DNA of 64,000 nt from Clostridia bacterium (GTDB lineage Bacteria; Bacillota; Clostridia; CAKSNL01; HGM11501). The stretch lies in assembly GCA_045588365.1 (NCBI GenBank), contig JAZNEB010000012.1, forward strand, positions 1,245 through 65,244, in the 5' to 3' direction. The position numbers and the translations under genes are program-made. The notes below the pieces were generated by a model. That model was given only the letters and a program-made list of their open reading frames with translations, was not told where the DNA came from and did not search any database. How positions within the stretch are numbered: the stretch's first letter is position 1; each line of letters opens with the position of its first letter. This document shows, in pieces, positions 1-64,000 of this stretch.

Positions 1-1
1 A

Positions 2-1798
2 TTGAACCGCCGTCAAAAGAACAACCCCTGCCTTTTGGGTGAGCCGGGTGTCGGTAAAACCGCCATTGCCGAGGGGCTGGCAGTTCGCATTATTGAAAAG
101 AAAGTTCCCGAAAAGCTTTTAGATAAGGAAATATACGCCCTTGATTTTACAGCCATTGTGGCGGGAACGCAGTTTCGTGGACAGTTTGAGGCACGATTAA
201 AAGGAATTATTGAGGAAGCAAAAAAGGTCGGCAATATAATTTTGGTTATCGACGAAATTCATAATATTATGGGAGCAGGAGATGCAGAGGGTGCTATGAA
301 CGCCGCCAATATCTTAAAGCCTGCCTTAGCCCGTGGTGCTGTGCAGATAATCGGCGCTACAACATTGACAGAGTACAGAAAGCACATTGAAAAGGACACC
401 GCCCTTGCCAGAAGATTTCAGACAATAGTGGTGGATGAGCCTTCGGTAGAGGAAACAGTAGAAATCTTAAAGGGGATAAGAGGCTACTACGAAAGCTATC
501 ACCATGTGATAATTTCCGACGAATGTTTAAGAGCGGCGGCAGTTTTGTCAGAGCGTTACTTAAACGAGAAATTTCTTCCCGATAAGGCTATCGACGTAAT
601 AGATGAGGCAGGCTCAAAGGCTAATTTGCAAAATGAAGCTCTGGCACGTCTTACGGTGTTAAAACGTGAGCTTAATTTAATGACAAACGAAAAAGAATCT
701 ATTGAAAATGACGACTCCATTGAATATTATAAAAAGATGTCCGAGTATAAGACTAAAGAGGAGCAGCTCTTAAAAGAAATTGAGGAGCTTGAAAAGGCAA
801 GCGATTATACGATTCTTGCCGTTGAGCACATCGCATCGGTTATCGAAAATATGACAAAGATACCTGTACAGAAAATAACCGAGCTTGAAACGGATAAGCT
901 TTTATCTTTAGAGGATATTCTCCATAAAAGGGTAATAGGACAGGACAAGGCGGTATCTGCCGTAGCAAGGGCAATAAGGAGAAACCGTGCGGGACTTTCC
1001 AAAAAATTAAGACCTGCCTCCTTTATATTCGTGGGTCCCACAGGAGTGGGCAAGACCGAGCTTGCCAAGGCTCTTGCTGAGGCTATGTTTGACAGCGAGG
1101 ACTATATTATCCGCATGGATATGACCGAATATATGGAAAAGCATTCCGTTGCCAAAATCATCGGCTCACCTCCTGGATATGTGGGCTATGACGATGCAGG
1201 TCAGCTTACGGAGAAAATAAGGAGAAGACCGTATTCGGTTATTTTACTTGACGAAATAGAAAAGGCACATCCTGACATACACAACATTTTACTTCAGATT
1301 TTAGACGACGGAAGATTAACCGACAGCCACGGAAAGGTGGTAAGCTTTGAGCACGCCATAATAATAATGACCTCAAATGCAGGCTCCGACTGGAAGGGTT
1401 CGGGACTGGGCTTTACTCCCGACGAGGCAAAAGCGGATTCTGAAAAGGTTAAAAGAGCACTTAAGGACGTTTTCCGTCCAGAGTTTTTGAACAGAGTGGA
1501 TGAGGTTGTTGTCTTTGAGCGTATTAAAAAGGACGATGCCTTGAAGATTGTGGATATTCTTTTATCAGACATTGAGTTTATGCTTTCTGAAAAAGGAATA
1601 AAGCTTGCCGTAAATCAGGAGGCAAAGGAATATATCGCATCAAAGGGATACGACGATAAAAACGGAGCAAGACCCATGCGCCACCTCATTACCAACGATT
1701 TAGAGGACGTGGTGGCAGAAGCAATTATACGGGGAAAGCTTAAGGCGGGAGATATCTGCAATATAGGAATTGTGGATAACAAGATAGCAGTAATATAA
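2..1798 (+). CDS. clpC: ATP-dependent Clp protease ATP-binding subunit ClpC (N-terminally truncated by the window edge)
   Basis: Walker [10 protein letters not shown] lies at the very start of the window, and a second AAA module ([25 protein letters not shown]) follows. The short ClpC-type middle linker and the C-terminal ClpB_D2-small domain are present. The ORF has no start codon because it runs off the 5' edge. Confidence 0.88.
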
Positions 1799-1801
1799 AA
1801 A

Positions 1802-1830
1802 AATGACATTCGCTTGGCGAATGTCATTTT
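1802..1830. terminator. bidirectional rho-independent terminator between clpC (+) and prmC (-)
   Basis: Perfect hairpin atgacattcgc-ttgg-gcgaatgtcat, with an A-run on one side and a T-run on the other. Confidence 0.7.
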
Positions 1831-2645
1831 TTTCTTCCTGTAACAACTCTTGGGTTTTGTCCCAAATCATAAAGGACTTTTATATCCTTGAAATCCTTTT
1901 CTAAAATTTCCGAAACTTCCCTTGCCTGGTCAAAACCGATTTCAAAAATTATAAGCCCGTTTTCATTAAGGGAAGATATGGCTTTTTCTGTGATAACCCT
2001 GTAAAATATAAGTCCGTCCCTTCCACCGTCCAGAGCCAGAGTCGGCTCGAAATCCTTAACGTCAGAATCAAGAGTTTCCAAAACATCGGTTCTGATATAA
2101 GGCGGATTTGAAATGATGGCATCGAATTTTCCGGGGATTTCTTCTTTCAGAATATCAAGCCTTGAAAATTTAATGCTGACAGAGTTGTTTTCGGCATTGC
2201 ACCTTGCAATATCAAGGGCTTCATCACTTATATCCACGGCAGAAACATCTAAATCTTTTCCAAACTTCGCTAAAGAAACGGCTATTGCACCCGAGCCCGT
2301 GCCGATATCTAAAACCGAGCCTTTACAGTTTTCTATGGCGTATTCAACCAAGGTTTCCGTATCGGGTCGGGGAATGAGCACGCCTTTTTTTACAGAAAAA
2401 GTAAGTCCCATAAATTCCTTTTTTTCAAGGATGTAGGCCATGGGTTCTGAATTTTTCCTTCTTTCCAGACAGGTCTTAAATAAATCAAGATTCTCTTCTG
2501 AAAGGACTTCATCTCTGTTTTTTATGAGAAAAAGCTTATCGCAGCCTAAAACCTTTTCCAAAAGAAGTGAAGCATCAAGAGAAGCTGAATCACTTACATC
2601 TTTAAGAAAAGAAGTGCCGAAGCGCAAGGCTTCCTTGATTACCAT
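1824..2645 (-). CDS. prmC: peptide chain release factor N5-glutamine methyltransferase PrmC/HemK
   Basis: SAM-binding motif VLDIGTGSGAIA and catalytic NPPY motif (ISNPPYIRTD). Confidence 0.88.
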   Translation of the reverse strand: MVIKEALRFGTSFLKDVSDSASLDASLLLEKVLGCDKLFLIKNRDEVLSEENLDLFKTCLERRKNSEPMAYILEKKEFMGLTFSVKKGVLIPRPDTETLVEYAIENCKGSVLDIGTGSGAIAVSLAKFGKDLDVSAVDISDEALDIARCNAENNSVSIKFSRLDILKEEIPGKFDAIISNPPYIRTDVLETLDSDVKDFEPTLALDGGRDGLIFYRVITEKAISSLNENGLIIFEIGFDQAREVSEILEKDFKDIKVLYDLGQNPRVVTGRKK

Positions 2646-3580
2646 TTGTCATTTTCTCCTTCTTCGGGCAGGACAGGTGTCATTGCGGCAATGGCAATTT
2701 CAATCATGGAATCGTCAGGCTCTTTCGTGGTTATTTTCTGAAGCAAAAGTCCGGGTTTGCTTAAAAGGGCAACTATTTTACTTTCGCTTCTGCCAGCCCA
2801 TTTTATAATTTCAAAGGAAACTCCTGCAATAAAGGGAAGACATAAAAGCTTTATTATGATACGAAGCCATATAACGTCTACCTTTACAAATGCGAAAACC
2901 AGAATACTGATTAAAAGAACAAAAACAAGGAAGCTGGTTCCGCAACGGGGGTGGAGTCTGCTCTGGTTACGGCAGTTTTCCACGGTAAGGGGAAGACCTG
3001 CCTCGTAGCAATAAATTGTCTTATGCTCTGCGCCGTGATACATAAATACACGCTTTACGTCCTTTTGCATGGTGCATAAAAGAATGTAGCCCAAAAAGAT
3101 TACAATTCTCGAAACACTTTCGGCAATGCTCCTGATAACTGCTATTGTGTCGGAAGATGCAGATTTGAATAAAAAGGCAATTCCCTCACCAATAAGCATG
3201 GGGAGGAGGAAGAAAAGTCCTATGCTCATTAAAATGGCAAGTACAACAGAAAAGTAAATTACAACATTTTTAAGGTTGTCCCCGAATTTCTTTGAAAGCC
3301 ATGCTTCAAATTTTGATTCGGATTCCTCTTCCTCTATATCCACAAATTCAGCACTCCATAAAAGGGCCTTCATGCTTGTAACCATAGAAACAAAAAAAGC
3401 AATAATTCCTCTTATAACGGGGATTTTACTCCATAAACTTTTATTTATCTCTATATCGGAAACCTTAAGCTCAATTTCTCCGTCGCTTTTTCTTACGGCA
3501 ATGCCCATTTTGGACGGGCCTCTCATCATAATTCCTTCAATCAGGGCAGAACCGCCTATTGAGGTTTTTTTCTTTTCCAT
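2639..3580 (-). CDS. DUF1385 family protein (YqhQ-like membrane-associated protein commonly encoded next to prmC)
   Basis: N-terminus GGSALIEGIMMRGPSKMGIAVR and motif YHGAEHK, followed by several TM helices. Its start overlaps prmC by 7 nt, consistent with an operon. Confidence 0.65.
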   Translation of the reverse strand: MEKKKTSIGGSALIEGIMMRGPSKMGIAVRKSDGEIELKVSDIEINKSLWSKIPVIRGIIAFFVSMVTSMKALLWSAEFVDIEEEESESKFEAWLSKKFGDNLKNVVIYFSVVLAILMSIGLFFLLPMLIGEGIAFLFKSASSDTIAVIRSIAESVSRIVIFLGYILLCTMQKDVKRVFMYHGAEHKTIYCYEAGLPLTVENCRNQSRLHPRCGTSFLVFVLLISILVFAFVKVDVIWLRIIIKLLCLPFIAGVSFEIIKWAGRSESKIVALLSKPGLLLQKITTKEPDDSMIEIAIAAMTPVLPEEGENDKW

Positions 3581-3786
3581 GGCAATTTCCTTTCATTAAA
3601 TAATAAGCCGTTTGACTGAATTTATTATATCAAAAAAACGTGATTTTTTCAAGGTTTATTTGGTAAATGACGAAAAAAACATAAATTTTTCTGAGCATAT
3701 AGTTTTTTTTGTGTATTATGTTCAAAGGCTATATAAGTATTTTATACTAAACAACCAAAAAAAAATAAAATTCGCTAAAATTTCTA

Positions 3787-3815
3787 TTGATTTTTTGTGC
3801 AAAGTGGTGTATAAT
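3787..3815 (+). promoter_or_regulatory. sigma-A type promoter for the large-SBP transporter locus
   Basis: TTGATT -35 (3787-3792), 17-nt spacer, TGTATAAT extended -10 (3808-3815). It lies in a 340-nt AT-rich intergenic region and is followed by a leader of about 105 nt before RBS aggagg. Confidence 0.5.
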
Positions 3816-3922
3816 AAAGTACATGTCTTTTTGCCATTGTAAAAAATGCTTAAATTTTCCAATTATTGGCAAAAGTTACAATAAGATGCGGCAAAAGTAC
3901 TTAACTTACAGGAGGTTTTAAA

Positions 3923-6900
3923 ATGACGGCAAGAAAAGTTACGGCAGTATTACTTGCGATGCTCATGGCGGCAACGGGATTTACCGCTATGGTCGGAAAT
4001 GATGCTTACGCCAGTGCAAGCACTACGTTTAACGCTCTGGAATTTGACTATGACAGAAACAACGTATATGCTGGTTTTCTGGAAAAGCACTCAGATGCGG
4101 AAAGACCCGAGGCGGAGGTTTTGGTTTTGGGTTCCGCATTTGACAGTGCGAAAAGCTCTGCAGGTGTTACTGCAATAGAAAGCTTTGACGGAATTGACAA
4201 CGTTGCAGAAATAATGGAGGATGTTCAGAAGGCGGTATATGAGGTTAATGTACCTGAAGCCGGCTTATATAACATTTCCTATTCCGTAAGAAGCCATGAA
4301 GCCATTAAGAACGATATTGAATTCGGAGTTATGATAAACGACGAATATCAGTACAACGAGTCTATGGCTATAAGATCTTTCAGAGGCTTTAAAAACAAGG
4401 ATGAGGATTTCGGTATTGAAGCTGATGAAAACGGAAATCTTACGGCTAAGTTTTTGCAGGATAGAGGTAACGATTTAAGACCCAGACAGGTTAAGGATAT
4501 CAAGTGGAGAACCGAATGGATTTATGATGCTGAGGGACTTATTGAAGCTCCTTTGCTTTTCTACTTTGATGAGGGTGTAAACACCTTGAGCTTTGAAACT
4601 GTGGGCGAGCCCTTTTATCTTGCTGATATAAAAATTGCACAGTTTGTTGAGCCCAAGCCTTATAAAGAAGTTTTAGCAGAATATGAAGCTAAGGGCTACA
4701 AGAGTGTAAATTCTCAGATAAAGATTCAGGCTGAAACAGCAAACGAATTTTCTCATTCATCACTTTACCCCTTATCTGAGAGAAATAATCCTCAGATGGA
4801 ACCCAGCCACACAAGCAAGACCAGACTCAATGCATCAGGCGGTTCTAACTGGGGCAGTGCAAGAAGCTGGCTTAAGTGGACATTCACCGCTCCTGAATCA
4901 GGACTTTATAATCTGGCAATAAAGTTTGAGCAGAGCGACTATGTGGGTATGTTTGCCACAAGAAGCCTTAAGATTGACGGGGAATATCCTTTCCAGGAAA
5001 TGAAGTATCTCCGTTTCGGCTATGATTCAGACTGGCAGTTTTTAATTCCTTCCGATGAAGAAGGCAATCCCTATTACATATATCTTGAAAAAGGTGAGCA
5101 CACAATGCAGATGACAGTAAGCCTTGGCGAAATGGCATCCATTGTTGACAGACTCACAACAGTTGTATATAAGCTTAATAAAGTATACAGCGACGTGGTA
5201 ATGATTGCTTCAACCACTCCTGACCAGTACAGAGACTATTACTATACAAAGAATATCCCGACTTTGGATAGTGATTTGAGATGGGCGAGAGAAGAACTTT
5301 CCTCTATAAAGCAGGAAATTTTGGATATAACCGGAACAGGAAGCAACCAGACTGCTACACTGGAAACCTTTGTTCTTCAGCTTGATGCTCTTATTGCAAA
5401 GCCTGAGGGCTTCAGCAAGAGACTTGAAACCTTCAAAAACAATATAGCATCCATCAGCCAGTGGATTATAGACAATAAAAATCAGCCCATAAAAATTGAC
5501 TATTTTGTTCTTGGCGGAGATAACATGGAGCTTGAAGGAGCTAAGGCGGGATTTTTCAAGAGCCTTTGGTCCGGAACAAAGAGCTTCTTCGCATCCTTCT
5601 ATGAAGACTATGATGTTATAGGCGCAGTTGAGGGAGACGGAAGAAAGGTTAAGGTATGGATAAATACCGGCCGTGATCAGATAAACATTATAAATAATAT
5701 GATAAATGACGAATTTACTCCCGAGACAGGGGTAAACGTTCAGCTTGAGCTTGTACAGGGTAACATGATTGAGGCTACACTTGCAGGAAAAGGACCCGAC
5801 GTTGCTCTTATGATTGCATCTGACCAGCCTGTAAACTATGCTATACGAAATGCTCTTGTTGACCTTTCAAAGTTCGGTGAAATGGACTTGGACGGCGACG
5901 GAGTTAATGAAGTAAAATCCTTTGCTGATGTATTTGGAAGATTCCAGCATCAGAATTTTGAAGCCTTTGCATTCCAGATGAACGAGCATAAGGACGAGGA
6001 AAAGGAAAAAGAAGGCGAAATCTGGATCTGCGAAGTATGCGGAACAGAAAATAACCAGGGTATATGCACAACCTGTAACTACAAGAAATACTATGCATAT
6101 TATGCAATTCCCGAAACCCAGACCTTTAATATGATGTTCTACCGTAAGGACATTTTGGCGCAGCTTGGTCTCGGTGTTCCCGAAACATGGGATGATTTCT
6201 TCGCACTTTTACCCGTAATCAGAAGAAACAATCTGCAGATAGGTGTTCCTGCTGCCACAATGTATCAGATTTTGCTCTATCAGTATGACGGGGCTTACTA
6301 TACAGAAGACAAGCACGCATCAGGCTTTACCACACCTGAAGCAGAGGCGGCATTTATAAAGGTATCCGACTGTTTCGTAAAATACGATTTCCCCATTTCC
6401 TTCGACTTCTATACAAGATTCAGAAGCGGTGAAATGCCCATATCCATTCAGCCCTATACTCAGTACAACAGAGTTAATGCGGCAGCACCTGAAATTCAGG
6501 GACTCTGGGATATGACCAAGGTACCAGGAACAATCAGAGAAGACGGAAGAATGGACAACAGCCAGATAGTTACATCTGCAGGATGCATCATGTTTAATAA
6601 GACAGAGGATAAGGATGCAGCCTGGGCATTTATAGAATGGTACACAAGAGACGATATGCAGACCCGTTACGGTGAAGAACTTGAATCCGTAATGGGTGCG
6701 GCAGGACGTTATGCGGCTGCAAACTTAAAGGCATTCAACTCCCTTGCATGGACAAGAGAACAGACAAAGCTTCTGACAGAACAGATGGAACAGATTGTCG
6801 GTGTACCCGAGGTTCCCGGAAGCTATCTTACAGCAAGAACAATTACACTGGCATTCAACGATGCATATATTGAACTTGAAAATCCCTATAAGGCTCTGGC

Positions 6901-6964
6901 AGAAAGAACAGAGGACTTAAATGAGGAAATCACAAGAAAATATGCAGAATTCGGATTATATTGA
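3923..6964 (+). CDS. very large extracellular solute-binding protein (SBP_bac_1-like C-terminal half) with an N-terminal tandem beta-sandwich region and an internal zinc-ribbon insertion
   Basis: Signal peptide ending AYA/SAS with no lipobox Cys. The N-terminal roughly 500 aa contain two repeats of a PE(A/S)GLYN(I/L) motif. The C-terminal roughly 500 aa resemble family-1 sugar SBPs (KVWINTGRDQINII, GKGPDVALM). A CEVCGTENNQGICTTCNYKKYY insertion is present. Permease genes follow immediately. Confidence 0.65.
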   Translation: MTARKVTAVLLAMLMAATGFTAMVGNDAYASASTTFNALEFDYDRNNVYAGFLEKHSDAERPEAEVLVLGSAFDSAKSSAGVTAIESFDGIDNVAEIMEDVQKAVYEVNVPEAGLYNISYSVRSHEAIKNDIEFGVMINDEYQYNESMAIRSFRGFKNKDEDFGIEADENGNLTAKFLQDRGNDLRPRQVKDIKWRTEWIYDAEGLIEAPLLFYFDEGVNTLSFETVGEPFYLADIKIAQFVEPKPYKEVLAEYEAKGYKSVNSQIKIQAETANEFSHSSLYPLSERNNPQMEPSHTSKTRLNASGGSNWGSARSWLKWTFTAPESGLYNLAIKFEQSDYVGMFATRSLKIDGEYPFQEMKYLRFGYDSDWQFLIPSDEEGNPYYIYLEKGEHTMQMTVSLGEMASIVDRLTTVVYKLNKVYSDVVMIASTTPDQYRDYYYTKNIPTLDSDLRWAREELSSIKQEILDITGTGSNQTATLETFVLQLDALIAKPEGFSKRLETFKNNIASISQWIIDNKNQPIKIDYFVLGGDNMELEGAKAGFFKSLWSGTKSFFASFYEDYDVIGAVEGDGRKVKVWINTGRDQINIINNMINDEFTPETGVNVQLELVQGNMIEATLAGKGPDVALMIASDQPVNYAIRNALVDLSKFGEMDLDGDGVNEVKSFADVFGRFQHQNFEAFAFQMNEHKDEEKEKEGEIWICEVCGTENNQGICTTCNYKKYYAYYAIPETQTFNMMFYRKDILAQLGLGVPETWDDFFALLPVIRRNNLQIGVPAATMYQILLYQYDGAYYTEDKHASGFTTPEAEAAFIKVSDCFVKYDFPISFDFYTRFRSGEMPISIQPYTQYNRVNAAAPEIQGLWDMTKVPGTIREDGRMDNSQIVTSAGCIMFNKTEDKDAAWAFIEWYTRDDMQTRYGEELESVMGAAGRYAAANLKAFNSLAWTREQTKLLTEQMEQIVGVPEVPGSYLTARTITLAFNDAYIELENPYKALAERTEDLNEEITRKYAEFGLY

Positions 6965-6979
6965 TAGGAGGGATGGATT

Positions 6980-7915
6980 TTGTTTACTAAAAAGAAAAAG
7001 GAAGGCTCTCTTCCTAACGAAAACGTAAAAAATACGTGGCTTGAAATAAAGAAGAATAAATCCAACTACCTTCTTGTAGCACCGTACATGATAATTTTCT
7101 TGATTTTTACGGTTATCCCCGTAATTTCCTCAATGGTTTTGAGCTTTACATACTTTAACCTTCTTGAATTTCCCGAATGGAGAGGCTGGCTTAACTATCA
7201 GAGACTTTTCCTTGAGGACGACATATTCATGATTGGTCTTAAGAATACACTGATGTTCGCATTCATTTTAGGTCCCACAAGCTATGTGCTGTGCTTCCTT
7301 TTTGCATGGCTGGTAAATGAATTGCCCCCGAAAATCAGAGCATTTATGACGCTTTTATTCTACGCTCCTTCAATATGCTCTTCGGTTTACACAATCTGGC
7401 TTTTCATATTCAGCGGCGACGCCAATGGTCTTGTGAATTCCTACCTTTTGAAATTGGGTTGGATAAATAAACCTATTCAGTTCTACACAGATACGAATTA
7501 TAACGTAACCATTATTATAGTAATTCAGTTGTGGCTCAGCTTGGGAACCAGCTTCCTTTCATTTATCGCAGGTTTCCAGTCTCTGGACAAGAGCTATTTT
7601 GAGGCAGGTGCCATCGACGGTATCAAAAACCGTTTCCAGGAGCTTATATACATAACAATTCCTGAAATGAGACCTCAGATGATGTTCGGTGCCGTAATGC
7701 AGATTTCATCATCCTTCAGCGTTGGTCCCATCTGCCGAACATTGGGTGGTTTCCCCAGTACGGACTATTCGCTCCGTACCATAACCACACATATTTACGA
7801 CTATGGTCAGACCCGTTACGAAATGGGTTATGCATCAGCTATTGCATTTTTCCTTTGCGTAATGATGATAGTAACAAGAAACCTGATGGCAAAACTCATC
7901 AGGGTAGATGATTAA
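6980..7915 (+). CDS. carbohydrate ABC transporter permease (MalF/LplB-like)
   Basis: Six TM helices and an EAA-like loop (EAGAIDGIKNRFQELIYITIPEMRP). TTG start at 6980 lies 7 nt downstream of RBS aggaggg. Confidence 0.85.
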   Translation: MFTKKKKEGSLPNENVKNTWLEIKKNKSNYLLVAPYMIIFLIFTVIPVISSMVLSFTYFNLLEFPEWRGWLNYQRLFLEDDIFMIGLKNTLMFAFILGPTSYVLCFLFAWLVNELPPKIRAFMTLLFYAPSICSSVYTIWLFIFSGDANGLVNSYLLKLGWINKPIQFYTDTNYNVTIIIVIQLWLSLGTSFLSFIAGFQSLDKSYFEAGAIDGIKNRFQELIYITIPEMRPQMMFGAVMQISSSFSVGPICRTLGGFPSTDYSLRTITTHIYDYGQTRYEMGYASAIAFFLCVMMIVTRNLMAKLIRVDD

Positions 7916-7931
7916 GAAGGGAGGAACAAAA

Positions 7932-8900
7932 ATGTCAAACACAGCAATAATGTCATCCGGAAATACGGAAGTTAATGTAAATGATCTTCCCGAAGAATTA
8001 CGTGAACATGTTCCTCCGAAAAAGATGAGGGTGAGAAAAAAGAGAGTAAACCGTTCAGCAGGCGGCGACACTTTAGTTGTATTTTTCCTCGTTATAATGG
8101 CACTTTTCATGGGCGTTCCCCTTTACTATTCAATAGTATGTGCCTTTAAGCCCTTGAACGAGCTTTTCATTTTCCCTCCCAGATTTTACGTAGTACAGCC
8201 CACTTTATCAAATTTCAAGCAGGTATTTGACCTGGCGTCTGATTTGTGGGTACCCTTCTCACGTTACGTATTTAACAGTATTTTCGTAAGTATAACTTCA
8301 ACTGTGGGACACGTTATTTTAGCTTCAATGGCTGCGTATCCCCTTGAAAAGGCGAAGTTCCCGGGTTCTAAGGGAATGTTCCAGCTTGTACAGATTACAC
8401 TTCTTTTCACAGGCGGAACCATGGCTGTTCCTCAGTATGTTGTAATGGCTCTTTTGGGCTTTGTTAACTCTTACTGGGCGCTTATACTTCCTGCAGTTGG
8501 CTCAAGCCTCGGTCTTTTCCTTATGAAGCAGTTTATGAGAGGTATTCCCGATTCAATGCTTGAAGCAGCGAAAATTGACGGAGCTAACGAATTTACAATT
8601 TTCTGGAAATTGGTTATGCCCAACGTTAAGCCTGCATGGCTTACACTTTCAATTTTCTCTTTCCAGGGTATATGGAACAATACCGGTAATAACTTTATAT
8701 ATTCGGAAGAACTTAAAATGCTTCCCACTGCCTTAAACCAGATTTATGCGGCTGATGCTGCAACAGGTGTAGGTAACGTTGCCCGTCAGGGTGCAGCGGC
8801 AGCGGTTGCGCTCATTTTGATGATTCCGCCGATTATATTCTTTGTTATAACACAGAGTAATGTCATCGAAACCATGGCATTCTCCGGTATGAAAGACTGA
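7932..8900 (+). CDS. carbohydrate ABC transporter permease (MalG/LplC-like)
   Basis: EAA motif EAAKIDGANEFTIFWKLVMP. Internal ATG at 7932 is preferred over 7908 because of the upstream RBS gaagggagg. Confidence 0.85.
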   Translation: MSNTAIMSSGNTEVNVNDLPEELREHVPPKKMRVRKKRVNRSAGGDTLVVFFLVIMALFMGVPLYYSIVCAFKPLNELFIFPPRFYVVQPTLSNFKQVFDLASDLWVPFSRYVFNSIFVSITSTVGHVILASMAAYPLEKAKFPGSKGMFQLVQITLLFTGGTMAVPQYVVMALLGFVNSYWALILPAVGSSLGLFLMKQFMRGIPDSMLEAAKIDGANEFTIFWKLVMPNVKPAWLTLSIFSFQGIWNNTGNNFIYSEELKMLPTALNQIYAADAATGVGNVARQGAAAAVALILMIPPIIFFVITQSNVIETMAFSGMKD

Positions 8901-8916
8901 TAGGAGGGGAGAAAAT

Positions 8917-11025
8917 ATGAAACTTAAAAGTAAAAATTTATTGAAGATTTTTTCCTGCCTCTTACTGGTAGCAAGTATTTTATCAGGTTCGTTACTTATT
9001 CATGCGGAAGATCCCTATGGTGGTTATAACTATAACTACTACGGTAAAGCTCCTTCTCCCAACGGATACATTCCTGTTTCATCATTAAACGGAAATGAAT
9101 GGGGAGTAGGATACCTTAAGGCCCCTGCAGATATTTACGTTGACACAGAGGATAATCTTTATATTCTTGACACAGGAAACGGTCGTATCATCAAAACCGA
9201 CTCCGAGCTTAATCTTATAAAGGTTATTGATACTTTCACAACCCAGGACGGGGAAGCTTCTCCCCTTAAAAATCCTTTGGGTATATGTGTAACTCCCGAC
9301 GGAGAAATATATATCTGTGATACTGAAAATAACAGAGTTATAATTACAGACCAGGACGGTGTTATAAAAAGAACCTACTTAAAGCCTGTTACTGACCTGG
9401 TGGCAGAATCTTTGGTTTTCAAACCCAAAAAGATTGAAGTAACAGCAACCGGAGATATGTACGTACTGGCAGACAACATTGTTGACGGTGCCATGATTAT
9501 CGCAGAAAACGGTGAATTCGGCGGCTTTTTCGCAACTGATGCCGTAAACGTAACATCTGACGTTTTGAAGATTATGTTCTACAAAACCTTCATGACCGAA
9601 GAGCAGGTTAAGAAAATGATGTCCATTCAGCCCGTTCCCTTCGATAATATGTATCTTCAGGGAGACTTCTTATATACAGCTACTGTATATCTGAGAAATA
9701 AGGACCAGATAAGAAAAGTAAACCCTGCAGGAAAGAACCTTTTCCAGGATAATGAATATGGTGAATCATACATCGGCGGTGTAGGTGGCAGCGGATTTGA
9801 ACAGGCTGCCTTTACAGACGTAAATGTAAGCGAAAAGGGATTTTTCTATGCACTTGACAAAAACTTCTGTAAGGTGTTTGTTTACAATCAGGATAACGAG
9901 CTTCTTATGATATTCGGCGGTGATGACAAAAAATTAGGACATTTTATAAATCCCGTTGCAATAGAATCCATAGGCGATACAATTCTTATTTTAGATGGAA
10001 GCAAAAACAATATAACTGTTTTTGAACCCACATACTATGGTGAGCAGATAATGCTCGGCTCTTATATGTATGAGCACGGTATGTATGAAAATGCAATCGG
10101 TCCCTGGAAAGAGGTACTTAAGCTCAACACCAATTCGGAGCTTGCATATAAGGGTATAGCGAGAGCTGAATACTTAAAGGGCGATTACCTTGAAGCTATG
10201 GAGCATTATAAGGCTGCATACGACAGGGAAGGATATTCTGAAGCAAGAGAAAAATACAGAGGCAAATTTATAATGGATAACTTTGCCTGGTTTATGGCGG
10301 CAATAATTGCCATTGCGGTTATCATCTTTGTTTACGGTAAGAACAAAAAGAAGATTTTTGCAAAGATAGGATATAAGACGTTGGCTGAAACAGGCTATGC
10401 GGGAATGGCTAAGTGGAAGTATCCTTTCTATAATCTTTTACATCCCAGCGTTGGTATGAGCGAAATGAGATATAATAAGAAGGAATTTTTGCCCTATGCT
10501 TTATTATCTTCTTTCCTCTGGTATGCATCTGTGGTAATTTTGAGACAGTACGAGGATTATATCTTTAACAACACCAACACAAACAACATAAATATATTTA
10601 TGATACTGGCAACAACCATTGGAATTTTGCTGGTGGGATGTATTGCTAACTGGGCAATTACAACCCTGGTTGAAGGTAAGGGTACATTCAAGAACATATT
10701 CATTTATGCATCCTATGCCTTAATTCCCACTACAATAGCAAACCTGCTTGTAACAGTTCTGAGCCAGTTCATGGTAGAGAACGAAGCGGTTTTCGTTAAT
10801 ACCATTTTCTTTGTGGCTTACGCATGGACTGCACTTTTGATGTTCATGGGTATGATTACAGTACATCAGTTCACCACTAAAAAGGCAATTTTAATGACCT
10901 TGCTTACTGCAGTTGGTATGCTTGTAATAGTATTCCTTCTGATGCTTTTGGTTGTATTATACAGCCAGGTATCCACATTCGTTACAACAGTAAGCTACGA
11001 ATTGTTCTATAAGTTCTCATTATAA
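8917..11025 (+). CDS. NHL-repeat beta-propeller / TPR / Yip1-domain multi-pass membrane fusion protein
   Basis: Signal/TM at the N-terminus. Repeated NHL-like blades (YILDTGNGRIIKTD, IYICDTENNRVIITDQDG, ILILDGSKNNITVFE). A TPR-like stretch (AYKGIARAEYLKGDYLEAMEHYKAAYD). Then about 6 TM helices with Yip1-like topology. Confidence 0.55.
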   Translation: MKLKSKNLLKIFSCLLLVASILSGSLLIHAEDPYGGYNYNYYGKAPSPNGYIPVSSLNGNEWGVGYLKAPADIYVDTEDNLYILDTGNGRIIKTDSELNLIKVIDTFTTQDGEASPLKNPLGICVTPDGEIYICDTENNRVIITDQDGVIKRTYLKPVTDLVAESLVFKPKKIEVTATGDMYVLADNIVDGAMIIAENGEFGGFFATDAVNVTSDVLKIMFYKTFMTEEQVKKMMSIQPVPFDNMYLQGDFLYTATVYLRNKDQIRKVNPAGKNLFQDNEYGESYIGGVGGSGFEQAAFTDVNVSEKGFFYALDKNFCKVFVYNQDNELLMIFGGDDKKLGHFINPVAIESIGDTILILDGSKNNITVFEPTYYGEQIMLGSYMYEHGMYENAIGPWKEVLKLNTNSELAYKGIARAEYLKGDYLEAMEHYKAAYDREGYSEAREKYRGKFIMDNFAWFMAAIIAIAVIIFVYGKNKKKIFAKIGYKTLAETGYAGMAKWKYPFYNLLHPSVGMSEMRYNKKEFLPYALLSSFLWYASVVILRQYEDYIFNNTNTNNINIFMILATTIGILLVGCIANWAITTLVEGKGTFKNIFIYASYALIPTTIANLLVTVLSQFMVENEAVFVNTIFFVAYAWTALLMFMGMITVHQFTTKKAILMTLLTAVGMLVIVFLLMLLVVLYSQVSTFVTTVSYELFYKFSL

Positions 11026-11042
11026 GAAAGGAGAGTTTTGAT

Positions 11043-13400
11043 ATGAAAAAATATATTTCCTATATGTTAGTGTTTACTCTCCTTGTATCCTTAATGACAG
11101 GATTATTGGTGAGTGCTGATGAAACACAGGAAGCGGAAACTACAAATGCTTCAGTATTGAATCCTGAAATCATAGAAGCATTTATGGGAAACGTAAAAGC
11201 TAAAACTCCCGATAACAAGAGCATTGAAGACATTTTTGAGCTTATAGACGAAAATGAAAATCTCGCTCTTTATGCAGTTACCGAAAAAGCAACTGGCAGA
11301 GCGGGAGAAATAGCGCTTTTAGACAAAAATTCGGGCTATGTATGGAGAAGCAATCCCTTGGGAAGCAATGAGGATATAATAGGTAAGGCGTCAGGTCATG
11401 CTTATTACAGAACAAAATCTCAGCTGGTTATTTCCTACGCTTACGGATATAACTTCTTCGATACAAACTCTCACTATGAAAGCGTAATGTCTGATAAGAT
11501 AGAGGTTTTTAAAGAGGATAACTCCGTTAAATTTGTGTACAGATTCAGGGAAGTTGATTTTGTAATTCCTGTAAGATACAGCCTTGACGATGATGCATTT
11601 TCAGCGGAAATTCTCTTGAATGACGAGAAAGCCAAGTTTACCTATGAAATTATAGGTAAGGTAAATGCCGGAGGATTGGGTGAAACCGTCGAGCAGGAAA
11701 TAGAATATAACATAATGGATGTAAAGCTTCTTCCTGCATTCGGTGCTACCAGCTATAATGAAGATGGATATCTTTTCATTCCCGACGGTTCAGGTGCTTT
11801 GATTAACATGAATAACGGAAGAAAGAACATTTCTCAGCCTTATTCAGCGCCTGTTTACGGTAATTATACTGACAGTAAGTCCGAAGACTACAGCAAGGCT
11901 CATGACAGATTTATGCTTCCTGTTTTCGGAACCGTTAAAAATGACGGTCATGCCCTTATGGGCGTTATAAACGACAATGCTTCTGTAGGCTATGTAAACG
12001 CTGAAGTAAGCGGATATGAATCGGCTTATAACAAGGTTTATCCCTCATATCTTCATAAGATAATAAAGGGTTCTGACAAGGAAGGTAACGCTCAGCCCAT
12101 GAGTAAGGAACTGGCAGATCCCGAAAAGAATTTTTCCGTTAAGTATTACTGCTTAAGCGGAGATGAAGCTTCTTATGTTGGTATGGCAAAGCGTTACAGA
12201 AAATATCTTGTGGAAGAAAAGGGAATGACAAAGTCTGACGACCTTAAAGACGGTGCTCTTTTCCTTGATATGTATGCAGGTGTTGAAAAGAAGACAAGCA
12301 TACTTGGTATTCCCTGGAATAAATTTGAAGTAATGACAACCTATAAGGACTTAAGAGATATTTCTGACGATATGACAGAAAACGGCATAGACAGTGTGGT
12401 ATTTAAGTATAACGACTGGATAAAGAAATCAAACAGAAAGAAAATCCAGACAGCTCCGAACTTTGAAAGTTCAATCGGAGGCAAGAAGGGATACTTGAAG
12501 ACCAAGGAATATCTTGACGGCAAAAACATGAGTTTTTATCTTAACATAGACTTCATGAACTACTCTGAGTCAGGAAACGGCTATAACAGACTTTCCGATT
12601 CTGTTAAATATCCCAATCAGGCACCCGCTTATCAGTCAAGCGGAATAACCGCCCATGTAAACATGGGTACCAGATGGAATCTCTTGAAGGGCTATCTGGT
12701 AAAGGAAGCTGCTCTTGAATTTGCTGATAAGTGTGCAAAGTATAATATTGATTCCGTTTCTATTGAAAATATCGGCGGAACAATTTATTCGGATGGCTCC
12801 AATAAGGGCGGACATACAAGAGGCGAATGTATGAATTACTTTGCCGATATAATTTCAGGCTATAAGGAGAGAGGAATAAAGGTTCTTACAACAGAGCCCA
12901 GTGAATATGCGGTTATAAATTCTGATATTTTAATGGATATCCCCTCAAAGGATACTTACGTTGAAATTGCAGACGAGGCAGTTCCTTTCTATCAGATAGC
13001 TGTAAGAGGATACAAGACATATACAACAGAGCCCGTCAATATGTCCAGCAATTACCACAATGTGGTGTTAAATGCAGTGGAAAGCGGCTCAAGCCTTTTA
13101 TACAACCTTGTTGCGGGTGAAACCACAGACCTTAAGGAAACATACCTTAAGTATTTATACAGTTGTAACTATTCCCAGTGGAAAGACAATATAATAGAGA
13201 CCTACAAGGAATATTCAAAGGTAATGGGAGAAGTAAATGGTGCAGATATCGAAAATCACGAAAAGGTAGAAGAGGGAGTCTATAAGACAACCTACGACAA
13301 TGGTGTTTCGGTTTATGTAAACTATAATGACAGTGATTTTGTTACAGCTTCAGGTGAAGTGGTAAAGGCTAACGGATATATTGCAGAAAGGGGTGAGTGA
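11043..13400 (+). CDS. secreted 785-aa protein of unknown function (possibly DUF5696-like)
   Basis: Cleavable signal peptide with no lipobox and no recognisable catalytic motif. It is embedded between the two permease pairs of the locus. Confidence 0.4.
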   Translation: MKKYISYMLVFTLLVSLMTGLLVSADETQEAETTNASVLNPEIIEAFMGNVKAKTPDNKSIEDIFELIDENENLALYAVTEKATGRAGEIALLDKNSGYVWRSNPLGSNEDIIGKASGHAYYRTKSQLVISYAYGYNFFDTNSHYESVMSDKIEVFKEDNSVKFVYRFREVDFVIPVRYSLDDDAFSAEILLNDEKAKFTYEIIGKVNAGGLGETVEQEIEYNIMDVKLLPAFGATSYNEDGYLFIPDGSGALINMNNGRKNISQPYSAPVYGNYTDSKSEDYSKAHDRFMLPVFGTVKNDGHALMGVINDNASVGYVNAEVSGYESAYNKVYPSYLHKIIKGSDKEGNAQPMSKELADPEKNFSVKYYCLSGDEASYVGMAKRYRKYLVEEKGMTKSDDLKDGALFLDMYAGVEKKTSILGIPWNKFEVMTTYKDLRDISDDMTENGIDSVVFKYNDWIKKSNRKKIQTAPNFESSIGGKKGYLKTKEYLDGKNMSFYLNIDFMNYSESGNGYNRLSDSVKYPNQAPAYQSSGITAHVNMGTRWNLLKGYLVKEAALEFADKCAKYNIDSVSIENIGGTIYSDGSNKGGHTRGECMNYFADIISGYKERGIKVLTTEPSEYAVINSDILMDIPSKDTYVEIADEAVPFYQIAVRGYKTYTTEPVNMSSNYHNVVLNAVESGSSLLYNLVAGETTDLKETYLKYLYSCNYSQWKDNIIETYKEYSKVMGEVNGADIENHEKVEEGVYKTTYDNGVSVYVNYNDSDFVTASGEVVKANGYIAERGE

Positions 13401-14425
13401 TGATGGCAGAAAAGGAAAAGACAATTTCTACCGAAAAGGAAGAAGTAGTGCTTGATAGCGAAAGAAAGCCTTCCAAGGAAGAAATCAAAGCGGCAAAGGA
13501 AGCTGCAAAACGTGCAAAATTAAAAAGAAAAGCAGCATCAGCCTTAAGCACAAAGCAGGCGAGAGCGGGCTATTGGTTCATACTTCCCTGGGTAATAGGC
13601 GTTATATATCTCTTCTTGGTGCCCGTTATCACATCTCTTATATACTCCTTCAGTGATGTAAACGTAAGAGCAGGCGGTATCAAGCTTGCTTTTGCCGGAA
13701 TAGATAACTATATCTACATATTCAGAAAGAGTGAAACTTTCCTGCCCGCACTTTTGGACTCACTTAAGGATATGCTCTATCAGGTGCCGATTATAGTGTT
13801 CTTCAGTATGTTTATAGCGCAGATACTTAATCAGAAGTTCGTGGGAAGAACTATTGCGAGAGTAATGTTCTTCCTGCCTGTAATCATCGCATCAGGTGTT
13901 GTTCTGGAAATACTTTCACTTACTGGTATGAGCACAAACGTTTCTCTTGCAGGCTCATCCAACGTATTTACGTTCCAGGAAGAATCGGTAATTCTGAAGG
14001 TTATGAACCAGAGTGGATTAAGCCCCACGATTATCGAATACTTAAAGAGCCTTGTAAGTAATATCTTTGATATAACCTGGAAGAGCGGTATTCAGATTCT
14101 TTTGTACCTCTCTGCACTTCAGGGTATTCCCAAGTCATATTACGAAGTTTCTTCAATGGAAGGGGCTACTGCATGGGAAGAATATTGGAAAATCACATTC
14201 CCCTTACTTTCTCCCATGACATTGGTTTGCGTTGTATATACAATTATCGACTCCTTCACATATTATCAGAATGAAGTTATGCAGCTTATAGACCAGAACG
14301 GTATTGCAACAGGTAATGCAGGTATAGCTTCCGCTATGTCATGGACCTATTTCGTGATTATTGCGGTAATCCTGTTACTTATTGTGAAATTCGTTTTCGC
14401 TAAGACTGTATATACGGAAGAGTAA
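13397..14425 (+). CDS. carbohydrate ABC transporter permease with a Lys-rich cytoplasmic N-terminal extension
   Basis: TM helices and EAA-like loop (SSMEGATAWEEYWKITFPLLSP). The start overlaps the upstream stop (ATGA-type coupling). Confidence 0.8.
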   Translation: MMMAEKEKTISTEKEEVVLDSERKPSKEEIKAAKEAAKRAKLKRKAASALSTKQARAGYWFILPWVIGVIYLFLVPVITSLIYSFSDVNVRAGGIKLAFAGIDNYIYIFRKSETFLPALLDSLKDMLYQVPIIVFFSMFIAQILNQKFVGRTIARVMFFLPVIIASGVVLEILSLTGMSTNVSLAGSSNVFTFQEESVILKVMNQSGLSPTIIEYLKSLVSNIFDITWKSGIQILLYLSALQGIPKSYYEVSSMEGATAWEEYWKITFPLLSPMTLVCVVYTIIDSFTYYQNEVMQLIDQNGIATGNAGIASAMSWTYFVIIAVILLLIVKFVFAKTVYTEE

Positions 14426-14437
14426 GGAGGTGCCGAG

Positions 14438-15496
14438 ATGAAACCTGAGTTATCAAGACTTAACAAAAAAGAGTTTAAGGACGAAATGAAACGCCGTGAA
14501 GAGGAAATGAAAACCAGCGGCAAGGAAAACAGTATAGGCTTAAAGCGTTTCGGCTCTGCATACTTCAAAAAACAGATGTTCCACTTCCTTTATGCACTGT
14601 TTCGTGCCTTCCTTATAATCGGACTTTCTTACCTGGTTTTATATCCTGTATTTAAAATGCTCAGTAATGCATTCAGTGCAGACTATGTAAAATCGGCTAC
14701 AACAATATGGATTCCCAACAATTTCGGACTTCTTAACGTTGAATATGCATACAGATTCTTAAAATATGCAGAAAGCTTCTGGACCAGCGTTAAGGTTTCT
14801 TTGGGAAGTGCCCTTTTGCAGGTTGTATCCGCAGCTATTACAGGTTACGGTTTTGCAAGATTTAAGTTTAAGGGAAGAGGAGTTTTATTTGCACTTGTTA
14901 TATTAACAATGATAGTTCCTCCTCAGACTTATCTTATCTCTATGTTCATGACCTACAGAAAGTTTGACTTCTTTGGTATTTTAGACATCGTTTCACTTAT
15001 TGTAGGCAAGGATCAGAGCATCAACTTAATCGGTACAGCCTGGACAATGTGGATTCCCGCTATTTTGGGTGTAGGCTTAAGAGGCGGACTCTTTATATAC
15101 ATCTTCAGACAGTTCTTCAGAGGAATGAGCAAGGAGCTTGAAGAAGCTGCATATATCGATGGATGCGGTCCTTTCATGACATTCTTAAAAATCATGGTTC
15201 CCAATGCATTATCTTCAGGACTTGTAGTATTCTTGTTCTCACTGGTATGGCATTGGAACGACTACTTTACAACTTCAATGATGTACACAGTTGCCAACAA
15301 GCCCAGACCTCTTACTCTTACTCTTATGGCAGAGTGGAATAAGGTTGGAAATATGCTTAGAGGTGAGGCAGAATTAAATACAAACTACGTGCTCAATGCA
15401 GCTTGTATGCTTGTAATCTTCCCCTTGCTTTTGGTATTTACCGTTGCACAGAAGTTCTTTATTGAAAGTATGGATAAAGTCGGTATTAAAGGCTAA
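14438..15496 (+). CDS. carbohydrate ABC transporter permease (MalG-like)
   Basis: EAA motif EEAAYIDGCGPFMTFLKIMVPNA and multiple TM helices. Confidence 0.85.
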   Translation: MKPELSRLNKKEFKDEMKRREEEMKTSGKENSIGLKRFGSAYFKKQMFHFLYALFRAFLIIGLSYLVLYPVFKMLSNAFSADYVKSATTIWIPNNFGLLNVEYAYRFLKYAESFWTSVKVSLGSALLQVVSAAITGYGFARFKFKGRGVLFALVILTMIVPPQTYLISMFMTYRKFDFFGILDIVSLIVGKDQSINLIGTAWTMWIPAILGVGLRGGLFIYIFRQFFRGMSKELEEAAYIDGCGPFMTFLKIMVPNALSSGLVVFLFSLVWHWNDYFTTSMMYTVANKPRPLTLTLMAEWNKVGNMLRGEAELNTNYVLNAACMLVIFPLLLVFTVAQKFFIESMDKVGIKG

Positions 15497-15498
15497 AA

Positions 15499-15540
15499 TA
15501 AAAAATCACTTCGCAAAGCGAAGTGATTTTTTATTTTAAA
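15499..15540. terminator. bidirectional rho-independent terminator
   Basis: Hairpin aaaaatcacttcgc-aaa-gcgaagtgattttttatttt after the last permease, followed by a second hairpin gcaccaatcttttaagattgatgc. Confidence 0.7.
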
Positions 15541-15587
15541 ATTTCATTGAAAAAAGCACCAATCTTTTAAGATTGATGCTTTTTTCT

Positions 15588-15676
15588 TGGTGCCCGAGAC
15601 CGGAATCGAACCGGTACGACTTTTAACGGTCGCAGGATTTTAAGTCCTGTGCGTCTGCCAGTTCCGCCACTCGGGC
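15588..15676 (-). tRNA. tRNA-Leu (anticodon UAA), class II with long variable arm
   Basis: The reverse complement reads gcccgag...caggaCTTAAAAtcctg...ggttcgattccgg...ctcgggcACCA. It has a 7-bp acceptor stem, anticodon loop cuUAAaa, a long variable arm, a T-loop GGTTCGATTCC and an encoded CCA. Confidence 0.9.
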
Positions 15677-15769
15677 TCACCACAAAAAATAGAATACCAT
15701 AATTTTGGGGATTTGTCAAGAGAATAATGAGAAAAATAAGAAAGAATTTAAGAATAAAAAGGTTTAATA

Positions 15770-15798
15770 TTGACAAAATATTTTTAAGGCTTTATTAT
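15770..15798 (+). promoter_or_regulatory. sigma-A promoter of the FTR-like/trx/rubrerythrin operon
   Basis: TTGACA (15770-15775), 17-nt spacer, TATTAT (15793-15798), RBS ggagg before the ATG at 15833. Confidence 0.55.
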
Positions 15799-15832
15799 AT
15801 AGATAGGAAAAATATTACATTGGAGGATTTAT

Positions 15833-16033
15833 ATGGCAGTAAAGCTTAATCCTGATAAAGAAGTGGTCAGAGTTATAAAGGAAGGGCTTAAGAAAAAAGG
15901 CGGATACTGTCCTTGTATAATAGAAAAAAGCGAAGACACCAGGTGTATGTGCAAGGAATTCAGAGAGCAGATAAAGAATCCTGATTTCGAAGGCTTTTGC
16001 CACTGTATGCTCTACTATAAATCAAAAGATTAA
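15833..16033 (+). CDS. small ferredoxin:thioredoxin reductase catalytic-subunit-like protein (CPC...CxC...CHC cysteine cluster)
   Basis: The 66-aa protein carries CPC, CMC and CHC triads spaced like the 4Fe-4S/disulfide site of FTR catalytic subunits. It sits directly upstream of thioredoxin. Confidence 0.5.
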   Translation: MAVKLNPDKEVVRVIKEGLKKKGGYCPCIIEKSEDTRCMCKEFREQIKNPDFEGFCHCMLYYKSKD

Positions 16034-16044
16034 AGGAGAAAACC

Positions 16045-16353
16045 ATGAGTGAAATAAAAATAACCAAAGATAATTTTGAAGAAATATTAAATCAGGATAA
16101 AAAGGTTTTAATCGATTTCTGGGCAACATGGTGCGGTCCTTGTCAGATGCTTTCGCCCATAATAGAGGAAATTGCAAAGGAAGCAAACGGAGAATATATA
16201 GTGGGAAAGGTAAACGTTGACGAAGAAGGAGAACTGGCAGCGGCATTTAAGGTTCAGAGCATACCTTATCTTGTAGTATTAAAGGATAAAAAAGTTGTAA
16301 AAAATGCCCTTGGGTATATGTCCAAGGAAAAGGTTTTAGAGCTTTTAGATTAA
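16045..16353 (+). CDS. trxA: thioredoxin
   Basis: WATWCGPCQM active site. Length 102 aa. Confidence 0.92.
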   Translation: MSEIKITKDNFEEILNQDKKVLIDFWATWCGPCQMLSPIIEEIAKEANGEYIVGKVNVDEEGELAAAFKVQSIPYLVVLKDKKVVKNALGYMSKEKVLELLD

Positions 16354-16365
16354 AGGAGGATAATT

Positions 16366-16902
16366 ATGAGTAAGTACAAGGGAACAAAAACAGAAAAAAA
16401 TTTAGAGGCAGCCTTTGCAGGTGAGTCTCAGGCAAGAAACAAATATACATATTTTGCATCAAAAGCAAAAAAAGAAGGTTTCGAGCAGATTGCAGCACTC
16501 TTTTTAAAGACTGCCGACAACGAAAAGGAACACGCTAAAATGTGGTTTAAGGAGCTTAACGGTATAGGTGATACCAAAGAAAACCTTCTCCACGCTGCCG
16601 AGGGCGAGAACTATGAATGGACCGATATGTACGAAGGATTTGCCAAAGATGCCGAAGAAGAGGGCTTTTTGGAGCTTGCAGCTAAGTTCAGATTGGTTGC
16701 AGCAATCGAAAAGCATCACGAGGAAAGATACCGTGCACTTCTTAAGAATGTTGAAATGGCAGAGGTTTTCGCAAAGAGTGAAGTCAAGGTTTGGGAATGC
16801 AGAAACTGCGGACATATCATTGTGGGAACAAATGCTCCTGAAATCTGTCCCACCTGCGCTCATCCCCAGAGCTATTTTGAAATCCACGCTGAAAATTATT
16901 AA
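16366..16902 (+). CDS. rbr: rubrerythrin
   Basis: Ferritin-like diiron domain ([27 protein letters not shown]) plus a C-terminal rubredoxin-like Cys4 (CRNCGH...CPTCAHP). Confidence 0.9.
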
Positions 16903-16907
16903 AATAA

Positions 16908-16932
16908 AAAAGTTGGGCAACGCCCAACTTTT
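16908..16932. terminator. bidirectional terminator between rbr (+) and the Gfo/Idh/MocA gene (-)
   Basis: Hairpin gttgggc-aac-gcccaac flanked by A-run and T-run. Confidence 0.7.
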
Positions 16933-16937
16933 TTATT

Positions 16938-18020
16938 TTATTTACCGTATCTCATTATATGTTTGTTCTGTGCCTTAACCATACTGATGGTCTGCATGAT
17001 AGCTAAAATGTCGGTATCTGTAATGGGGAACTCAGCTCCGTTTACATAAGAATCGTAAAGATACTGCCAGAAGTCAGCAACGGTAGTTCCGCCTGCAACA
17101 GCTTCAATTTCTTCAGTAACCCAGTTGATGGAGAAGGAGGATTCATAAGTACCGGTTTTTCCGAAAGCGGCACCGGGAGTCTCAGGGCTTGAGATTATTT
17201 CGGGAACAACCTGTTCGGGATCTATATAACGAAGCTTGATTTTGCCATCTTCAAATACGGCAGCACCTCTGTCGCCGAATACTTCGTAATTTCTTCCGCG
17301 TCTTAATGCCTTACCGCCGCTTATGCACATGTTAACAACTCTGTCGTTATCGCCGATGAAACGGATACGCAAATGGTCTTCGCAATCACCGCCTGCGGTT
17401 ACCTGATGAACATAGCTCTGCATTTCAAAGGATGATGTTCCCAAAAGCTTAAGAGACTGGTCAATAATGTGGGGACCCCAGTTAAGAAGCTGTCCGCCAC
17501 CGTATTCTGAAAGTGTCTGCCAGTCATCTCTGTGCTGGAAGTCATTCTGCTCAGTGTTGATTTCATATATTTTGCCAAGCTTACCGGAATTTACTATATC
17601 CATAATCTTCAAAAAAGCGTCCTCAAAGCGTCTCTGCTGATGAACGTAAAGTCTGGGAGCACCTTCTTTGTTGGAGTGCTTATATAAATCAAGAATTTCT
17701 TCATAGGAAATGGTAGCGGGCTTTTCAAGAAGAACATCCTTTCCTGCATTAAGAGCCATAAGGGTATGCTTGTGGTGGTCGCAGGAGCGTGTTGCAACGT
17801 AAACTATATCAATGTCTTCCTGCTTAAGCATTTCCTCGTAATCTGCATAAGTTTTGCAGCCGAAGGTGTTTGCCATTCTTTCACGACGCTCTTCAACAAG
17901 GTCGCAGGCTGCGACGATTTTATACTTATCGGAATAGAATTTGTTGATTTCATCCTTTGCCATATGCCAACCGATTCGGCCGATACCAACGATACCTAAG
18001 TTAATTACTTTCATAATCAA
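16938..18020 (-). CDS. Gfo/Idh/MocA family NAD(P)-dependent oxidoreductase
   Basis: N-terminal Rossmann motif NLGIVGIGRIG and the C-terminal alpha/beta domain typical of the family. Confidence 0.85.
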   Translation of the reverse strand: MIMKVINLGIVGIGRIGWHMAKDEINKFYSDKYKIVAACDLVEERRERMANTFGCKTYADYEEMLKQEDIDIVYVATRSCDHHKHTLMALNAGKDVLLEKPATISYEEILDLYKHSNKEGAPRLYVHQQRRFEDAFLKIMDIVNSGKLGKIYEINTEQNDFQHRDDWQTLSEYGGGQLLNWGPHIIDQSLKLLGTSSFEMQSYVHQVTAGGDCEDHLRIRFIGDNDRVVNMCISGGKALRRGRNYEVFGDRGAAVFEDGKIKLRYIDPEQVVPEIISSPETPGAAFGKTGTYESSFSINWVTEEIEAVAGGTTVADFWQYLYDSYVNGAEFPITDTDILAIMQTISMVKAQNKHIMRYGK

Positions 18021-18028
18021 ATCTCCTT

Positions 18029-18817
18029 TTATTTCATTTCGGGGAATTTCTTTGTTACATTATCAAGACTTCTCTTTAAGCAGTCAAAAGCATCTTCGTC
18101 GTAGGTGTAATCCTGCTCAACCAAAGCGTACTGACAGCCCGCTTCGTAAAGTGCCCTTATGTATGAATCGTAATCCAGCACACCTTCGTATATGGGACGA
18201 AGATAAACGGGAAGGTTGTTAAAGCGTCCGTCCTCGGGAAGAGCCTTATAGTCCTTAAGGTGAACAATGGGAAGACGGCCCTTTAAATCGTGAATTAACT
18301 TAACTACGTCTTTTTCACCGTAAGCAGCCCAGCCTAAATCCAATGTAAAGCCGATGGAATCCTCAGGGAAGTCCTCCGCCATACGCTCAAGAACATCTTT
18401 TCCGTCGAATTTTTCAAACTCAAACCAATGGTTGTGATACATAAGCTTAGCGCCTAAATCACGCATTTTGAGAGCAGCAGGGAGGATGAGCTTTTTAAAC
18501 TCGTTATATCCTTCGAGGCTGCCTCTCATATCGTTGGGCATAGCACCGATGCCGATGTGAGAGCAACCGAAAATCTTGTGGTCAGCAACCACCTTTTCGG
18601 TTTCCTCAACGATTTTTTTGATGTCGATGTGTGTGAGAACACACTTTAAGTCGTTTTCCTGGAGCTTGTCCCGAAGCCACTGGGGCTCGTAAGCGCAGGT
18701 ACCCGATACCTGAACTGTCTTGTAGCCCATTTCGGCCACTTTTTTTAGGGAATCTTCAAAGCCTTCGAGTGTTTGTGTCTTACTGCATACTGTGTAAAGC
18801 TGTGCACCTATTTGCAT
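18029..18817 (-). CDS. sugar phosphate isomerase/epimerase (xylose-isomerase-like TIM barrel)
   Basis: AP-endonuclease 2/XylA-like TIM-barrel motifs. The start is set at the internal MQIGAQLYTV because aaggagg lies 7-8 nt upstream on the minus strand. Confidence 0.75.
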   Translation of the reverse strand: MQIGAQLYTVCSKTQTLEGFEDSLKKVAEMGYKTVQVSGTCAYEPQWLRDKLQENDLKCVLTHIDIKKIVEETEKVVADHKIFGCSHIGIGAMPNDMRGSLEGYNEFKKLILPAALKMRDLGAKLMYHNHWFEFEKFDGKDVLERMAEDFPEDSIGFTLDLGWAAYGEKDVVKLIHDLKGRLPIVHLKDYKALPEDGRFNNLPVYLRPIYEGVLDYDSYIRALYEAGCQYALVEQDYTYDEDAFDCLKRSLDNVTKKFPEMK

Positions 18818-18907
18818 TATACTACCTCCTTGTGTATTTTTATAATACATGTGTATCTTACACTATAAATTTTTTTAAGTCAATAGTAAATTGTTTCGTT
18901 TTTGATA

Positions 18908-18936
18908 TTGCAAATTGTGCCATTTTGTGGTATAAT
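18908..18936 (+). promoter_or_regulatory. sigma-A promoter (extended -10) for the condensation-like acyltransferase gene
   Basis: TTGCAA, 17-nt spacer, TGGTATAAT. Confidence 0.5.
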
Positions 18937-18976
18937 AAATCTTGTATTATTGTATGACTCATAGGGAGGTGAAGGG

Positions 18977-20266
18977 ATGGAAAAAGTAAAAAGAAAAACA
19001 TTGAGTTGGGTAAAGCTTGATAATGCGGCCAAGATTTATCCTGCGGCAAGAAGAAAAAACTGGAGCAATGTATTCAGACAGTCCGCAACACTTTCTGAGG
19101 AAGTGGACAAGGGTGTATTAAAGTCTGCCCTGGATGTAACCGTAAAGCGCTTTCCTTCCATTGCAGCCCGCCTGCGAAAGGGTGCTTTCTGGTACTATCT
19201 CCAGGAGGTGGAATATGCCCCCGAAATACAGGAAGAATACAGCTATCCTCTTACTTTTATGAGTAAAGAGGAAATGCGCAGGTGCGCCTTTCGTGTAATT
19301 GCATACCGAAACAGAATAGCTGTTGAATTTTTTCACTCCCTGACCGACGGAACGGGAGCTTTGGTGTTTTTGAAAAATCTGGTTGCCGAATATCTCCAGC
19401 AGAAATATGATATAAAAATCCCATTAGAACATGGGATAGTGGACAGAAGAGAGGCACCTAAAAAGGAAGAACTGGAAGATAGCTTTTTAAAGGTTGCGGG
19501 GGATTTGCCGCTTCCCAGAAAAGACACTGATGCATGGCGAATGAGCGGAGAAAGCGAGAGCGGAGGCTTCCTTAACCTCACCTGCTTCAAAATATCTGTC
19601 AGCGCTCTTTTGGATAAAGCTCATGAATACGAAACCACGCTAACCATATTTTTAAGTGCCGTAATGATGAAGGCTCTTGCAAATCTGCAGAAGGAAAAAA
19701 CGGTATCGTTAAAAAGGCAAAAGCCCATAAAACTGTTGATTCCAGTAAACCTAAGAAGTCTTTATCCATCGAACACCCTCAGAAATTTTGCAATGTTCAC
19801 AATTCCCGAGATAGACCAAAGACAGGGGGAATATACCTTAGATGAAATAATAAAGGTGATTTATCACAAAATGGGAACTGAGGTTACAAAGAAGCATATG
19901 AGCCGTGTTATTGCTGCAAATGTAAAGGATGAGAAAAATATGCTCTTGAGGGTAGTGCCTCTGCCCATTAAAAATGTGGTAATGAAAGCAGTTTTTGACA
20001 GTGTAGGGGAGAAAAAGGCCTGCCTTAATCTTTCCAATATGGGGCTTGTCAGATTGCCTGACATTATGAAAAAATATGTAACCAGAATGGATTTTATACT
20101 TGGTGTTCAGGCGGCTGCACCCTATAACTGCGGTGTTTTATCCTACGGTGATACCGTATATATCAATTTTATAAGAAATATAAGAAAGCCCGACCTTGAA
20201 AGACATTTCTATAAAGTCTTAAAAGAGCTTGGGATTGACGCAGTTTTAGAAAGCAACAGAAAGTGA
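18977..20266 (+). CDS. HxxxD-type acyltransferase (condensation-domain / WS-DGAT / PapA5-like fold), standalone
   Basis: Motif HSLTDGTG (HxxxDG) about 120 aa from the N-terminus. Size 429 aa. No adenylation or carrier domains nearby. Confidence 0.5.
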   Translation: MEKVKRKTLSWVKLDNAAKIYPAARRKNWSNVFRQSATLSEEVDKGVLKSALDVTVKRFPSIAARLRKGAFWYYLQEVEYAPEIQEEYSYPLTFMSKEEMRRCAFRVIAYRNRIAVEFFHSLTDGTGALVFLKNLVAEYLQQKYDIKIPLEHGIVDRREAPKKEELEDSFLKVAGDLPLPRKDTDAWRMSGESESGGFLNLTCFKISVSALLDKAHEYETTLTIFLSAVMMKALANLQKEKTVSLKRQKPIKLLIPVNLRSLYPSNTLRNFAMFTIPEIDQRQGEYTLDEIIKVIYHKMGTEVTKKHMSRVIAANVKDEKNMLLRVVPLPIKNVVMKAVFDSVGEKKACLNLSNMGLVRLPDIMKKYVTRMDFILGVQAAAPYNCGVLSYGDTVYINFIRNIRKPDLERHFYKVLKELGIDAVLESNRK

Positions 20267-20276
20267 GGCGGGAAGA

Positions 20277-20969
20277 ATGTATTGTATAAAATGCGGAGCA
20301 AAGCTTGAGACAAGCGAAGGTGTTTGTCCCTTGTGCGGCACAAGGGTGTATCATCCTGATATTACTATTGAAAAAGAAAAAAAGCTTTATCCTAAGGATA
20401 AAATGCCAAAGGTAAAGCACCGTTCCGCCATGTTTAACGGGGCAATTATAATAATGTTTCTTATACCCCTGGTGGTTTCCTTTCTGGCGGATTATAACTT
20501 CGACGGAGTGATTGAATGGTTCGGATATGTTTTTGGTGCACTTATCATAGGGTATAGTGCATTCGCTCTGCCTCTGTGGTTTAAAAGGCCCAATCCCGTT
20601 ATTTTCACTCCCTGCGTTGCGGCGGAAACAGTGGGATATCTTTTTTACATAAACCAGGTAACAAAGGGAGATTGGTTCCTCTCCTTTGCATTCCCCGTTG
20701 CCGGAGGCTTCGGTCTTATTGCAACCGCCGTTGTAACCTTACTTCACTACATTAAAAAGGGAAGACTTTATATATGGGGCGGAGCATTCACTCTTACGGG
20801 ATGCTTTGTTATGCTGATAGAATTTTTTATAGTTATAACCTTTGATATTGAGTTTTTGGGCTGGTCCTTGTATCCTCTTTCGGTGCTTGTGCTTTTAGGA
20901 GGACTCTTGCTCTATCTGGCAATCAATAAATCAGCTCAGGAGGTTATGGAAAGAAAGCTTTTCTTTTAA
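20277..20969 (+). CDS. zinc-ribbon domain membrane protein
   Basis: N-terminal CIKCGAKLETSEGVCPLCG zinc ribbon followed by about 5 TM helices. Confidence 0.5.
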   Translation: MYCIKCGAKLETSEGVCPLCGTRVYHPDITIEKEKKLYPKDKMPKVKHRSAMFNGAIIIMFLIPLVVSFLADYNFDGVIEWFGYVFGALIIGYSAFALPLWFKRPNPVIFTPCVAAETVGYLFYINQVTKGDWFLSFAFPVAGGFGLIATAVVTLLHYIKKGRLYIWGGAFTLTGCFVMLIEFFIVITFDIEFLGWSLYPLSVLVLLGGLLLYLAINKSAQEVMERKLFF

Positions 20970-21011
20970 TAGAATAAGGAAGAAAAAATACTTTGCATAA
21001 AGGAGTATATT

Positions 21012-22154
21012 ATGAGAAAAATTGTGGTAGCAATTGATTCTTTCAAGGGAAGCCTTTCTACATTTGAGGCAGGTAATGCAATAAAGGAAGCGGCAAAAGA
21101 AGTATATAAGGATGCAGAGGTTGTAATATCTCCCATTGCTGATGGCGGAGAGGGCACGGTTGAAGCCATTGTAACTGCATCAGGCGGAGAATTTGTAAAA
21201 ACGGTTGTCAGCAATCCTTTGGGGAAAAAGATTGAGGCTTTATATGGTTTTATACCGAATAGGAAAACAGCCATAATTGAGATGTCTGCTGCTTCGGGCA
21301 TCACATTGATAAATGACAGCGAAAGAAACCCCCTTAATACCACAACTTTTGGAGTTGGGGAAATGATTTTGGATGCCACAGCAAAAGGATGCCGTAAATT
21401 TATTATAGGAATAGGCGGAAGTGCAACAAACGATGGTGGCGTGGGAATGCTTCAGGCACTTGGTTTTGAATTTCTGGATAAAAACTGAGAGCAAATTTCA
21501 CTTGGAGCAAAAGGGCTTAAAGACCTTGTTGCAATAAGGACGGATAATGCCGCAAAGGAACTTAAGGAATGCTCCTTTTGTGTGGCGTGTGATGTGAAAA
21601 ATGTTCTTTGCGGAGAGGAAGGCTGCAGTGCCATATACGGACCGCAAAAGGGTGCAACTCCCCGAATGATAAAAGATATGGACTTGTGGCTTGGAAATTA
21701 TGCAAAGCTTACAAAAAAAGTAATTCTTAAATCAGATGCAAACGCTCCGGGAACAGGAGCGGCAGGTGGAATGGGGTTTGCTCTGCTGTCCTACCTTAAT
21801 GCAACATTAAAATCAGGAATTGAACTTGTTATAAACGAAACAGAGCTTGAAAAGCACATAAAAGATGCGGATTTGATTATAACAGGCGAGGGCAGACTTG
21901 ACGGCCAGTCCTACATGGGTAAAGCGCCTGTAGGAGTAGCTAAGCTTGCTAAAAAGTATAATAAAACGGTGGTTGCCTTTTCAGGATGCGTAACAGATGA
22001 TGCGGTTTTGTGTAACGAACACGTAATTGATGCATTTTTCCCGATTGTGAGAAAGCCATGCACTTTGGAAGAAGCCATGAATGTTGATAATGCCTGTAAG
22101 AACTTAAAAGATACAGCAATACAGGCGTTCAGATTGTTAAATACAAGGGCTTAA
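21012..22154 (+). pseudogene. glxK: glycerate kinase interrupted by a single in-frame TGA (codon 159, at 21486-21488)
   Basis: N-terminal part (VVAIDSFKGSLS) and C-terminal part (YGPQKGATP, ITGEGRLDGQS) are in the same reading frame. They are separated only by one TGA, and the translation continues to resemble glycerate kinase across it. Confidence 0.8.
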
Positions 22155-22226
22155 GTGTGCATTGCGAAGCAATGCAGCGATATATGCTAAAGCAATCGAA
22201 GATTGCATATCAACTAGCTCTTTAGT

Positions 22227-22243
22227 CCTGACTTGACACGAGT
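22227..22243 (+). repeat. 17-bp direct repeat copy 1 (cctgacttgacacgagt)
   Basis: Identical to 24784-24800. It contains a TTGACA hexamer and lies about 60 nt upstream of the start of the zinc-ribbon/nuclease gene. Confidence 0.8.
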
Positions 22244-22306
22244 AAAAATTGTGTCGAATGGTGCTGAATGATGCCAAATAGTGTTGAAAAATGAAATTAA
22301 AAGGAG

Positions 22307-23796
22307 TTGAGTATTATGGCAGAAAAGAAAGAAAAAAGATATGTGAGCGATAATGCTCAACTTATGGCTGAATGGGATTGGGAGAAAAATGATGAATTAA
22401 ATTTCTATCCTGAAACATTAACTCTTGGTAGCCATAAAAAAGTATGGTGGAAATGCAGCAATAGACACGAGTGGCAAGCAACGATAAAAGATAGAAATAG
22501 AGGTCGTGGCTGCCCTTATTGTACAAGCCAAAAACTTCTAAAGGGCTACAACGATTTGCAAACGATTAATCCGATTTTAGCAAAAGAATGGAATGACAAA
22601 AAGAATAATGGCTTAACACCTATGGATGTAATGCCTAACAGCCATAAAAAAGTATGGTGGAAATGTGACAAAGGGCACGAGTGGCAAGCAAGGATAGAAC
22701 ATAGAAATAACGGTCGCGGATGCCCTATTTGTAATGCTGAACGCACCACGTCTTTTCCTGAATATGCGATTATGTACTACCTTGAAAAATATGGTTTAGA
22801 TGTAGTGCATTTGTATAGAGAAAAAGGCTATGAATTAGATATTTATATTCCGTCTAAAAAGATTGCTATTGAATATGATGGTGGTTTTTGGCATGGAAAT
22901 AAAACAAAAAAAGATTTGGAAAAAAATCAAAAGTGTGTAAAAGATGGGATACAATTATATAGAATAAGAGAAGGATTAACATCGTTGAAAGGGAGTTCTA
23001 TAGACTATATTGTTCAAGAAAAACAGAAAGATTTACCCAAAATACTTAAAGAAGTTTTAAGCAAGATAATCGGAACGGATGTTGATGTTGATATAGAAAG
23101 AGATGCTATTCCTATAGAGAATTTGAGGGAATACACTGAAAAAGAAAAATCCATTTTGTTTTCTAATCCAAAGGTAGCTGCTGAATGGAATTATGAAAAA
23201 AATGGAAATTTGAAACCAGAGCACGTTACAGCTAATAGTAATAAAAAAGTATGGTGGAAGTGTAGCAAAGGACACGAGTGGCAAGCAACAATAGACAATA
23301 GAAATAACGGGAACGGATGTCCTTATTGCTCGGGTCGATATGCTGTTAAAGGCGAAAATGATTTACAAACAGCTAATCCAACTTTGGCAAAAGAATGGAA
23401 CTATGAAAAAAACAATGAAATGGCACCGATCGATGTAACTCCTAATAGCAATAAAAAAGTATGGTGGAAGTGTGACAAAGGACACGAGTGGCAAGCAACG
23501 ATAAATAATAGAAACAATGGAAGCGGATGTCCATATTGTGCAAGTCGGAGAGTCTTAAAAGGCTTTAACGATTTCAAACAGCTAATCCAACATTAGCAAA
23601 GGAATGGAACTATGAGAAAAATAATGGCCTATCTCCTATGAACGTAATGCCTAACAGCCATAAAAAAGTATGGTGGAAATGTAGCCAAGGACATGAATGG
23701 CAAGCGACAATAGCGAGTAGAAATGGTGGTCGAGGATGTCGCGAATGTACGAAGGAAAAGCGAAACATACATAAAAAAGGTATCGTTAAAAAATAA
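22307..23796 (+). pseudogene. tandem zinc-ribbon (DUF4379-like) repeat protein fused to a Vsr/DUF559-like PD-(D/E)XK nuclease fold, disrupted by a 1-nt deletion near 23574
   Basis: Five repeats of HKKVWWKC..GHEWQA.I..RN.G.GCPYC. The central region IAIEYDGGFWHG with ELDIYIP resembles very-short-patch-repair/DUF559 endonuclease folds. The frame changes after the 4th repeat where gatttcaaacag replaces the gatttacaaacag of the paralogous repeat. The shifted frame encodes a 5th repeat and ends at 23796. Confidence 0.6.
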
Positions 23797-23841
23797 GTAT
23801 TATTTGTAGTGATAAAATTTGAAATATTAGGAGAGTAACAT

Positions 23842-24561
23842 ATGGATGAAAGACTTGATAATGTTAAAACAGAACTTCATAATTATCAAGAAATAGAAAG
23901 TATAAAGACTAATCCCGTTGTGAAACTGGGAATTGGTTTAATGAAACAATATATTCCAATATTAGGTGAAATAATAGATTGTGGAATAGATAAAAATTTA
24001 GAAAAGAAACAAAAAGCAAAAAGAGAAGAATTAATAAGTATTATTTTAAGTGATGACAAACTTATTACAAGCGAAATGGTAAATGATACTGAGTTTATTA
24101 TTAATTTTTTCAAAACCATCGAGGCGGTAGATCGACTTGCTACAAATGATAAAATAGTGTATTTTGGAAATCTTTTTAAAAATGGATACTTAAATGAAGA
24201 TAGAATACAAGCTTATAAATTTGAAGAATACTTTAATATAATCAATTCACTTTCCTATAGGCAGTTGGACTTGCTTGCTCTATTACACACATATAATACA
24301 AAGGAATTTTTATGTGAAGATGAAAAGGAAGAAGATAGTAAGAGATGGATGTTATTTAAGGAAGATGCTTGTAAGATTTTTGATATAACTGGAGATGACT
24401 TAATAGCTATTTTAAAGTCTGCTGAAAAATCTGGATTATGTAAAGAAGTAGTTGGAGCAATATACGGTTATCATGGTGGTAGATTTGAAGCTACATCATT
24501 ATTAAAAGATTTTGTTTCTTTTACAATTTCTCGAAATTCTGCCTTTGAAAGCAACATCTAA
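23842..24561 (+). CDS. hypothetical protein (239 aa), no recognisable domain, AT-rich codon usage
   Basis: Intact ORF with RBS aggaga 7 nt upstream. Its composition is distinct from the flanking core genes. Confidence 0.35.
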   Translation: MDERLDNVKTELHNYQEIESIKTNPVVKLGIGLMKQYIPILGEIIDCGIDKNLEKKQKAKREELISIILSDDKLITSEMVNDTEFIINFFKTIEAVDRLATNDKIVYFGNLFKNGYLNEDRIQAYKFEEYFNIINSLSYRQLDLLALLHTYNTKEFLCEDEKEEDSKRWMLFKEDACKIFDITGDDLIAILKSAEKSGLCKEVVGAIYGYHGGRFEATSLLKDFVSFTISRNSAFESNI

Positions 24562-24783
24562 ATTTAATATATAAATAGTTTGCTGATTTATAATATTTAC
24601 ATATCGGGCAGGAAAATCTAACATTCCTGCGGGTTCTAAGGAAAAGTGTTAAGAGAAAAAGCAGTGAAAAATCAGGGGAAAGTAGTAGGTCCTAATACGA
24701 GCTTGCGAGTATCAAGGTTCTCCGAAATATAGAAATCTTTGATTTCGTTATATTTCGTGATGGTTCTTATTATTCACTGTTCG

Positions 24784-24800
24784 CCTGACTTGACACGAGT
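24784..24800 (+). repeat. 17-bp direct repeat copy 2 (cctgacttgacacgagt)
   Basis: Perfect match to 22227-22243, about 40 nt upstream of the GNAT gene start. Confidence 0.8.
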
Positions 24801-24838
24801 CGAAAGATGTTCAAAAATTGAAAAAAGCAGGTGATATT

Positions 24839-25410
24839 ATGGAAATAAAAATACCCCAAAAAGCAGAACAGGAAAAATACTATGATGAAATTCTTGATAT
24901 GCTTACTCTGGCGGATGATGAATTTGTACCGCCCTTATCTTTAAGAAGCTCAACGGTGCAATCTGACTTGAAAAACACCAAAAAGGTAGAAGGCGGAGTT
25001 CTTTCCTATTTTGAGGAAAAAAACAAAGAATTATGATTGCGAAAGAAGACGGGAAGACCGTTGCTTTTGTTGCATACAGAGAAAATTTCACAAACGAAAA
25101 AATTACAGAAGAGCATCTTCCGAATATCTACATTTCCACATTGATTGTGCGCCCGGAGGGACGGGGAATGGGGCTGACACAGAAAATGTATCAGACTTTA
25201 TTTTCAGAATATGAAAAAGCTTGGTTTTTTACAAGAACCTGGTCAACTAATATGGCACATATAAAAATTCTTTCAAAGTTTAATTTTGAGACGATGTGCG
25301 TGATTAAAAATGACAGGGGCGAGGGGATTGACACAGTTTATTTCAAAAAAAGCCCGAAAGATAGGAAGAAAAATAATGCAAAAAGTAATAGTGATTGGTT
25401 GTCCCGGTAG
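24839..25410 (+). CDS. GNAT family N-acetyltransferase, split into two overlapping ORFs at an A7 run (24818-25036 and 25033-25410)
   Basis: The downstream ORF carries GNAT motif A (IVRPEGRGMGLTQKM) and the beta4-beta7 core. The upstream ORF looks like the missing alpha1/alpha2/beta1. The junction is ttATGAttg at an a7 homopolymer (25018-25024). Confidence 0.55.
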
Positions 25411-25885
25411 TGGCAAAAGCACCTTTGGACGGGAACTTGCACGTATTACAGGTTTGCCCTTATATCACCTTGATATGATGTATTGGAATGAGGATAAAAC
25501 AACTGTTTCAAAAGAAGTTTTTGCAGAGCGGTTAAAAAAGGTAATGAATAAGTCTGAATGGATTATTGACGGCAATTATGAGGGCAGCATGGAAATGCGA
25601 CTTAAAGAGTGCGATACTGTTTTCTTTCTGGATTATCCCACCGACATATGTATTAAGGGAATTGAAGAAAGAAAAGGAAAGCCTCGCTCTGATATGCCCT
25701 GGATTGAAAATGATACTACGGACAAGGATTTTATTGCCTTTATAAAAAATTACAATATCGAAAGCAGACCGAAAGTTATTAACCTGTTGGAGAGGTATTC
25801 TTCAAAGAATATTATAATATTTCAAACCAGAGCAGAGTCGGAAAAATACTTATCGTTACTGAAAAATAAAGGCGTATGTAAATAG
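25373..25885 (+). CDS. P-loop NTPase of the adenylate-kinase-like / topology-modulation-protein family
   Basis: MQKVIVIGCPGSGKSTFGRELA Walker A at the N-terminus. Length about 170 aa. Confidence 0.6.
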   Translation: MMQKVIVIGCPGSGKSTFGRELARITGLPLYHLDMMYWNEDKTTVSKEVFAERLKKVMNKSEWIIDGNYEGSMEMRLKECDTVFFLDYPTDICIKGIEERKGKPRSDMPWIENDTTDKDFIAFIKNYNIESRPKVINLLERYSSKNIIIFQTRAESEKYLSLLKNKGVCK

Positions 25886-25894
25886 AAAGAAAAT

Positions 25895-25933
25895 GCCTCC
25901 CTTGCCTAAAGGGAGGGGGACCACCGAAGGTGG
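25895..25933. repeat. GC-rich tandem hairpin element (REP-like), left flank of the DUF559 gene
   Basis: Hairpins cctccctt-gcct-aagggagg, then ggg-acc, then ccacc-gaa-ggtgg. gcctcccttgcc (25895-25906) is the exact inverted complement of 26377-26388. Confidence 0.55.
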
Positions 25934-25944
25934 TGGAGGGATAT

Positions 25945-26349
25945 ATGGATAGAAAACATAATACGAATTTAACTGCTAATGCAAGAACTTTGCGTAAGAA
26001 TATGACAAAAGAAGAAAGACATCTTTGGTATGATTTCTTGAAAAGTTATCCCGTTAGATTTTTAAGACAAAAAGTAATTGATAATTATATAGCTGATTTT
26101 TATTGTCGTAGTGCAAGACTTATAATTGAACTTGATGGTTCACAACATTATGAGGAAAAAGGTTTGTTGAAAGATAAAATAAGAACTGAAAGAATTGAGA
26201 AACGAAACTTGACAGTTATCAGAATACCTAACAACGAAGTTAATAGGAATTTTGAGGGAGTATGTCGGTATATAAATAACGTTGCAGAAGAATCCCTCCG
26301 TCAGTCTTCGACTGACACCTCCCGGGAATCCCCCAGTCAACTTCGTTGA
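25945..26349 (+). CDS. DUF559 (Vsr-like) endonuclease-domain protein
   Basis: Motif LIIELDGSQH, and KNMTKEERHLWYDFLKSYPVRFLRQKVIDNYIADFYC matching the DUF559 consensus. RBS ggtggaggg precedes the ATG at 25945. Confidence 0.75.
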   Translation: MDRKHNTNLTANARTLRKNMTKEERHLWYDFLKSYPVRFLRQKVIDNYIADFYCRSARLIIELDGSQHYEEKGLLKDKIRTERIEKRNLTVIRIPNNEVNRNFEGVCRYINNVAEESLRQSSTDTSRESPSQLR

Positions 26350-26351
26350 CA

Positions 26352-26388
26352 GCCCCCTTTAGGCAAGGGGGCCGATGGCAAGGGAGGC
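26352..26388. repeat. GC-rich hairpin element (REP-like), right flank of the DUF559 gene; inverted relative to 25895-25919
   Basis: Hairpin gccccctt-taggc-aagggggc followed by ggcaagggaggc, the reverse complement of the left-flank sequence. Confidence 0.55.
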
Positions 26389-26452
26389 TTTGATGCGTTG
26401 TATCTAAATCTTATGACTCGAAATAATAAATGCTGCTTTAAGGAGTGGTGCT

Positions 26453-27313
26453 ATGTTAATCAAAAAATACGGATATTGCTATATAGATGACATTGCCTTC
26501 GGGCACAGTTTGATTGAACCGCCTATTGAATCGAACAGTCTTCACACCCATGAGATGTGCGAGATTTACTGTGTGTTCAAGGGCAGCGGAAGATATATAA
26601 TCGAAGGCTCGGAGCATAAGCTGGAAAAAGGAAAAGTAATTTTAATGAGACCGGGTGAATTTCACAAAGCTCATATAGAAGAGGACGAAACCTACGAAAG
26701 CTTTGTAATACATTTTCTTCCCGGACTGGTGGATTCCTTTGACCCGGAAAGGAAGCTTTTAAGACCTTTCTTTGAAAGATCCCTGGGGAAAAACAATGTA
26801 TATAGCCGCACCAATGTTGTGAACACTGTAATATACGAGCTTTTTAAGAGAATGGACGAATGCAAGGGAGATAATTATGATAACGGAGTAAAGGTTAAAG
26901 CCCTTTTGTTCTCGGTGCTTATTGAGCTTAATTCTCTTTTTGATGCAGCGCTTTATGAAGATACATCCGTAAAAAATAAACAGACCATTAAGATAGTTGA
27001 ATATATAAATTCCCATTTGACGGAGCCTTTGTCCATAGACAAAATTTGCACGAAATTCTTTATAAGCAGAACACAGCTTAACAGGAATTTCAAGGAAGCT
27101 ACAGGTACATCGGTATGGGAATACATCACCGCCAAAAGGCTTATGCAGGCACGAAACCTTATTATGAGCGGGATGGGAAGCGTTGAAGCTTCATCTAACT
27201 GCGGTTTTGGTGATTATTCGGCTTTTTACAGGGCATATATGAAAAAATACGGCATAAAGCCGTCGGACAAAATTGATGCCATCAAATACAATCCGAAAGA
27301 GGAAAGATTATGA
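26453..27313 (+). CDS. AraC family transcriptional regulator (cupin sensor + HTH)
   Basis: N-terminal cupin and a C-terminal AraC HTH (ISRTQLNRNFKEATGTSVWEYITAKRLMQARNLI). Confidence 0.85.
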   Translation: MLIKKYGYCYIDDIAFGHSLIEPPIESNSLHTHEMCEIYCVFKGSGRYIIEGSEHKLEKGKVILMRPGEFHKAHIEEDETYESFVIHFLPGLVDSFDPERKLLRPFFERSLGKNNVYSRTNVVNTVIYELFKRMDECKGDNYDNGVKVKALLFSVLIELNSLFDAALYEDTSVKNKQTIKIVEYINSHLTEPLSIDKICTKFFISRTQLNRNFKEATGTSVWEYITAKRLMQARNLIMSGMGSVEASSNCGFGDYSAFYRAYMKKYGIKPSDKIDAIKYNPKEERL

Positions 27314-29910
27314 AAAAATTTCTTATAATTGACGGAAACAGTATAATGAACCGTGCTTTTTACGGAATAAAGCTCCTTACAAATTCAGAGGGGATATATA
27401 CCAATGCGGTTTATGGATTTTTAAATATATTCTTTAAAAATATAGATGCCATAAATCCCGATTATGTGGCTGTAGCCTTTGACCTTCGTGAGCCCACCTT
27501 CAGACATAAGCGATATTTAGAGTATAAGGCTCAGCGAAAAGGGATGCCCGAGGAACTTTTTTCCCAGATGCCCATAATAAAAGAAGTTTTATCTGCCATG
27601 AACGTTAAAATTTTAGAGCTTCCGGGCTTTGAGGCAGATGATATTATAGGAACAATGGCAAAAAGATGCAATGATTCTGAAATCGAATGCAATATTCTGA
27701 CAGGAGACAAGGATGATTTGCAGCTTGCCACAAAAACCACTAAAATATATCTTACGGTTACATCAAAAGGCACCACCACAACGGAAGTGTACGACGAAGA
27801 TGCGGTTTTTGCAAAGTACAATGTTACCCCAAAGGAATTTATTGACGTTAAAGGACTTATGGGAGATGCCTCAGACAATATTCCTGGTGTCAGCGGAATA
27901 GGAGAGAAAACCGCCTTTTCCCTTATAAGTCAATATAAGAGCATTGACGGGGTATATGAAAATCTGGATACGGCAAAGCTTGGCCCTTCTGCGAAAAATA
28001 AGCTTATGGAAGGACGTGATATGGCGTATTTGAGCAAGGAGCTTGCCACAATAAATGTGGAAAGCCCCGTGGAGGAAACCATCGAGGACTGTGCGGCAGG
28101 GCCCTACGACAACCAGAAGCTCAAAGAAATTTTCACCCGTCTTGAATTTAAAAGCTTTATAGAAAGATTAAATGTGGAAAAAAACGAAAATGAAGAGTGT
28201 GAAAGTGCCGTTATATTAAAGGACGAAAAGGAAATAAAGGAAGCACTTTTAGGTCTTTCTGAGTTTATATATTACATTTTCACATCAGATAAAAATATAG
28301 ATGCCATCGCATTTTCCGGAAAGGATAAAACCTTTTATACAGAAGAAGATATTTCACTTTTTAAAGAAATTTTCGAAAACGAGAAAATTCCGAAAATATC
28401 CCACGGAATAAAGGATGATTTTGTACTTCTGGCAGAAAAGGGGATTTTAATAAAAAACTACACCTTTGACTCTGAAATCGGGGGATACATTTTGGATCCC
28501 ACCGCATCGGATTATAAATTATCACGTCTTTGCCTTGCTTATTTATCCCGTCTTTCCGAAGAAATAGAGGATGCTAAAAAAGGCTATTTCATAAAGGAAG
28601 CGGAGGATAAATTAAAGGTGGCAGGGGAGGTTATAAAAAATATAGCCGACCTTAAAAGTGTGATTACGGAAAAAATAAAGGAAAACAATCAGGAATTTTT
28701 ATTAAACGAGGTTGAAATTCCTTTAATTGAAGTCCTGGCGGATATGGAAATCCGTGGATTTCAGGTGGATAAAAACGAGCTTATCCGCTATGGTGAAGAG
28801 CTTGATATACGAATTAAATCCTTGGAAGACAGCATATATTTTATGGCAGGGGAAAATTTCAATATAAATTCTCCAAAGCAGATGGGGGTTGTTCTTTTCG
28901 AGCATTTAGGCCTGCCTGTCATAAAGAAAACCAAGACGGGCTATTCCACTGATGCAGAGGTTTTGGGAGAGCTTTCGGAAAAGTATCCAATAGTTGAAGC
29001 AATTTTGGAATACCGTCAGCTTACAAAGCTTAAAGGCACTTATGTTGACGGTATGCTTCCTTTGATAGATGATGAGGGCAAAATACACTCGACCTTCAAT
29101 CAGACAGTAACCGCAACGGGAAGAATAAGCTCCACAGAGCCTAATTTGCAGAATATCCCCGTGAGAATGGAAGAGGGAAGAAAGCTTCGGAAAATGTTTA
29201 CAGCAGAAAGTGAAGAGCGAATTTTGCTGGATGCGGATTATTCCCAGATTGAATTAAGGGTTTTAGCACATCTTTCAGGGGACAGTGCTATGCAAAAAGC
29301 CTTTAATGACAAAAAGGATATCCATCGTATGTGTGCCTCGGAGATATTCTCTGTACCCGAGGATGAAGTTACGGACAGCATGAGAAGAAGTGCAAAAGCC
29401 GTTAATTTCGGGATAGTATATGGAATAAGCGAATTCGGTCTTGCCAAGGACATTCATGTAACCAGAGCCGAGGCTAAAAGATATATGGAGGCGTATTTTA
29501 ACACCTATCCCAAAATAAAAGAGTTTATGGACTCCACCGTGGAAAGCACCAAAAAGACGGGCTTTGTAACAACTATGTTCGGCAGAAGAAGATACATTCC
29601 CGAAATTCTTTCGAGCAATTTCATTCAGCGCTCTTTCGGGGAACGTGCCGCAATGAACGCTCCCGTTCAGGGAACAGCGGCAGATATAATAAAGATTGCC
29701 ATGGTAAGGGTATATAAGGCTCTTTTGAAAGAGACAAAAAGTGCTCGCCTTCTTTTGCAGGTACACGACGAACTTATTGTGTCTGTAAATAAAGAAGAGG
29801 CAGATATGGCAGAAGAAATTTTAATAAGGGAAATGGAAAATGCGGCAAAACTCAGCGTGCCTTTGACAGCTGACGGAAACCGTGGATTTTCCTGGTATGA
29901 TGCAAAATGA
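27310..29910 (+). CDS. polA: DNA polymerase I
   Basis: 5'-3' exonuclease N-terminus, and polymerase motifs RRSAKAVNFGIVYGIS and QVHDELIV. Length 866 aa. Confidence 0.95.
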   Translation: MKKFLIIDGNSIMNRAFYGIKLLTNSEGIYTNAVYGFLNIFFKNIDAINPDYVAVAFDLREPTFRHKRYLEYKAQRKGMPEELFSQMPIIKEVLSAMNVKILELPGFEADDIIGTMAKRCNDSEIECNILTGDKDDLQLATKTTKIYLTVTSKGTTTTEVYDEDAVFAKYNVTPKEFIDVKGLMGDASDNIPGVSGIGEKTAFSLISQYKSIDGVYENLDTAKLGPSAKNKLMEGRDMAYLSKELATINVESPVEETIEDCAAGPYDNQKLKEIFTRLEFKSFIERLNVEKNENEECESAVILKDEKEIKEALLGLSEFIYYIFTSDKNIDAIAFSGKDKTFYTEEDISLFKEIFENEKIPKISHGIKDDFVLLAEKGILIKNYTFDSEIGGYILDPTASDYKLSRLCLAYLSRLSEEIEDAKKGYFIKEAEDKLKVAGEVIKNIADLKSVITEKIKENNQEFLLNEVEIPLIEVLADMEIRGFQVDKNELIRYGEELDIRIKSLEDSIYFMAGENFNINSPKQMGVVLFEHLGLPVIKKTKTGYSTDAEVLGELSEKYPIVEAILEYRQLTKLKGTYVDGMLPLIDDEGKIHSTFNQTVTATGRISSTEPNLQNIPVRMEEGRKLRKMFTAESEERILLDADYSQIELRVLAHLSGDSAMQKAFNDKKDIHRMCASEIFSVPEDEVTDSMRRSAKAVNFGIVYGISEFGLAKDIHVTRAEAKRYMEAYFNTYPKIKEFMDSTVESTKKTGFVTTMFGRRRYIPEILSSNFIQRSFGERAAMNAPVQGTAADIIKIAMVRVYKALLKETKSARLLLQVHDELIVSVNKEEADMAEEILIREMENAAKLSVPLTADGNRGFSWYDAK

Positions 29911-30488
29911 AATTTGTATTGGGTTTAACCGGCGGCACCGGTGCCGGAAAAAGTATGATAAGCGATTATCTTGAAAAAAAAGGTGCATATATAATTGATG
30001 CAGATAAGCTAAGCCGTGAAATAACCAAAGAAAACGGCGCCTGCTTGGATGAAATAAATGAAGCCTTTCCTAATGTTATAAGTAACGGGATTTTGGACAG
30101 AAAAGCTTTGGGGAAAATTGTTTTTTCTGACAAGGATAAACTCAAAATCCTAAATGAAATAACCCATAAGTATATTAAAAAGCTTACGGAGGATGAAATA
30201 AATTCCCATGACGGACTTATAGTGCTTGACGCCCCTTTACTATACGAAGCAGGGGAGGATAAGCTTTGTCATAAGGTTATATTTGTAACGGCAGAGGATT
30301 CTATCCGCCTTGAAAGAATTATAAAAAGGGATAAGCTTTCAAAAGAGGATGCAAAAAAGAGAATAGAGGCAAGAAACCTTGAAGAAATTATGAAAAAAGC
30401 AGATTTTATAATTTCAAATAATGGTGATTTTGAAAAAACAAAAAAAGAAATTGACCTTTTTATAGAAAGCAATGTGAGAAAGGATTAA
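29907..30488 (+). CDS. coaE: dephospho-CoA kinase
   Basis: GLTGGTGAGKS P-loop, and the conserved polA-coaE arrangement. Confidence 0.9.
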   Translation: MKFVLGLTGGTGAGKSMISDYLEKKGAYIIDADKLSREITKENGACLDEINEAFPNVISNGILDRKALGKIVFSDKDKLKILNEITHKYIKKLTEDEINSHDGLIVLDAPLLYEAGEDKLCHKVIFVTAEDSIRLERIIKRDKLSKEDAKKRIEARNLEEIMKKADFIISNNGDFEKTKKEIDLFIESNVRKD

Positions 30489-30495
30489 GTTTGGC

Positions 30496-31038
30496 ATGAA
30501 GAAATTTTTAAGACTATTTGTGTTTGTTTTGATACTGTCTTTAATAATGTCTTATGTCATCGGCGTAATAGAGGTTAAGTACAAGGATATAATCGACGAT
30601 ACTGCAAAGCTGTATGACCTTGATGAAAATATGCTTTATGCCTTGATTTTTACAGAGAGTAAATTCAGTCCCTTGGCAGAAAGCGACAAGGGAGCAGTGG
30701 GTCTTATGCAGATAACGCCCGATACTGCCCTCTGGTGTGCGGAAAAAATGGGTGATGAGCTTTTAGCATCGGAAATAACCGTACCCGAGATAAATATAAA
30801 AGTGGGCTGCTTTTATCTTGACTATCTTATGAAGCGCTACGACGGAGAGGAAAGTGCAGCTTTGGCGGCATATAATGCAGGAGCGGGAAACGTGGATAAG
30901 TGGCTTTTGGAGGAAGAATATTCTCCTGACGGGAAAAAGCTTATAAATACGCCCTTTCCCGAAACAACAGACTATATAAAAAAGATTTCACTTTATAAAA
31001 AAATATACGCCTTTTTGTACGGTAACAAGGAAGAGTGA
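30496..31038 (+). CDS. lytic transglycosylase (SLT domain) with N-terminal membrane anchor
   Basis: SLT motifs ESKFSPLAESDKGAVGLMQITPDTA and AYNAG. Confidence 0.8.
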   Translation: MKKFLRLFVFVLILSLIMSYVIGVIEVKYKDIIDDTAKLYDLDENMLYALIFTESKFSPLAESDKGAVGLMQITPDTALWCAEKMGDELLASEITVPEINIKVGCFYLDYLMKRYDGEESAALAAYNAGAGNVDKWLLEEEYSPDGKKLINTPFPETTDYIKKISLYKKIYAFLYGNKEE

Positions 31039-31868
31039 AAATGGTTAAGATAATCTATGTAAATGACATAAACATTCCGGAGCTTCGCATTTTCACGAAG
31101 CTTACGGAAGCTCAGCTACGCAGTGAAATTGACAGAGAAAAAGGGATTTTTATTGCTGAAAGTCCAAATGTAATACACACCGCTTTGGATAAAGGGTATA
31201 AACCGGTTTCCCTTTTAATGGAGAAAAAGAGAATTGAAACTCAGGGCAAAAGCATAATAGAAAGAATCGGCGATGTTCCCGTCTTTACGGCGGAGGATGA
31301 GGTGCTTAATTCCATAGTCGGCTATCCTTTAACAAGGGGTATCCTTTGTGCCATGGAAAGACCGGAGCTTAAATCCCCCGTTGAAGTGATAAAAAATGCA
31401 ACAAGAATTGCGGTTTTGGAGGATATTGTTGACACTACCAATTTAGGGGCGATTTTCCGTTCTGCGGCGGCTTTGGGCATTGACGGGATTATACTTTCGC
31501 CATCTTCAGCCGACCCCTTTAATAGAAGATGTATAAGGGTGAGCATGGGAACAGTGTTTCAGATTCCCTTTGCATACATATCGGAGGATATTTCCTACTG
31601 GCCACATGAGGGTCTTGAATTCCTTAAGAAAAACGGCTTTACAACGGTTTCCATGGCTCTTTGTGATAATACGGTAAGCATAGATGACGAGAGACTTAAA
31701 AAAGAGAAAAAGCTTGCAATTATTTTAGGAACAGAGGGTACAGGCCTTAAAAAGGAAACCATCGAAAAGTCGGATATAACCGTAAAAATTCCCATGCATA
31801 ACGGGGTGGATTCCTTGAATGTGGGTAACGCCGCAGCAATTGCTTTCTGGGAATTACGAAAAAAATAA
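31035..31868 (+). CDS. TrmH/SpoU family RNA 2'-O-methyltransferase
   Basis: SpoU_sub_bind N-terminal region plus SPOUT motifs (ILGTEGTGL, SLNVGNAAAIAFWE). Confidence 0.8.
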   Translation: MKMVKIIYVNDINIPELRIFTKLTEAQLRSEIDREKGIFIAESPNVIHTALDKGYKPVSLLMEKKRIETQGKSIIERIGDVPVFTAEDEVLNSIVGYPLTRGILCAMERPELKSPVEVIKNATRIAVLEDIVDTTNLGAIFRSAAALGIDGIILSPSSADPFNRRCIRVSMGTVFQIPFAYISEDISYWPHEGLEFLKKNGFTTVSMALCDNTVSIDDERLKKEKKLAIILGTEGTGLKKETIEKSDITVKIPMHNGVDSLNVGNAAAIAFWELRKK

Positions 31869-31876
31869 AAATTATG

Positions 31877-31905
31877 TTGAAAAATTAAAACATAAGTGAT
31901 ATAAT
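31877..31905 (+). promoter_or_regulatory. sigma-A promoter (extended -10) of ilvE
   Basis: TTGAAA, 17-nt spacer, TGATATAAT. Confidence 0.5.
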
Positions 31906-31940
31906 ACTATACATAAAAATTTGAAAAAGAGGCGAAAGTT

Positions 31941-32966
31941 ATGGAAAAAAAGAATATTGATTGGCAGAACTTAGGCTTTGGTTACTTAAAGACCGATTAC
32001 CGCTTTGTTTCAAACTTTAAGGACGGAGCGTGGGACGAAGGATGTCTTACCGACCAGGATCAGGTAGTAATTAGCGAATGTGCAGGTGTGCTTCAGTACG
32101 CTCAGACCTGCTTTGAAGGTCTTAAAGCATATACCACAGAAGACGGAAAAATCGTTACTTTCCGCCCTGACTTAAATGCAAAGAGAATGGCAGATTCCGC
32201 TGCACGTCTGGAAATGCCCGTATATCCCGAAGAAAAGTTCGTTGAAGCTGTTATAAAGACAGTAAAGGCAAATGCAGCTTATGTTCCTCCTTACGGTTCA
32301 GGCGCAACTCTTTACTTAAGACCCTTTATGTTCGGTTCAAACCCCGTTATCGGTGTTAAGCCCGCAACAGAATATCAGTTCAGAATTTTTGCAACTCCCG
32401 TAGGACCCTACTTCAAGGGCGGCGTTAAGCCTCTTACACTTAAGGTTGCTGACTTTGACAGAGCTGCTCCCAACGGAACAGGAAACGTTAAGGCAGGTCT
32501 TAACTATGCAATGAGCCTTCATGCAATCGTAACTGCACACAACGAAGGCTTTGACGAAAATATGTATCTTGACGCTAAAACTCATACAACTGTTGAGGAA
32601 ACAGGCGGTGCAAACTTCATTTTCGTAACAAAGGACAAGAAGGTTGTAACACCCAAGTCCAACAGCATACTTCCTTCAATCACAAGACGTTCCTTAATGG
32701 TTGTTGCCAAGGAATATTTAGGTCTTGAAGCAGAAGAGAGAGAAATCACACTTGAAGAAGTTCGTGATTTTGCAGAGTGCGGTCTTTGCGGAACAGCGGC
32801 AGTTATTTCTCCCGTTGGTAAAATTGTTGACCACGGCAAGGAAATCTGTTTCCCCAGCGGCATGAACGAAATGGGCGAAATCACAAAGAAGCTTTATGAT
32901 ACATTAACAGGCATCCAGATGGGCAGAATAGAAGCTCCCAAGGGCTGGATTCAGGTTATTGAATAA
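31941..32966 (+). CDS. ilvE: branched-chain amino acid aminotransferase
   Basis: Class IV aminotransferase fold with the long N-terminal segment and the catalytic lysine region. Confidence 0.88.
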   Translation: MEKKNIDWQNLGFGYLKTDYRFVSNFKDGAWDEGCLTDQDQVVISECAGVLQYAQTCFEGLKAYTTEDGKIVTFRPDLNAKRMADSAARLEMPVYPEEKFVEAVIKTVKANAAYVPPYGSGATLYLRPFMFGSNPVIGVKPATEYQFRIFATPVGPYFKGGVKPLTLKVADFDRAAPNGTGNVKAGLNYAMSLHAIVTAHNEGFDENMYLDAKTHTTVEETGGANFIFVTKDKKVVTPKSNSILPSITRRSLMVVAKEYLGLEAEEREITLEEVRDFAECGLCGTAAVISPVGKIVDHGKEICFPSGMNEMGEITKKLYDTLTGIQMGRIEAPKGWIQVIE

Positions 32967-32994
32967 AAAATTTCAAGATTCCTGAAAAAAATGC

Positions 32995-33023
32995 TTGCAT
33001 TATCAAAAACTTTATGATATAAT
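32995..33023 (+). promoter_or_regulatory. sigma-A promoter (extended -10) of rpmE
   Basis: TTGCAT, 17-nt spacer, TGATATAAT. Followed by a 50-nt leader with hairpin gctgtcgg-caaaat-ccgacgggc. Confidence 0.5.
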
Positions 33024-33074
33024 TATGCAGTAATAGGCTGTCGGCAAAATCCGACGGGCGTAAATGAACGAGAG

Positions 33075-33290
33075 GTGAATATAATGAGACAGGGAATTCA
33101 TCCTGATTATAAGCAGACAACAATTAAGTGTGCTTGCGGCGAAATAATCGAAACAGGTTCTACCAAAGAGAACATTACTGTGGAAATTTGTTCCAAGTGC
33201 CATCCCTTCTACACCGGAAAGCAGAAGCTTGTTGATACAGGCGGTCGTGTAGAAAGATTTAAGAAGAAATTTAATCTTGAAAACAAATAA
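33075..33290 (+). CDS. rpmE: 50S ribosomal protein L31 (zinc-binding C+ form)
   Basis: [10 protein letters not shown], and CxC...CxxCH zinc ribbon CACGE...[12 protein letters not shown]. Confidence 0.92.
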
Positions 33291-33312
33291 AAGTGGAATT
33301 ATTCCACTTTTT
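33291..33312 (+). terminator. rho-independent terminator of rpmE
   Basis: aagtggaat-tattccacttttttt. Confidence 0.75.
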
Positions 33313-33387
33313 TTGTTTTTTAAAGCAATCACTGATTGCTTATTTTTTTGCATATTTTCCCTTAAAAAAGGAATATTAAAACTGGTG

Positions 33388-33741
33388 ATGAAAATGTTTA
33401 TGCTTATTTTGACCGGTATCGTTTCAGGCTTCGTAAACGGAATTTTCGGAGCAGGAGGCGGAGTTATATCAGTTCTGGCACTCACTTCCTTTTTGAAAAC
33501 CGAAAAGAAAAAGGCTCATGCAACCACGGTTATAGTTATCCTGGCTTTTTCTATTGTAAGTATATTTACCTACGGCTTTAAGGATAATATTGATTTTAAT
33601 CTGGCTCTGATATCGGGGATAGCCGGAGGTGTGGGAGGATTTCTTGGGGCATGGCTCCTTAAAAAAATTCCCACAAAATATGTTGGCAAGATTTTCGGAA
33701 TACTGATGCTGGCATCTTCCTGGAGGATGTTATGTGGATAG
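33388..33741 (+). CDS. half-size (4-TM) TauE/SafE family membrane protein, first of a pair
   Basis: Motif GIFGAGGGVISVLAL and 4 predicted TM helices. It overlaps the next gene by 10 nt (ATGTGGATAG). Confidence 0.55.
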   Translation: MKMFMLILTGIVSGFVNGIFGAGGGVISVLALTSFLKTEKKKAHATTVIVILAFSIVSIFTYGFKDNIDFNLALISGIAGGVGGFLGAWLLKKIPTKYVGKIFGILMLASSWRMLCG

Positions 33742-34091
33742 TAATTTTATCTTCAGTTATAGCAGGGATTGCGGGAGGAATGGGCATTGGCGGCGGAGCC
33801 CTTTTAATACCTGCCCTTACAATTTTCGCCAATGTAAGTCAGCACGTTGCCCAGAGCACCAATTTGATTTTTTTCATACCTACGGCTCTTTGCGCTGTAT
33901 TTATACACCTGAAAAATAAAAATATAGAGCTTAAAAAGGCGATTGTTTTGGTACTGTCAGGTATTCCGGGAGCCATTTTGGGAGGAATGCTTGCTAATTT
34001 TACGGAGGGTGATATTTTGAGAAAAATGTTCGGCGTTTTCCTTTTGATATTCGGACTTATTGAGCTATTTAAAAAGCGGGAGGCAAGGTAA
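33732..34091 (+). CDS. half-size (4-TM) TauE/SafE family membrane protein, second of a pair
   Basis: Motif GMGIGGGALLIPAL. Its stop overlaps the spoVAEB start (TAATG). Confidence 0.55.
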   Translation: MWIVILSSVIAGIAGGMGIGGGALLIPALTIFANVSQHVAQSTNLIFFIPTALCAVFIHLKNKNIELKKAIVLVLSGIPGAILGGMLANFTEGDILRKMFGVFLLIFGLIELFKKREAR

Positions 34092-34459
34092 TGGGTTTTG
34101 ATTTTTTAATGATTATAAAGGCATTTTTAGTCGGGGGTATAATTTGCGCAATCTGTCAGGTTTTAATCGATAAAACCAAGCTTACACCTGCAAGAATTTT
34201 AACATCCTTGGTGTGTATCGGTGTAGTTTTGGGATTTTTGGGACTTTACAAGCCCCTGGTTGATTTTGGTGGAGCAGGTGCAACAGTTCCGCTTTTAGGC
34301 TTTGGCTACAATATGTATAAAGGGGTAGTGGAAGCTGTGGCAAAGGATGGACTTTTGGGTGTACTTACGGGAGGCTTCGCTTCGGGAGCAGCGGGGATTT
34401 CTGCCGCCATAATAGCAGGGCTTATTGCATCGGTTTTAAGAAAGCCTAAAATCAAATAA
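34091..34459 (+). CDS. spoVAEB: stage V sporulation protein AE, B subunit (SpoVAC/SpoVAEB family)
   Basis: KAFLVGGIICAICQV...KLTPAR...FGGAGATVPLLGFG matches the conserved SpoVAC/SpoVAEB core. Length 122 aa. Confidence 0.7.
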   Translation: MGFDFLMIIKAFLVGGIICAICQVLIDKTKLTPARILTSLVCIGVVLGFLGLYKPLVDFGGAGATVPLLGFGYNMYKGVVEAVAKDGLLGVLTGGFASGAAGISAAIIAGLIASVLRKPKIK

Positions 34460-34487
34460 AAAAGCCGCTATGCGGCTTTTTTATTTG
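34460..34487. terminator. bidirectional terminator between spoVAEB (+) and the phosphodiester glycosidase gene (-)
   Basis: aaagccgc-tat-gcggcttttttatttg. Confidence 0.7.
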
Positions 34488-37153
34488 ATTAGCTTTTTTA
34501 CTTCGTAGGAAAATTCTTCCCCCAATGTAAATTCTAAATAGCTTAAATTTTCAATTCTTGATAATAAAGGCTCTTCCCCCGAAACATCGGCTAAAGTGAA
34601 ATATCTCACGCCATCTATGATTTTTAAGGTATTATGGTCTGATTTTGTTATTACAATAACTTTTTTATCTATGGATGAAAGATAGTCTTTTATAACCTCA
34701 TTTTCAAATGAGTCGCTGCCGAAAAGGGAATTGTCAGAGAGAATAAAAAGATAAGGTTTCCTGCTTTCTTCTACTGCGTTTTTAAGTAAATTCCAGCCAT
34801 CCTTGTGGGTTTTTCTGATACCGCCTTTTTGGGTATCAAGGGTTATGAAAAGAGCTTTGTCGCTTTCTTCTTTTTTGAAAGAAGAATTGTTTCCAAGAGT
34901 GTAAAATTGCTCATTTTGGGATAAAGCCTGATTCATTTTGCCGTCTGCAAGAATATCTATCAGGGTATCATCTTTTCCTGAAAGAGCGCCCACGTTTATT
35001 TTTTCTCCGTTTTTAACGGGGGTGGTTTTATCATCATATATGTTTTCGCTTCTGGCAGGAAAGTCTATGGGATGAGCCACATCAAAGCTTAAATTGTCAA
35101 GATATAGTGTTCCCTCGTCCTTTTCTTCATCTGATATTCCTATGGCGTAAATCCTTTTTAAGGTAAGAGGCCTTTTCGCATCCTTCGGAATACTTCCTTT
35201 AAGGGCGAAAGTTTCGTTTTCTTCAAAATCCCTGCCAAAGGAAATTCTTACTTCCTTTCCGTCGGCATCGGTTAAAAGAGCTTTTAATTCATGACCGAAA
35301 AATTTTTCCGTTCTTATATCAATCTTAATTTCATCGCAATTATCCGAAATGGTCTTTGGGTTTTCCAAAACTAAGTAGGCTGCTTTGGCGTCTTCGGTGT
35401 CCTGAGTAAAATCAAAGGAAAGCGCACCCTCATTATCTTCCGTTATGGTATAGTCTCCGCCTACATAAGCAGGATAGGAGAAAAAAGAGCCGTTTTCTTC
35501 CGTAAATTCATCAAGATAAGGAGTTTCAGCTTCGCCCGAAACAACGGAAATGAAAGATGTAGCATTATCTTTTTTTATGGAAATCACTGAAGTGCCGTTT
35601 TTTTCTGCCGTCAGCACCCCGTCCTTTACCGATACAATACCGGGATTGCTTGAGGTGATTTCAAAGGGCGATAAATTTTTGACGGGGACGAAATGCCCTT
35701 CTTTGTCAAACACATTAAAAGTAAGAGAGTGCTTTTCACCTACGTTCAGCTTTAAGCTGCCCGGGGCATCTATACCCGAAATTTTATCCACTACAAAAAT
35801 TTCTATTTCGGAAGTGATTTTACCTGATTTCGCCTTTATTCTGGAAATGCCCCCGACATCGCTCTTAAAAACTCCGTCCTTGACACTTCCTTTGCTTGCG
35901 CTATAGGTAATATCTCCGTCAATGGGTCTTAAATTTTCATCATAAAGGGCAGAAGAGAGTTTTACTTCTTCGCCTAAGAAAACAACATTTTTGTCGCTTT
36001 CCAGTAAAATGCCCTTGACCTTGGCATTTTGCTCAGCATCAAAGGTAACGCCCAGAGCATTTATAACCGCCCTTGTTTCGCTGGGGGAATTTACCTTGTG
36101 TATTTCGGAAACCCAGGGGGTGGAGGCTGCCATGTAGGTGGAGCCTCCGCCATCTAAATTAAGGGCTTTGTAGCATCCTAAATCCACCATTAAAGAGGCA
36201 AGCTCTTTCATTGAAGCTCCACGGCTTTTATCCTGTCTTCCGTTTACTGCCACAAGATAAAGTGTTTCTCCGTCCTCAGAAATGCCGATTGCGCTTCTGG
36301 GATTGTAGCCTGAAACCTCATGAGAAAAGGTTTCTTTCGCCCGTCCCTCGGAAACCAAAATAGCACCGCCCCCAAAGGCTAAATCAGCCTCGCTTATATC
36401 GGGAGTTATATAGTAGTCTATCTTTACAGGGTCTCCAACCTCAAAGTTATTTGCAAAAAACATGGAATTTCCCTCGGATACGGATAAAATATATCCGTTT
36501 TCGGGAATGGGGCAGGGAGGCATATCACGACGGAATTCGGTTAAAATCCCGTCCTCAACAACCACTTCTACCACTGCGCCCCCGGGAGCAAGAGAAAATC
36601 CTCCGTTAAAATCACCCTGATACATAAGAATTTCCCCGAAATATTCAGTGTGTTTGTTTATATGCCTTATGGGAGCAAATTCCCAGTTGGGAGCAACCAC
36701 CGCAACGGTGAAGGAAAGATAGTCTAAAAAAATTTCATTATCGGTAAGGGCGAAGGTTCCCATTGTATCGGGATAAATGGGGGACTGGAGCATCACACCG
36801 TCTTTCACTTCAATACCAAGAGAAATGGTGTTACCGCCCTTGACAGAAGAGAAAAAGTCCCCGTTTAATGCTGCAACCACATTTTCTTCGGTTTTGGCAA
36901 GATTTAATGTGGTATCCGAATAATCAAAGCCCTTTTGGGATTTTAAGAGAGAAAGTCCCACCTTGTCATTGGTAAGATCCACTGTAATAAATGAATAGCT
37001 TAAATTGTGGTCAGAATAAAAGCTTTCCCTCTTGGTGAGTGTAACACCGTCGGCTACAGGAATTATTTCTTCATATGTATAAATCTCGTTTGCCAATATA
37101 CCAAAGGGCAATAAAGATATTAAAATTATCAGGCAGAGAAGTTTTTTCATCAC
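34481..37153 (-). CDS. secreted phosphodiester glycosidase family protein (NAGPA/DUF2233-like) with Big_2 Ig-like domains
   Basis: Signal peptide MMKKLLCLIILISLL. NLDGGGSTYMA motif typical of the phosphodiester glycosidase domain. Ig-like Big_2 segments (GTSVISIKKDNATSFISVVSG). Length 890 aa. Confidence 0.6.
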   Translation of the reverse strand: MMKKLLCLIILISLLPFGILANEIYTYEEIIPVADGVTLTKRESFYSDHNLSYSFITVDLTNDKVGLSLLKSQKGFDYSDTTLNLAKTEENVVAALNGDFFSSVKGGNTISLGIEVKDGVMLQSPIYPDTMGTFALTDNEIFLDYLSFTVAVVAPNWEFAPIRHINKHTEYFGEILMYQGDFNGGFSLAPGGAVVEVVVEDGILTEFRRDMPPCPIPENGYILSVSEGNSMFFANNFEVGDPVKIDYYITPDISEADLAFGGGAILVSEGRAKETFSHEVSGYNPRSAIGISEDGETLYLVAVNGRQDKSRGASMKELASLMVDLGCYKALNLDGGGSTYMAASTPWVSEIHKVNSPSETRAVINALGVTFDAEQNAKVKGILLESDKNVVFLGEEVKLSSALYDENLRPIDGDITYSASKGSVKDGVFKSDVGGISRIKAKSGKITSEIEIFVVDKISGIDAPGSLKLNVGEKHSLTFNVFDKEGHFVPVKNLSPFEITSSNPGIVSVKDGVLTAEKNGTSVISIKKDNATSFISVVSGEAETPYLDEFTEENGSFFSYPAYVGGDYTITEDNEGALSFDFTQDTEDAKAAYLVLENPKTISDNCDEIKIDIRTEKFFGHELKALLTDADGKEVRISFGRDFEENETFALKGSIPKDAKRPLTLKRIYAIGISDEEKDEGTLYLDNLSFDVAHPIDFPARSENIYDDKTTPVKNGEKINVGALSGKDDTLIDILADGKMNQALSQNEQFYTLGNNSSFKKEESDKALFITLDTQKGGIRKTHKDGWNLLKNAVEESRKPYLFILSDNSLFGSDSFENEVIKDYLSSIDKKVIVITKSDHNTLKIIDGVRYFTLADVSGEEPLLSRIENLSYLEFTLGEEFSYEVKKLIK

Positions 37154-37273
37154 GCTAAATCCTTTCTTTCGGTATAATTATATTTTAATATATAAAGCTC
37201 TTCTTTGCAATAAAAAAATAAAGGAAATGATTGACTATTTTTTCTTTATAGTATAAAATATAATAGGTATATT

Positions 37274-38779
37274 TTGAAGAAGGGAATGATAACCTTGCTG
37301 GGAGCTTCGTATATAATGGTGGTTGCCGGAATTATATTGGCAAAGGGACTTGGCTTTTTCAGAGATATGGTTTTCGCAGGAGCTTTCGGGACAGGCATTC
37401 ATGCGGATATCTATTCACAGGTGTTCGGCCTTGTAAACCTCATTTTTACAGGTATTGGCGTGGCGCTGTCCACTTTGGTTATAAAAAACTTAAATAAGGC
37501 TGAAAATAAGGACAGGGAAAGGTCTTATGCAGCTTCTTTTTTGAGAAAAAGCATATTCTGGCTTTTTATTGCATCTTTGATGGTGGTAATACTTGCAAAA
37601 CCCTTGGTTTCACTGGTATTGCCAAACCTTTCGGGAGAGGATTTTTCTCTTGCGGTTAAGATGATGTATATAATGGCTCCATCATTGATTTTTGTGGTTG
37701 TAGCCTATATAATTTCAGGACTTTTGCAAAATAAAAGGGTGTACTTCATAACCTCAATTATGAGCCTTCCTTTCAATGTGGCAATTATATTTTCGCTAAA
37801 GATGGAAAATGTATCCATAATGACTGTGGCGCTGGTTACCACTATCGGATGGTTTTTGCATATTGTAATTCAGCTTCCTGCCTTTTATAAAAAAGGATAT
37901 GCCTTTTTTGTAAAAGAGGAAAAGAGCCTTTCTGACAAGGCTAAAAATCCTGAAATCCTCTGGATATTTATATCCAACATGATGTTTCAGTTTTGTATAT
38001 ATGTAGACAGAGCTTTTGTGGGAAATGCATCTGCCTTTAACTATGCATCAAACCTTTTTATAACAATTTCAAGTGTATTTGTTGTTGCTATGTCAACAGT
38101 GGTTTTTCCTGCAATATCCAAAAACTACGAAGAGGGAAAAATCTATTATGTAAACGAACTGGTGAGATATATAATTACCATTATGGCGGCAATTTTCCTG
38201 CCTTACCTTTTGGTGGTATCCTTATTCGGTGAAGATGTGATACGTCTGGTTTATGAAAGAGGGGCTTTTACGGGCGAATCCACGAAGGCAGTTTCCCGTA
38301 TGTTTCTGGTATATAGCTTCGGTGTTCTGGGCTATGTAGCACAGGAGCTTTTTAATAAAATTTTATACCTTGCGGGAAAATATAAGTACACGGTTTTTGG
38401 AACTGCTTTTGTGGTTATTTCCAATGCTTTGATAAATTTCGGTATCGGTCTTCTTCCCGAAGCTTATCCGAAGCCCGTTCTTACGGCTCTTTCCACCACG
38501 GTTTTACTTACACTGTATGCAGTGTTCATTTCTTTCGGCATAAAAAAGGTTGTGGGGAAATTTTTCACCAAAGGTCTTATATCAGACCTTGTTAAAATCC
38601 TGGTATCGGGATTTTTCGCACTTATAGTATATTTCCTTATAAATTCGTGGAATAAAGATTTTACCCACGGCTATCGTTCGTTTATAATTCCGCTGGCACT
38701 TTGCGGAGCAGTATATGTTGTATCTCTTTTATTAACAGGTGTTTTGGGCCGTCTTCTTAAGAGAGAAAGGGAGGAATAA
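37274..38779 (+). CDS. murJ: lipid II flippase MurJ
   Basis: MviN/MurJ N-terminus (GLGFFRDMVFAGAFGTG) and 14 TM helices. The start is ambiguous (TTG 37274 or ATG 37286). Confidence 0.85.
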   Translation: MKKGMITLLGASYIMVVAGIILAKGLGFFRDMVFAGAFGTGIHADIYSQVFGLVNLIFTGIGVALSTLVIKNLNKAENKDRERSYAASFLRKSIFWLFIASLMVVILAKPLVSLVLPNLSGEDFSLAVKMMYIMAPSLIFVVVAYIISGLLQNKRVYFITSIMSLPFNVAIIFSLKMENVSIMTVALVTTIGWFLHIVIQLPAFYKKGYAFFVKEEKSLSDKAKNPEILWIFISNMMFQFCIYVDRAFVGNASAFNYASNLFITISSVFVVAMSTVVFPAISKNYEEGKIYYVNELVRYIITIMAAIFLPYLLVVSLFGEDVIRLVYERGAFTGESTKAVSRMFLVYSFGVLGYVAQELFNKILYLAGKYKYTVFGTAFVVISNALINFGIGLLPEAYPKPVLTALSTTVLLTLYAVFISFGIKKVVGKFFTKGLISDLVKILVSGFFALIVYFLINSWNKDFTHGYRSFIIPLALCGAVYVVSLLLTGVLGRLLKREREE

Positions 38780-38780
38780 A

Positions 38781-40859
38781 ATGAGAAAATTTACAGAAAA
38801 AGTCTTACCCTGGATTTTGACTATAGTTTTATTTATAGGTTTAATTCCCTCGGTTATTACGAGAGTGAAAAATGAACAGGCCAATAAAAATGTTGCAATA
38901 TCCTTGCTCTATAACGATATAAGAAACAAGGTTTCTTCAAGAAAGCTTGAAAATGCGCTGGAGGAATATAAAAAGCTCGGTGTAAATAAAGTAACCATCA
39001 TGGAGGACGACGTAAATGCCCTTGTTGCAAGGGGCGAGGTTACCTGCATCAAATACAACGTGCTTTGTCATAAGTATGATGACGAAAGCATGGAAATTGC
39101 TGATATTATAAAGAAAAACCACCCCGAGGTGGCGTATGACTCCTATCTTGTAATGGTTAAAAAGCCCGAGGTAAGAGAAAAAGTCGGCAGTATGATTCCC
39201 AGAAAGTTCGGCAAAGAGGATTATGTAAAGATAAGCGGTATTGACGAAATGGACATATATGCCTTCTTAAACGGAAGAGAGGATTTATGGAATATCTCTC
39301 TGGGCTTTGACGAAAAAGTAATAGCTGACCTTTATGAAAAAGGCTTTGAAATTGTTTTAAGCTACAAGATGAGAAACTACGAAAATCTTTCCTATCTTGA
39401 AGATATAAGAAAAATTGCAAAAGAATACGACGTTAAATATTTCAACCTTAAGGAAGCGGCAAAAAGAGATAAGAAGGACGAGGAAATAAAGGAAGAAAAC
39501 TACGAAGAAATTGCAAAAATAATAAAAGAGCTTGATATGACTTTGGTTGTTACGGAAAACGTAAATCAGCTTTCAAATCAGAAGGGCTTTGGCTATGATT
39601 ATGTCTATAACCAGGTAATAAAAGACGGTGAGGGTAAGGTTTTGCGCTCCTATGAAACCTACGACGAGTCCCAGGCTGATGAGACTTATTATTTATACAG
39701 GACAAATCAGTTCTTTAATTCAACCATGGACAGAAATATCCGCTTTATAACGGTAACACAGATAGCTCCCTTGGGCATTACTTATGACGATGGTGTTGAT
39801 TATACATTAAAGGCGTTGGGGAAATATATTGACGATATAAAAGCTTCGGGCTTTACCGTAAACGGAGAGGAAAACGCCTTTAGCTATAAAGTAAATCCCA
39901 AATTCAATGCAGGAATTGCTGCAGCTATAATCATTATGCTCATGTATCTGGCACTTTATCTTATCAGAAAAAAGACAAGCCTTGGTTTATTTGTTGCAGC
40001 CCTGGTTTTATCCCTTCTTGCATTTTTGGGAACATATATAATTCCCGATACATTAAGAAGTCTTTATCCCACAGTTTTCTGTGTTGCGGTATCCTCTTTT
40101 GCCATGACACTGGTGATGAGATTTGTAAAAGACTGTGCGCATAAATTAAACACCATTGTGCTTACTGTAGCAGCGGTTTTAATTATGGTAGCTGTGCTTT
40201 CTTTGGGAGTACTCGGAATGTGCTCGCTCCTTTCGGGAATAGATTATTATATTAACAACCTGATTTTCAGAGGTATAAAGATAACACTGATGCTTCCCCT
40301 CTTATATACAGCGGCAGTATATTACTTCATGTTCTTAAAGGAAGACAAAAAGAATATCTTTAATGACCTTGGAAAAATGCTTAATGCAAATATAAAGGTT
40401 TACTGGGTTATCTTGGGCGGAATTATAGGGGCGATAGGACTTTACTACATCATAAGAAGCGGAAATGTAAATTCCATAAGCTCCCTTGAGCTTGCAATGA
40501 GAAACGCCATAACAGAGACATTTCCCGCACGTCCCAGAACCAAGGAATTTTTAATAGGATATCCCTCGTTGGTTCTTTTCTGCTATTATGTAAAAAACAC
40601 AAGGATTGATTTATTCAAATGGATTTTCGCCATTGGAGCATCTATTCTGGCGGCATCTGTTACCAACACCTTCTGTCATGTATTTACCGATGTTTCGGTT
40701 ATGTATATGAGAGTAGTGAACGGTCTTTTAATCGGTTTTATCGTGTCTTTATTTGTGTTCGTGGGAAATCTGGCACTGGTAAGGATTTATAAGCTTCTGA
40801 CCGAAAAATACCGCCTGCACGAAAAACTTGGATTTTCCAAAGATACGGAGATGAAATAA
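38781..40859 (+). CDS. DUF5693 family membrane protein (commonly encoded next to csaB)
   Basis: N-terminal TM, a large extracytoplasmic domain, and a C-terminal block of about 10 TM helices. Start at 38781 is preferred because of the perfect RBS agggagg 6 nt upstream. Confidence 0.5.
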   Translation: MRKFTEKVLPWILTIVLFIGLIPSVITRVKNEQANKNVAISLLYNDIRNKVSSRKLENALEEYKKLGVNKVTIMEDDVNALVARGEVTCIKYNVLCHKYDDESMEIADIIKKNHPEVAYDSYLVMVKKPEVREKVGSMIPRKFGKEDYVKISGIDEMDIYAFLNGREDLWNISLGFDEKVIADLYEKGFEIVLSYKMRNYENLSYLEDIRKIAKEYDVKYFNLKEAAKRDKKDEEIKEENYEEIAKIIKELDMTLVVTENVNQLSNQKGFGYDYVYNQVIKDGEGKVLRSYETYDESQADETYYLYRTNQFFNSTMDRNIRFITVTQIAPLGITYDDGVDYTLKALGKYIDDIKASGFTVNGEENAFSYKVNPKFNAGIAAAIIIMLMYLALYLIRKKTSLGLFVAALVLSLLAFLGTYIIPDTLRSLYPTVFCVAVSSFAMTLVMRFVKDCAHKLNTIVLTVAAVLIMVAVLSLGVLGMCSLLSGIDYYINNLIFRGIKITLMLPLLYTAAVYYFMFLKEDKKNIFNDLGKMLNANIKVYWVILGGIIGAIGLYYIIRSGNVNSISSLELAMRNAITETFPARPRTKEFLIGYPSLVLFCYYVKNTRIDLFKWIFAIGASILAASVTNTFCHVFTDVSVMYMRVVNGLLIGFIVSLFVFVGNLALVRIYKLLTEKYRLHEKLGFSKDTEMK

Positions 40860-41953
40860 TGGCAGATATTGTAATATCGGGGTATCACGGATTCGCAAAC
40901 AGCGGAGATGAAGCACTTTTGTATGCGATACTTGAAGCGCTCCGTAAAAAAAAGCCTGATATAGATGTAACCGTGCTTTCCAAAATACCGGAAGAAACCG
41001 CCAGGGTTTACGGAGTCAAATCCATAAACCGATATAATTATTTCAAGATAAAAAAAGAAATGAAAAGCTCGAAGATGCTTCTTTTCGGAGGCGGAAGTCT
41101 GCTTCAGGATGTTACAAGCAGTAAAAGTCTTAAGTATTATCTTGGAATTATATCCCTTGCCAAAAGGTGCAAAATAAAGACTATGCTCTATGCCAACGGA
41201 ATAGGACCCATCGTAAGAAAAGGGAACAGGTTTTTGGCATCTAAAATATTAAACGGCGTGGATGTAATTACCTTAAGGGACGATAATTCGGATGAAGAGC
41301 TTAAAAGGCTTTCCGTTACAAAGCCTGAGATAAAAATTACGGCAGACCCGGCATTTACCATAGATACCGACCTTTCCCTTTCGGGGGACTACTTTAAGCA
41401 GAGAGCGGGAGTGCCAAAGGACGCCCGTGTCGCCGTTATATCCATAAGGGAGTGGAAATCTTCTTCTCCCGACTTTGTGAAAATCATGGCATCTCTTTGC
41501 GACTATCTTGTGGAGAAATACGGGATTTATCCCTTGTTTGTACCCATGCAGTACCCTCATGATACGGTTATTTCGGAAAGAATAATGAAAGAAATGAAAA
41601 AGGACTCCTTTATAATAAACCGTGAACTTTCAGTTCCCGAAATGTTTTCGGTTCTTTCAGAGTCTGAGCTTATTATAGGAATGAGACTTCATTCGCTTAT
41701 TTATGCAACAACTCTGGAAATCCCCGTAATGGCACTGGTGTACGACCCTAAAATAAGTGCATTTATGGAGTCCTTAAGCCAGCCTGACTGGATTGATGTG
41801 GAAAATATAACACTCCAACACGCAAAAGAGGTTTTGGACCTGATAGTAACAGAAAGGGAAGAAAGAAAAGAAAAACTGCACAAAACCAATGCTCTTTTAA
41901 GAAAAAAGGCAGAGGAAAATGCAGAATTTGCCATAAAATTATTGTCAGATTGA
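40859..41953 (+). CDS. csaB: polysaccharide pyruvyl transferase CsaB
   Basis: N-terminus ISGYHGFANSGDEALL, characteristic of CsaB/PS_pyruv_trans. Overlaps the upstream stop (TAATG). Confidence 0.8.
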   Translation: MADIVISGYHGFANSGDEALLYAILEALRKKKPDIDVTVLSKIPEETARVYGVKSINRYNYFKIKKEMKSSKMLLFGGGSLLQDVTSSKSLKYYLGIISLAKRCKIKTMLYANGIGPIVRKGNRFLASKILNGVDVITLRDDNSDEELKRLSVTKPEIKITADPAFTIDTDLSLSGDYFKQRAGVPKDARVAVISIREWKSSSPDFVKIMASLCDYLVEKYGIYPLFVPMQYPHDTVISERIMKEMKKDSFIINRELSVPEMFSVLSESELIIGMRLHSLIYATTLEIPVMALVYDPKISAFMESLSQPDWIDVENITLQHAKEVLDLIVTEREERKEKLHKTNALLRKKAEENAEFAIKLLSD

Positions 41954-42023
41954 GTTTGTTATGTTATACTTTTTAAGTAATGTATAATTAGAATGAATTA
42001 TTAGGAGAAAAGGAGATTAGTAA

Positions 42024-43781
42024 ATGACGATTTTTAATGTACTTACATTGCTTGGCGGTCTTGCCCTTTTCCTTTACGGAATGGACGTAATGGGGGACGG
42101 ACTTAAAAAGCTGGCAGGGGGAAAACTTGAAATTATTTTAAGAAAGCTTACCTCAAATCCCTTGAAAGGCTTTTTACTTGGGTTTGCAGTTACGGCGATA
42201 ATTCAGTCCTCATCGGCAACAACCGTTATGCTTGTAGGCTTTGTTAATTCGGGAATAATGACCCTTGGTCAGACCATCGGTATAATAATGGGCTCTAACG
42301 TAGGAACAACCGTTACTGCATGGCTCTTAAGTACCACGGGAATAAAGGGGACAGGCTGGCTTGAACTTTTAAAGCCTTCATCCTTCACTCCCGTACTTGC
42401 AATTATCGGTGTTATTTTAATAATGTTTGCAAAGTCCGATAAAAAGAAAAATGTGGCGTCAATTCTCTTGGGTTTTGCGGTACTTATGTTCGGTATGGAG
42501 GCTATGAGCGGAGCAGTATCCGGACTTAAAGACAGCGATTCCTTTAAGCATATGCTCATTATGTTTGAAAACCCCTTGATGGGTATCTTGGTAGGAACCT
42601 TACTTACAGCTGTTATCCAGTCATCATCTGCATCTGTGGGTATTTTGCAGGCTTTATCCATAACGGGAACAATTCCCTTTGCTACGGCAATTCCCATTAT
42701 TTTAGGTCAGAATATAGGTACTACAATAACTCCCATTTTATCAGCTTTATCAGGTAACAGAGATTCGAAAAGAGTGGCATTTACCTGCGTATTCATAAAA
42801 TTCCTTGGGGTAATTGTGGTTGCTCCCGTATTTTATATAATGCATGCATTTATGAATTTTACCTTTATGCATGAAATGATTGATCCTATGTGGATAGCTA
42901 TTATTCACACAGGCTTCAATATATTAAGCACAGTAATTTTAATTCCCTTTGTAAAAGCCATAGAAAAAGTTGCATTAAGTGTTATAAAGGGCAAAAAGCA
43001 GAAAGAGGAAAAGGACGAAACCTTCGCTCATCTGGACGAAAGATTTTTGTCAATTCCCTCATTTGCTATTGATAACAGCCGTCATCTTGTATGCGATATG
43101 GCGCTTTTGGCACAGAGAGCATTTGAAGATGCAATAGCTCTTACCAAAAACTATGATAAGAAGTTAATCGAAGAAATTGAAAAGAAAGAAAAAGAAGTTG
43201 ACAGATACGAAGATAAAATCAGCTCCTATCTTGTAAAGGTTTCGGGTGTTAATTTATCCGCAAAGGACAGCCGAGAGGTAACGGAACTTCTCCACTGTAT
43301 AGGAGATATCGAAAGAATATCCGACCATGCATTGAACATTGCAGAGGCGGCAACTGAAATGCACGAAAAGGAAATGGAATTTTCTGATGCGGCAAAGAAG
43401 GATATGGAAGTTATCTCAACTGCCACCAACGAAATTTTAATACTTGCAGTTCAGGCTCTTTTGCAGAACAACTTAGAAATCGCCAAAAAGGTTGAACCCT
43501 TGGAGCAGGTAATAGACGGACTTAAGCGCCACATAAAGAACAATCACATCAAACGTCTTAAAGAGGGTAACTGCACTGTTGAATACGGCTTTGTATTATC
43601 TGACCTTCTTACAAATTACGAAAGAATATCAGACCACTGCTCAAATATTGCGGTTTGTCTTCTTGAAATTGCCGAGGGTGCTTTGGATACTCACGAATAT
43701 TTAAGCCACGTTAAAAAAGACGGCGAAAACGAATTTTTCAGTCTGTTCGAAGAGTATAAAACAAAATATAGTCTTGAATAA
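42024..43781 (+). CDS. Na/Pi cotransporter family protein with C-terminal PhoU-like domains
   Basis: Duplicated QSSSATTVM / QSSSASVGI motifs of the Na/Pi-cotransporter II family, and PhoU-like repeats at the C-terminus. Confidence 0.85.
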   Translation: MTIFNVLTLLGGLALFLYGMDVMGDGLKKLAGGKLEIILRKLTSNPLKGFLLGFAVTAIIQSSSATTVMLVGFVNSGIMTLGQTIGIIMGSNVGTTVTAWLLSTTGIKGTGWLELLKPSSFTPVLAIIGVILIMFAKSDKKKNVASILLGFAVLMFGMEAMSGAVSGLKDSDSFKHMLIMFENPLMGILVGTLLTAVIQSSSASVGILQALSITGTIPFATAIPIILGQNIGTTITPILSALSGNRDSKRVAFTCVFIKFLGVIVVAPVFYIMHAFMNFTFMHEMIDPMWIAIIHTGFNILSTVILIPFVKAIEKVALSVIKGKKQKEEKDETFAHLDERFLSIPSFAIDNSRHLVCDMALLAQRAFEDAIALTKNYDKKLIEEIEKKEKEVDRYEDKISSYLVKVSGVNLSAKDSREVTELLHCIGDIERISDHALNIAEAATEMHEKEMEFSDAAKKDMEVISTATNEILILAVQALLQNNLEIAKKVEPLEQVIDGLKRHIKNNHIKRLKEGNCTVEYGFVLSDLLTNYERISDHCSNIAVCLLEIAEGALDTHEYLSHVKKDGENEFFSLFEEYKTKYSLE

Positions 43782-43786
43782 TGAAA

Positions 43787-43818
43787 AACGGTTATCGTAT
43801 AAAACGATAACCGTTTTT
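43787..43818. terminator. bidirectional terminator between the Na/Pi cotransporter (+) and ispE (-)
   Basis: aacggttatcg-tataaaa-cgataaccgttttttt. Confidence 0.75.
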
Positions 43819-44670
43819 TTATATCAGCCTGGCTTTAATTGCCCTTATTTTTTCGAAATTCAATTTTTCGCACACCTCGTCGGCTTTACTCATCTTGTCA
43901 AAAAGTCCGTAGACAGAGGAGCCGCTTCCACTCATAAGTGCCCCAAACGCCCCTTCGGTTAAAAGCCTTTCTTTAAGATAAGAAATCTCGGGTCTTAAAT
44001 TTACGGCAGGAGGCTCAAAGGCATTGTAAAGACCTTTAGCAACATCTTTGAGTGAGTTTTTTTTCAGTGCATTTATTGTGTTTTTAAGGTCAGGAGCCTC
44101 TGCCTTTTCCTCCTTGTCATAAAGCTCGTACATAATTTTTGTATTAAGTGAAAATTTGGGGCTTATAATAACCGCAAAAGCGCAGTACAAGGCGGGGAGA
44201 GGAGTTAAAATTTCACCGATTCCCTCACAAAGGGCACAACCCTTTTTCAGAAGAAAGGGCATATCTGCACTTAAGGATGCGGCTATGGATAAAAGCTGTT
44301 CTTCTGAAAATGGCTTTCCGAAAAGATAGTTAAGACCGGAAAGGACAGCTCCTCCGTCGGTGCTTGAGCCACCAAGCCCGCCGCCGATGGGAATTCTTTT
44401 TCTTATATTTATTGTAACCCCACGGTTTTCATTTATTTCTTCCAAAAACTTTTTAGCTGCTTTATAGGCAATATTTCGCTCATCTTTCGGGATATAGGGA
44501 TTATTTGAGGTTATTACGATGTCTTTTTTGTCCGTTAAAGAAAGGTCCAAGCTGTCATGCAAATCAAGGGTATGCATAACGGTGGATATATTGTGATACC
44601 CGTCAGGGCGTTTTCCTAAAATATCCAAAAAAAGATTTACTTTTGCATTCGCCGAAACTGTAATGTTCAA
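43819..44670 (-). CDS. ispE: 4-(cytidine 5'-diphospho)-2-C-methyl-D-erythritol kinase
   Basis: GHMP kinase motifs (KVNLFLDILGKRPDGYH, PIGGGLGGSS). Apparent TTG start. Confidence 0.88.
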   Translation of the reverse strand: MNITVSANAKVNLFLDILGKRPDGYHNISTVMHTLDLHDSLDLSLTDKKDIVITSNNPYIPKDERNIAYKAAKKFLEEINENRGVTINIRKRIPIGGGLGGSSTDGGAVLSGLNYLFGKPFSEEQLLSIAASLSADMPFLLKKGCALCEGIGEILTPLPALYCAFAVIISPKFSLNTKIMYELYDKEEKAEAPDLKNTINALKKNSLKDVAKGLYNAFEPPAVNLRPEISYLKERLLTEGAFGALMSGSGSSVYGLFDKMSKADEVCEKLNFEKIRAIKARLI

Positions 44671-44723
44671 AAAAATCCCTCCCTCTGTTTAAGGATAACA
44701 CAGGGAGGAATTTTTGTCAATTA

Positions 44724-46205
44724 TCAAAGTATAATGCAGATAAGGCCGCCTGAGCCTTCATTTATTATTCTTGTAAGGGTTTCCTTAAGCTTGAATCTTG
44801 CATCTTCGGGCATTCTTGAAAGCTTGTTGTTAAGCTCTTCTGTAACAAGTTCGTGCAGGGACTTGCCGAAAAGCTTTGACTCCCAGAGCTTTATGGGGTC
44901 TGACTGGAATTCTTCCAAAAGATAGCGGACCAAATCTTCAGATTCCCGCTCTGTTCCTACAATGGGAGCGATTTCCGTCTGGATATCCGCCCTCATCATA
45001 TGTATAGAGGGAGCGGAGGCACGGAGACGAACCCCGTATTTTCCGCCCTGACGTATTATTTCGGGCTCTTCCAAGAAAAGCTCATCGGTTCCGGGATTTA
45101 CAATTCCGTAGCCCGTTTCCTTAACCTGATGGAGGGCGTATTTGATACGGCCGTATTCCTTTTCTGTCTCGGAAAGATTTATTAAAAGACGCATAAGCTT
45201 TTCTTCGCTGTCTATATCAAAGCCTGTCAGTTCACGGATGGTATCGAAGAAAAGGGAGTCCTTCACGGTAACCTTTGCATGGACCTTGCCTGTACCTAAA
45301 TCAACACAGTCTATAAAAGCCCCTGTTATAAAGTCTTCTTCTGAAAGTGAGTCGGTCAGGCGGTTTATCTGGCTTATCCTGTCTAAGTCATAAACCGTCT
45401 GGCGGATTTTTTTGTAAAGAGTGTTCTTTAAGGAATGTTCCTTATCCAAGGCTTCAATCCAACCGGGAATGGAAATTCCTATTTCCGCTATGGGAAACTC
45501 GTATAAAAGGGATTCCAAAATGGATAAAATATCTTCCTCTTTTAATTCTTCACAGTTTATTCTTCGTGCGGAAACGTCATATTTTTCGGATATTTCACGG
45601 GCGACATTTTTAGCCTTTTCGCTGTCGGGATAAGCACTGTTTACCAAAACAATAAAAGGCTTGCCTATGCTTTTGAGCTCGTTTATAACCCTGCCCTCAG
45701 CTTCAATGTAATCGCTTCTTTCAATATCGGTTATACTTCCGTCCGTAGTTATGACAAGACCGATGGTGGAGTGCTCATTTATAACCTTTTTTGTGCCGAA
45801 CTGGGCCGCATCGTTAAAGGGGATAGGCTCATCTGACCAGGGTGTTTTAACCATTCTGGGAGCATCCTCCTCCATGTGGCCTATGGCTCCGGGAACAATA
45901 TAGCCCACACAGTCAATGAGTCTTACATTAAATGAGGTGTTCTGCTCCAGATTTATCTTGACTGCCTCATTAGGAATGAATTTGGGTTCCGTAGTCATAA
46001 TGGTACGCCCGTCTGCGCTCTGGGGCATTTCGTCTGCGGTTCTTTCTCTTTTATAAGGATTGTCTATTTTGGGTAAGACGAAGTAATCCATAAACTTTTT
46101 GATAAAGGTGGATTTTCCCGTGCGCACAGGACCTACAACCCCTATGTAGATATCACCTTGTGTGCGAAGAGCAATGTCAGAATAAATGTTTTCCAAAAAA
46201 ATCAT
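44724..46205 (-). CDS. spoIVA: stage IV sporulation protein A
   Basis: N-terminus MIFLENIYSDIALRTQGDIYIGVVGPVRTGKSTFIKKFMD (Walker A). Length 493 aa. Confidence 0.95.
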   Translation of the reverse strand: MIFLENIYSDIALRTQGDIYIGVVGPVRTGKSTFIKKFMDYFVLPKIDNPYKRERTADEMPQSADGRTIMTTEPKFIPNEAVKINLEQNTSFNVRLIDCVGYIVPGAIGHMEEDAPRMVKTPWSDEPIPFNDAAQFGTKKVINEHSTIGLVITTDGSITDIERSDYIEAEGRVINELKSIGKPFIVLVNSAYPDSEKAKNVAREISEKYDVSARRINCEELKEEDILSILESLLYEFPIAEIGISIPGWIEALDKEHSLKNTLYKKIRQTVYDLDRISQINRLTDSLSEEDFITGAFIDCVDLGTGKVHAKVTVKDSLFFDTIRELTGFDIDSEEKLMRLLINLSETEKEYGRIKYALHQVKETGYGIVNPGTDELFLEEPEIIRQGGKYGVRLRASAPSIHMMRADIQTEIAPIVGTERESEDLVRYLLEEFQSDPIKLWESKLFGKSLHELVTEELNNKLSRMPEDARFKLKETLTRIINEGSGGLICIIL

Positions 46206-46336
46206 TCCTTTCTAAAGGCATGGCTTTCTGCACGCCTTTTTCAAAGTGTGGTTTCTATATTGCTATGCCGGTTTTTTTCGTATTATGCATAAATTAAAAA
46301 TATTGTCAGGGATTTGTCAAATGACCCAAAATAATA

Positions 46337-46365
46337 TTGACAAAATCTGCTTATTATGATAGTAT
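46337..46365 (+). promoter_or_regulatory. sigma-A promoter of the liv operon
   Basis: TTGACA, 17-nt spacer, TGATAGTAT. Preceded by an inverted pair tttgtcaaat / attgacaaaat. Confidence 0.5.
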
Positions 46366-46485
46366 AAAAATTGATGTATGTGTTGATGCTACATTGGTAC
46401 ACGAGTGGTGGATTGATGAAGTAAAAATCATACATATACTAACTTTGGGGGAACTTGAAGCCCCCCGAAAATTGGAGGTAAAAGT

Positions 46486-47664
46486 ATGAAAAAATTGTTA
46501 GCTCTCATTCTTGCCTGCCTCATGGTTTGCACATTGCTTGCAGCTTGCGGCGGCGAAACAGCAGGAGACGGCGAAAAGGTTATAAAGCTCGGCGTTTTCG
46601 AACCTGCAACAGGCGACTCTGCTTCCGGCGGTAAAAAGGAAATGCTCGGAATACAGTATGCTCAGTCAAAGACACCCACAGTTGAAATCAACGGTGAAAC
46701 CTATAAGGTTCAGCTGGTGTACGGCGACAACGGTTCTGACGCTTCAAAGGCTCCCACAGCAGCATCTCAGCTTGTAAGCGAAGGCGTTGCTATGATTTTA
46801 GGTTCCTACGGCTCCGGCGTATCCATGGCTGCAGGCCCCATCTTCGGTGATGCAGGACTTGCTGCACTCGGTATCACCTGCACAAACCCCAACGTAACAG
46901 TAGGTAATGATTATTATTACAGAATTTGCTTCCTTGATCCTTTCCAGGGTTCAGTTCTCGCTAACTTTGCAGTTGACAAGTTTGCTGCTAAGAAAGCATA
47001 TCTTTTAGGTGAACAGGGTAACGAATACGACCAGGGTCTTATCGCATTCTTCAAGCAGGCTTTTGAAGCTGCAGGCGGAGAAGTTATGACAGACTCTTTC
47101 CCCAAGGATAACTCCGACTTTACATCTTACTTGAACAAGGCTAAGAACGAAGGGGCAGAGGTTATCTTCACTCCTGTTTCCATCGCTTATGCTACACAGA
47201 TAGTAAGCCAGGCTGCAAAGCTCGGCATTGACATTCCTTTCCTTGGTTCCGATACACTTGACGATAACAAGGTACTCGAGGCTGCAAAGGGAACAGACGT
47301 AAAGCTTTATGTTTCTACCTTCTATCAGGAGGGTGGTTCTCCCGAATTTGACGCAGGTATCAAGGAATACATCAACACCAATGCTGATGCTAAAACTGCT
47401 AACGGCGGCGACGATACAATCTCTGCTGTAACAGCAATGGGTTACGATTCTTACTATGTAGCTCTTGAAGCAATCAAGGCTGCAAACTCTACTGATCCTG
47501 CTGCTATAAAGGCTGCTCTTGGAGCAGTAACATACGAAGGCGTATCCGGTGCAATCGCATTCGACGAAATCGGCGATGCTAAGAGAGATACAGCTTACAT
47601 AAAGACAAGCGACAATGCAAATGGTGCATGGGCGCTTGAAACAGTTCAGACAGTTACTGAATAA
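46486..47664 (+). CDS. livJ: branched-chain amino acid ABC transporter substrate-binding lipoprotein
   Basis: Lipobox LAAC, and the LivJ/LivK-type periplasmic binding fold. Confidence 0.85.
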   Translation: MKKLLALILACLMVCTLLAACGGETAGDGEKVIKLGVFEPATGDSASGGKKEMLGIQYAQSKTPTVEINGETYKVQLVYGDNGSDASKAPTAASQLVSEGVAMILGSYGSGVSMAAGPIFGDAGLAALGITCTNPNVTVGNDYYYRICFLDPFQGSVLANFAVDKFAAKKAYLLGEQGNEYDQGLIAFFKQAFEAAGGEVMTDSFPKDNSDFTSYLNKAKNEGAEVIFTPVSIAYATQIVSQAAKLGIDIPFLGSDTLDDNKVLEAAKGTDVKLYVSTFYQEGGSPEFDAGIKEYINTNADAKTANGGDDTISAVTAMGYDSYYVALEAIKAANSTDPAAIKAALGAVTYEGVSGAIAFDEIGDAKRDTAYIKTSDNANGAWALETVQTVTE

Positions 47665-47675
47665 TTAAAATTAAA

Positions 47676-47716
47676 TAAAGCCGGCGGGGGATTAAACCCC
47701 CGCCATATGGCTTTTT
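47676..47716 (+). terminator. intra-operon rho-independent terminator/attenuator after livJ
   Basis: aagccggcggggg-attaaa-cccccgcc..ggcttttttgg, followed by a second long hairpin gtctcaaaa...ttttgagac (47729-47767). Confidence 0.6.
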
Positions 47717-47803
47717 TGGAAAGACTGTCTCAAAAGCGGTTTTCCTTAAAAAACGTTTTTGAGACGGCCTTGCCGTTTACTTGATTTTTAGGAGGGATAG
47801 TAA

Positions 47804-48857
47804 GTGGAATTTGCTATTTCGGTACTGCTTTCGGGAATTTCCGTTGGCGGTCAGTATGCACTTTATAGCCATAGGCTACACTATGGTATATGGCATTTTA
47901 AGACTTATAAACTTTGCACACGGCGATGTGTTTATGGTTGCGGGCCTGGTGATGATATTTGTTGCTTCGTTTTTGCCTTGGTACATAGCGATTGCTTTTG
48001 TTTTTATAATGATTGCTATTGCAATTTTGCTTTCTGAAATACCGATACTGAAAAAAATTGCAGGGGCAGGTATATTAGGAGTTGTGGGAATTGGACTCTG
48101 GATTATTATGAACAGAAGCGAGAATGTTCTTAGAGTTTGTGTTCCGTGGTATGTGGCGATGGTATTGGTAATCATCTTGGTTGTTCTTTTTGGTTTTTCT
48201 ATAGAGAGGATTGCATATAAACCCTTAAGGAGAGCACCCAGAATGTCTGTAATGATTTCTGCAATCGGCGTAAGCTATTTATTGCAGAATGTTGCGACCT
48301 ATGTAACAGGCGGCCAGCCTATGAACTATCCTGCACTTCCTGGACTTTCTAAAATGATTAAAATAGGCGGTGCAACAACAAGTGTTGTTACCGTGGCAAC
48401 GCCCATATTGGTTGTTATTCTGGTTTTTTCTCTGGTAATGCTTATAAACCACACAAAGGTAGGTATGGCAATGCGTGCCATGTCCAAGGATTTTGAAACC
48501 AGTCAGCTTATGGGTATAAAAATCAACAGCGTAATTTCCATGACCTTTGTTATTGGTACATTCTTAGCTGCGGTAGGCTCACTTTTATATTTCAGCAATT
48601 ATACTTACATAACTCCCACAGCAGGAGCAATGCCGGGTCTTAAGGCATTCGTTGCAGCGGTGTTCGGCGGTATCGGCTCAATTCCCGGTGCGGTTATAGG
48701 TGCATTTTTAATCGGTATCTGCGAAAACATCATAAAGGTTCTTCCCTTTGAGGGAGCAACCAATTTCGTTGATGCATTTACCTTTGCTCTTTTAATCATA
48801 ATTCTTGTGGCTAAGCCCACAGGTCTTTTCGGCGAAAAGGCAACAGATAAGGTGTGA
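47804..48857 (+). pseudogene. livH: branched-chain amino acid ABC transporter permease LivH with a +1 frameshift in a T-run at 47862-47864
   Basis: GTG start 7 nt after RBS aggaggg gives MEFAISVLLSGISVGGQYAL. The LivH consensus then continues (IAIGYTMVYGILRLINFAHGDV) in the +1 frame. The ATG at 47781 precedes the RBS and gives a nonsense N-terminus. Confidence 0.75.
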
Positions 48858-48868
48858 GGAGGGTGAAT

Positions 48869-50035
48869 ATGAAGAAAAAAGTAAATAAAAGCTCTCTTTA
48901 TGCTTTAATATTCTGCTTTGTAATTTTGCTGCTTACGGTTTTTTTGGAAAACTCAAAGATAATTCCGCCTACACACATTATTTTCACAATAATTAAAAAG
49001 GGTGCGGTATATTCTCTGGTAGCGGTATCGATGAACCTCTTAAACGGCTTTACGGGACTTTTTTCGTTAGGTCAGGCAGGCTTTATGCTCCTTGGTGCAT
49101 ATACCTATGCTATGTTCATGGTTCCCACAAACATAAAGGACACGGTGTATTATCTTTATGGAGGCTCAGCCATTAAGTTCTCCATCACCGAGTTATACGG
49201 GAATTTATTCGGTAATTCAGGCTTTGGCGGAACAGTAAGCCTTATTTTGGGCGTTCTCACGGCAATAATTTTGGCAGGTCTGGTGGCGGCTTTGTTTGCA
49301 TATTTAATCGGTCTTCCTGTTTTAAGACTTAAAAGCGACTATCTTGCAATCGCAACCTTAGGATTTGCGGAAATTATAAAGGCAATTTTCCAGTGGCAGA
49401 AGCTGGGTCCCATAACAAACGGTGCCAATATGATAAAGAGCTTTCCTACCTTTTCAAACTTCAATGTAAGAGCGGGAGGAAAGGTGGTTTTATACCTTTC
49501 AAGCTTTATACCCGTGCTCATTGCAATGATATGTATATGGGTTTTGGTGCTCTTAATAAATTCTTCTTACGGAAGAAGCTTTAAGGCAATAAGAGATGAT
49601 GAAATTGCCGCAGAAGCTATGGGAATAAACCTTGCAAAGCACAAAATGCTTTCATTTTGCATTTCTTCCTTTTTCGCAGGTGTCGGCGGTGCGCTTTTCG
49701 CCATGTTTACAAACAATGCTCAGGCGAGAGTTTTCACCTCGGCCATGACTTATGAAATTCTTTTAATCGTTGTAATCGGCGGTATCGGGTCAGTATCGGG
49801 AAGCTGCATATCTTCATTCCTCTATGTGGCATGCAGCGAATGGATTTTAAGATTTCTGGACAACGAAACCTATATCGGAGGATTTAAGGTGCCGCTTCTT
49901 AAAAACGGATTCAGAATGGTTGTATTCTCAATCATAATTATGATAGTTGTTCTTTTCTTCAGACACGGTATAATGGGTTCAAAAGAACTTCCTGATTTAT
50001 TTAAGAAAAAGAAAAGTAAGGAGGAAGTAAAATGA
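48869..50035 (+). CDS. livM: branched-chain amino acid ABC transporter permease LivM
   Basis: LivM-type permease. ATG at 48869 follows RBS gaggaggg. Confidence 0.85.
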   Translation: MKKKVNKSSLYALIFCFVILLLTVFLENSKIIPPTHIIFTIIKKGAVYSLVAVSMNLLNGFTGLFSLGQAGFMLLGAYTYAMFMVPTNIKDTVYYLYGGSAIKFSITELYGNLFGNSGFGGTVSLILGVLTAIILAGLVAALFAYLIGLPVLRLKSDYLAIATLGFAEIIKAIFQWQKLGPITNGANMIKSFPTFSNFNVRAGGKVVLYLSSFIPVLIAMICIWVLVLLINSSYGRSFKAIRDDEIAAEAMGINLAKHKMLSFCISSFFAGVGGALFAMFTNNAQARVFTSAMTYEILLIVVIGGIGSVSGSCISSFLYVACSEWILRFLDNETYIGGFKVPLLKNGFRMVVFSIIIMIVVLFFRHGIMGSKELPDLFKKKKSKEEVK

Positions 50036-50874
50036 GTACCGAAGTTTTAAAGCTTAATGATATAACAATGCAGTTTGGCGGCGTTGTTGCGGTAAACAAT
50101 CTTTCTCTTTCTGTAAAGGAGCATGAAATAGTTTCTTTAATAGGCCCTAACGGAGCAGGAAAAACCACAGTTTTCAACGTAATTACAGGAGTTTACGAGG
50201 CAACCAACGGAAATGTTGAATTTTACGGAAAAACCATGCTTGAAAACAATCCTCAGGGCAAAATGAAAAAGCTTTATGCAGGGGAAAACAAGGGAAAATA
50301 CAAAAAATCCATCGTTAAAACTCCCGACGAAATCACAAAGCTCGGCATTGCAAGAACTTTCCAGAATATCCGTCTTTGGAAAACAATGACTGTTTTTGAA
50401 AACGTTCTTACAGCAAAGCATATGAGAGCGAAGCATAATGTGTTTTCTTCTACATTCAGATTATCTTCCAGGGAAGATGAAAGAATGAGAAAAGAAACTG
50501 AAGAGCTCTTAAAAGAGCAGGGTCTTTGGGAATTCCGTGATGAACTTTCCACAAGCCTGCCCTACGGTCTTCAGAGACGACTTGAAATAGCAAGAGCTCT
50601 GGCAACGGAGCCTTGTCTTTTGCTTCTTGACGAGCCTGCAGCGGGCATGAATCCTCAGGAGACAGAGGAGCTTACAAAGTTTATCGAAACTATAAGAGCA
50701 AAGTACAATCTTTCAATTTTACTTATAGAGCATCACATGAATCTTGTTATGGATATATCAGACAGAATTTATGTAATCGACTTCGGCAAGCTTATTGCCG
50801 AGGGAACACCCTCTGAGGTACAGAAAAACAGCAAGGTTATAGATGCATATCTGGGGGTGAGCGAGGATGAGTGA
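50032..50874 (+). CDS. livG: branched-chain amino acid ABC transporter ATP-binding protein LivG
   Basis: Walker A GPNGAGKTT, signature, and the LivG-specific insertion. Confidence 0.9.
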   Translation: MSTEVLKLNDITMQFGGVVAVNNLSLSVKEHEIVSLIGPNGAGKTTVFNVITGVYEATNGNVEFYGKTMLENNPQGKMKKLYAGENKGKYKKSIVKTPDEITKLGIARTFQNIRLWKTMTVFENVLTAKHMRAKHNVFSSTFRLSSREDERMRKETEELLKEQGLWEFRDELSTSLPYGLQRRLEIARALATEPCLLLLDEPAAGMNPQETEELTKFIETIRAKYNLSILLIEHHMNLVMDISDRIYVIDFGKLIAEGTPSEVQKNSKVIDAYLGVSEDE

Positions 50875-51580
50875 AATTCTTAAAGTCCGGGGTCTTAAAG
50901 TAAACTATGGCGGTATTGAAGCGGTTAAAGGTATTGACCTTTCTGTGCCCGAAGGCTCCATTATAACTTTAATCGGTGCCAACGGAGCGGGAAAGAGCAC
51001 AACCTTAAAAAGCATTGCAGGTTTAGTAACGCCAAAAGAGGGGAAAATATTCTTTGACGGTGAGGATATCACAGGTAAAAATCCCACAGAAATCGTATCA
51101 AAACACATAACCTTGGTTCCTGAGGGACGAAAAATTTTCCCCGACCTTACAGTTAAGGAAAATTTGAAAATCGGTGCATATTTAAGAAAGGATGACCTCT
51201 CCGCTGATTTTGAATATGTATATAGCCTCTTTCCCAGATTAAAGGAAAGAGAGTGGCAGGCAGGGGGAACCTTGTCAGGCGGAGAACAGCAGATGCTGGC
51301 GGTTGGTCGTGCTTTAATGAGCCGTCCCCGTCTTATTATGATGGATGAACCCTCTTTAGGACTTGCTCCTTTGGTTGTAAAAAGCATATTTGACATTATA
51401 AAGACAGTAAATAAGCAGGGAATAACCGTGCTTTTGATTGAACAGAATGCCAACATGGCACTGCAAACCGCAGACTATGCCTACGTTCTGGAGACCGGTG
51501 TAATAACCAAGTCAGGAACGGGAGCTTCTCTTTTAGCTGACGAAAGCATAAAGGAAGCTTATCTTGGTAAAAGCAAATAA
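50867..51580 (+). CDS. livF: branched-chain amino acid ABC transporter ATP-binding protein LivF
   Basis: Walker A GANGAGKST and signature LSGGEQQMLA. Confidence 0.9.
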   Translation: MSEILKVRGLKVNYGGIEAVKGIDLSVPEGSIITLIGANGAGKSTTLKSIAGLVTPKEGKIFFDGEDITGKNPTEIVSKHITLVPEGRKIFPDLTVKENLKIGAYLRKDDLSADFEYVYSLFPRLKEREWQAGGTLSGGEQQMLAVGRALMSRPRLIMMDEPSLGLAPLVVKSIFDIIKTVNKQGITVLLIEQNANMALQTADYAYVLETGVITKSGTGASLLADESIKEAYLGKSK

Positions 51581-51597
51581 GAAAGGATTTGACATAA

Positions 51598-52992
51598 ATG
51601 AAAAGAGATTTTGCAAAAGATATTTATGAATCTCCCGAAAGCTACGACGGTAAAGTTGTATCTTTAGGCGGCTGGGTTCGTAACATCAGAGACAGCAAGG
51701 AGTTTGGTTTTATTGACTTAAACGACGGAAGCTGCTTTAAGAATATACAGGTGGTTTTCGAAAGAAAAATTATAGATAACTACGACGAAATCGCCGCACT
51801 TAACGTTGGTGCAGCGGTGGTTGTAAAGGGAAAGGTTGCCTTGACACCCGGTATGAAACAGCCCCTTGAAATAAAGGCTGAGGAGGTTTTGGTTGAGGGT
51901 CTTTCAACCCCCGACTATCCTATTCAGAATAAAAGGCACACTCTGGAATTTTTAAGAGAGCAGGCGTATCTTCGTCCCAGAACAAACCTTTTCTCTGCGG
52001 TGTTCAGGGTGAGAAGTGAGGTTGCTTTTGCAATTCATTCCTTCTTCCACGAAAGAGGCTTTGTATATGTTCATACGCCCCTTATTACAGGCTCCGACTG
52101 TGAGGGTGCAGGCGAAATGTTCCGTGTTACAACTATGGACATGGAAAATCCTCCCCGTACAGAGGACGGTAAGATTGACTGGTCCAAGGACTTTTTCGGC
52201 AGAAGCACAAACCTTACAGTATCAGGTCAGCTTGAGGGAGAAACCTTTGCTCAGGCATACGGTAAAATTTATACCTTCGGTCCTACATTCCGTTCCGAAA
52301 ACTCCAACACTGCACGTCATGCGGCGGAGTTCTGGATGATAGAGCCCGAAATTGCATTTGCAGATTTAGACGATAATATGCAGCTTGCCTGGGATATGAT
52401 TCAGTATATCATAAACCACGTTCTTAAAAACTGTAAGCAGGAACTTGAGTTCTTTAACAGCTTTGTAGACAAGGGTCTTTTAGAGAGATTAAATAATCTT
52501 GCAAAAAGCTCATATCAGAAGGTTACCTATACAGAAGCGGTTGAGCTTCTTAAAAAGAGCGGCGAGAAGTTTAACTATCCCGTAGAATGGGGATGCGACC
52601 TTCAGACAGAGCACGAAAGATATTTAACGGAGCAGATTTTCAAAAGTCCCGTATTCGTAATTGACTATCCCAAGGAAATCAAGTCCTTCTATATGAGAAT
52701 TAACGACGACGGAAAGACAGTTGCGGCTATGGATATGCTGGTTCCCGGTGTCGGTGAAATCATCGGCGGAAGCCAGAGAGAGGAAAGACTTGACGTTCTT
52801 TTAGAGAGAATGGCAGAGCTTGGCTTAAAGGAAGAGGATTACTGGTGGTATGTAAATCTTCGTCGCTACGGCGGCACAAAGCACTCGGGCTACGGTCTTG
52901 GATTTGAGAGAATTATCATGTACCTGACAGGTGTATCTAATATCCGAGACGTAATTCCCTATCCCAGAACAGTAGGCAACGCAGAATATTAA
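51598..52992 (+). CDS. asnS: asparagine--tRNA ligase
   Basis: OB anticodon-binding N-terminus and class II motifs ([29 protein letters not shown]). Confidence 0.93.
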
Positions 52993-52995
52993 TAA

Positions 52996-53050
52996 ACCTT
53001 CCCCCGAAAAAGCCTTCCCCTTGAGGGGAAGGGGGACCGCTTAGGCGGTG
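52996..53050. repeat. GC-rich tandem hairpin element (REP-like), third copy of the family seen flanking the DUF559 gene
   Basis: ccttcccc-ttga-ggggaagg, then ggg-acc, then ccgc-ttag-gcgg. It has the same architecture as 25895-25933 and lies between the asnS stop and the true terminator. Confidence 0.5.
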
Positions 53051-53070
53051 GATGAGGTGGAATATACAAA

Positions 53071-53110
53071 ATAACGGTGAACGATAACAATCGTTCACCG
53101 TTATTTTTTT
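53071..53110. terminator. bidirectional rho-independent terminator (asnS + / XRE gene -)
   Basis: aacggtgaacga-taacaa-tcgttcaccgtt followed by T8. Confidence 0.8.
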
Positions 53111-53328
53111 TCAAAAAGTTTTCTGGGCTCGTCGGATAAGTCTAATATATAGTCAATTGAAACGTTGTAAATTTTAGCAAGGAGAATAACCAGCTCACAG
53201 GGAAGGTCCCGGTAACCGCTTTCATATCTGTAATACTGGGGCTGAGTGGTAAAAAGCATATCCGCAATTTCTTTTTGAGTGAAGTTGTGGTCTTCTCTCA
53301 GGCTTCGCAATCTCTTGTAATGAGCCAT
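53101..53328 (-). CDS. XRE family helix-turn-helix transcriptional regulator (75 aa)
   Basis: HTH_3 pattern NFTQKEIADMLFTTQPQYYRYESGYRDLPCELVILLAKIY. Confidence 0.7.
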   Translation of the reverse strand: MAHYKRLRSLREDHNFTQKEIADMLFTTQPQYYRYESGYRDLPCELVILLAKIYNVSIDYILDLSDEPRKLFEKK

Positions 53329-53352
53329 AAAAATCCCCCTCGGAAACTAATT

Positions 53353-53426
53353 TATATCTTTTTGGATATATTGACATTTTAGCATAAAAGATGTATAATG
53401 ATATAAATTATATCCAAACGGATATA
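53353..53426. promoter_or_regulatory. divergent promoter/operator region: consensus sigma-A promoter flanked by two related palindromes
   Basis: tatatc-tttttg-gatata (53353-53370), then TTGACA (53371-53376), 17 nt, TATAAT (53394-53399), then perfect palindrome tatatcc-aaac-ggatata (53409-53426). Confidence 0.6.
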
Positions 53427-53453
53427 AAAATAAAATGAAAGGGGGGTATTCAA

Positions 53454-53969
53454 ATGAAATATATAAAAACATTTGATGACACGCTGCAATGGAAAGATAA
53501 GAAATTTCAAGATATCGTAAATTTCTATTTATTTGAGTGTCCTGTTGAAAATGTATCTCAAAGGGGAAAAAGTTTTAAAAAGTACGGGGTAGTGGGTAAA
53601 GTTAAGTTCTCGGAATTGAAAAAGCAAATGTTAAATTGTGCAAGCAAAGGATTGAAAAATAACTATTATCCTTGTAAAAAAGAAGAATTATTAAAAAAGT
53701 ATGAGTTGGTGAAAAGCATAGGTCCGGTTGAAGAATATTGTGTATTTATGAAATATGATGAAAAAACAGTTATGCAATCGCTATATTCGGCAATAAGAAA
53801 CGCAATTGCTCACGGTAGCTTCAGTTGTCGTTCTTATGCTATAAACGGAGAAAAAATAAATATGTATTTTTTCCTAAATTACAATAAATATAAAAAAGCG
53901 GAAATAGTATTGAGGGAGAAAACGTTGTTAAGCTGGATAGAATTGTTGAGAAAGGAAGAGAGAAAATGA
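53454..53969 (+). CDS. hypothetical protein with RNxxxH (HEPN-like) motif
   Basis: 171-aa basic protein containing AIRNAIAHGSF (an R-x4-H HEPN signature). Strong RBS aaagggggg. Its stop overlaps the start of the next gene (ATGA). Confidence 0.3.
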   Translation: MKYIKTFDDTLQWKDKKFQDIVNFYLFECPVENVSQRGKSFKKYGVVGKVKFSELKKQMLNCASKGLKNNYYPCKKEELLKKYELVKSIGPVEEYCVFMKYDEKTVMQSLYSAIRNAIAHGSFSCRSYAINGEKINMYFFLNYNKYKKAEIVLREKTLLSWIELLRKEERK

Positions 53970-55318
53970 AGAAAAATATGATGTTTAAAAGAATGATATC
54001 AATAATCCTGGTTGTAATTATGAGCAGTGCTATACCTTTCGGTGTTTTTGCGAAGAAAGAAATCTGCGAATATTTTGAGGGAGCGGAAAAAATAAAATGG
54101 AAGTTTTACGAAGCTGAAGATGCTAAAATATCCAGCAATTATTATGCTGAGGGCGTTGAAAAAGTGGAAGAACGTGGCTATTCTGGTGGGGGATATGCTC
54201 CTTCATATGGTATGTGTGGACAGAAAACAACGGAAATCGAGTTTAATGTAAAAGCTAACATTTCTGGAGAACAAGATATATATATTGGGTATTGTCAGCA
54301 GGATACTGTTGCTCAAAGACAGAATTTTTATATAAATGGAGAAAATTTGGGAAGCATACTTTTTCCGCAGGCGGAATGTAAAATGATAAGAATTAGAGCA
54401 GACCTAAAAGCCGGGGTAAATACTATTGTTATGCAATCTGTTGGAAATGTGCTAATGTTTGTTGATTTCATAGCAATTTCTAAAGGAGAAGAGTGGAAAG
54501 ATGAAGTAACTGCAATAAAACTTAAAATAGGTGAAAATGCAATTACTAAAATAACAGAAAATGGGGAAGAAATAATCCAATCCGATGTTTCTCCTGCGAT
54601 TAAAGATTCGAGGACTTTTATTCCGGTGCGAGGAGTGTTTGAACAGTTAGGGGCTGTGGTGAAATGGGAAGCTAAAACGCGTCAAGTAAGCATTGAATCT
54701 GCAAATACAACGGTGGTTGTTAAGATAGACGGAGAGTCAGCGTTTGTAAATGGGAAAAAGAAGTATTTAGATTCGCCGGCTTTCATAGAGGACGGTCGAA
54801 CATTTATTCCTGTGAGATTTATATCTGAAAACCTGGGGTATGCAGTTGAATGGAATGGAAATAAACAAGAAATTTTAATCAAATATATGGAAGGAAATGA
54901 TATAAATATTTCTGTAAAAAAGTTTGAAAAGCCAAAAGTAGTAGATCTTGGTCTTGGAATTACTTTGGAACTGCCTTATTTACCACATATAGTTAATCAT
55001 ACTTGGTATAATTACAGTAATGAAGAACTTATTGAGGCGGTGCGAATAGATGAAATTATAGTTCAAAGAAGTGGAACAGATAACTTGGTGGTTTCATTGA
55101 CAGGGGAAGCGGTTTATACAAATTTGTTAGATCCGTATATAGATTCCATACCCTATTCTATCTATGATGAATATGGTTATAAAGTTTCGACTGGATATCT
55201 GGATTTTAGCAAGGTGAGGCCGGGAGAAAAATTTAGAGATCAAGATGATGTAATCTATGACGTACCTATTAGACTTAATACACATTACATACTTGAATTG
55301 GGAGAAATGGAATGGTAG
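53966..55318 (+). CDS. secreted protein with N-terminal CBM6/CBM35-like domain and two copper amine oxidase N-terminal-like (stalk) domains
   Basis: Signal peptide. FYEAEDAKIS...GYSGGGYAP motif typical of CBM6/35. Two DSRTFIPVRGVFEQLGAVVKWEA / DGRTFIPVRFISENLGYAVEWN repeats (Cu_amine_oxidN1-like). Confidence 0.5.
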   Translation: MKKNMMFKRMISIILVVIMSSAIPFGVFAKKEICEYFEGAEKIKWKFYEAEDAKISSNYYAEGVEKVEERGYSGGGYAPSYGMCGQKTTEIEFNVKANISGEQDIYIGYCQQDTVAQRQNFYINGENLGSILFPQAECKMIRIRADLKAGVNTIVMQSVGNVLMFVDFIAISKGEEWKDEVTAIKLKIGENAITKITENGEEIIQSDVSPAIKDSRTFIPVRGVFEQLGAVVKWEAKTRQVSIESANTTVVVKIDGESAFVNGKKKYLDSPAFIEDGRTFIPVRFISENLGYAVEWNGNKQEILIKYMEGNDINISVKKFEKPKVVDLGLGITLELPYLPHIVNHTWYNYSNEELIEAVRIDEIIVQRSGTDNLVVSLTGEAVYTNLLDPYIDSIPYSIYDEYGYKVSTGYLDFSKVRPGEKFRDQDDVIYDVPIRLNTHYILELGEMEW

Positions 55319-55387
55319 ATATGTTTTGTTTAAGGTTGAAAAATTTTTTAAGGTGATTTTATTTGATAGATTTTCTCCATCTGCCAT

Positions 55388-55415
55388 TGACTTAATTTTT
55401 ACTTTGTGGTATAAT
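55388..55415 (+). promoter_or_regulatory. sigma-A promoter (extended -10) of the DUF1846 gene
   Basis: TTGACT, 16-nt spacer, TGGTATAAT. Confidence 0.5.
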
Positions 55416-55454
55416 TATTAGGATTTTGAACTTATGAAAAGCGAGGCGGGGAAC

Positions 55455-56927
55455 ATGGGGAAAATCGGTTTTGACAATGAAAAATATATAAAGATGCAGT
55501 CAGAACACATAAGGCATCGTGTAGAAAAATTTGGCGACAAGCTTTACTTAGAGCTTGGCGGCAAGCTTTTTGACGACTATCATGCCTCCCGTGTGCTTCC
55601 CGGCTTCCTGCCTGACAGTAAAATGAAAATGCTTATGGAAATGGCGGATAAAATCGAAATCGTAATTGCCATAAGTGCCATTGATATCGTTAAAAACAAA
55701 GTAAGAAGCGACTATAACATCACCTACGATTTAGACACCATAAGACTTATTGATGCTTTCCGTGAGCTTGGTCTTAAGGTGGGAAGTGTTGTAATTACAA
55801 AATACAGCCATCAGGCGGCGGCAGATGTTTTCAAAAAGAGACTTGAAAATATGGGGATAAAGGTGTTCTTGCACTATCCCATTGATGGTTATCCATCGAA
55901 CGTTGAATATATAGTAAGTGATGACGGCTTCGGTAGAAACGATTATATAGAAACCGAAATGCCCATTGTGGTGGTAACCGCTCCCGGCCCCGGAAGCGGA
56001 AAGATGGCAACCTGCCTATCTCAGCTTTACCACGAAAATAAAAGGGGAATAAAGGCGGGCTACGCCAAGTTTGAAACCTTCCCTGTGTGGAATCTTCCCT
56101 TAAAGCACATGGTAAACCTTGCCTATGAAGCTGCAACAATTGACCTTAACGATGTTAATATGATTGATCCCTTCCACTTAGATGCCTACGGTGAAACGGC
56201 TGTAAACTACAACCGTGATATTGAAGTTTTCCCTGTTCTCAACGTAATGTTTGAAAAGATACTTGGAGAAAGCCCTTATAAATCACCTACAGATATGGGT
56301 GTTAATATGGCGGGAAACTGCATTATTGATGAAGAGGCTGTCATAAAAGCCTCCAAGGATGAAATTATAAGAAGATATTACGGAGTACTTAAAGATAAAA
56401 CCAACGGAAAGTGCGACGATAAGGTAATAAGAAAAATGGAGCTTTTAATGAAGCAGGCAGAGGTCAGCACAGATGAAAGACCTGTTGTAAATGCAGCTTT
56501 ATCAAAGGCGGAGGAGGCAAAGTGCACAGTTTGCGCCATAGAGCTTCCTAAAGGAAAAATCGTTACAGGAAAGACAAGCTCTCTTTTAGGAGCATCAAGT
56601 GCCGCACTCCTTAACGCATTAAAGGAGATTGCGGGCATTGCCGATGAAGTACATCTCATATCTCCTGAGGTTATTGAGCCTTTGCACGATTTGAAAATCA
56701 ATCATCTGGGAGCGAAAAATCCCAGAATACACATGGACGAAACCTTGATTGCCCTTGCAATCTGTGCAGCCAGCGATCCTTTAGCTAAAAAGGCGTTGGA
56801 GGTTATAAGTGAGCTTAAGGGGGCGCAGGCTCATTCCACGGTTATCCTTTCTCAGGTAGATGAAAATGTGTTCAAAAAGCTTGGAATGGACTTAACCTGC
56901 GAGGCAACCTATAATAAGAAAAAATAA
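55455..56927 (+). CDS. DUF1846 (UPF0371) family protein
   Basis: MGKIGFDNEKYIKMQSEHIRHRVEKFGDKLYLELGGKLFDDYHASRVLPGF is the conserved DUF1846 N-terminus. ATG at 55455 is preferred because of RBS gaggcgggg. Confidence 0.7.
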   Translation: MGKIGFDNEKYIKMQSEHIRHRVEKFGDKLYLELGGKLFDDYHASRVLPGFLPDSKMKMLMEMADKIEIVIAISAIDIVKNKVRSDYNITYDLDTIRLIDAFRELGLKVGSVVITKYSHQAAADVFKKRLENMGIKVFLHYPIDGYPSNVEYIVSDDGFGRNDYIETEMPIVVVTAPGPGSGKMATCLSQLYHENKRGIKAGYAKFETFPVWNLPLKHMVNLAYEAATIDLNDVNMIDPFHLDAYGETAVNYNRDIEVFPVLNVMFEKILGESPYKSPTDMGVNMAGNCIIDEEAVIKASKDEIIRRYYGVLKDKTNGKCDDKVIRKMELLMKQAEVSTDERPVVNAALSKAEEAKCTVCAIELPKGKIVTGKTSSLLGASSAALLNALKEIAGIADEVHLISPEVIEPLHDLKINHLGAKNPRIHMDETLIALAICAASDPLAKKALEVISELKGAQAHSTVILSQVDENVFKKLGMDLTCEATYNKKK

Positions 56928-56932
56928 AAAAA

Positions 56933-56960
56933 TATCCGCCAACGGCGGATATTTTTTTAT
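56933..56960. terminator. bidirectional terminator (DUF1846 + / deoR-family gene -)
   Basis: atatccgcc-aac-ggcggatat followed by T7. Confidence 0.8.
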
Positions 56961-57713
56961 TTACAGAATTATTAAGGAGCCACTAAAAGAGCTGAATTTT
57001 TTTGCACTTTCATTTTCGCTTATAAGATAGTCGATATCAGAAAGGGAGCATTGCTTATATGCAGACCTTGTGCCGAATTTTTCGCTGTCGCATAAAAACA
57101 CCTTTTTCGCGGAATTTTTAAGCATGGAATTTCTTAAAGCCACTTCTTCACGGGTACAGTCTGATATAATTCCGTCGTAAGACAGTGATTTGGCGGAAAA
57201 GAATGAAATATCGGCATAAGCATTTTCAAATATACTTTGTGCATCGGGGCCAATTAAGCAGTTGCGGTTTTCGGGGCTTAAAAATCCGCCTGAGGAGACT
57301 ACCTTGATTTTAGAATTTGACAAAAGGCAAAGAATTTCTATGTTGTTTGTAATAACGGTAAGTGAATTTCTTCCTGCTATTTCGCCTGCCAGATAAAAAG
57401 AGGTTGATGACTGGTCCAAAAATATAATGTTTCCGTCTTTTATAAGCTTTGCGGCTTTTTTTGCAATTATCTTTTTAGCCTCGATACTGTGATGATACCT
57501 TTTATCAAAGGAAATAACATTTGAAAAATTGGTAATAAGCTCGGCTCCGCCGTAGGTTCTTTTAACAAGTCCTCTGGCTTCAAGCGCCGTTAAATCACGT
57601 CTTATACTGGATTCGCTGGCATAAAGCTTTTGACAAAGCTCAGCTACTGTTATAAAGCCGTCCTTTTCTTTTAATATGTTTATTATTTCTCTTTCACGTT
57701 CGTTTTTTAGCAT
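56961..57713 (-). CDS. DeoR/GlpR family transcriptional regulator
   Basis: N-terminal HTH (REREIINILKEKDGFITVAELCQKLYASESSIRRDLTALE) plus a sugar-phosphate-binding C-terminal domain. Confidence 0.85.
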   Translation of the reverse strand: MLKNEREREIINILKEKDGFITVAELCQKLYASESSIRRDLTALEARGLVKRTYGGAELITNFSNVISFDKRYHHSIEAKKIIAKKAAKLIKDGNIIFLDQSSTSFYLAGEIAGRNSLTVITNNIEILCLLSNSKIKVVSSGGFLSPENRNCLIGPDAQSIFENAYADISFFSAKSLSYDGIISDCTREEVALRNSMLKNSAKKVFLCDSEKFGTRSAYKQCSLSDIDYLISENESAKKFSSFSGSLIIL

Positions 57714-57806
57714 ATCATAATCTCCTTTTAAAAAGTGATTGTTTTTGACTGTTTTTCTTAAATGAGTGTGAATTTATCAAGTTTTTGATTGTTTTGTGGC
57801 TTAAAG

Positions 57807-57835
57807 TTGATTTATTCTGATAAAGATATTATAAT
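57807..57835 (+). promoter_or_regulatory. sigma-A promoter of the G1PDH-like/HAD operon with upstream direct repeats gattgtttt
   Basis: TTGATT, 17-nt spacer, TATAAT. The repeat gattgtttt occurs at about 57746 and about 57796 between the divergent deoR-family gene and the operon. Confidence 0.5.
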
Positions 57836-57883
57836 ACAAGTATCTTAAAAAGTAAATATCTATGTTTAAAGGAGTAAGGGTAA

Positions 57884-59143
57884 GTGGATATAAACGGTAT
57901 TTTAAAAGGAGTTAAATGCTCCTGCGGAAAAACACATCATTGCGACATTGAATATGTATATATAGAAAGCGGAGCGATTTTTAAATTAAGTGAGCTTTGC
58001 CAAAAAAATGAAAATGTTTTGATTGTAGCCGATGAAAATACATTTAAGGCAGCAGGAGAAAGGGTGCTTAAAGTCCTTTCGGAAAAGAAGCTTAAAAAAG
58101 TGATTTTCCCGGGGGATGAGGTTCTTATTCCAAATGAAGCTGCCATAGAAAAGGTAAGAGAAGCACTGGATGGTGCGGATTTGATTTTAGGTATCGGCTC
58201 AGGCGTAATTCAGGATTTATGTAAATATGTATCTTTTTTCTCTAAAATTCCCTATATGATTGTTGCAACGGCACCCTCCATGGACGGCTATGCATCTGAC
58301 GGGGCGGCAATGATATTAAACGGAATGAAAGAAACCGTAAAGGCAGGACTTCCCAGGGCTATAATTGCTGATGTGGATGTCTTAAAGGATGCGCCCATCA
58401 ATATGATAAAGGCAGGCTTTGGGGATATTATCGGTAAATATTCGGCACTTTGCGACTGGGCATTAAGTCACGAGATAAATGACGAATACTTATGCGAATA
58501 CATTTATGATACGACCTTTAAGATGATTGAAAATACCCTAAGTGATGCAAAGGGTCTTATGAAGCGTAAAGAAGAAGCCATAAAGGCACTTACGGAAGCT
58601 TTGATGATTGTTGGCATAATGATGAGTTTTGCAGGCTCTTCACGTCCTGCTTCAGGCAGTGAGCATCATTTGTCCCACTTCTTTGAAATCGTGGGTATTG
58701 TAAATAAAGAGCCCTATTTTGTTCACGGTATTGATGTTGCTTATTCAACCGTCATAACAGCCCGGATAAAAGAAGAAATATTAAAATCGGAATTTCCCGG
58801 CAGAATATATCGTCCTTTAAGGGCAGAGTATAAAGAAAAAATGAGAAGCATATATAAATCCGTTGCAGAGGGCTGTATCTCGCTTCAGGATAAAGTTGGA
58901 AATTATGATAAAGACAGACTTTCCTGCTACAAAGAAAAAGAAGAAAAGATAAGGAAAATATTAAAGGAAACTCCCACTTCCGACGAAATAAAAGCTATGC
59001 TTAGCTTAGTCGGTCTTGATATGAAAGAATTTTATGATATGTACACAGAAGAAAAGATAGAAGACGCCATAATGTACGCCAAGGATTTAAAGGACAGGTA
59101 TACTGTTTTATGGTTATATTATGATTTGTTCGGCAAAAGATAA
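57884..59143 (+). CDS. sn-glycerol-1-phosphate dehydrogenase-like iron-containing alcohol dehydrogenase family protein (AraM/EgsA-like)
   Basis: Dehydroquinate-synthase-like fold with GIGSGVIQD and HHLSHFFE metal-site motifs. Size and neighbourhood (HAD phosphatase downstream) resemble B. subtilis araM-araL. GTG start after RBS aaaggag. Confidence 0.6.
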   Translation: MDINGILKGVKCSCGKTHHCDIEYVYIESGAIFKLSELCQKNENVLIVADENTFKAAGERVLKVLSEKKLKKVIFPGDEVLIPNEAAIEKVREALDGADLILGIGSGVIQDLCKYVSFFSKIPYMIVATAPSMDGYASDGAAMILNGMKETVKAGLPRAIIADVDVLKDAPINMIKAGFGDIIGKYSALCDWALSHEINDEYLCEYIYDTTFKMIENTLSDAKGLMKRKEEAIKALTEALMIVGIMMSFAGSSRPASGSEHHLSHFFEIVGIVNKEPYFVHGIDVAYSTVITARIKEEILKSEFPGRIYRPLRAEYKEKMRSIYKSVAEGCISLQDKVGNYDKDRLSCYKEKEEKIRKILKETPTSDEIKAMLSLVGLDMKEFYDMYTEEKIEDAIMYAKDLKDRYTVLWLYYDLFGKR

Positions 59144-59155
59144 GGAGAAGTTAAA

Positions 59156-59878
59156 ATGGACATAAAGAAAATAAAAGTTGTTGCCATGGACTTAGACGGG
59201 ACCTTGACTCAACATAAGCAGCCATTGGAAGAGGCTCATAAAGAGGCCCTTAATAAACTTAATGAGAAGTATAAGCTTTTAATGGTTGGTGCAGGCGGAG
59301 TTATGAGAATATTCAATCAGATGGAGGGCTTTCCCATTGATATCATCGGAAACTACGGCCTCCAGTACGGTAAATATAACGAAAAAACAAAAAGCATTGA
59401 TATAGTCCGTGACCTTAAATTTCCTGTTGATAAAGAAGCGGTGGAAGAAAAAATAACGGGTTTAAGAGAAAAATATGGCTTTAATACTTTTTCGGGGGAC
59501 AATGTTGAATTTCACCCTTCGGGCTGTATAACATTTCCTCTTTTAGGCACTACGGCAATAAAGGAGGACAAGCTGGCCTTTGACCCTACCAGAGAGAAAA
59601 GAAGAAAAATCTATGATGATGTGGCATCGACCTTTTCGGAATATACTGTTTTTGTGGGAGGATCATCCTCCTTTGATATGGCGCCTATGCCGTATAATAA
59701 ATATTATGCTTTAGACCTTTATTGTAGGGAGAATAATTTGGAGCATGAGAACGTCTTATTTATTGGTGATGACTATGGTCTGGGCGGAAATGACGAATCG
59801 GTATACAAATCGGATTTTCCTTATCTTACGATAGATGATTACAGGGATTTCCCCGAAATAATCAAGGCGATTTTATAA
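59156..59878 (+). CDS. HAD-IIB (Cof-like) sugar phosphatase
   Basis: Motif I VVAMDLDGTL, and motif IV GDDYGLGGNDESV. Confidence 0.75.
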   Translation: MDIKKIKVVAMDLDGTLTQHKQPLEEAHKEALNKLNEKYKLLMVGAGGVMRIFNQMEGFPIDIIGNYGLQYGKYNEKTKSIDIVRDLKFPVDKEAVEEKITGLREKYGFNTFSGDNVEFHPSGCITFPLLGTTAIKEDKLAFDPTREKRRKIYDDVASTFSEYTVFVGGSSSFDMAPMPYNKYYALDLYCRENNLEHENVLFIGDDYGLGGNDESVYKSDFPYLTIDDYRDFPEIIKAIL

Positions 59879-59887
59879 ATAAAAAAA

Positions 59888-59931
59888 TGACAATCTCTTA
59901 ATAAAAGGGGATTGTCATTTTTGTTTTTTTG
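59888..59931 (+). terminator. rho-independent terminator after the HAD gene
   Basis: aatgacaatc...gattgtcatttttgttttttt. Confidence 0.65.
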
Positions 59932-59984
59932 TGATATAATATTTTTTATAGTAAATTAGGGAAATTGTGTCAAGAGGCGATAGA

Positions 59985-60525
59985 TTTGAAGATAAAAGTT
60001 GATAAATTAAATTACAGTGAATTTTCTGAATATGCAGAATCTACCTTTGCGAAACCCATTAAAATGGCTCTTTCGTTTTTTATAGGAATTTTAGTTATCC
60101 TGATTATAATCTGTATGGGAAATGAAGAAATGAAAAGCTCAGTAACTTCACTCTGGTGGTGTGTGGGAATAATGGCTTTCTTACTCATCATGTCAAATGT
60201 GGGGCTTTCCGTGGCTTTCAAAAAATCGGGACTGGATAAAACCGCCTCATCTTACATAATGGAGGATGAAATCTTAAAAATTTCCCTTGGCAAATTAAAG
60301 GGTAATTTGGAGTGGGAATTTGTAAAAAAAATAAAGGAAACCAAAAATCTCTGGATTATGACAGTTCCAAACGGACAGTTTATTCTTCCTAAAAGATGTG
60401 TGGGAGAGGATTTTGAAAACTTTATAACTAAAGTTTTGCCTGAGGATAAAATAAAGCGCCTTAAGTACAGACAAAAACGGGAAAACGTGAAAGGATTAGA
60501 AGATGGCGAACATAGTGATAACTGA
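59985..60525 (+). CDS. YcxB-like membrane protein (two TM helices plus a bPH/YcxB C-terminal domain)
   Basis: Two hydrophobic helices followed by WEFVKKIKETKNLWIMTVPNGQFILPKR. Start uncertain (TTG 59965 or TTG 59985). Confidence 0.4.
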
Positions 60526-61891
60526 TGAAAAAGAAATGCTTTTGCAGAAAGAATACATGGCAAAGGTTAAAAAGATAAATGAAAAAGAAAAAAAGTGCTG
60601 TCTTATTACCTTGGGCTGTCAGCAGAATGAAAGCGATTCTGAAAAGCTTTGGGGTATGCTTGATGCCATGGGTTACACCGAAACGGATGATTTTTCTGAA
60701 GCTGACCTTATTTTATATAATACCTGCGCCGTAAGAGAAAATGCAGAAAAGAAGCTTTTCGGAAGAATAGGAGCATTAAAGCCCTTAAAAGAGATAAATC
60801 CCGATTTACTTATCGGTGTCTCAGGCTGTATGGTTCAGCAAAAGGGGATGGACGAGCGTTTTCGCCGTTATTACAAGTATGTGGATATGGTTTTCGGCAC
60901 TCATTCACTCTATCGTTTTCCTGAAATTTTGTATAAAACAATAGAAGAAAAAATGCAGGTAAGGGATATTTTGGATATTGACGGGGAGGTAACAGAGGGC
61001 ATCCCTGTTTTAAGAAAAAATGATGTTAAGGCCTACCTTTCAATTATGTACGGCTGCAACAACTTCTGCAGCTACTGTGTTGTTCCTTATGTAAGAGGAA
61101 GAGAGCGAAGCAGAAAATATCAAGATGTGCTTGATGAAGCAAAGAGCATTGCGGATTCGGGCATAAAGGAAATAATGCTTTTGGGACAAAATGTCAATTC
61201 CTATGCGGGGGGACTTTCCTTTGCCGAGCTTTTGGGAAAGGTCAGCGAAATTCCCGGAATAGAGAGAATTCGCTTTATGTCATCTCATCCCAAGGATATA
61301 GGAAGCGATTTAATCGACGTAATGAAAGAAAAAAAGAACATCTGCAATCAGCTTCATCTTCCTATTCAGTCGGGAAGCGACAGAATATTGGAGTTGATGA
61401 ACAGACGCTATAGTGTTGACAAGTATATGAAAATAATTGACGAGGTAAAGTCTAAAATTCCTGACGTTACCCTTACAACAGACATAATTGTGGGTTTTCC
61501 CGGTGAAACCAATGAGGATTTTAATCTCACTATGGAAATTCTCAAAAATGTCAGATACGACAGTATTTTCTCCTTTATCTATTCCAAAAGACGTGGCACT
61601 CCCGCTTCGGAATTTCCTGATGTTCTGACAGAGGAAGAAAAACACATAAACTTTGATAAGATGTTAAAGCTTCAAAATGACATATCCTTAGAGAAAAACA
61701 AAGCTCTCATAGGAAGCATCCAGAGTGTTTTGGTAGAGGGCGAAAGCAAAACGGACAAGGGAAGACAAAGCGGCAGGTCCGAGGGCGGAAAATTAGTGCA
61801 TTTTGAAAGCGATAAAGACTTAAAAGGTCAGATTGTAAATGTGAAAATAGACGATGTAAATACATGGACTCTTAAAGGAACGTTGATATAA
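60503..61891 (+). CDS. miaB: tRNA-i6A37 methylthiotransferase MiaB
   Basis: N-terminal MTTase Cys triad (LGCQQN...NTCAVRE...SGCMVQ), radical-SAM CNNFCSYCVVP, and a C-terminal TRAM domain. Confidence 0.9.
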   Translation: MANIVITDEKEMLLQKEYMAKVKKINEKEKKCCLITLGCQQNESDSEKLWGMLDAMGYTETDDFSEADLILYNTCAVRENAEKKLFGRIGALKPLKEINPDLLIGVSGCMVQQKGMDERFRRYYKYVDMVFGTHSLYRFPEILYKTIEEKMQVRDILDIDGEVTEGIPVLRKNDVKAYLSIMYGCNNFCSYCVVPYVRGRERSRKYQDVLDEAKSIADSGIKEIMLLGQNVNSYAGGLSFAELLGKVSEIPGIERIRFMSSHPKDIGSDLIDVMKEKKNICNQLHLPIQSGSDRILELMNRRYSVDKYMKIIDEVKSKIPDVTLTTDIIVGFPGETNEDFNLTMEILKNVRYDSIFSFIYSKRRGTPASEFPDVLTEEEKHINFDKMLKLQNDISLEKNKALIGSIQSVLVEGESKTDKGRQSGRSEGGKLVHFESDKDLKGQIVNVKIDDVNTWTLKGTLI

Positions 61892-61912
61892 GCTAAAGAA
61901 AGGCTTGATTTT

Positions 61913-64000
61913 ATGATAGTTGACAGAAATAAACTATCCGGCATGATGAGGCAGTATCTTGCCACAAAAGATGAATATCCCGATGCCATACTGATGTACC
62001 GTGTGGGGGACTTTTATGAAATGTTCTTTGACGATGCAAAAACCGCATCGGCTGCACTTGATTTGGTGCTTACGGGAAAAGACTGCGGTCTTCCTGAAAG
62101 AGCGCCTATGTGCGGTGTGCCCTTTCATGCGGCAGATAACTATATTGCAAGGCTTGTGTCAAAGGGCTTCAAGGTGGCAATATGCGAGCAGGTTGAAGAC
62201 CCGAAGGAAGCAAAAGGCCTTGTTAAAAGGGATGTTATAAGGGTTGTAACTCCCGGTACAATTACAGATGATGCGGTATTAGATTCACGTCCCACAAACT
62301 ATATGTGCGCCATAGAGAAAAGGGACAAGGTTACAGCTTTAGCCGTTTCTGATGTATCTACGGGAGAAACCCTGGTTACTGAATTTTTAAATGACGAATT
62401 TAATTCGGAACTTTTCGGGGAAATTGACCGCTTTGCCCCGGTTGAAATAATTTTGGGAAGCGGTGCTATATCTGACGAAAAACTGGTTTCTTACATAAAC
62501 AGTAAAACCAAGGCACTTTGTTTTTCGTGTGATGAAAGCTATTTTGATTATAACAATGCAAAGGAAATACTCCGTGAACAGTTCGGAAAAGAAGCCGACA
62601 AGGTTCTTTCTAGTGAAGTTCTGTCAGGAGCTTTAAGTGCTCTTTTGTCCTATGTAATGGAAACCCAGAAAGTTCCCCTTACCCATATGAAGGAAATTGA
62701 ATATTTTACTGCCAACCGCTTTATGGAAATAGGAAGCGTTGCCCAGAAAAATCTGGAGCTTGTGGAAAATATGCAGGACAAGTCCAAAAAGGGTACGCTC
62801 TTAAGTGTCCTTGACAAAACCTGCACCACCATGGGTAAAAGAACAATCAAAAGCTGGATTTTGAGACCTTTGATTGATACGCTTAAAATAAAAAGCAGGC
62901 AGGATGCAGTGGGAGAAGCGGTTGACAAGCTTTTGCCCAGGGAAAATATAAGAGAAATTTTAGCTTCAATTCTGGATATCGAAAGAATAGTAAGCCGTGT
63001 GTCCTTAGGAACAGTAAACCCCAGGGACCTGGTGGCTCTTAAAAATTCACTTATGCTTTTGCCTAAGCTTAAAGCCGAATGTGAGAAATTCACTTCGGAT
63101 TTCATGAGAAAGCAAACTGAAGATATTGAAATTCTTGATGAGCTGACAAGCCTTATAGATATGGCGATAGTTGAAAAGGATATACCTCTTACAGTTCGTG
63201 AGGGAAAGATAATAAAAGAGGGCTTTTCCGAGGAAATCGACTATTATAATAATTTAATGAAAAACAGCAAAGGAATTCTTACTGGAATTGAGCAAAGAGA
63301 ACGTGAAAGAACAGGAATTCCCAAGCTTAAGGTGGGATACAACAAAGTCTTCGGTTATTATATCGAGGTTTCAAATGTAAATTTAGACAAGGTTCCCCTT
63401 GATTATGTAAGAAAGCAGACCTTAACGGGTGGCGAAAGATTTATAACGGAGGAGCTTAAAGAGGTAGAAAAGGATGTTCTTTCTGCATCCGAAAAGGTTA
63501 TTCGCCTTGAATATGAGGCGTTTATGCTGGTAGTATCGAAAATAGCCGAGAAAATAGGAAGCATACAGAAAACCTCGCACGCAATAGGCATTATAGACGT
63601 TATATGCTCTCTGGCTCATGTGGCAGTTAAAAATTCTTACGTTATGCCTGTGGTTGACCAAAGTGAGTGCCTTGAAATTAAAGACGGAAGACACCCTGTT
63701 GTGGAAAAGCTTCTGGATAGTGAAATCTTTGTTCCCAATGATACCTATCTTTCGGGAAAAGAAGACTCAATGGCTATAATAACGGGACCCAATATGGCGG
63801 GTAAATCTACTTATATGCGTCAGGTTGCCTTAATTACAATTATGGCGCAGATGGGCTCCTTTGTTCCTGCATCCTTCTGCAGGGTGGGTGTTGCAGATAA
63901 AATTTTCACCCGAGTAGGAGCATCTGACGATTTATCCTCGGGCAGAAGTACATATATGGTGGAAATGAGCGAGGTTGCGGAAATTGTAAATTCCGCCACA
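61913..64000 (+). CDS. mutS: DNA mismatch repair protein MutS (C-terminally truncated by the window edge)
   Basis: MutS_I motif GDFYEMFFDDA with PMCGVPFHA, connector, core and clamp regions, and Walker A GPNMAGKSTYMRQVA near the window end. The ORF is open to position 64000. Confidence 0.93.
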   Translation, partial: MIVDRNKLSGMMRQYLATKDEYPDAILMYRVGDFYEMFFDDAKTASAALDLVLTGKDCGLPERAPMCGVPFHAADNYIARLVSKGFKVAICEQVEDPKEAKGLVKRDVIRVVTPGTITDDAVLDSRPTNYMCAIEKRDKVTALAVSDVSTGETLVTEFLNDEFNSELFGEIDRFAPVEIILGSGAISDEKLVSYINSKTKALCFSCDESYFDYNNAKEILREQFGKEADKVLSSEVLSGALSALLSYVMETQKVPLTHMKEIEYFTANRFMEIGSVAQKNLELVENMQDKSKKGTLLSVLDKTCTTMGKRTIKSWILRPLIDTLKIKSRQDAVGEAVDKLLPRENIREILASILDIERIVSRVSLGTVNPRDLVALKNSLMLLPKLKAECEKFTSDFMRKQTEDIEILDELTSLIDMAIVEKDIPLTVREGKIIKEGFSEEIDYYNNLMKNSKGILTGIEQRERERTGIPKLKVGYNKVFGYYIEVSNVNLDKVPLDYVRKQTLTGGERFITEELKEVEKDVLSASEKVIRLEYEAFMLVVSKIAEKIGSIQKTSHAIGIIDVICSLAHVAVKNSYVMPVVDQSECLEIKDGRHPVVEKLLDSEIFVPNDTYLSGKEDSMAIITGPNMAGKSTYMRQVALITIMAQMGSFVPASFCRVGVADKIFTRVGASDDLSSGRSTYMVEMSEVAEIVNSAT

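Follow-up and report, generated by a model that had tools for sequence, protein, structure and literature searches.

What kind of uptake system is encoded by a locus in which a giant substrate-binding protein (SBP) is followed by two pairs of ABC permeases that enclose two large additional proteins? The locus occupies positions 3923-15496 on the + strand of the window (the whole 64-kb stretch of DNA analyzed here) and consists of seven genes in the same direction, with the ORF coordinates exactly as first noted.

A compact putative operon with four permeases

The gaps or overlaps between neighboring genes of the locus do not exceed 17 nt, and an AGGAGG lies 8 nt 5' of the ATG of the SBP gene. 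Upstream of the first gene, a consensus scan identified a promoter-like site, TTGATT-17-TATAAT, at 3787..3815 (+ strand, 10 of 12 matches). By itself, the scan does no better than chance at this site (31 sites found vs 34 expected); the respective sequence, TTGATTTTTTGTGCAA...GTGTATAAT, is kept 5' of the orthologous operons L002-L005, and the site is the putative promoter. At the other end, a 20-bp stem between an A-run and a T-run represents a strong intrinsic terminator (15494..15538, + strand) which, given these flanking runs, may work in both directions; a convergent tRNA-Leu gene is located 3' of it (15588-15676, - strand). Closely spaced, preceded by a conserved promoter and followed by a single terminator, the seven genes most likely form one operon, in agreement with the original prediction of a co-directional array running from promoter to terminator.

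The four genes predicted to encode permeases all match BPD_transp_1, and the EAA motifs claimed for them are readable in each. P1 (311 aa, 6980..7915, +) is of the MalF/UgpA type (NCBIfam UgpA, GlcT) and P2 (330 aa, 7908..8900, +) of the MalG/UgpE type (NCBIfam UgpE, GlcU); the P1 orthologous group occupies the same position in all loci, and the position of P2 is conserved as well. P3 (342 aa, 13397..14425, +), the start of which overlaps the stop codon of the preceding gene, is a divergent MalF-type protein (NCBIfam UgpA, MalF) with a weak BPD_transp_1 score (24 bits, under the curated cut-off) and a variant EAA motif, EVSSMEGA. P4 (352 aa, 14438..15496, +) is a MalG-type permease (BPD_transp_1, E 3e-15; NCBIfam MalG).

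Most relatives carry a second, lipoprotein SBP (SBP2), which is missing from the window clade; in this clade, no SBP for P3/P4 was detected in cis, and within the window, there is no AxoE homolog. In relatives without SBP2, P3 is 69-87% identical to the window protein.

The locus encodes no ABC ATPase, as originally noted, and this is the norm for the cassette, given that an ATPase of MsmK size was found in none of the 80 best loci. The only ORFs with ABC-ATPase motifs in the 64-kb window (50032-51580) are located 3' of a Peripla_BP_6/BPD_transp_2 transporter and, at 237-280 aa, are too short for MsmK. In Paenibacillus spongiae, each of the two cassette copies is adjoined in cis by an MsmK-type ATPase (ABC_tran + OB_MalK + TOBE_2).

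Conservation of the cassette

The cassette order, that is, giant SBP, two permeases, NHL/TPR/Yip1 protein, DUF5696 protein and two permeases, is shared by many gut Clostridia and Gram-positive degraders of plant fiber. Of the 80 best loci, 68 show it in full; the remaining 12 are consistent with the same order but interrupted by contig ends. In all 80, the NHL/TPR/Yip1 and DUF5696 genes lie between the two permease pairs, down to about 25% protein identity, so that the neighborhood check fully supports the expectation that the genes for the 702-aa and 785-aa proteins are retained beside ABC permeases. The hosts include Paenibacillus, Cohnella, Bacillus, Lederbergia, Oscillospiraceae, Lachnospiraceae, Ruminococcus and Caldicellulosiruptor. 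The seven proteins diverge in step across the relatives, and some genomes (P. spongiae, Paenibacillus sp. LHD-117, UMGS856) contain paralogous cassettes.

The giant substrate-binding protein

The 1013-aa SBP (3923..6964, +; AF2 model pLDDT 87.9) starts with a signal or anchor helix (residues 1-23), and hydropathy likewise indicates an N-terminal signal or anchor segment in the 702-aa and 785-aa proteins. A lipobox cysteine was not found in the window SBP, as had been claimed, and this turned out to be a conserved hallmark: there is no lipobox match in 63 of the 69 giant SBPs of the family, and a lipobox is present in 47 of the 49 adjacent small SBPs, that is, the second binding protein. The Pfam domains SBP_bac_1/SBP_bac_8 are confined to residues ~596-918, within a MalE-like oligosaccharide-binding domain (residues 575-1013; 5645..6961, +), for which the best Foldseek matches are oligosaccharide SBPs, for example, 5ci5, 1urd, 5yse and 3uor.

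The region preceding this domain was originally described as ~500 aa of duplicated beta-sandwiches. Two CBM35/CBM6-like modules of this kind are indeed present, at residues 66-239 (4118..4639, +) and 265-399 (4715..5119, +), and align with each other (E 2e-5), but the remainder is about 170 aa of helices in the AF2 model. For the first module, delineated by AF2 secondary structure and profile matches, the A4 profile matches the CBM35 entries 2w47 and 2vzp, and Pfam Golvesin_C and CBM_35 are found in 25 and 16 of 36 members, respectively, all under the curated cut-offs. The profile of the second module matches the CBM35 of a cycloisomaltooligosaccharide glucanotransferase (5x7g, E 1.3e-8) as well as the CBM6 entries 2cdo and 2y8k. 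The helical region between these modules and the SBP fold (residues ~404-565; 5132..5617, +) comprises helices 404-429, 448-470, 475-492, 494-520 and 544-565 and is kept in the family alignment A3. The SBP domain also accommodates a clade-specific insertion of ~50 aa with the pattern CxxC...CxxC (ICEVCG...CTTCN; 5885..6097, +), which is present only in the window protein, L002, L003, L004 and L030, with a variant in L005, and does not occur in the 64 remaining giant SBPs.

The NHL/TPR/Yip1 protein

The 702-aa protein (8917..11025, +; Pfam Yip1, NHL, TPR_16) consists of a signal peptide, an extracytoplasmic NHL propeller (~30-370), a TPR region (~375-450), one TM segment (456-474) and a Yip1 domain with five more, for a total of six C-terminal TM segments by hydropathy. 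In the PDB, the nearest structures to the NHL part are the PknD-derived 'Pizza' propellers and TRIM NHL domains. In the library, 1663 representatives match the 702-aa protein at E<1e-30. Among the complete loci, the NHL/TPR and Yip1 parts are fused in 33 and encoded by two adjacent genes in 35, in support of their being functionally linked.

The DUF5696 protein

The 785-aa protein (11043..13400, +) is not the featureless unknown it was first taken for: it belongs to Pfam DUF5696 (E 1.7e-149) and has a GH129-type glycosidase fold, in which a signal peptide is followed by an N-terminal beta-sandwich, a (beta/alpha)8 barrel (~400-700) and a C-terminal beta-sandwich. These three domains are shared with NagBb (5wzn) and DagB/ZgGH129 (5opq, 8rzk), an alpha-N-acetylgalactosaminidase and a GH129-like 3,6-anhydro-D-galactosidase, respectively. 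The DUF5696 family profile matches the ZgGH129 sequence (E 2.3e-13), and identity to the GH129 enzymes is just 13-15%. Thus, the possibility raised with the original prediction, that this protein is an ordinary glycoside hydrolase, holds in part, as far as the GH129-type fold is concerned. Unlike NagBb and ZgGH129, DUF5696 proteins are always encoded between ABC permeases; they contain an invariant PDGSG motif where ZgGH129 has PQKQG, and no equivalents of NagBb E478 or of ZgGH129 D202, E517 and E531 could be demonstrated in the family. The most conserved motifs, PDGSGALI, YG.D and lPVFG, map to the part of the N-domain aligned with the ZgGH129 stretch that contains the substrate-contacting C198, K208 and N218 and the candidate catalytic D202 (PMC5698469). 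By analogy with the two solved relatives, the DUF5696 protein is probably a glycosidase. Family members have either a signal peptide, a signal anchor or a lipobox and hence act outside the membrane.

The Caldicellulosiruptor counterpart

By family content and gene order, the window locus is the same cassette as xloEFG-X-GH129-axoFGE from the locus for xylan degradation (XDL) of Caldicellulosiruptor/Anaerocellum bescii (Athe_0174-0181) and C. saccharolyticus (Csac_2419-2412) (Rodionov et al. 2021, PMC8579813). The original designation "uncharacterized" thus has to be qualified: the cassette had already been noticed, the member reported here is new, and the cassette itself is uncharacterized. 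In L082, the first gene of the Caldicellulosiruptor cassette encodes a 951-aa protein (XloE/Csac_2419 position) that shares 34% identity with the window SBP over 978 aa; the identity is 36% for the NHL/Yip1 protein (E 2e-125 to the cluster holding Csac_2416) and 29% over 717 aa for DUF5696. In C. bescii, xylan and Avicel induce all eight cassette genes together (PMC8579813 supplement; see also PMC5658599); for the gene of the NHL protein Athe_0177, the induction is ~4.4 log2-fold (PMC8579813 supplement). The assignment to xylan was made from transcriptomics and regulon reconstruction only (PMC8579813). The window copy differs in the lack of the eighth gene, AxoE (the second SBP), of downstream GH43/GH10 xylanases and of an evident XynR/AraR context, whereas the Cys-rich SBP insertion belongs to the window clade and not to Caldicellulosiruptor.

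Proposed function and alternative readings

The window copy is embedded among housekeeping genes, with no neighboring CAZyme or regulator, and in its clade, the synteny is conserved, with prmC and DUF1385 upstream of the operon. Many other copies are flanked by AraC, LacI or histidine-kinase regulators and by CAZymes that vary widely among genomes (GH43/CBM6, GH113, GH32, GH13, GH38, GH26, GH95, DUF4838). The substrate of the window copy is most likely a plant- or diet-derived heteroglycan.

A polysaccharide capture and import machine, as originally suggested, is a reasonable interpretation, and on balance, with moderate confidence, we consider the cassette an ancient, widespread Bacillota system for the capture, processing and import of complex glycans at the cytoplasmic membrane. 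Three components carry signal or anchor segments and would be exported: the giant SBP, the DUF5696 protein and, of the 702-aa protein, the NHL/TPR part. Free of a lipid anchor, the giant SBP would grip a polymer or large oligosaccharide with its two CBM35/CBM6-like modules and pass the oligosaccharide via its MalE-like domain to P1/P2, while the DUF5696 protein would trim or otherwise process the bound glycan beside the transporters. P3/P4 could import a second product, served in most genomes by the dedicated lipoprotein SBP; in the window clade, which has no such SBP in cis, the giant SBP or an unlinked one would have to take on this role. Very tentatively, and solely by analogy with YknW, the NHL/TPR/Yip1 protein could be a membrane-embedded scaffold or assembly factor that keeps the enzyme, together with the non-lipidated SBP, at the translocators. 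Energy would be supplied by a shared MsmK-type ATPase encoded elsewhere.

Given that every part has an ordinary family assignment, the locus could also be a routine Gram-positive polysaccharide-utilization cluster, in which two independent CUT1 importers and an extracellular glycoside hydrolase are co-regulated only, remaining physically and mechanistically uncoupled, with the NHL/Yip1 protein as a dispensable passenger. Rodionov et al. annotated the cassette identically, as two CUT1 transporters and a GH129 protein, the label given to Athe_0178 (PMC8579813); the MsmK-type ATPase adjoining both P. spongiae copies and the CAZymes and regulators beside many others point the same way. However, conservation of a seven-gene order in all 80 best loci, down to ~25-30% identity, goes far beyond the strictness usual for such clusters. 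None of these loci lacks the NHL/TPR/Yip1 gene, which in C. bescii is induced along with the transporters, and the giant SBP hardly ever has a lipobox match, whereas the second one is a lipoprotein in nearly all cases. We therefore regard this reading as unlikely, albeit worth keeping in mind. Much less plausible is recycling or sensing of the cell's own envelope or exopolysaccharide glycans, with no foraging and with the PknD-like propeller and the SBP as sensors. The housekeeping surroundings of the window-clade operon and the resemblance of the NHL domain to the PknD sensor propeller would suit such a role, but the Caldicellulosiruptor cassette is xylan-induced and lies beside xylanases, degradative plant-glycan CAZymes flank the cassette in many other genomes, and Pfam detects no signaling output domain fused to any component; we consider this role highly improbable.

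A different question is whether DUF5696 is an enzyme at all or a binding or structural protein derived from a glycoside hydrolase, in which case one would be dealing with a substrate-agnostic uptake platform that owes its specificity to the SBPs and the neighboring CAZymes. The classical barrel-strand-end positions are not conserved, and no acidic barrel residue is invariant: for the best nucleophile candidate, D584 in the YSD motif, only 82% of 200 family members have Asp, and at least 10 proteins linked to the cassette have N, A, S, Y or E instead, those with N, A or S still belonging to complete cassettes; D644 is conserved in 75%. Invariant positions are occupied by Pro, Gly and Phe, indicating structural roles; one fixed linkage specificity is hard to reconcile with the diversity of the flanking CAZymes, and the paralogous cassettes within single genomes also fit a generic platform. 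Nevertheless, D248 is acidic in 198 of the 200 members and E680 in 190, and the conserved motifs align with the substrate-contacting and candidate catalytic N-domain segment of ZgGH129. The catalytic set of that enzyme differs from that of NagBb and includes an N-domain Asp (PMC5698469), so that poor conservation of the classical positions is no proof of inactivity; furthermore, alignment error at 25% identity depresses the apparent conservation. A non-enzymatic DUF5696 thus appears improbable, and we retain the capture, processing and import scheme.

Comparison with other known systems

With the Sus-like utilisomes of Bacteroidota, the cassette shares only a concept, by analogy: CBM-bearing capture, a surface glycoside hydrolase and import. 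The window locus has no SusC/SusD homologs, belongs to a different envelope and would depend on ABC-driven import. YknW of the Bacillus YknWXYZ system is, like the 702-aa protein, a polytopic membrane protein of the Yip1 Pfam family encoded with an ABC system, and modulates, and is required for, assembly of the YknXYZ complex (PMC4887032). It has no NHL/TPR ectodomain, however, and its system, which includes a membrane-fusion protein, is an exporter of the MacB type, unlike the importer cassette described here.

With the CUT1 importers (MalEFGK2/MsmEFGK, TC 3.A.1.1), the window locus shares the SBP_bac_1-type domain, the MalF/MalG-like pairs with EAA loops and the absence of an ATPase gene from the locus. 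The original view that this is not a textbook CUT1 transporter nevertheless stands: the operon holds two translocators, its non-lipoprotein SBP is about twice the normal size and contains a helical region in addition to two CBM-like modules, and two obligatory extra genes are conserved between the permease pairs.

Organization of the operon and its control signals

As originally predicted, the seven open reading frames at 3923-15496 are co-directional, all on the plus strand, with gaps of at most 17 nucleotides or overlaps of 4-8 nucleotides, and the operon ends in a terminator (15494-15538, with a stem of 20 bp). The stem is flanked by an A-run on one side and a T-run on the other, so that this terminator may work in both directions; beyond it lies a convergent gene for tRNA-Leu (anticodon TAA; 15588-15676, minus strand). 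The first ATG of the operon has a good Shine-Dalgarno sequence ahead of it. The promoter-like site at 3787-3815 is unremarkable by scan alone, but in four relatives (loci L002-L005) its sequence is kept upstream of the orthologous operon. Within the 5'UTR (3829-3898), GGCAAAAGT occurs twice, 22 nucleotides apart, together with an inverted TTTTGCCA. We rejected these repeats as an operator because, in contrast to the promoter, they are not kept in L002-L005. A riboswitch or leader RNA for the operon was excluded as well, the tRNA being the only Rfam match over 3400-16200.

Conservation of the cassette and its counterpart in Caldicellulosiruptor

A scan of one genome per species yielded at least 588 confirmed loci encoding a DUF5696 protein, the family of the fifth gene product of the operon. 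Among the 80 best of these, 68 contain the complete order, namely, a giant solute-binding protein (SBP), the permeases P1 and P2, NHL/TPR and Yip1 domains, DUF5696, and the permeases P3 and P4; in the remaining 12, contig ends interrupt an otherwise compatible order. The NHL/TPR and Yip1 portions are encoded by one fused gene in 33 of the complete loci and by neighbouring genes in 35. The cassette is present in Paenibacillus, Cohnella, Bacillus, Lederbergia, Oscillospiraceae, Lachnospiraceae, Ruminococcus and Ruminiclostridium, several genomes carry two copies, and the seven proteins diverge in step across the relatives. In seven Oscillospiraceae/Ruminococcaceae-type loci (L035, L039, L043, L044, L048, L056 and L068), two additional co-directional genes, encoding proteins of about 347 and 801 amino acids (aa) without a Pfam match, are located between P3 and P4.

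A second SBP, of normal size, is encoded directly beside the cassette in 49 of the 63 loci with full flanks. Of these 49 proteins, 47 are lipoproteins. Among the giant SBPs, in contrast, no lipobox match was obtained for 63 of 69, and the predicted lack of a lipobox in the giant SBP of the window was borne out. The second SBP is missing in the window, where no homologue is encoded within the 64 kb, and in its closest relatives; nevertheless, P3 and P4 are well conserved in this clade.

Rodionov et al. described the operon xloEFG-X-GH129-axoFGE within the locus for xylan degradation (XDL) of C. bescii (Athe_0174-0181; Csac_2419-2412), in which X is Athe_0177, an "NHL repeat-containing protein", and all genes of which are induced on xylan and Avicel (PMC8579813); two other reports agree with this description and with the induction (PMC5658599, PMC12285236). 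The second SBP, Athe_0181, is a non-catalytic protein that promotes lignocellulose hydrolysis, according to a citation in PMC10492685. The protein cluster that contains Csac_2416 is 36% identical to the 702-aa protein of the window (E 2e-125). On contigs with this protein, the genes for a 951-aa SBP, two permeases, NHL/TPR/Yip1, DUF5696, two further permeases and a 594-aa SBP come in this order, and a gene for a GH43/CBM6 enzyme is next. The SBP (34% identity), the NHL/Yip1 protein and DUF5696 (29%) of Caldicellulosiruptor match those of the window at 29-36% identity over nearly their full length. At the level of sequence, these comparisons confirm that the two cassettes are the same, with orthologous components. 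The window locus is, then, a seven-gene variant of the cassette for which an annotation exists in Caldicellulosiruptor, and differs from it in lacking the second SBP. The prediction of an atypical uptake locus, possibly an uncharacterized machine for polysaccharide capture and import, accordingly stands in part: the locus is atypical and conserved, but its 785-aa product belongs to DUF5696 and the cassette has a previous annotation. We found no mention in the literature of the breadth of the cassette, of the rigidity of its conservation or of the invariant pair of accessory proteins, and, in the literature searched, no paper that names DUF5696 and none on the cassette beyond those on Caldicellulosiruptor.

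The DUF5696 protein is distantly related to GH129

The 785-aa protein, initially taken for a secreted unknown, is a full-length member of DUF5696 (PF18952; E 1.7e-149, 499.6 bits against a cut-off of 25.6), with residues 156-779 matching positions 5-612 of the 612-position profile. An AlphaFold2 model built from 50 family members is confident (pLDDT 89.3) and has the three-domain fold of NagBb and ZgGH129 (CAZy GH129/GH129-like); GH101, GH31 and GH36 appear further down the ranking of fold matches. The family profile (A1) matches ZgGH129 with E 2.3e-13 and NagBb with E 1.7e-5, over the N-domain and the first barrel strands only. Given the confident model, the fold and the profile match to ZgGH129, the 785-aa protein is a distant GH129-type protein.

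Profile-to-PDB alignments of both the whole family (A1) and its C-terminal half (A2) end after barrel strand 2-3, before the catalytic strands, so that the GH129 catalytic positions (D435 and E478 in NagBb; D202, D486 and E517 in ZgGH129) can be compared by spacing alone. By this measure, the residue most likely to correspond to NagBb D435 and ZgGH129 D486 is D584, within the motif YSD. This residue is present in the window protein; among 200 DUF5696 members, it is Asp in only 82%, and it is substituted in several proteins from complete cassettes. ZgGH129 D202 aligns with A269, a position that is not conserved. The best conserved acidic positions are D248 and E680, of which D248 is acidic in 198 of the 200 members and lies within an invariant PDGSG motif. 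The conserved motifs of the N-domain align with the segment of ZgGH129 that contains the substrate-contacting residues and the candidate catalytic D202 (PMC5698469). Members of the family have either a signal peptide or a signal anchor, or in some cases a lipobox; hydropathy indicates an N-terminal signal/anchor segment in the 785-aa protein.

The giant binding protein

In the 1013-aa protein, SBP_bac_1 (E 3.4e-20) and SBP_bac_8 (E 2.9e-17) match residues ~596-918 only. In the model (pLDDT 87.9, confident), an N-terminal helix is followed by two beta-sandwiches (66-239 and 265-399), then by a helical region (404-565) and a MalE-like domain that resembles oligosaccharide-binding proteins in general; hydropathy points to an N-terminal signal/anchor segment. 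The sandwiches are an internal duplication (mutual alignment E 2e-5), and their profile (A4) matches CBM35 and CBM6 structures with a best E-value of 1.3e-8. Pfam CBM_35 is found in 16 of 36 giant SBPs, in all cases below the gathering score, and Golvesin_C is likewise sub-threshold in many members.

About 50 aa are inserted into the extracytoplasmic SBP domain (window positions 5885-6097, residues ~655-725); they contain the pattern CxxC...CxxC (ICEVCG...CTTCN) and could form a zinc ribbon or a disulfide knot. The insertion is limited to the window clade: the window, L002, L003, L004 and L030 have it, L005 has a variant, and 64 other giant SBPs lack it.

The NHL/TPR/Yip1 protein

The 702-aa protein combines NHL, TPR and Yip1 domains, arranged as an NHL part, a TPR stretch, one transmembrane helix and the Yip1 domain (PF04893, residues 507-673, E 3.8e-15). 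Its hydropathy profile includes an N-terminal signal/anchor and six C-terminal transmembrane segments, one at 456-474 and five within 524-680. The NHL part is closest to propellers of the PknD-sensor and TRIM types, which are binding modules rather than enzymes. In a search of 1.84 billion representatives, 1663 relatives were detected at E<1e-30; among the 150 matches listed, most are full-length, about 700 aa. The additional ~300 N-terminal residues of longer NHL/Yip1 relatives (P0435, P0459 and others) matched no further Pfam family.

Permeases and the source of energy

All four permeases match BPD_transp_1, P3 weakly and below the cut-off. In NCBIfam, P1 and P3 group with UgpA/MalF, and P2 and P4 with UgpE/MalG, so that the locus encodes two MalF/MalG-type pairs, with EAA motifs readable in the sequences. 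The prediction that no nucleotide-binding subunit is encoded here was confirmed, and no MalK/MsmK-type ATPase was identified anywhere in the 64-kb window, in which the sole open reading frames with ABC ATPase motifs are part of a branched-chain-amino-acid-type transporter. ATPase genes rarely adjoin the cassette in relatives. Paenibacillus spongiae (CP091430) has two paralogous cassettes (L081 and L084), each with an MsmK-type ATPase gene immediately upstream; one contains a small SBP gene between P2 and the NHL/Yip1 gene, and sugar-metabolism genes (SIS and BcrAD_BadFG) flank one cassette and a gene for a 1565-aa CBM9 protein the other.

Genomic neighbourhood and substrate

Genes adjacent to the cassette encode GH43/CBM6 in Caldicellulosiruptor, GH113 in Cohnella, GH32 arrays in some Paenibacillus, the giant CBM9 protein in P. 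spongiae, and DUF4838, GH13, GH38, GH26 or GH95 elsewhere. These families are heterogeneous, so no single substrate can be assigned from the neighbours, and the cassette resembles a platform put to repeated use for different glycans. In the window, it is set among housekeeping genes (prmC, DUF1385, thioredoxin, rubrerythrin, polA, murJ and spoIVA). Neither these surroundings nor the varied neighbours in other genomes point to a substrate for this copy.

Past the thioredoxin and rubrerythrin genes, a GFO/IDH/MocA oxidoreductase and a xylose-isomerase-like TIM-barrel protein are encoded on the minus strand (16938-18850), opposite to the cassette; these genes are possibly sugar-related. They are followed by a 429-aa open reading frame on the plus strand (18977-20266), for which a weak hit to alcohol acetyltransferase (AATase, E 3.8e-5) is the sole assignment. 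Further away, a cell-envelope glycopolymer cluster (34481-41953) includes an 890-aa NAGPA phosphodiester glycosidase (minus strand), MurJ, polysaccharide pyruvyl transferase and a 706-aa member of DUF5693, another large uncharacterized family.

Functional interpretation

The family and fold assignments, the strict gene linkage and the co-induction in C. bescii are established for the cassette, and its best-supported interpretation is a membrane-surface module for glycan capture, processing and import. Judging from their sequences, the giant SBP, the ectodomain of the 702-aa protein and the DUF5696 protein are exported. The non-lipidated SBP, with its CBM-like modules, would dock a polymer or large oligosaccharide and feed P1P2; the DUF5696 protein would process the glycan; a second product would be taken up by P3P4, via the lipoprotein SBP where present; and a shared MsmK, perhaps encoded elsewhere in the genome, would power both translocators. 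Tentatively, by analogy with YknW, the NHL/TPR/Yip1 protein might scaffold the assembly. A stronger version, which we consider rather unlikely, places the invariant pair, Yip1-anchored NHL/TPR and the GH129-like DUF5696, at the centre of an obligate complex on the membrane surface, which would be to Gram-positive bacteria what the Sus utilisome is to Bacteroidota. This complex would tether the non-lipidated SBP with its CBM-like modules and feed two ABC translocators at once; it would be substrate-flexible and, through paralogy, would serve for xylan, mannan, fructan, alpha-glucan and further glycans in hundreds of Bacillota species. If so, the Yip1 domain would be a dedicated ABC-importer assembly factor, and DUF5696 would have a novel glycosidase activity or else be a non-catalytic adaptor derived from a GH.

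The alternatives are judged less likely. The cluster might be co-regulated only, with its parts uncoupled, a reading against which the fixed gene order and the induction of the NHL protein together with the transporters in C. bescii speak. DUF5696 could be a non-catalytic adaptor; the variation at D584 favours this, and the nearly invariant D248 counts against it. Finally, the cassette might recycle or sense the envelope glycans of the cell itself; the housekeeping surroundings of the window copy speak for this possibility, and the degradative CAZymes next to other copies speak against it.

Little is understood of the way in which Gram-positive fibre degraders retain and pass on large glycans at a membrane without outer-membrane machinery. 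The cassette described here is abundant and occurs in rumen and gut Clostridia, soil Paenibacillus and the biofuel organism Caldicellulosiruptor, where it is among the xylan-induced genes. Its wide and rigid conservation, together with its invariant pair of accessory proteins, poses a clear experimental question, and in the literature found, the cassette has never been studied mechanistically. If the pair is needed for uptake, it would be a new type of auxiliary component of ABC importers, would give a role to a 600-residue domain of unknown function and would provide clear targets for engineering hemicellulose uptake; if dispensable, the locus would be an ordinary glycan-utilization cluster.

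Comparison with known systems

With CUT1 ABC importers (TC 3.A.1.1), the locus shares the SBP_bac_1-type SBP and MalF/MalG-type permease pairs with EAA loops, but differs in lacking a MalK/MsmK-type ATPase and the lipoprotein SBP that is usual in Gram-positive bacteria. Compared with XloEFG-X-GH129-AxoFGE of Caldicellulosiruptor, seven of the eight genes are in the same order and the eighth, AxoE, the second SBP, is missing; furthermore, the XDL is linked to xylanases and to xylan-responsive regulation, whereas the operon of the window has neither a CAZyme nor a regulator at its flanks. The scaffold analogy is based on the Yip1 family common to the 702-aa protein and YknW, a modulator of how the ABC complex YknXYZ is assembled (PMC4887032).

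Follow-up and report, generated by a model that had tools for sequence, protein, structure and literature searches.

The two identical 17-bp repeats that bracket an AT-rich gene pair in the window, the 64-kb stretch of Clostridia DNA analysed here as a whole, are probably consensus copies of a promoter-like module (PM) that occurs lineage-wide and heads adjacent transcription units; on this reading no insertion event produced the pair. The first unit would comprise PM copy 1, a zinc-finger nuclease gene, its 239-aa partner gene and a 3′ element (E); E adjoins PM copy 2, which would head the unit of a GNAT acetyltransferase gene.

Two copies of a 17-mer in the window

The 17-mer CCTGACTTGACACGAGT occurs exactly on the + strand at 22227-22243 and 24784-24800, as an earlier note had claimed. 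No further match occurs in the 64 kb, even at up to three mismatches (shuffle mean 0.06), and the similarity between the two copies spans 22 nt at 91%. The TTGACA of copy 1 lies inside the 17-mer, at 22233-22238. From the end of the 17-mer to the start codon we measured 72 nt for the first gene (ATG at 22316) and 38 nt for the second (ATG at 24839), which corrects the spacing of 40-60 nt given for both in the earlier note.

By profile search, PM copy 1 occupies 22218-22291 (+ strand; nhmmer score 62); its TGTCGAA box lies at 22252-22258, and the zinc-ribbon gene's leader comes next. PM copy 2 occupies 24773-24844 (+ strand; nhmmer score 40) and places TTGACA-17 nt-AAAAAT before the GNAT start codon at 24839. 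The -35 hexamer TTGACA is perfect in both copies. In a promoter scan, copy 2, with AAAAAT at 17 nt, matched a sigma-70-type promoter at 10 of 12 positions, and copy 1 was not called. A canonical -10 is absent from copy 1 and from the PM consensus, where GAATRA stands at the 17-nt spacer and AATGAT occurs only at 18 nt.

A dispersed promoter-like module

The earlier note had left two options, duplicated promoter/operator modules or the target-site/att duplications of one integrated cassette, and had taken wide recurrence of the 17-mer as a finding that would count against an insertion. Scanning species-representative genomes in blocks of 8 kb, we found the 17-mer in at least 118 blocks, and about 110 of those listed come from uncultured gut Clostridia/Oscillospiraceae metagenome-assembled genomes (MAGs). 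Among the blocks listed, about 85 MAGs are represented, many by several blocks (up to four per MAG), with three on one 252-kb contig. The first option fits these data: both window copies are instances of a consensus module that fronts many unrelated genes in at least about 85 related genomes. Because 10 of 53 secondary PMs carry the exact 17-mer, two exact copies in one locus are unremarkable; the 17-mer is the core of a dispersed module, and no duplication has to be assumed for the two copies to be identical over 17 bp.

The second option, a single integration or transposition in which the repeats are the target-site duplication or att core of a 2.5-kb element that had entered between glxK and the GNAT gene, would account for a perfect direct repeat around an AT-rich, selfish-looking gene pair. 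It is already contradicted by the genome scan, in which the same 17-mer, far from being locus-specific, lies at well over 100 unrelated loci. Copy 2 is moreover continuous with a 220-nt element kept at about 100 other loci, and neither Pfam nor PADLOC, run on the ORFs within and around the segment, revealed an integrase or transposase in or beside it. All target-site duplications known to us are shorter than 17 bp. We consider a single insertion extremely improbable.

In the aligned PMs, a T-tract is followed by the 17-mer with its TTGACA, a TGNCGAA box, a ribosome-binding site and a start codon. The T-tract is conserved at positions -8 to -4 (1.4-1.5 bits). The TGNCGAA box is present in 66 of 120 PMs, against a background of 1.5%, and stands at +9 in 41, with a 10-nt phasing of the units; the start codon mostly falls 37-47 nt past the 17-mer. 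A co-oriented ORF lies behind the PM in 83 of 85 cases. The first ORFs of 82 PMs represent 55 Pfam families, including FBPase, TrkH, CAT, beta-lactamase and Abi genes, and the products of many downstream genes are small membrane or secreted proteins. At one locus (L119), a glxK-ECF-larA operon lies between a PM and an E. The module is thus shown to be dispersed, strictly polar to genes and placed ahead of unrelated genes. We propose that PM would recruit RNA polymerase via the TTGACA box, with the T-tract resembling an UP element, and that the TGNCGAA box may be a non-canonical -10 or a regulator site.

The arrangement of genes bracketed by PM and E was absent from the databases and literature searched, and the module sequence strings retrieved no relevant paper. 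Neither the phage nor the plasmid collections yielded a BLAST match to E plus PM. Seven matches to the 17-mer in IMG/VR proved to be one unrelated GC-rich phage and were set aside as chance.

The E element

The window E spans 24562-24783 (+ strand; nhmmer score 158) and belongs, in an alignment of 58 copies, to type 1, with one 73-nt insert unit and no left inverted repeat. It terminates in ...TTATTCACTGTTCG, upon which the 17-mer of PM copy 2 follows without a gap. E elements range from 170 to 290 nt and are conserved at about 100 other loci; a co-oriented ORF precedes E in 71 of 72 copies, with a median of 11 nt between the two. E remains associated with the gene before it: the 239-aa gene precedes it in the window, at L124-127 and at L128.

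E contains hairpins that covary. In the window, hairpins lie at 24582-24609 (P1), 24608-24630 (P2) and 24723-24757 (P5), and a covariance model matches 24693-24767 with 83 bits. Pairing in P2 is maintained over 16-17 double changes in the alignment, and of its 13 one-sided variants, 9 leave a G-U wobble in the sense orientation. In P5, 94.9% of the cells are paired, versus 35-46% with slid partners, and its 12 double-change cells were matched by none of 500 shuffles. RNAalifold on the whole alignment predicted P2 as the sole hairpin, and the single-sequence fold of the window E is unexceptional (z = -1.7). Rfam returned no match overlapping E at E ≤ 1 across 20000-28000 of the window, or at E ≤ 0.1 in eight E-rich loci. 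The sole Rfam match in 20000-28000 was a chance-level sRNA inside the DUF559 gene. No obvious terminator was seen in E. A promoter within E was considered and rejected, as TTTACA-17-TAACAT occurs only in type-1 copies and type-2 copies have seven extra bases there. We propose that E would act as RNA within the 3′ untranslated region, in processing, stability or insulation.

An inverted 14-nt copy of the 17-mer core opens 55 of about 99 E elements and is missing from the window E and many others. A conserved RNA stem between this left repeat and the 17-mer was rejected: the variant right ends …GACAAAAGT and …GACAAAATC are uncompensated on the left, and the two are therefore treated as inverted DNA sites. 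Why this inverted core stands at the start of E is left unexplained by a pure promoter model.

These inverted 14-mers around the E core, together with the many intergenic copies and the small membrane or secreted proteins often encoded downstream, would suit a MITE-like or invertible (inverton) element, a segment of about 200 bp with 14-bp terminal inverted repeats that moves or flips and thereby switches the downstream gene. The orientation is fixed, however, both for E relative to the upstream ORF and for PM relative to the adjacent one, by the counts given above; no flipped E was found among the assembly copies, and wherever E adjoins a PM, both are on one strand. Nor were target-site duplications seen at the E borders, and the left repeat is too often absent. 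The upstream contexts of the same gene are wholly different, so E alone was not inserted; its insertion 5′ of a resident PM was rejected on this ground. An element of either kind is very unlikely.

The AT-rich segment and its genes

The segment between the repeats is indeed AT-rich: its GC content is 0.328, compared with 0.395 for the whole window, and windowed values are 0.26-0.34 over 22800-24600 and 0.40-0.44 over glxK. Both genes described in the earlier note, a zinc-ribbon/nuclease gene and a 239-aa ORF, are present, although the former is frameshifted and its nuclease match is weak. That gene (22316-23796, + strand), assigned from Pfam, PHROG and a homologue, encodes multiple DUF4379 treble-clef zinc fingers and a central Vsr/MTES_1575-like PD-(D/E)XK region. 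A 1-nt deletion near 23574 divides it into ORFs at 22307-23596 and at 23638-23796. Four DUF4379 stretches lie before the frameshift, within 22316-23596 (Pfam PF14311, E = 1.9e-89), and the ORF behind it holds one further zinc-finger repeat, WWKC...C..C, read from the sequence. The nuclease region matches the MTES_1575/Vsr-like family PF18741 weakly and under the cut-off (2.1e-5). An intact 559-aa homologue, 68% identical to the zinc-ribbon protein, matches PHROG 559/681/3339, annotated 'HNH/homing endonuclease'.

The 239-aa gene (23842-24561, + strand) was examined with four HMM libraries, homologues and a predicted structure. Its product has no known family, with zero matches in Pfam, PADLOC, NCBIfam and PHROGs, and 26 homologues. 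At L124-127 and L137 the gene likewise lies directly 3′ of the nuclease gene, and the protein thus recurs alongside the zinc-ribbon nuclease as its partner. A winged-helix-like fold is predicted for its C-terminal half: in the AlphaFold2 model (pLDDT 70), the top Foldseek hits are MarR, ArsR and CodY, none of them significant (E ≥ 0.08).

The earlier note read the segment as a small defence or selfish-gene islet. Its AT-richness and homing-endonuclease-like nuclease agree with an accessory or selfish islet, as does its place in a class of PM-to-E units that are systematically AT-rich and occupy different contexts from species to species. No PADLOC defence-system model matched the cassette proteins; the nuclease matched only 'homing endonuclease', weakly (E = 0.0016), and the 239-aa protein nothing. 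We suggest that the AT-rich gene pair may have been acquired horizontally, either carrying host-specific PM and E signals or set between them.

The next transcription unit begins with the GNAT acetyltransferase gene (24839-25410, + strand; Pfam PF00583), whose frame is broken within an A7 run at 25017-25023. The glxK gene is likewise disrupted in the window, and the gene defects, at 21486-21488, near 23574 and in the A7 run, may reflect either pseudogenes or assembly errors.

PM-ORFs-E units and their junctions

At eight loci (L016, L051, L056, L063, L085, L114, L117 and L146), units of PM, ORFs and E form co-oriented arrays of two to four. Unit bodies have a median length of 990 bp, and in 46 of 49 their GC content lies below that of the surroundings, by about 6 GC points; they contain mostly accessory genes or genes without known function. 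The same gene with its PM is found in unrelated upstream contexts across species, with the break at the 17-mer, and in five gene families common to several species homology ends 0-1 nt from the 17-mer's 5′ edge. Three cassette proteins are common to units with non-homologous flanks. We suggest that the units have been reshuffled among genomes with breaks at the 17-mer. Breaks this close to its edge are sharper than random rearrangement predicts, which speaks against the promoter model, and they point to possible recombination at the site.

These junctions give weight to an integron-like cassette system, in which the 17-mer would be the crossover core and E, with its inverted 14-nt left end, would be attC-like. 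Units running from 17-mer to E would excise as circles and enter resident 17-mers by means of a recombinase encoded elsewhere; the circular junction would read ...CACTGTTCN directly joined to CCTGACTTGACA of a distant unit. The window repeats would then be attL/attR-like products of insertion that also serve as promoters, and the cassette would bring the partner site in the form of E, either as RNA or as structured single-stranded DNA. The arrays, in which each ORF set is followed by E and a 17-mer, suit such a system, as do the short, GC-poor units with their accessory content, the contexts that change within 0-1 nt of the 17-mer, the cassette proteins between non-homologous flanks, the strict polarity, as in attC, and the inverted core at the 5′ end of E, which recalls the R''/R' boxes of attC.

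Several observations weigh on the other side. No recombinase accompanies the modules consistently: we found large serine recombinases at 5 of about 118 loci, with no enrichment shown, and the 25 families listed for the ORFs led by 82 PMs include no recombinase family. The modules are dispersed and share no single platform, and core metabolic genes are also headed by PMs. E is not an imperfect palindrome from end to end; the window copy lacks the left inverted repeat, and the inverted 14-mer does not covary with variant right ends. Neither an empty site nor a circular junction was seen: exact-protein look-ups with two window flank proteins gave no match, the best glxK homologues were 77% identical in neighbourhoods that are not syntenic, and a scan of metagenomes for the GNAT-side junction was empty. 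A syntenic empty site was not found because the collections hold no close relative. We regard an integron-like origin as possible, if on the doubtful side. That PM and E are recombination sites of a promoter-carrying, recombinase-driven cassette system of this kind in gut Oscillospiraceae (Bacillota) strikes us as a shade more doubtful still. We know of no classical integrons from Bacillota.

If the promoter-like reading is right, the transcription units of a whole clade of Clostridia, abundant but uncultured in animal and human guts, are marked by a near-invariant 5′ promoter box and a structured 3′ element of about 200 nt. AT-rich accessory genes (nucleases, OLD/Abi-type ATPases, CAT, beta-lactamase and surface proteins) would sit in such units and recur across contexts. 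PM and E would then offer a searchable signature of accessory cassettes and expression units in MAGs from organisms without genetics, with E as a new candidate structured RNA family and the pair as a candidate system of cassette exchange within Bacillota. By this example, short direct repeats that match perfectly and flank an islet can be two copies of a clade-wide regulatory module in place of an insertion scar.

Comparison with known systems

The nuclease gene shares its DUF4379 repeats and an ...ELDIYIP...IAIEYDG..WH core with free-standing homing-endonuclease-like genes of phages (PHROG 559/681/3339) and with Vsr/DUF559/MTES_1575 nucleases. Unlike the phage genes, it is chromosomal, frameshifted and paired with a 239-aa partner predicted to be winged-helix-like, and it lies outside any intron, intein or phage genome.

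ECF-type promoters have the form AAC-N16-17-CGT, and Spo0A 0A boxes, TGNCGAA, occur in tandem, as at abrB. PM resembles the regulon promoters of alternative sigma factors or global regulators in its long conserved -35 region, in the GAC-N17-CGAA spacing to a GTCGAA-type box, in its 10-nt-phased units and in the many envelope-protein genes downstream. It differs from ECF regulon promoters in that its -35 is TTGACA and not AAC and its gene set includes core metabolism; the likeness, one of sequence, is a candidate resemblance.

Integron cassettes and attC sites, such as the Vibrio cholerae repeats, share with PM and E the arrays in one orientation, made up of short ORFs that are mostly accessory or without known function, a structured repeat after each ORF set whose ends are inverted copies of the core, mosaic junctions at that core and strict polarity. 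In contrast to integrons, PM and E are dispersed sites, with no IntI-type integrase or single attI platform found in the 8-kb blocks and 25 listed families. An attC folds into a single imperfect hairpin, about 57-141 nt long, that carries L''/L' boxes, whereas E is 170-290 nt long, conserved in sequence and folded into local hairpins P1, P2, P4 and P5. Each PM-E unit also has its own promoter-like box, unlike an integron cassette, and the left inverted core is missing from many E elements.

The Correia/NEMIS repeats of Neisseria, the pneumococcal BOX and RUP elements and the enterobacterial REP, BIME and ERIC sequences are, like PM and E, intergenic, high in copy number and restricted to a clade, with -35-like hexamers and RNA hairpins; Correia-, BOX- and REP-type repeats likewise shape transcription units. 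Unlike them, PM and E are oriented with respect to genes, free of target-site duplications and organized in two parts, a 5′ box and a 3′ element, with E inherited together with its upstream gene.

The direct repeat and its distribution

Exact copies of the 17-mer CCTGACTTGACACGAGT lie on the + strand at 22227-22243 and 24784-24800, confirming the perfect 17-bp direct repeat described in the earlier note; a repeat finder gives a longer match, 22 nt at 91%. No further copy with three or fewer mismatches was found in the 64-kb window (shuffle mean 0.06). The AT-richness ascribed to the intervening segment was also borne out: its GC content is 0.328 against 0.395 for the entire window, with 0.26-0.34 across 22800-24600 compared with 0.40-0.44 in glxK. 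The proposal that the copies are target-site or att duplications of an integrated cassette is, however, rejected, since the 17-mer lies at many unrelated loci, an outcome that the note itself had named as refuting. Both copies belong to a module found across the clade, which explains the direct repeat.

A scan at species level, with a single genome for each, gave at least 118 8-kb blocks that match the 17-mer. About 110 of the listed blocks come from some 85 uncultured Clostridia/Oscillospiraceae MAGs (our count from record titles) of goat, sheep, yak, deer, buffalo and other gut samples; Congzhengia, Ructibacterium, Aphodoplasma and Ornithomonoglobus are among them. At most four listed blocks belong to one MAG, and three (L002, L053 and L037) share one 252-kb contig. 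Six to eight listed matches in unrelated phyla, whose flanks lack similarity, are chance. Scanning metagenomes with a pattern of the box and the end of element E (described below) gave 21 additional contigs, one from human gut and one with four consecutive units. A profile search of the listed loci added 53 modules, only 10 of them exact (our count), so two exact copies at one locus are unremarkable. A search for a syntenic empty site found none, as the collections contain no close relative of the window genome.

Anatomy of the promoter-like module

The promoter-like module (PM), aligned over 128 instances, comprises a T-tract, the 17-mer with its TTGACA, a TGNCGAA box, a ribosome-binding site and a start codon. 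The T-tract lies at -8 to -4 in 72 of the 128 (1.4-1.5 bits), and 3' of the 17-mer the consensus aaGAATTnTGTCGAATgrTGnTGAA...GAAAGGnG...ATG is moderately conserved. Of 120 distinct PMs, 66 have TGNCGAA within 45 nt, a heptamer found in 1.5% of background windows; it stands at +9 in 41 PMs, and GNYGAA units are phased at 10-nt intervals. The start codon most commonly follows the 17-mer by 37-40 or 47 nt, and the ORF after the PM is co-oriented in 83/85 cases. The PM has a perfect TTGACA and lacks a canonical -10; the second window copy reads TTGACA-17-AAAAAT, a 10/12 promoter match, and the first has no such -10.

The first ORFs behind 82 PMs match 55 different Pfam families, among them fructose-1,6-bisphosphatase, TrkH, ABC transporter, CAT and beta-lactamase, as well as Abi_alpha, AAA_21/OLD ATPases and DMP19; numerous further ORFs encode small proteins, either membrane or secreted. 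At one locus (L119), a glxK-ECF-larA operon stands between a PM and an E.

Other repeats lie close by. Just 5' of the first PM, 22160-22215 holds a run of short GAA-loop hairpins (GCATTGC-GAA-GCAATGC, GCAATC-GAA-GATTGC) and GCGATAT motifs, and repeats of like kind adjoin 17-mers in L044, L084, L023, L080 and L113. Farther downstream, a DUF559 endonuclease gene (25946-26349) sits between perfect 15-nt inverted repeats at 25892-25913 and 26355-26391, which extend to 22 nt (CCTCCCTTGCCTAAAGGG / CCCTTTAGGCAAGGGAGG). Comparable GC-rich hairpin leaders follow PMs in L042, L071, L087, L095, L105 and L115, and tblastn finds DUF559 homologues at L095, L105 and L113. The DUF559 gene and its flanking repeats may form a second small recurrent unit.

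Structure of element E

A conserved 170-290-nt element, E, lies 5' of the 17-mer in 45 of the 128 instances, including the second window copy. A profile search detected E 99 times in the loci and once in the window (24558-24800, score 158). Six blocks make up E: an optional inverted 17-mer core, ACT[C/T]GTGTCAAGTC; AATTTAAAAGATTAGTTTGCCGAT...ATATTTACATAT...CGG; hairpin P2, GCGAGAA-N9-TTCTCGC; GGGTTCTAA, a purine-rich stretch and TAGTAGGTCC; zero, one or four 73-nt tandem units with hairpins P4 and P5; and TATTATTCACTGTTCT, directly followed by the 17-mer. The four tandem copies occur within a single E at L043 (4782-5072), which indicates that this optional insert acts as an amplifiable repeat unit.

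P2 remains paired despite 16-17 double changes (GCGAGAA/TTCTCGC versus GCAGGAA/TTCCTGC), and 9 of its 13 one-sided variants give sense-strand G-U wobbles. P5 comes in complementary versions, three basal and two apical. Searching with a covariance model built on the 73-nt unit gave 36 copies; 94.9% of alignment cells are paired, against 35-46% with slid partners, and the 12 double-change cells are reached in none of 500 shuffles, figures favoured by an alignment itself fitted to the structure. E has no Rfam match (20000-28000 of the window and eight E-rich loci searched) and no sequence match in phage and plasmid collections. The ORF 5' of E is co-oriented in 71/72 cases, at a median gap of 11 nt, and that 3' of E in 56/62. 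Such fixed orientation contradicts readings of E as a MITE or an inverton.

Units and the genes they carry

Loci share a recurring layout in which a PM is followed by one to four ORFs and then by an E fused to the next PM, with up to four units in succession. The bodies of 50 PM...E units run from 175 to 3068 bp, with a median of 990 bp; the units average 6.3 GC points below the remaining locus and are lower in 46 of 49. The window segment is one such unit, consisting of PM1 (22218-22291), a zinc-ribbon nuclease gene, the gene of a 239-aa protein, E (24562-24783) and PM2 (24773-24844), which heads the GNAT gene.

The product of the nuclease gene has four or more DUF4379 treble-clef zinc fingers (PF14311, E 1.9e-89), along with a MTES_1575/Vsr-like nuclease region, the latter a weak match below cut-off. 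An intact 559-aa homologue, 68% identical to the window protein, hits PHROG families whose annotation is HNH or homing endonuclease (E 3.6e-63 to 9e-18); the only related solved structures are DUF4379 mitoribosomal factors. The zinc-ribbon leader and first ~25 codons (22259-22390) are nearly identical in nucleotide sequence in four species (window, L046, L062 and L117). Identity over the remainder of the protein is 62-70% for L046 and L062 but falls below that for L117, which suggests a conserved RNA feature at the 5' end or 5'-confined recombination.

Searches of Pfam, PADLOC, NCBIfam and PHROGs gave nothing for the 239-aa protein, a recurrent partner 3' of the nuclease gene. Its AlphaFold2 model has a pLDDT of 70, with a confident C-terminal half, and the top Foldseek matches are MarR/ArsR/CodY winged helices, none significant (E >= 0.08). 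The earlier note had seen here a possible defence or selfish-gene islet; no PADLOC defence-system model fits the cassette proteins. We infer that the nuclease is of a selfish or defence type and that its partner binds DNA.

Three genes are disrupted inside 4 kb: glxK by an in-frame TGA at 21486-21488, in place of the Gly of relatives (…LDKN*EQ versus …LDKNGNQ), the nuclease gene by a 1-nt deletion near 23574, and the GNAT gene by a frameshift in an A7 run (25017-25023). Either the genes are decaying or the assembly is in error at these sites.

Three cassette proteins recur in units with unrelated flanks. The 239-aa gene is followed by type-1 E, the version present in the window, also in L124-127 (73% amino-acid identity) and L128; E moves together with its upstream gene. 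In the metagenome contig L124, the nuclease/239-aa pair has a classical TTGAAA-17-TATAAT promoter rather than a PM. There the pair and its E lie directly 3' of a large serine recombinase gene, between direct repeats of ~90 nt (3026-3110 and 6040-6125), each with a terminator hairpin. More distant homologues (47-68% identity) occur in islands without any PM or E, so PM and E are lineage-specific additions to genes that circulate in their absence as well. Distant 239-aa homologues (L122, L140, L141 and L142) occupy variable islands that also carry Fic, Bro-N, resolvase, TIR_2, phage-integrase or MuF_C toxin genes; their partners are a 247-aa unknown protein and a metallophosphatase in place of the nuclease. 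Large serine recombinase genes at L081 (127-3346) and L108 (1494-2747), 67% identical to each other, have an E directly 3' and hold the cassette-gene position.

Mosaic junctions and comparison with known systems

Near-identical DNA lies 3' of the 17-mer in 17 locus pairs from different species, which fall into five gene families. One is a GGDEF sensor gene (six species), another the zinc-ribbon gene (window, L046, L062 and L117), and the other three are those of L031/L094, L032/L090 and L093/L108. Going upstream, similarity within a pair is lost 0-1 nt from the 17-mer's 5' edge or, where both loci have the same E end, beyond that end. Their upstream regions have no gene in common, even when compared as proteins, and no locus pair is collinear across the 17-mer. 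The GGDEF/dCache gene itself has a long leader with a 9-codon mini-ORF (MKKKIAFWS) and, on its 3' side, a c-di-GMP-I riboswitch (L014 6958-7132; L063 5668-5846, Rfam 60 bits).

Judged from sequence, the best-supported reading is that PM is a promoter or operator box that would head each unit, and E a sense-strand structured RNA that would close it at the 3' end. Its main rival is integron-like cassette exchange, which draws on the precise junctions at the 17-mer, the arrays of AT-rich units, the accessory genes in them and the inverted core with which E can begin. Yet no recombinase proved consistently linked, large serine recombinases lying in 5 of about 118 loci and no recombinase standing among the 25 families listed for PM-led ORFs; the modules are dispersed, core genes use the PM too, and E folds differently from integron attC sites. 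That PM and E are a new cassette-recombination system in Bacillota seems to us unlikely.

Our literature search on the module returned no matching description. As a putative promoter or operator box, the PM resembles known signals in part: its GAC-N17-CGAA spacing recalls ECF-type promoters, and its tandem TGNCGAA recalls Spo0A boxes. Taken together, we rate PM and E as kin to dispersed intergenic punctuation or cassette-associated repeats.
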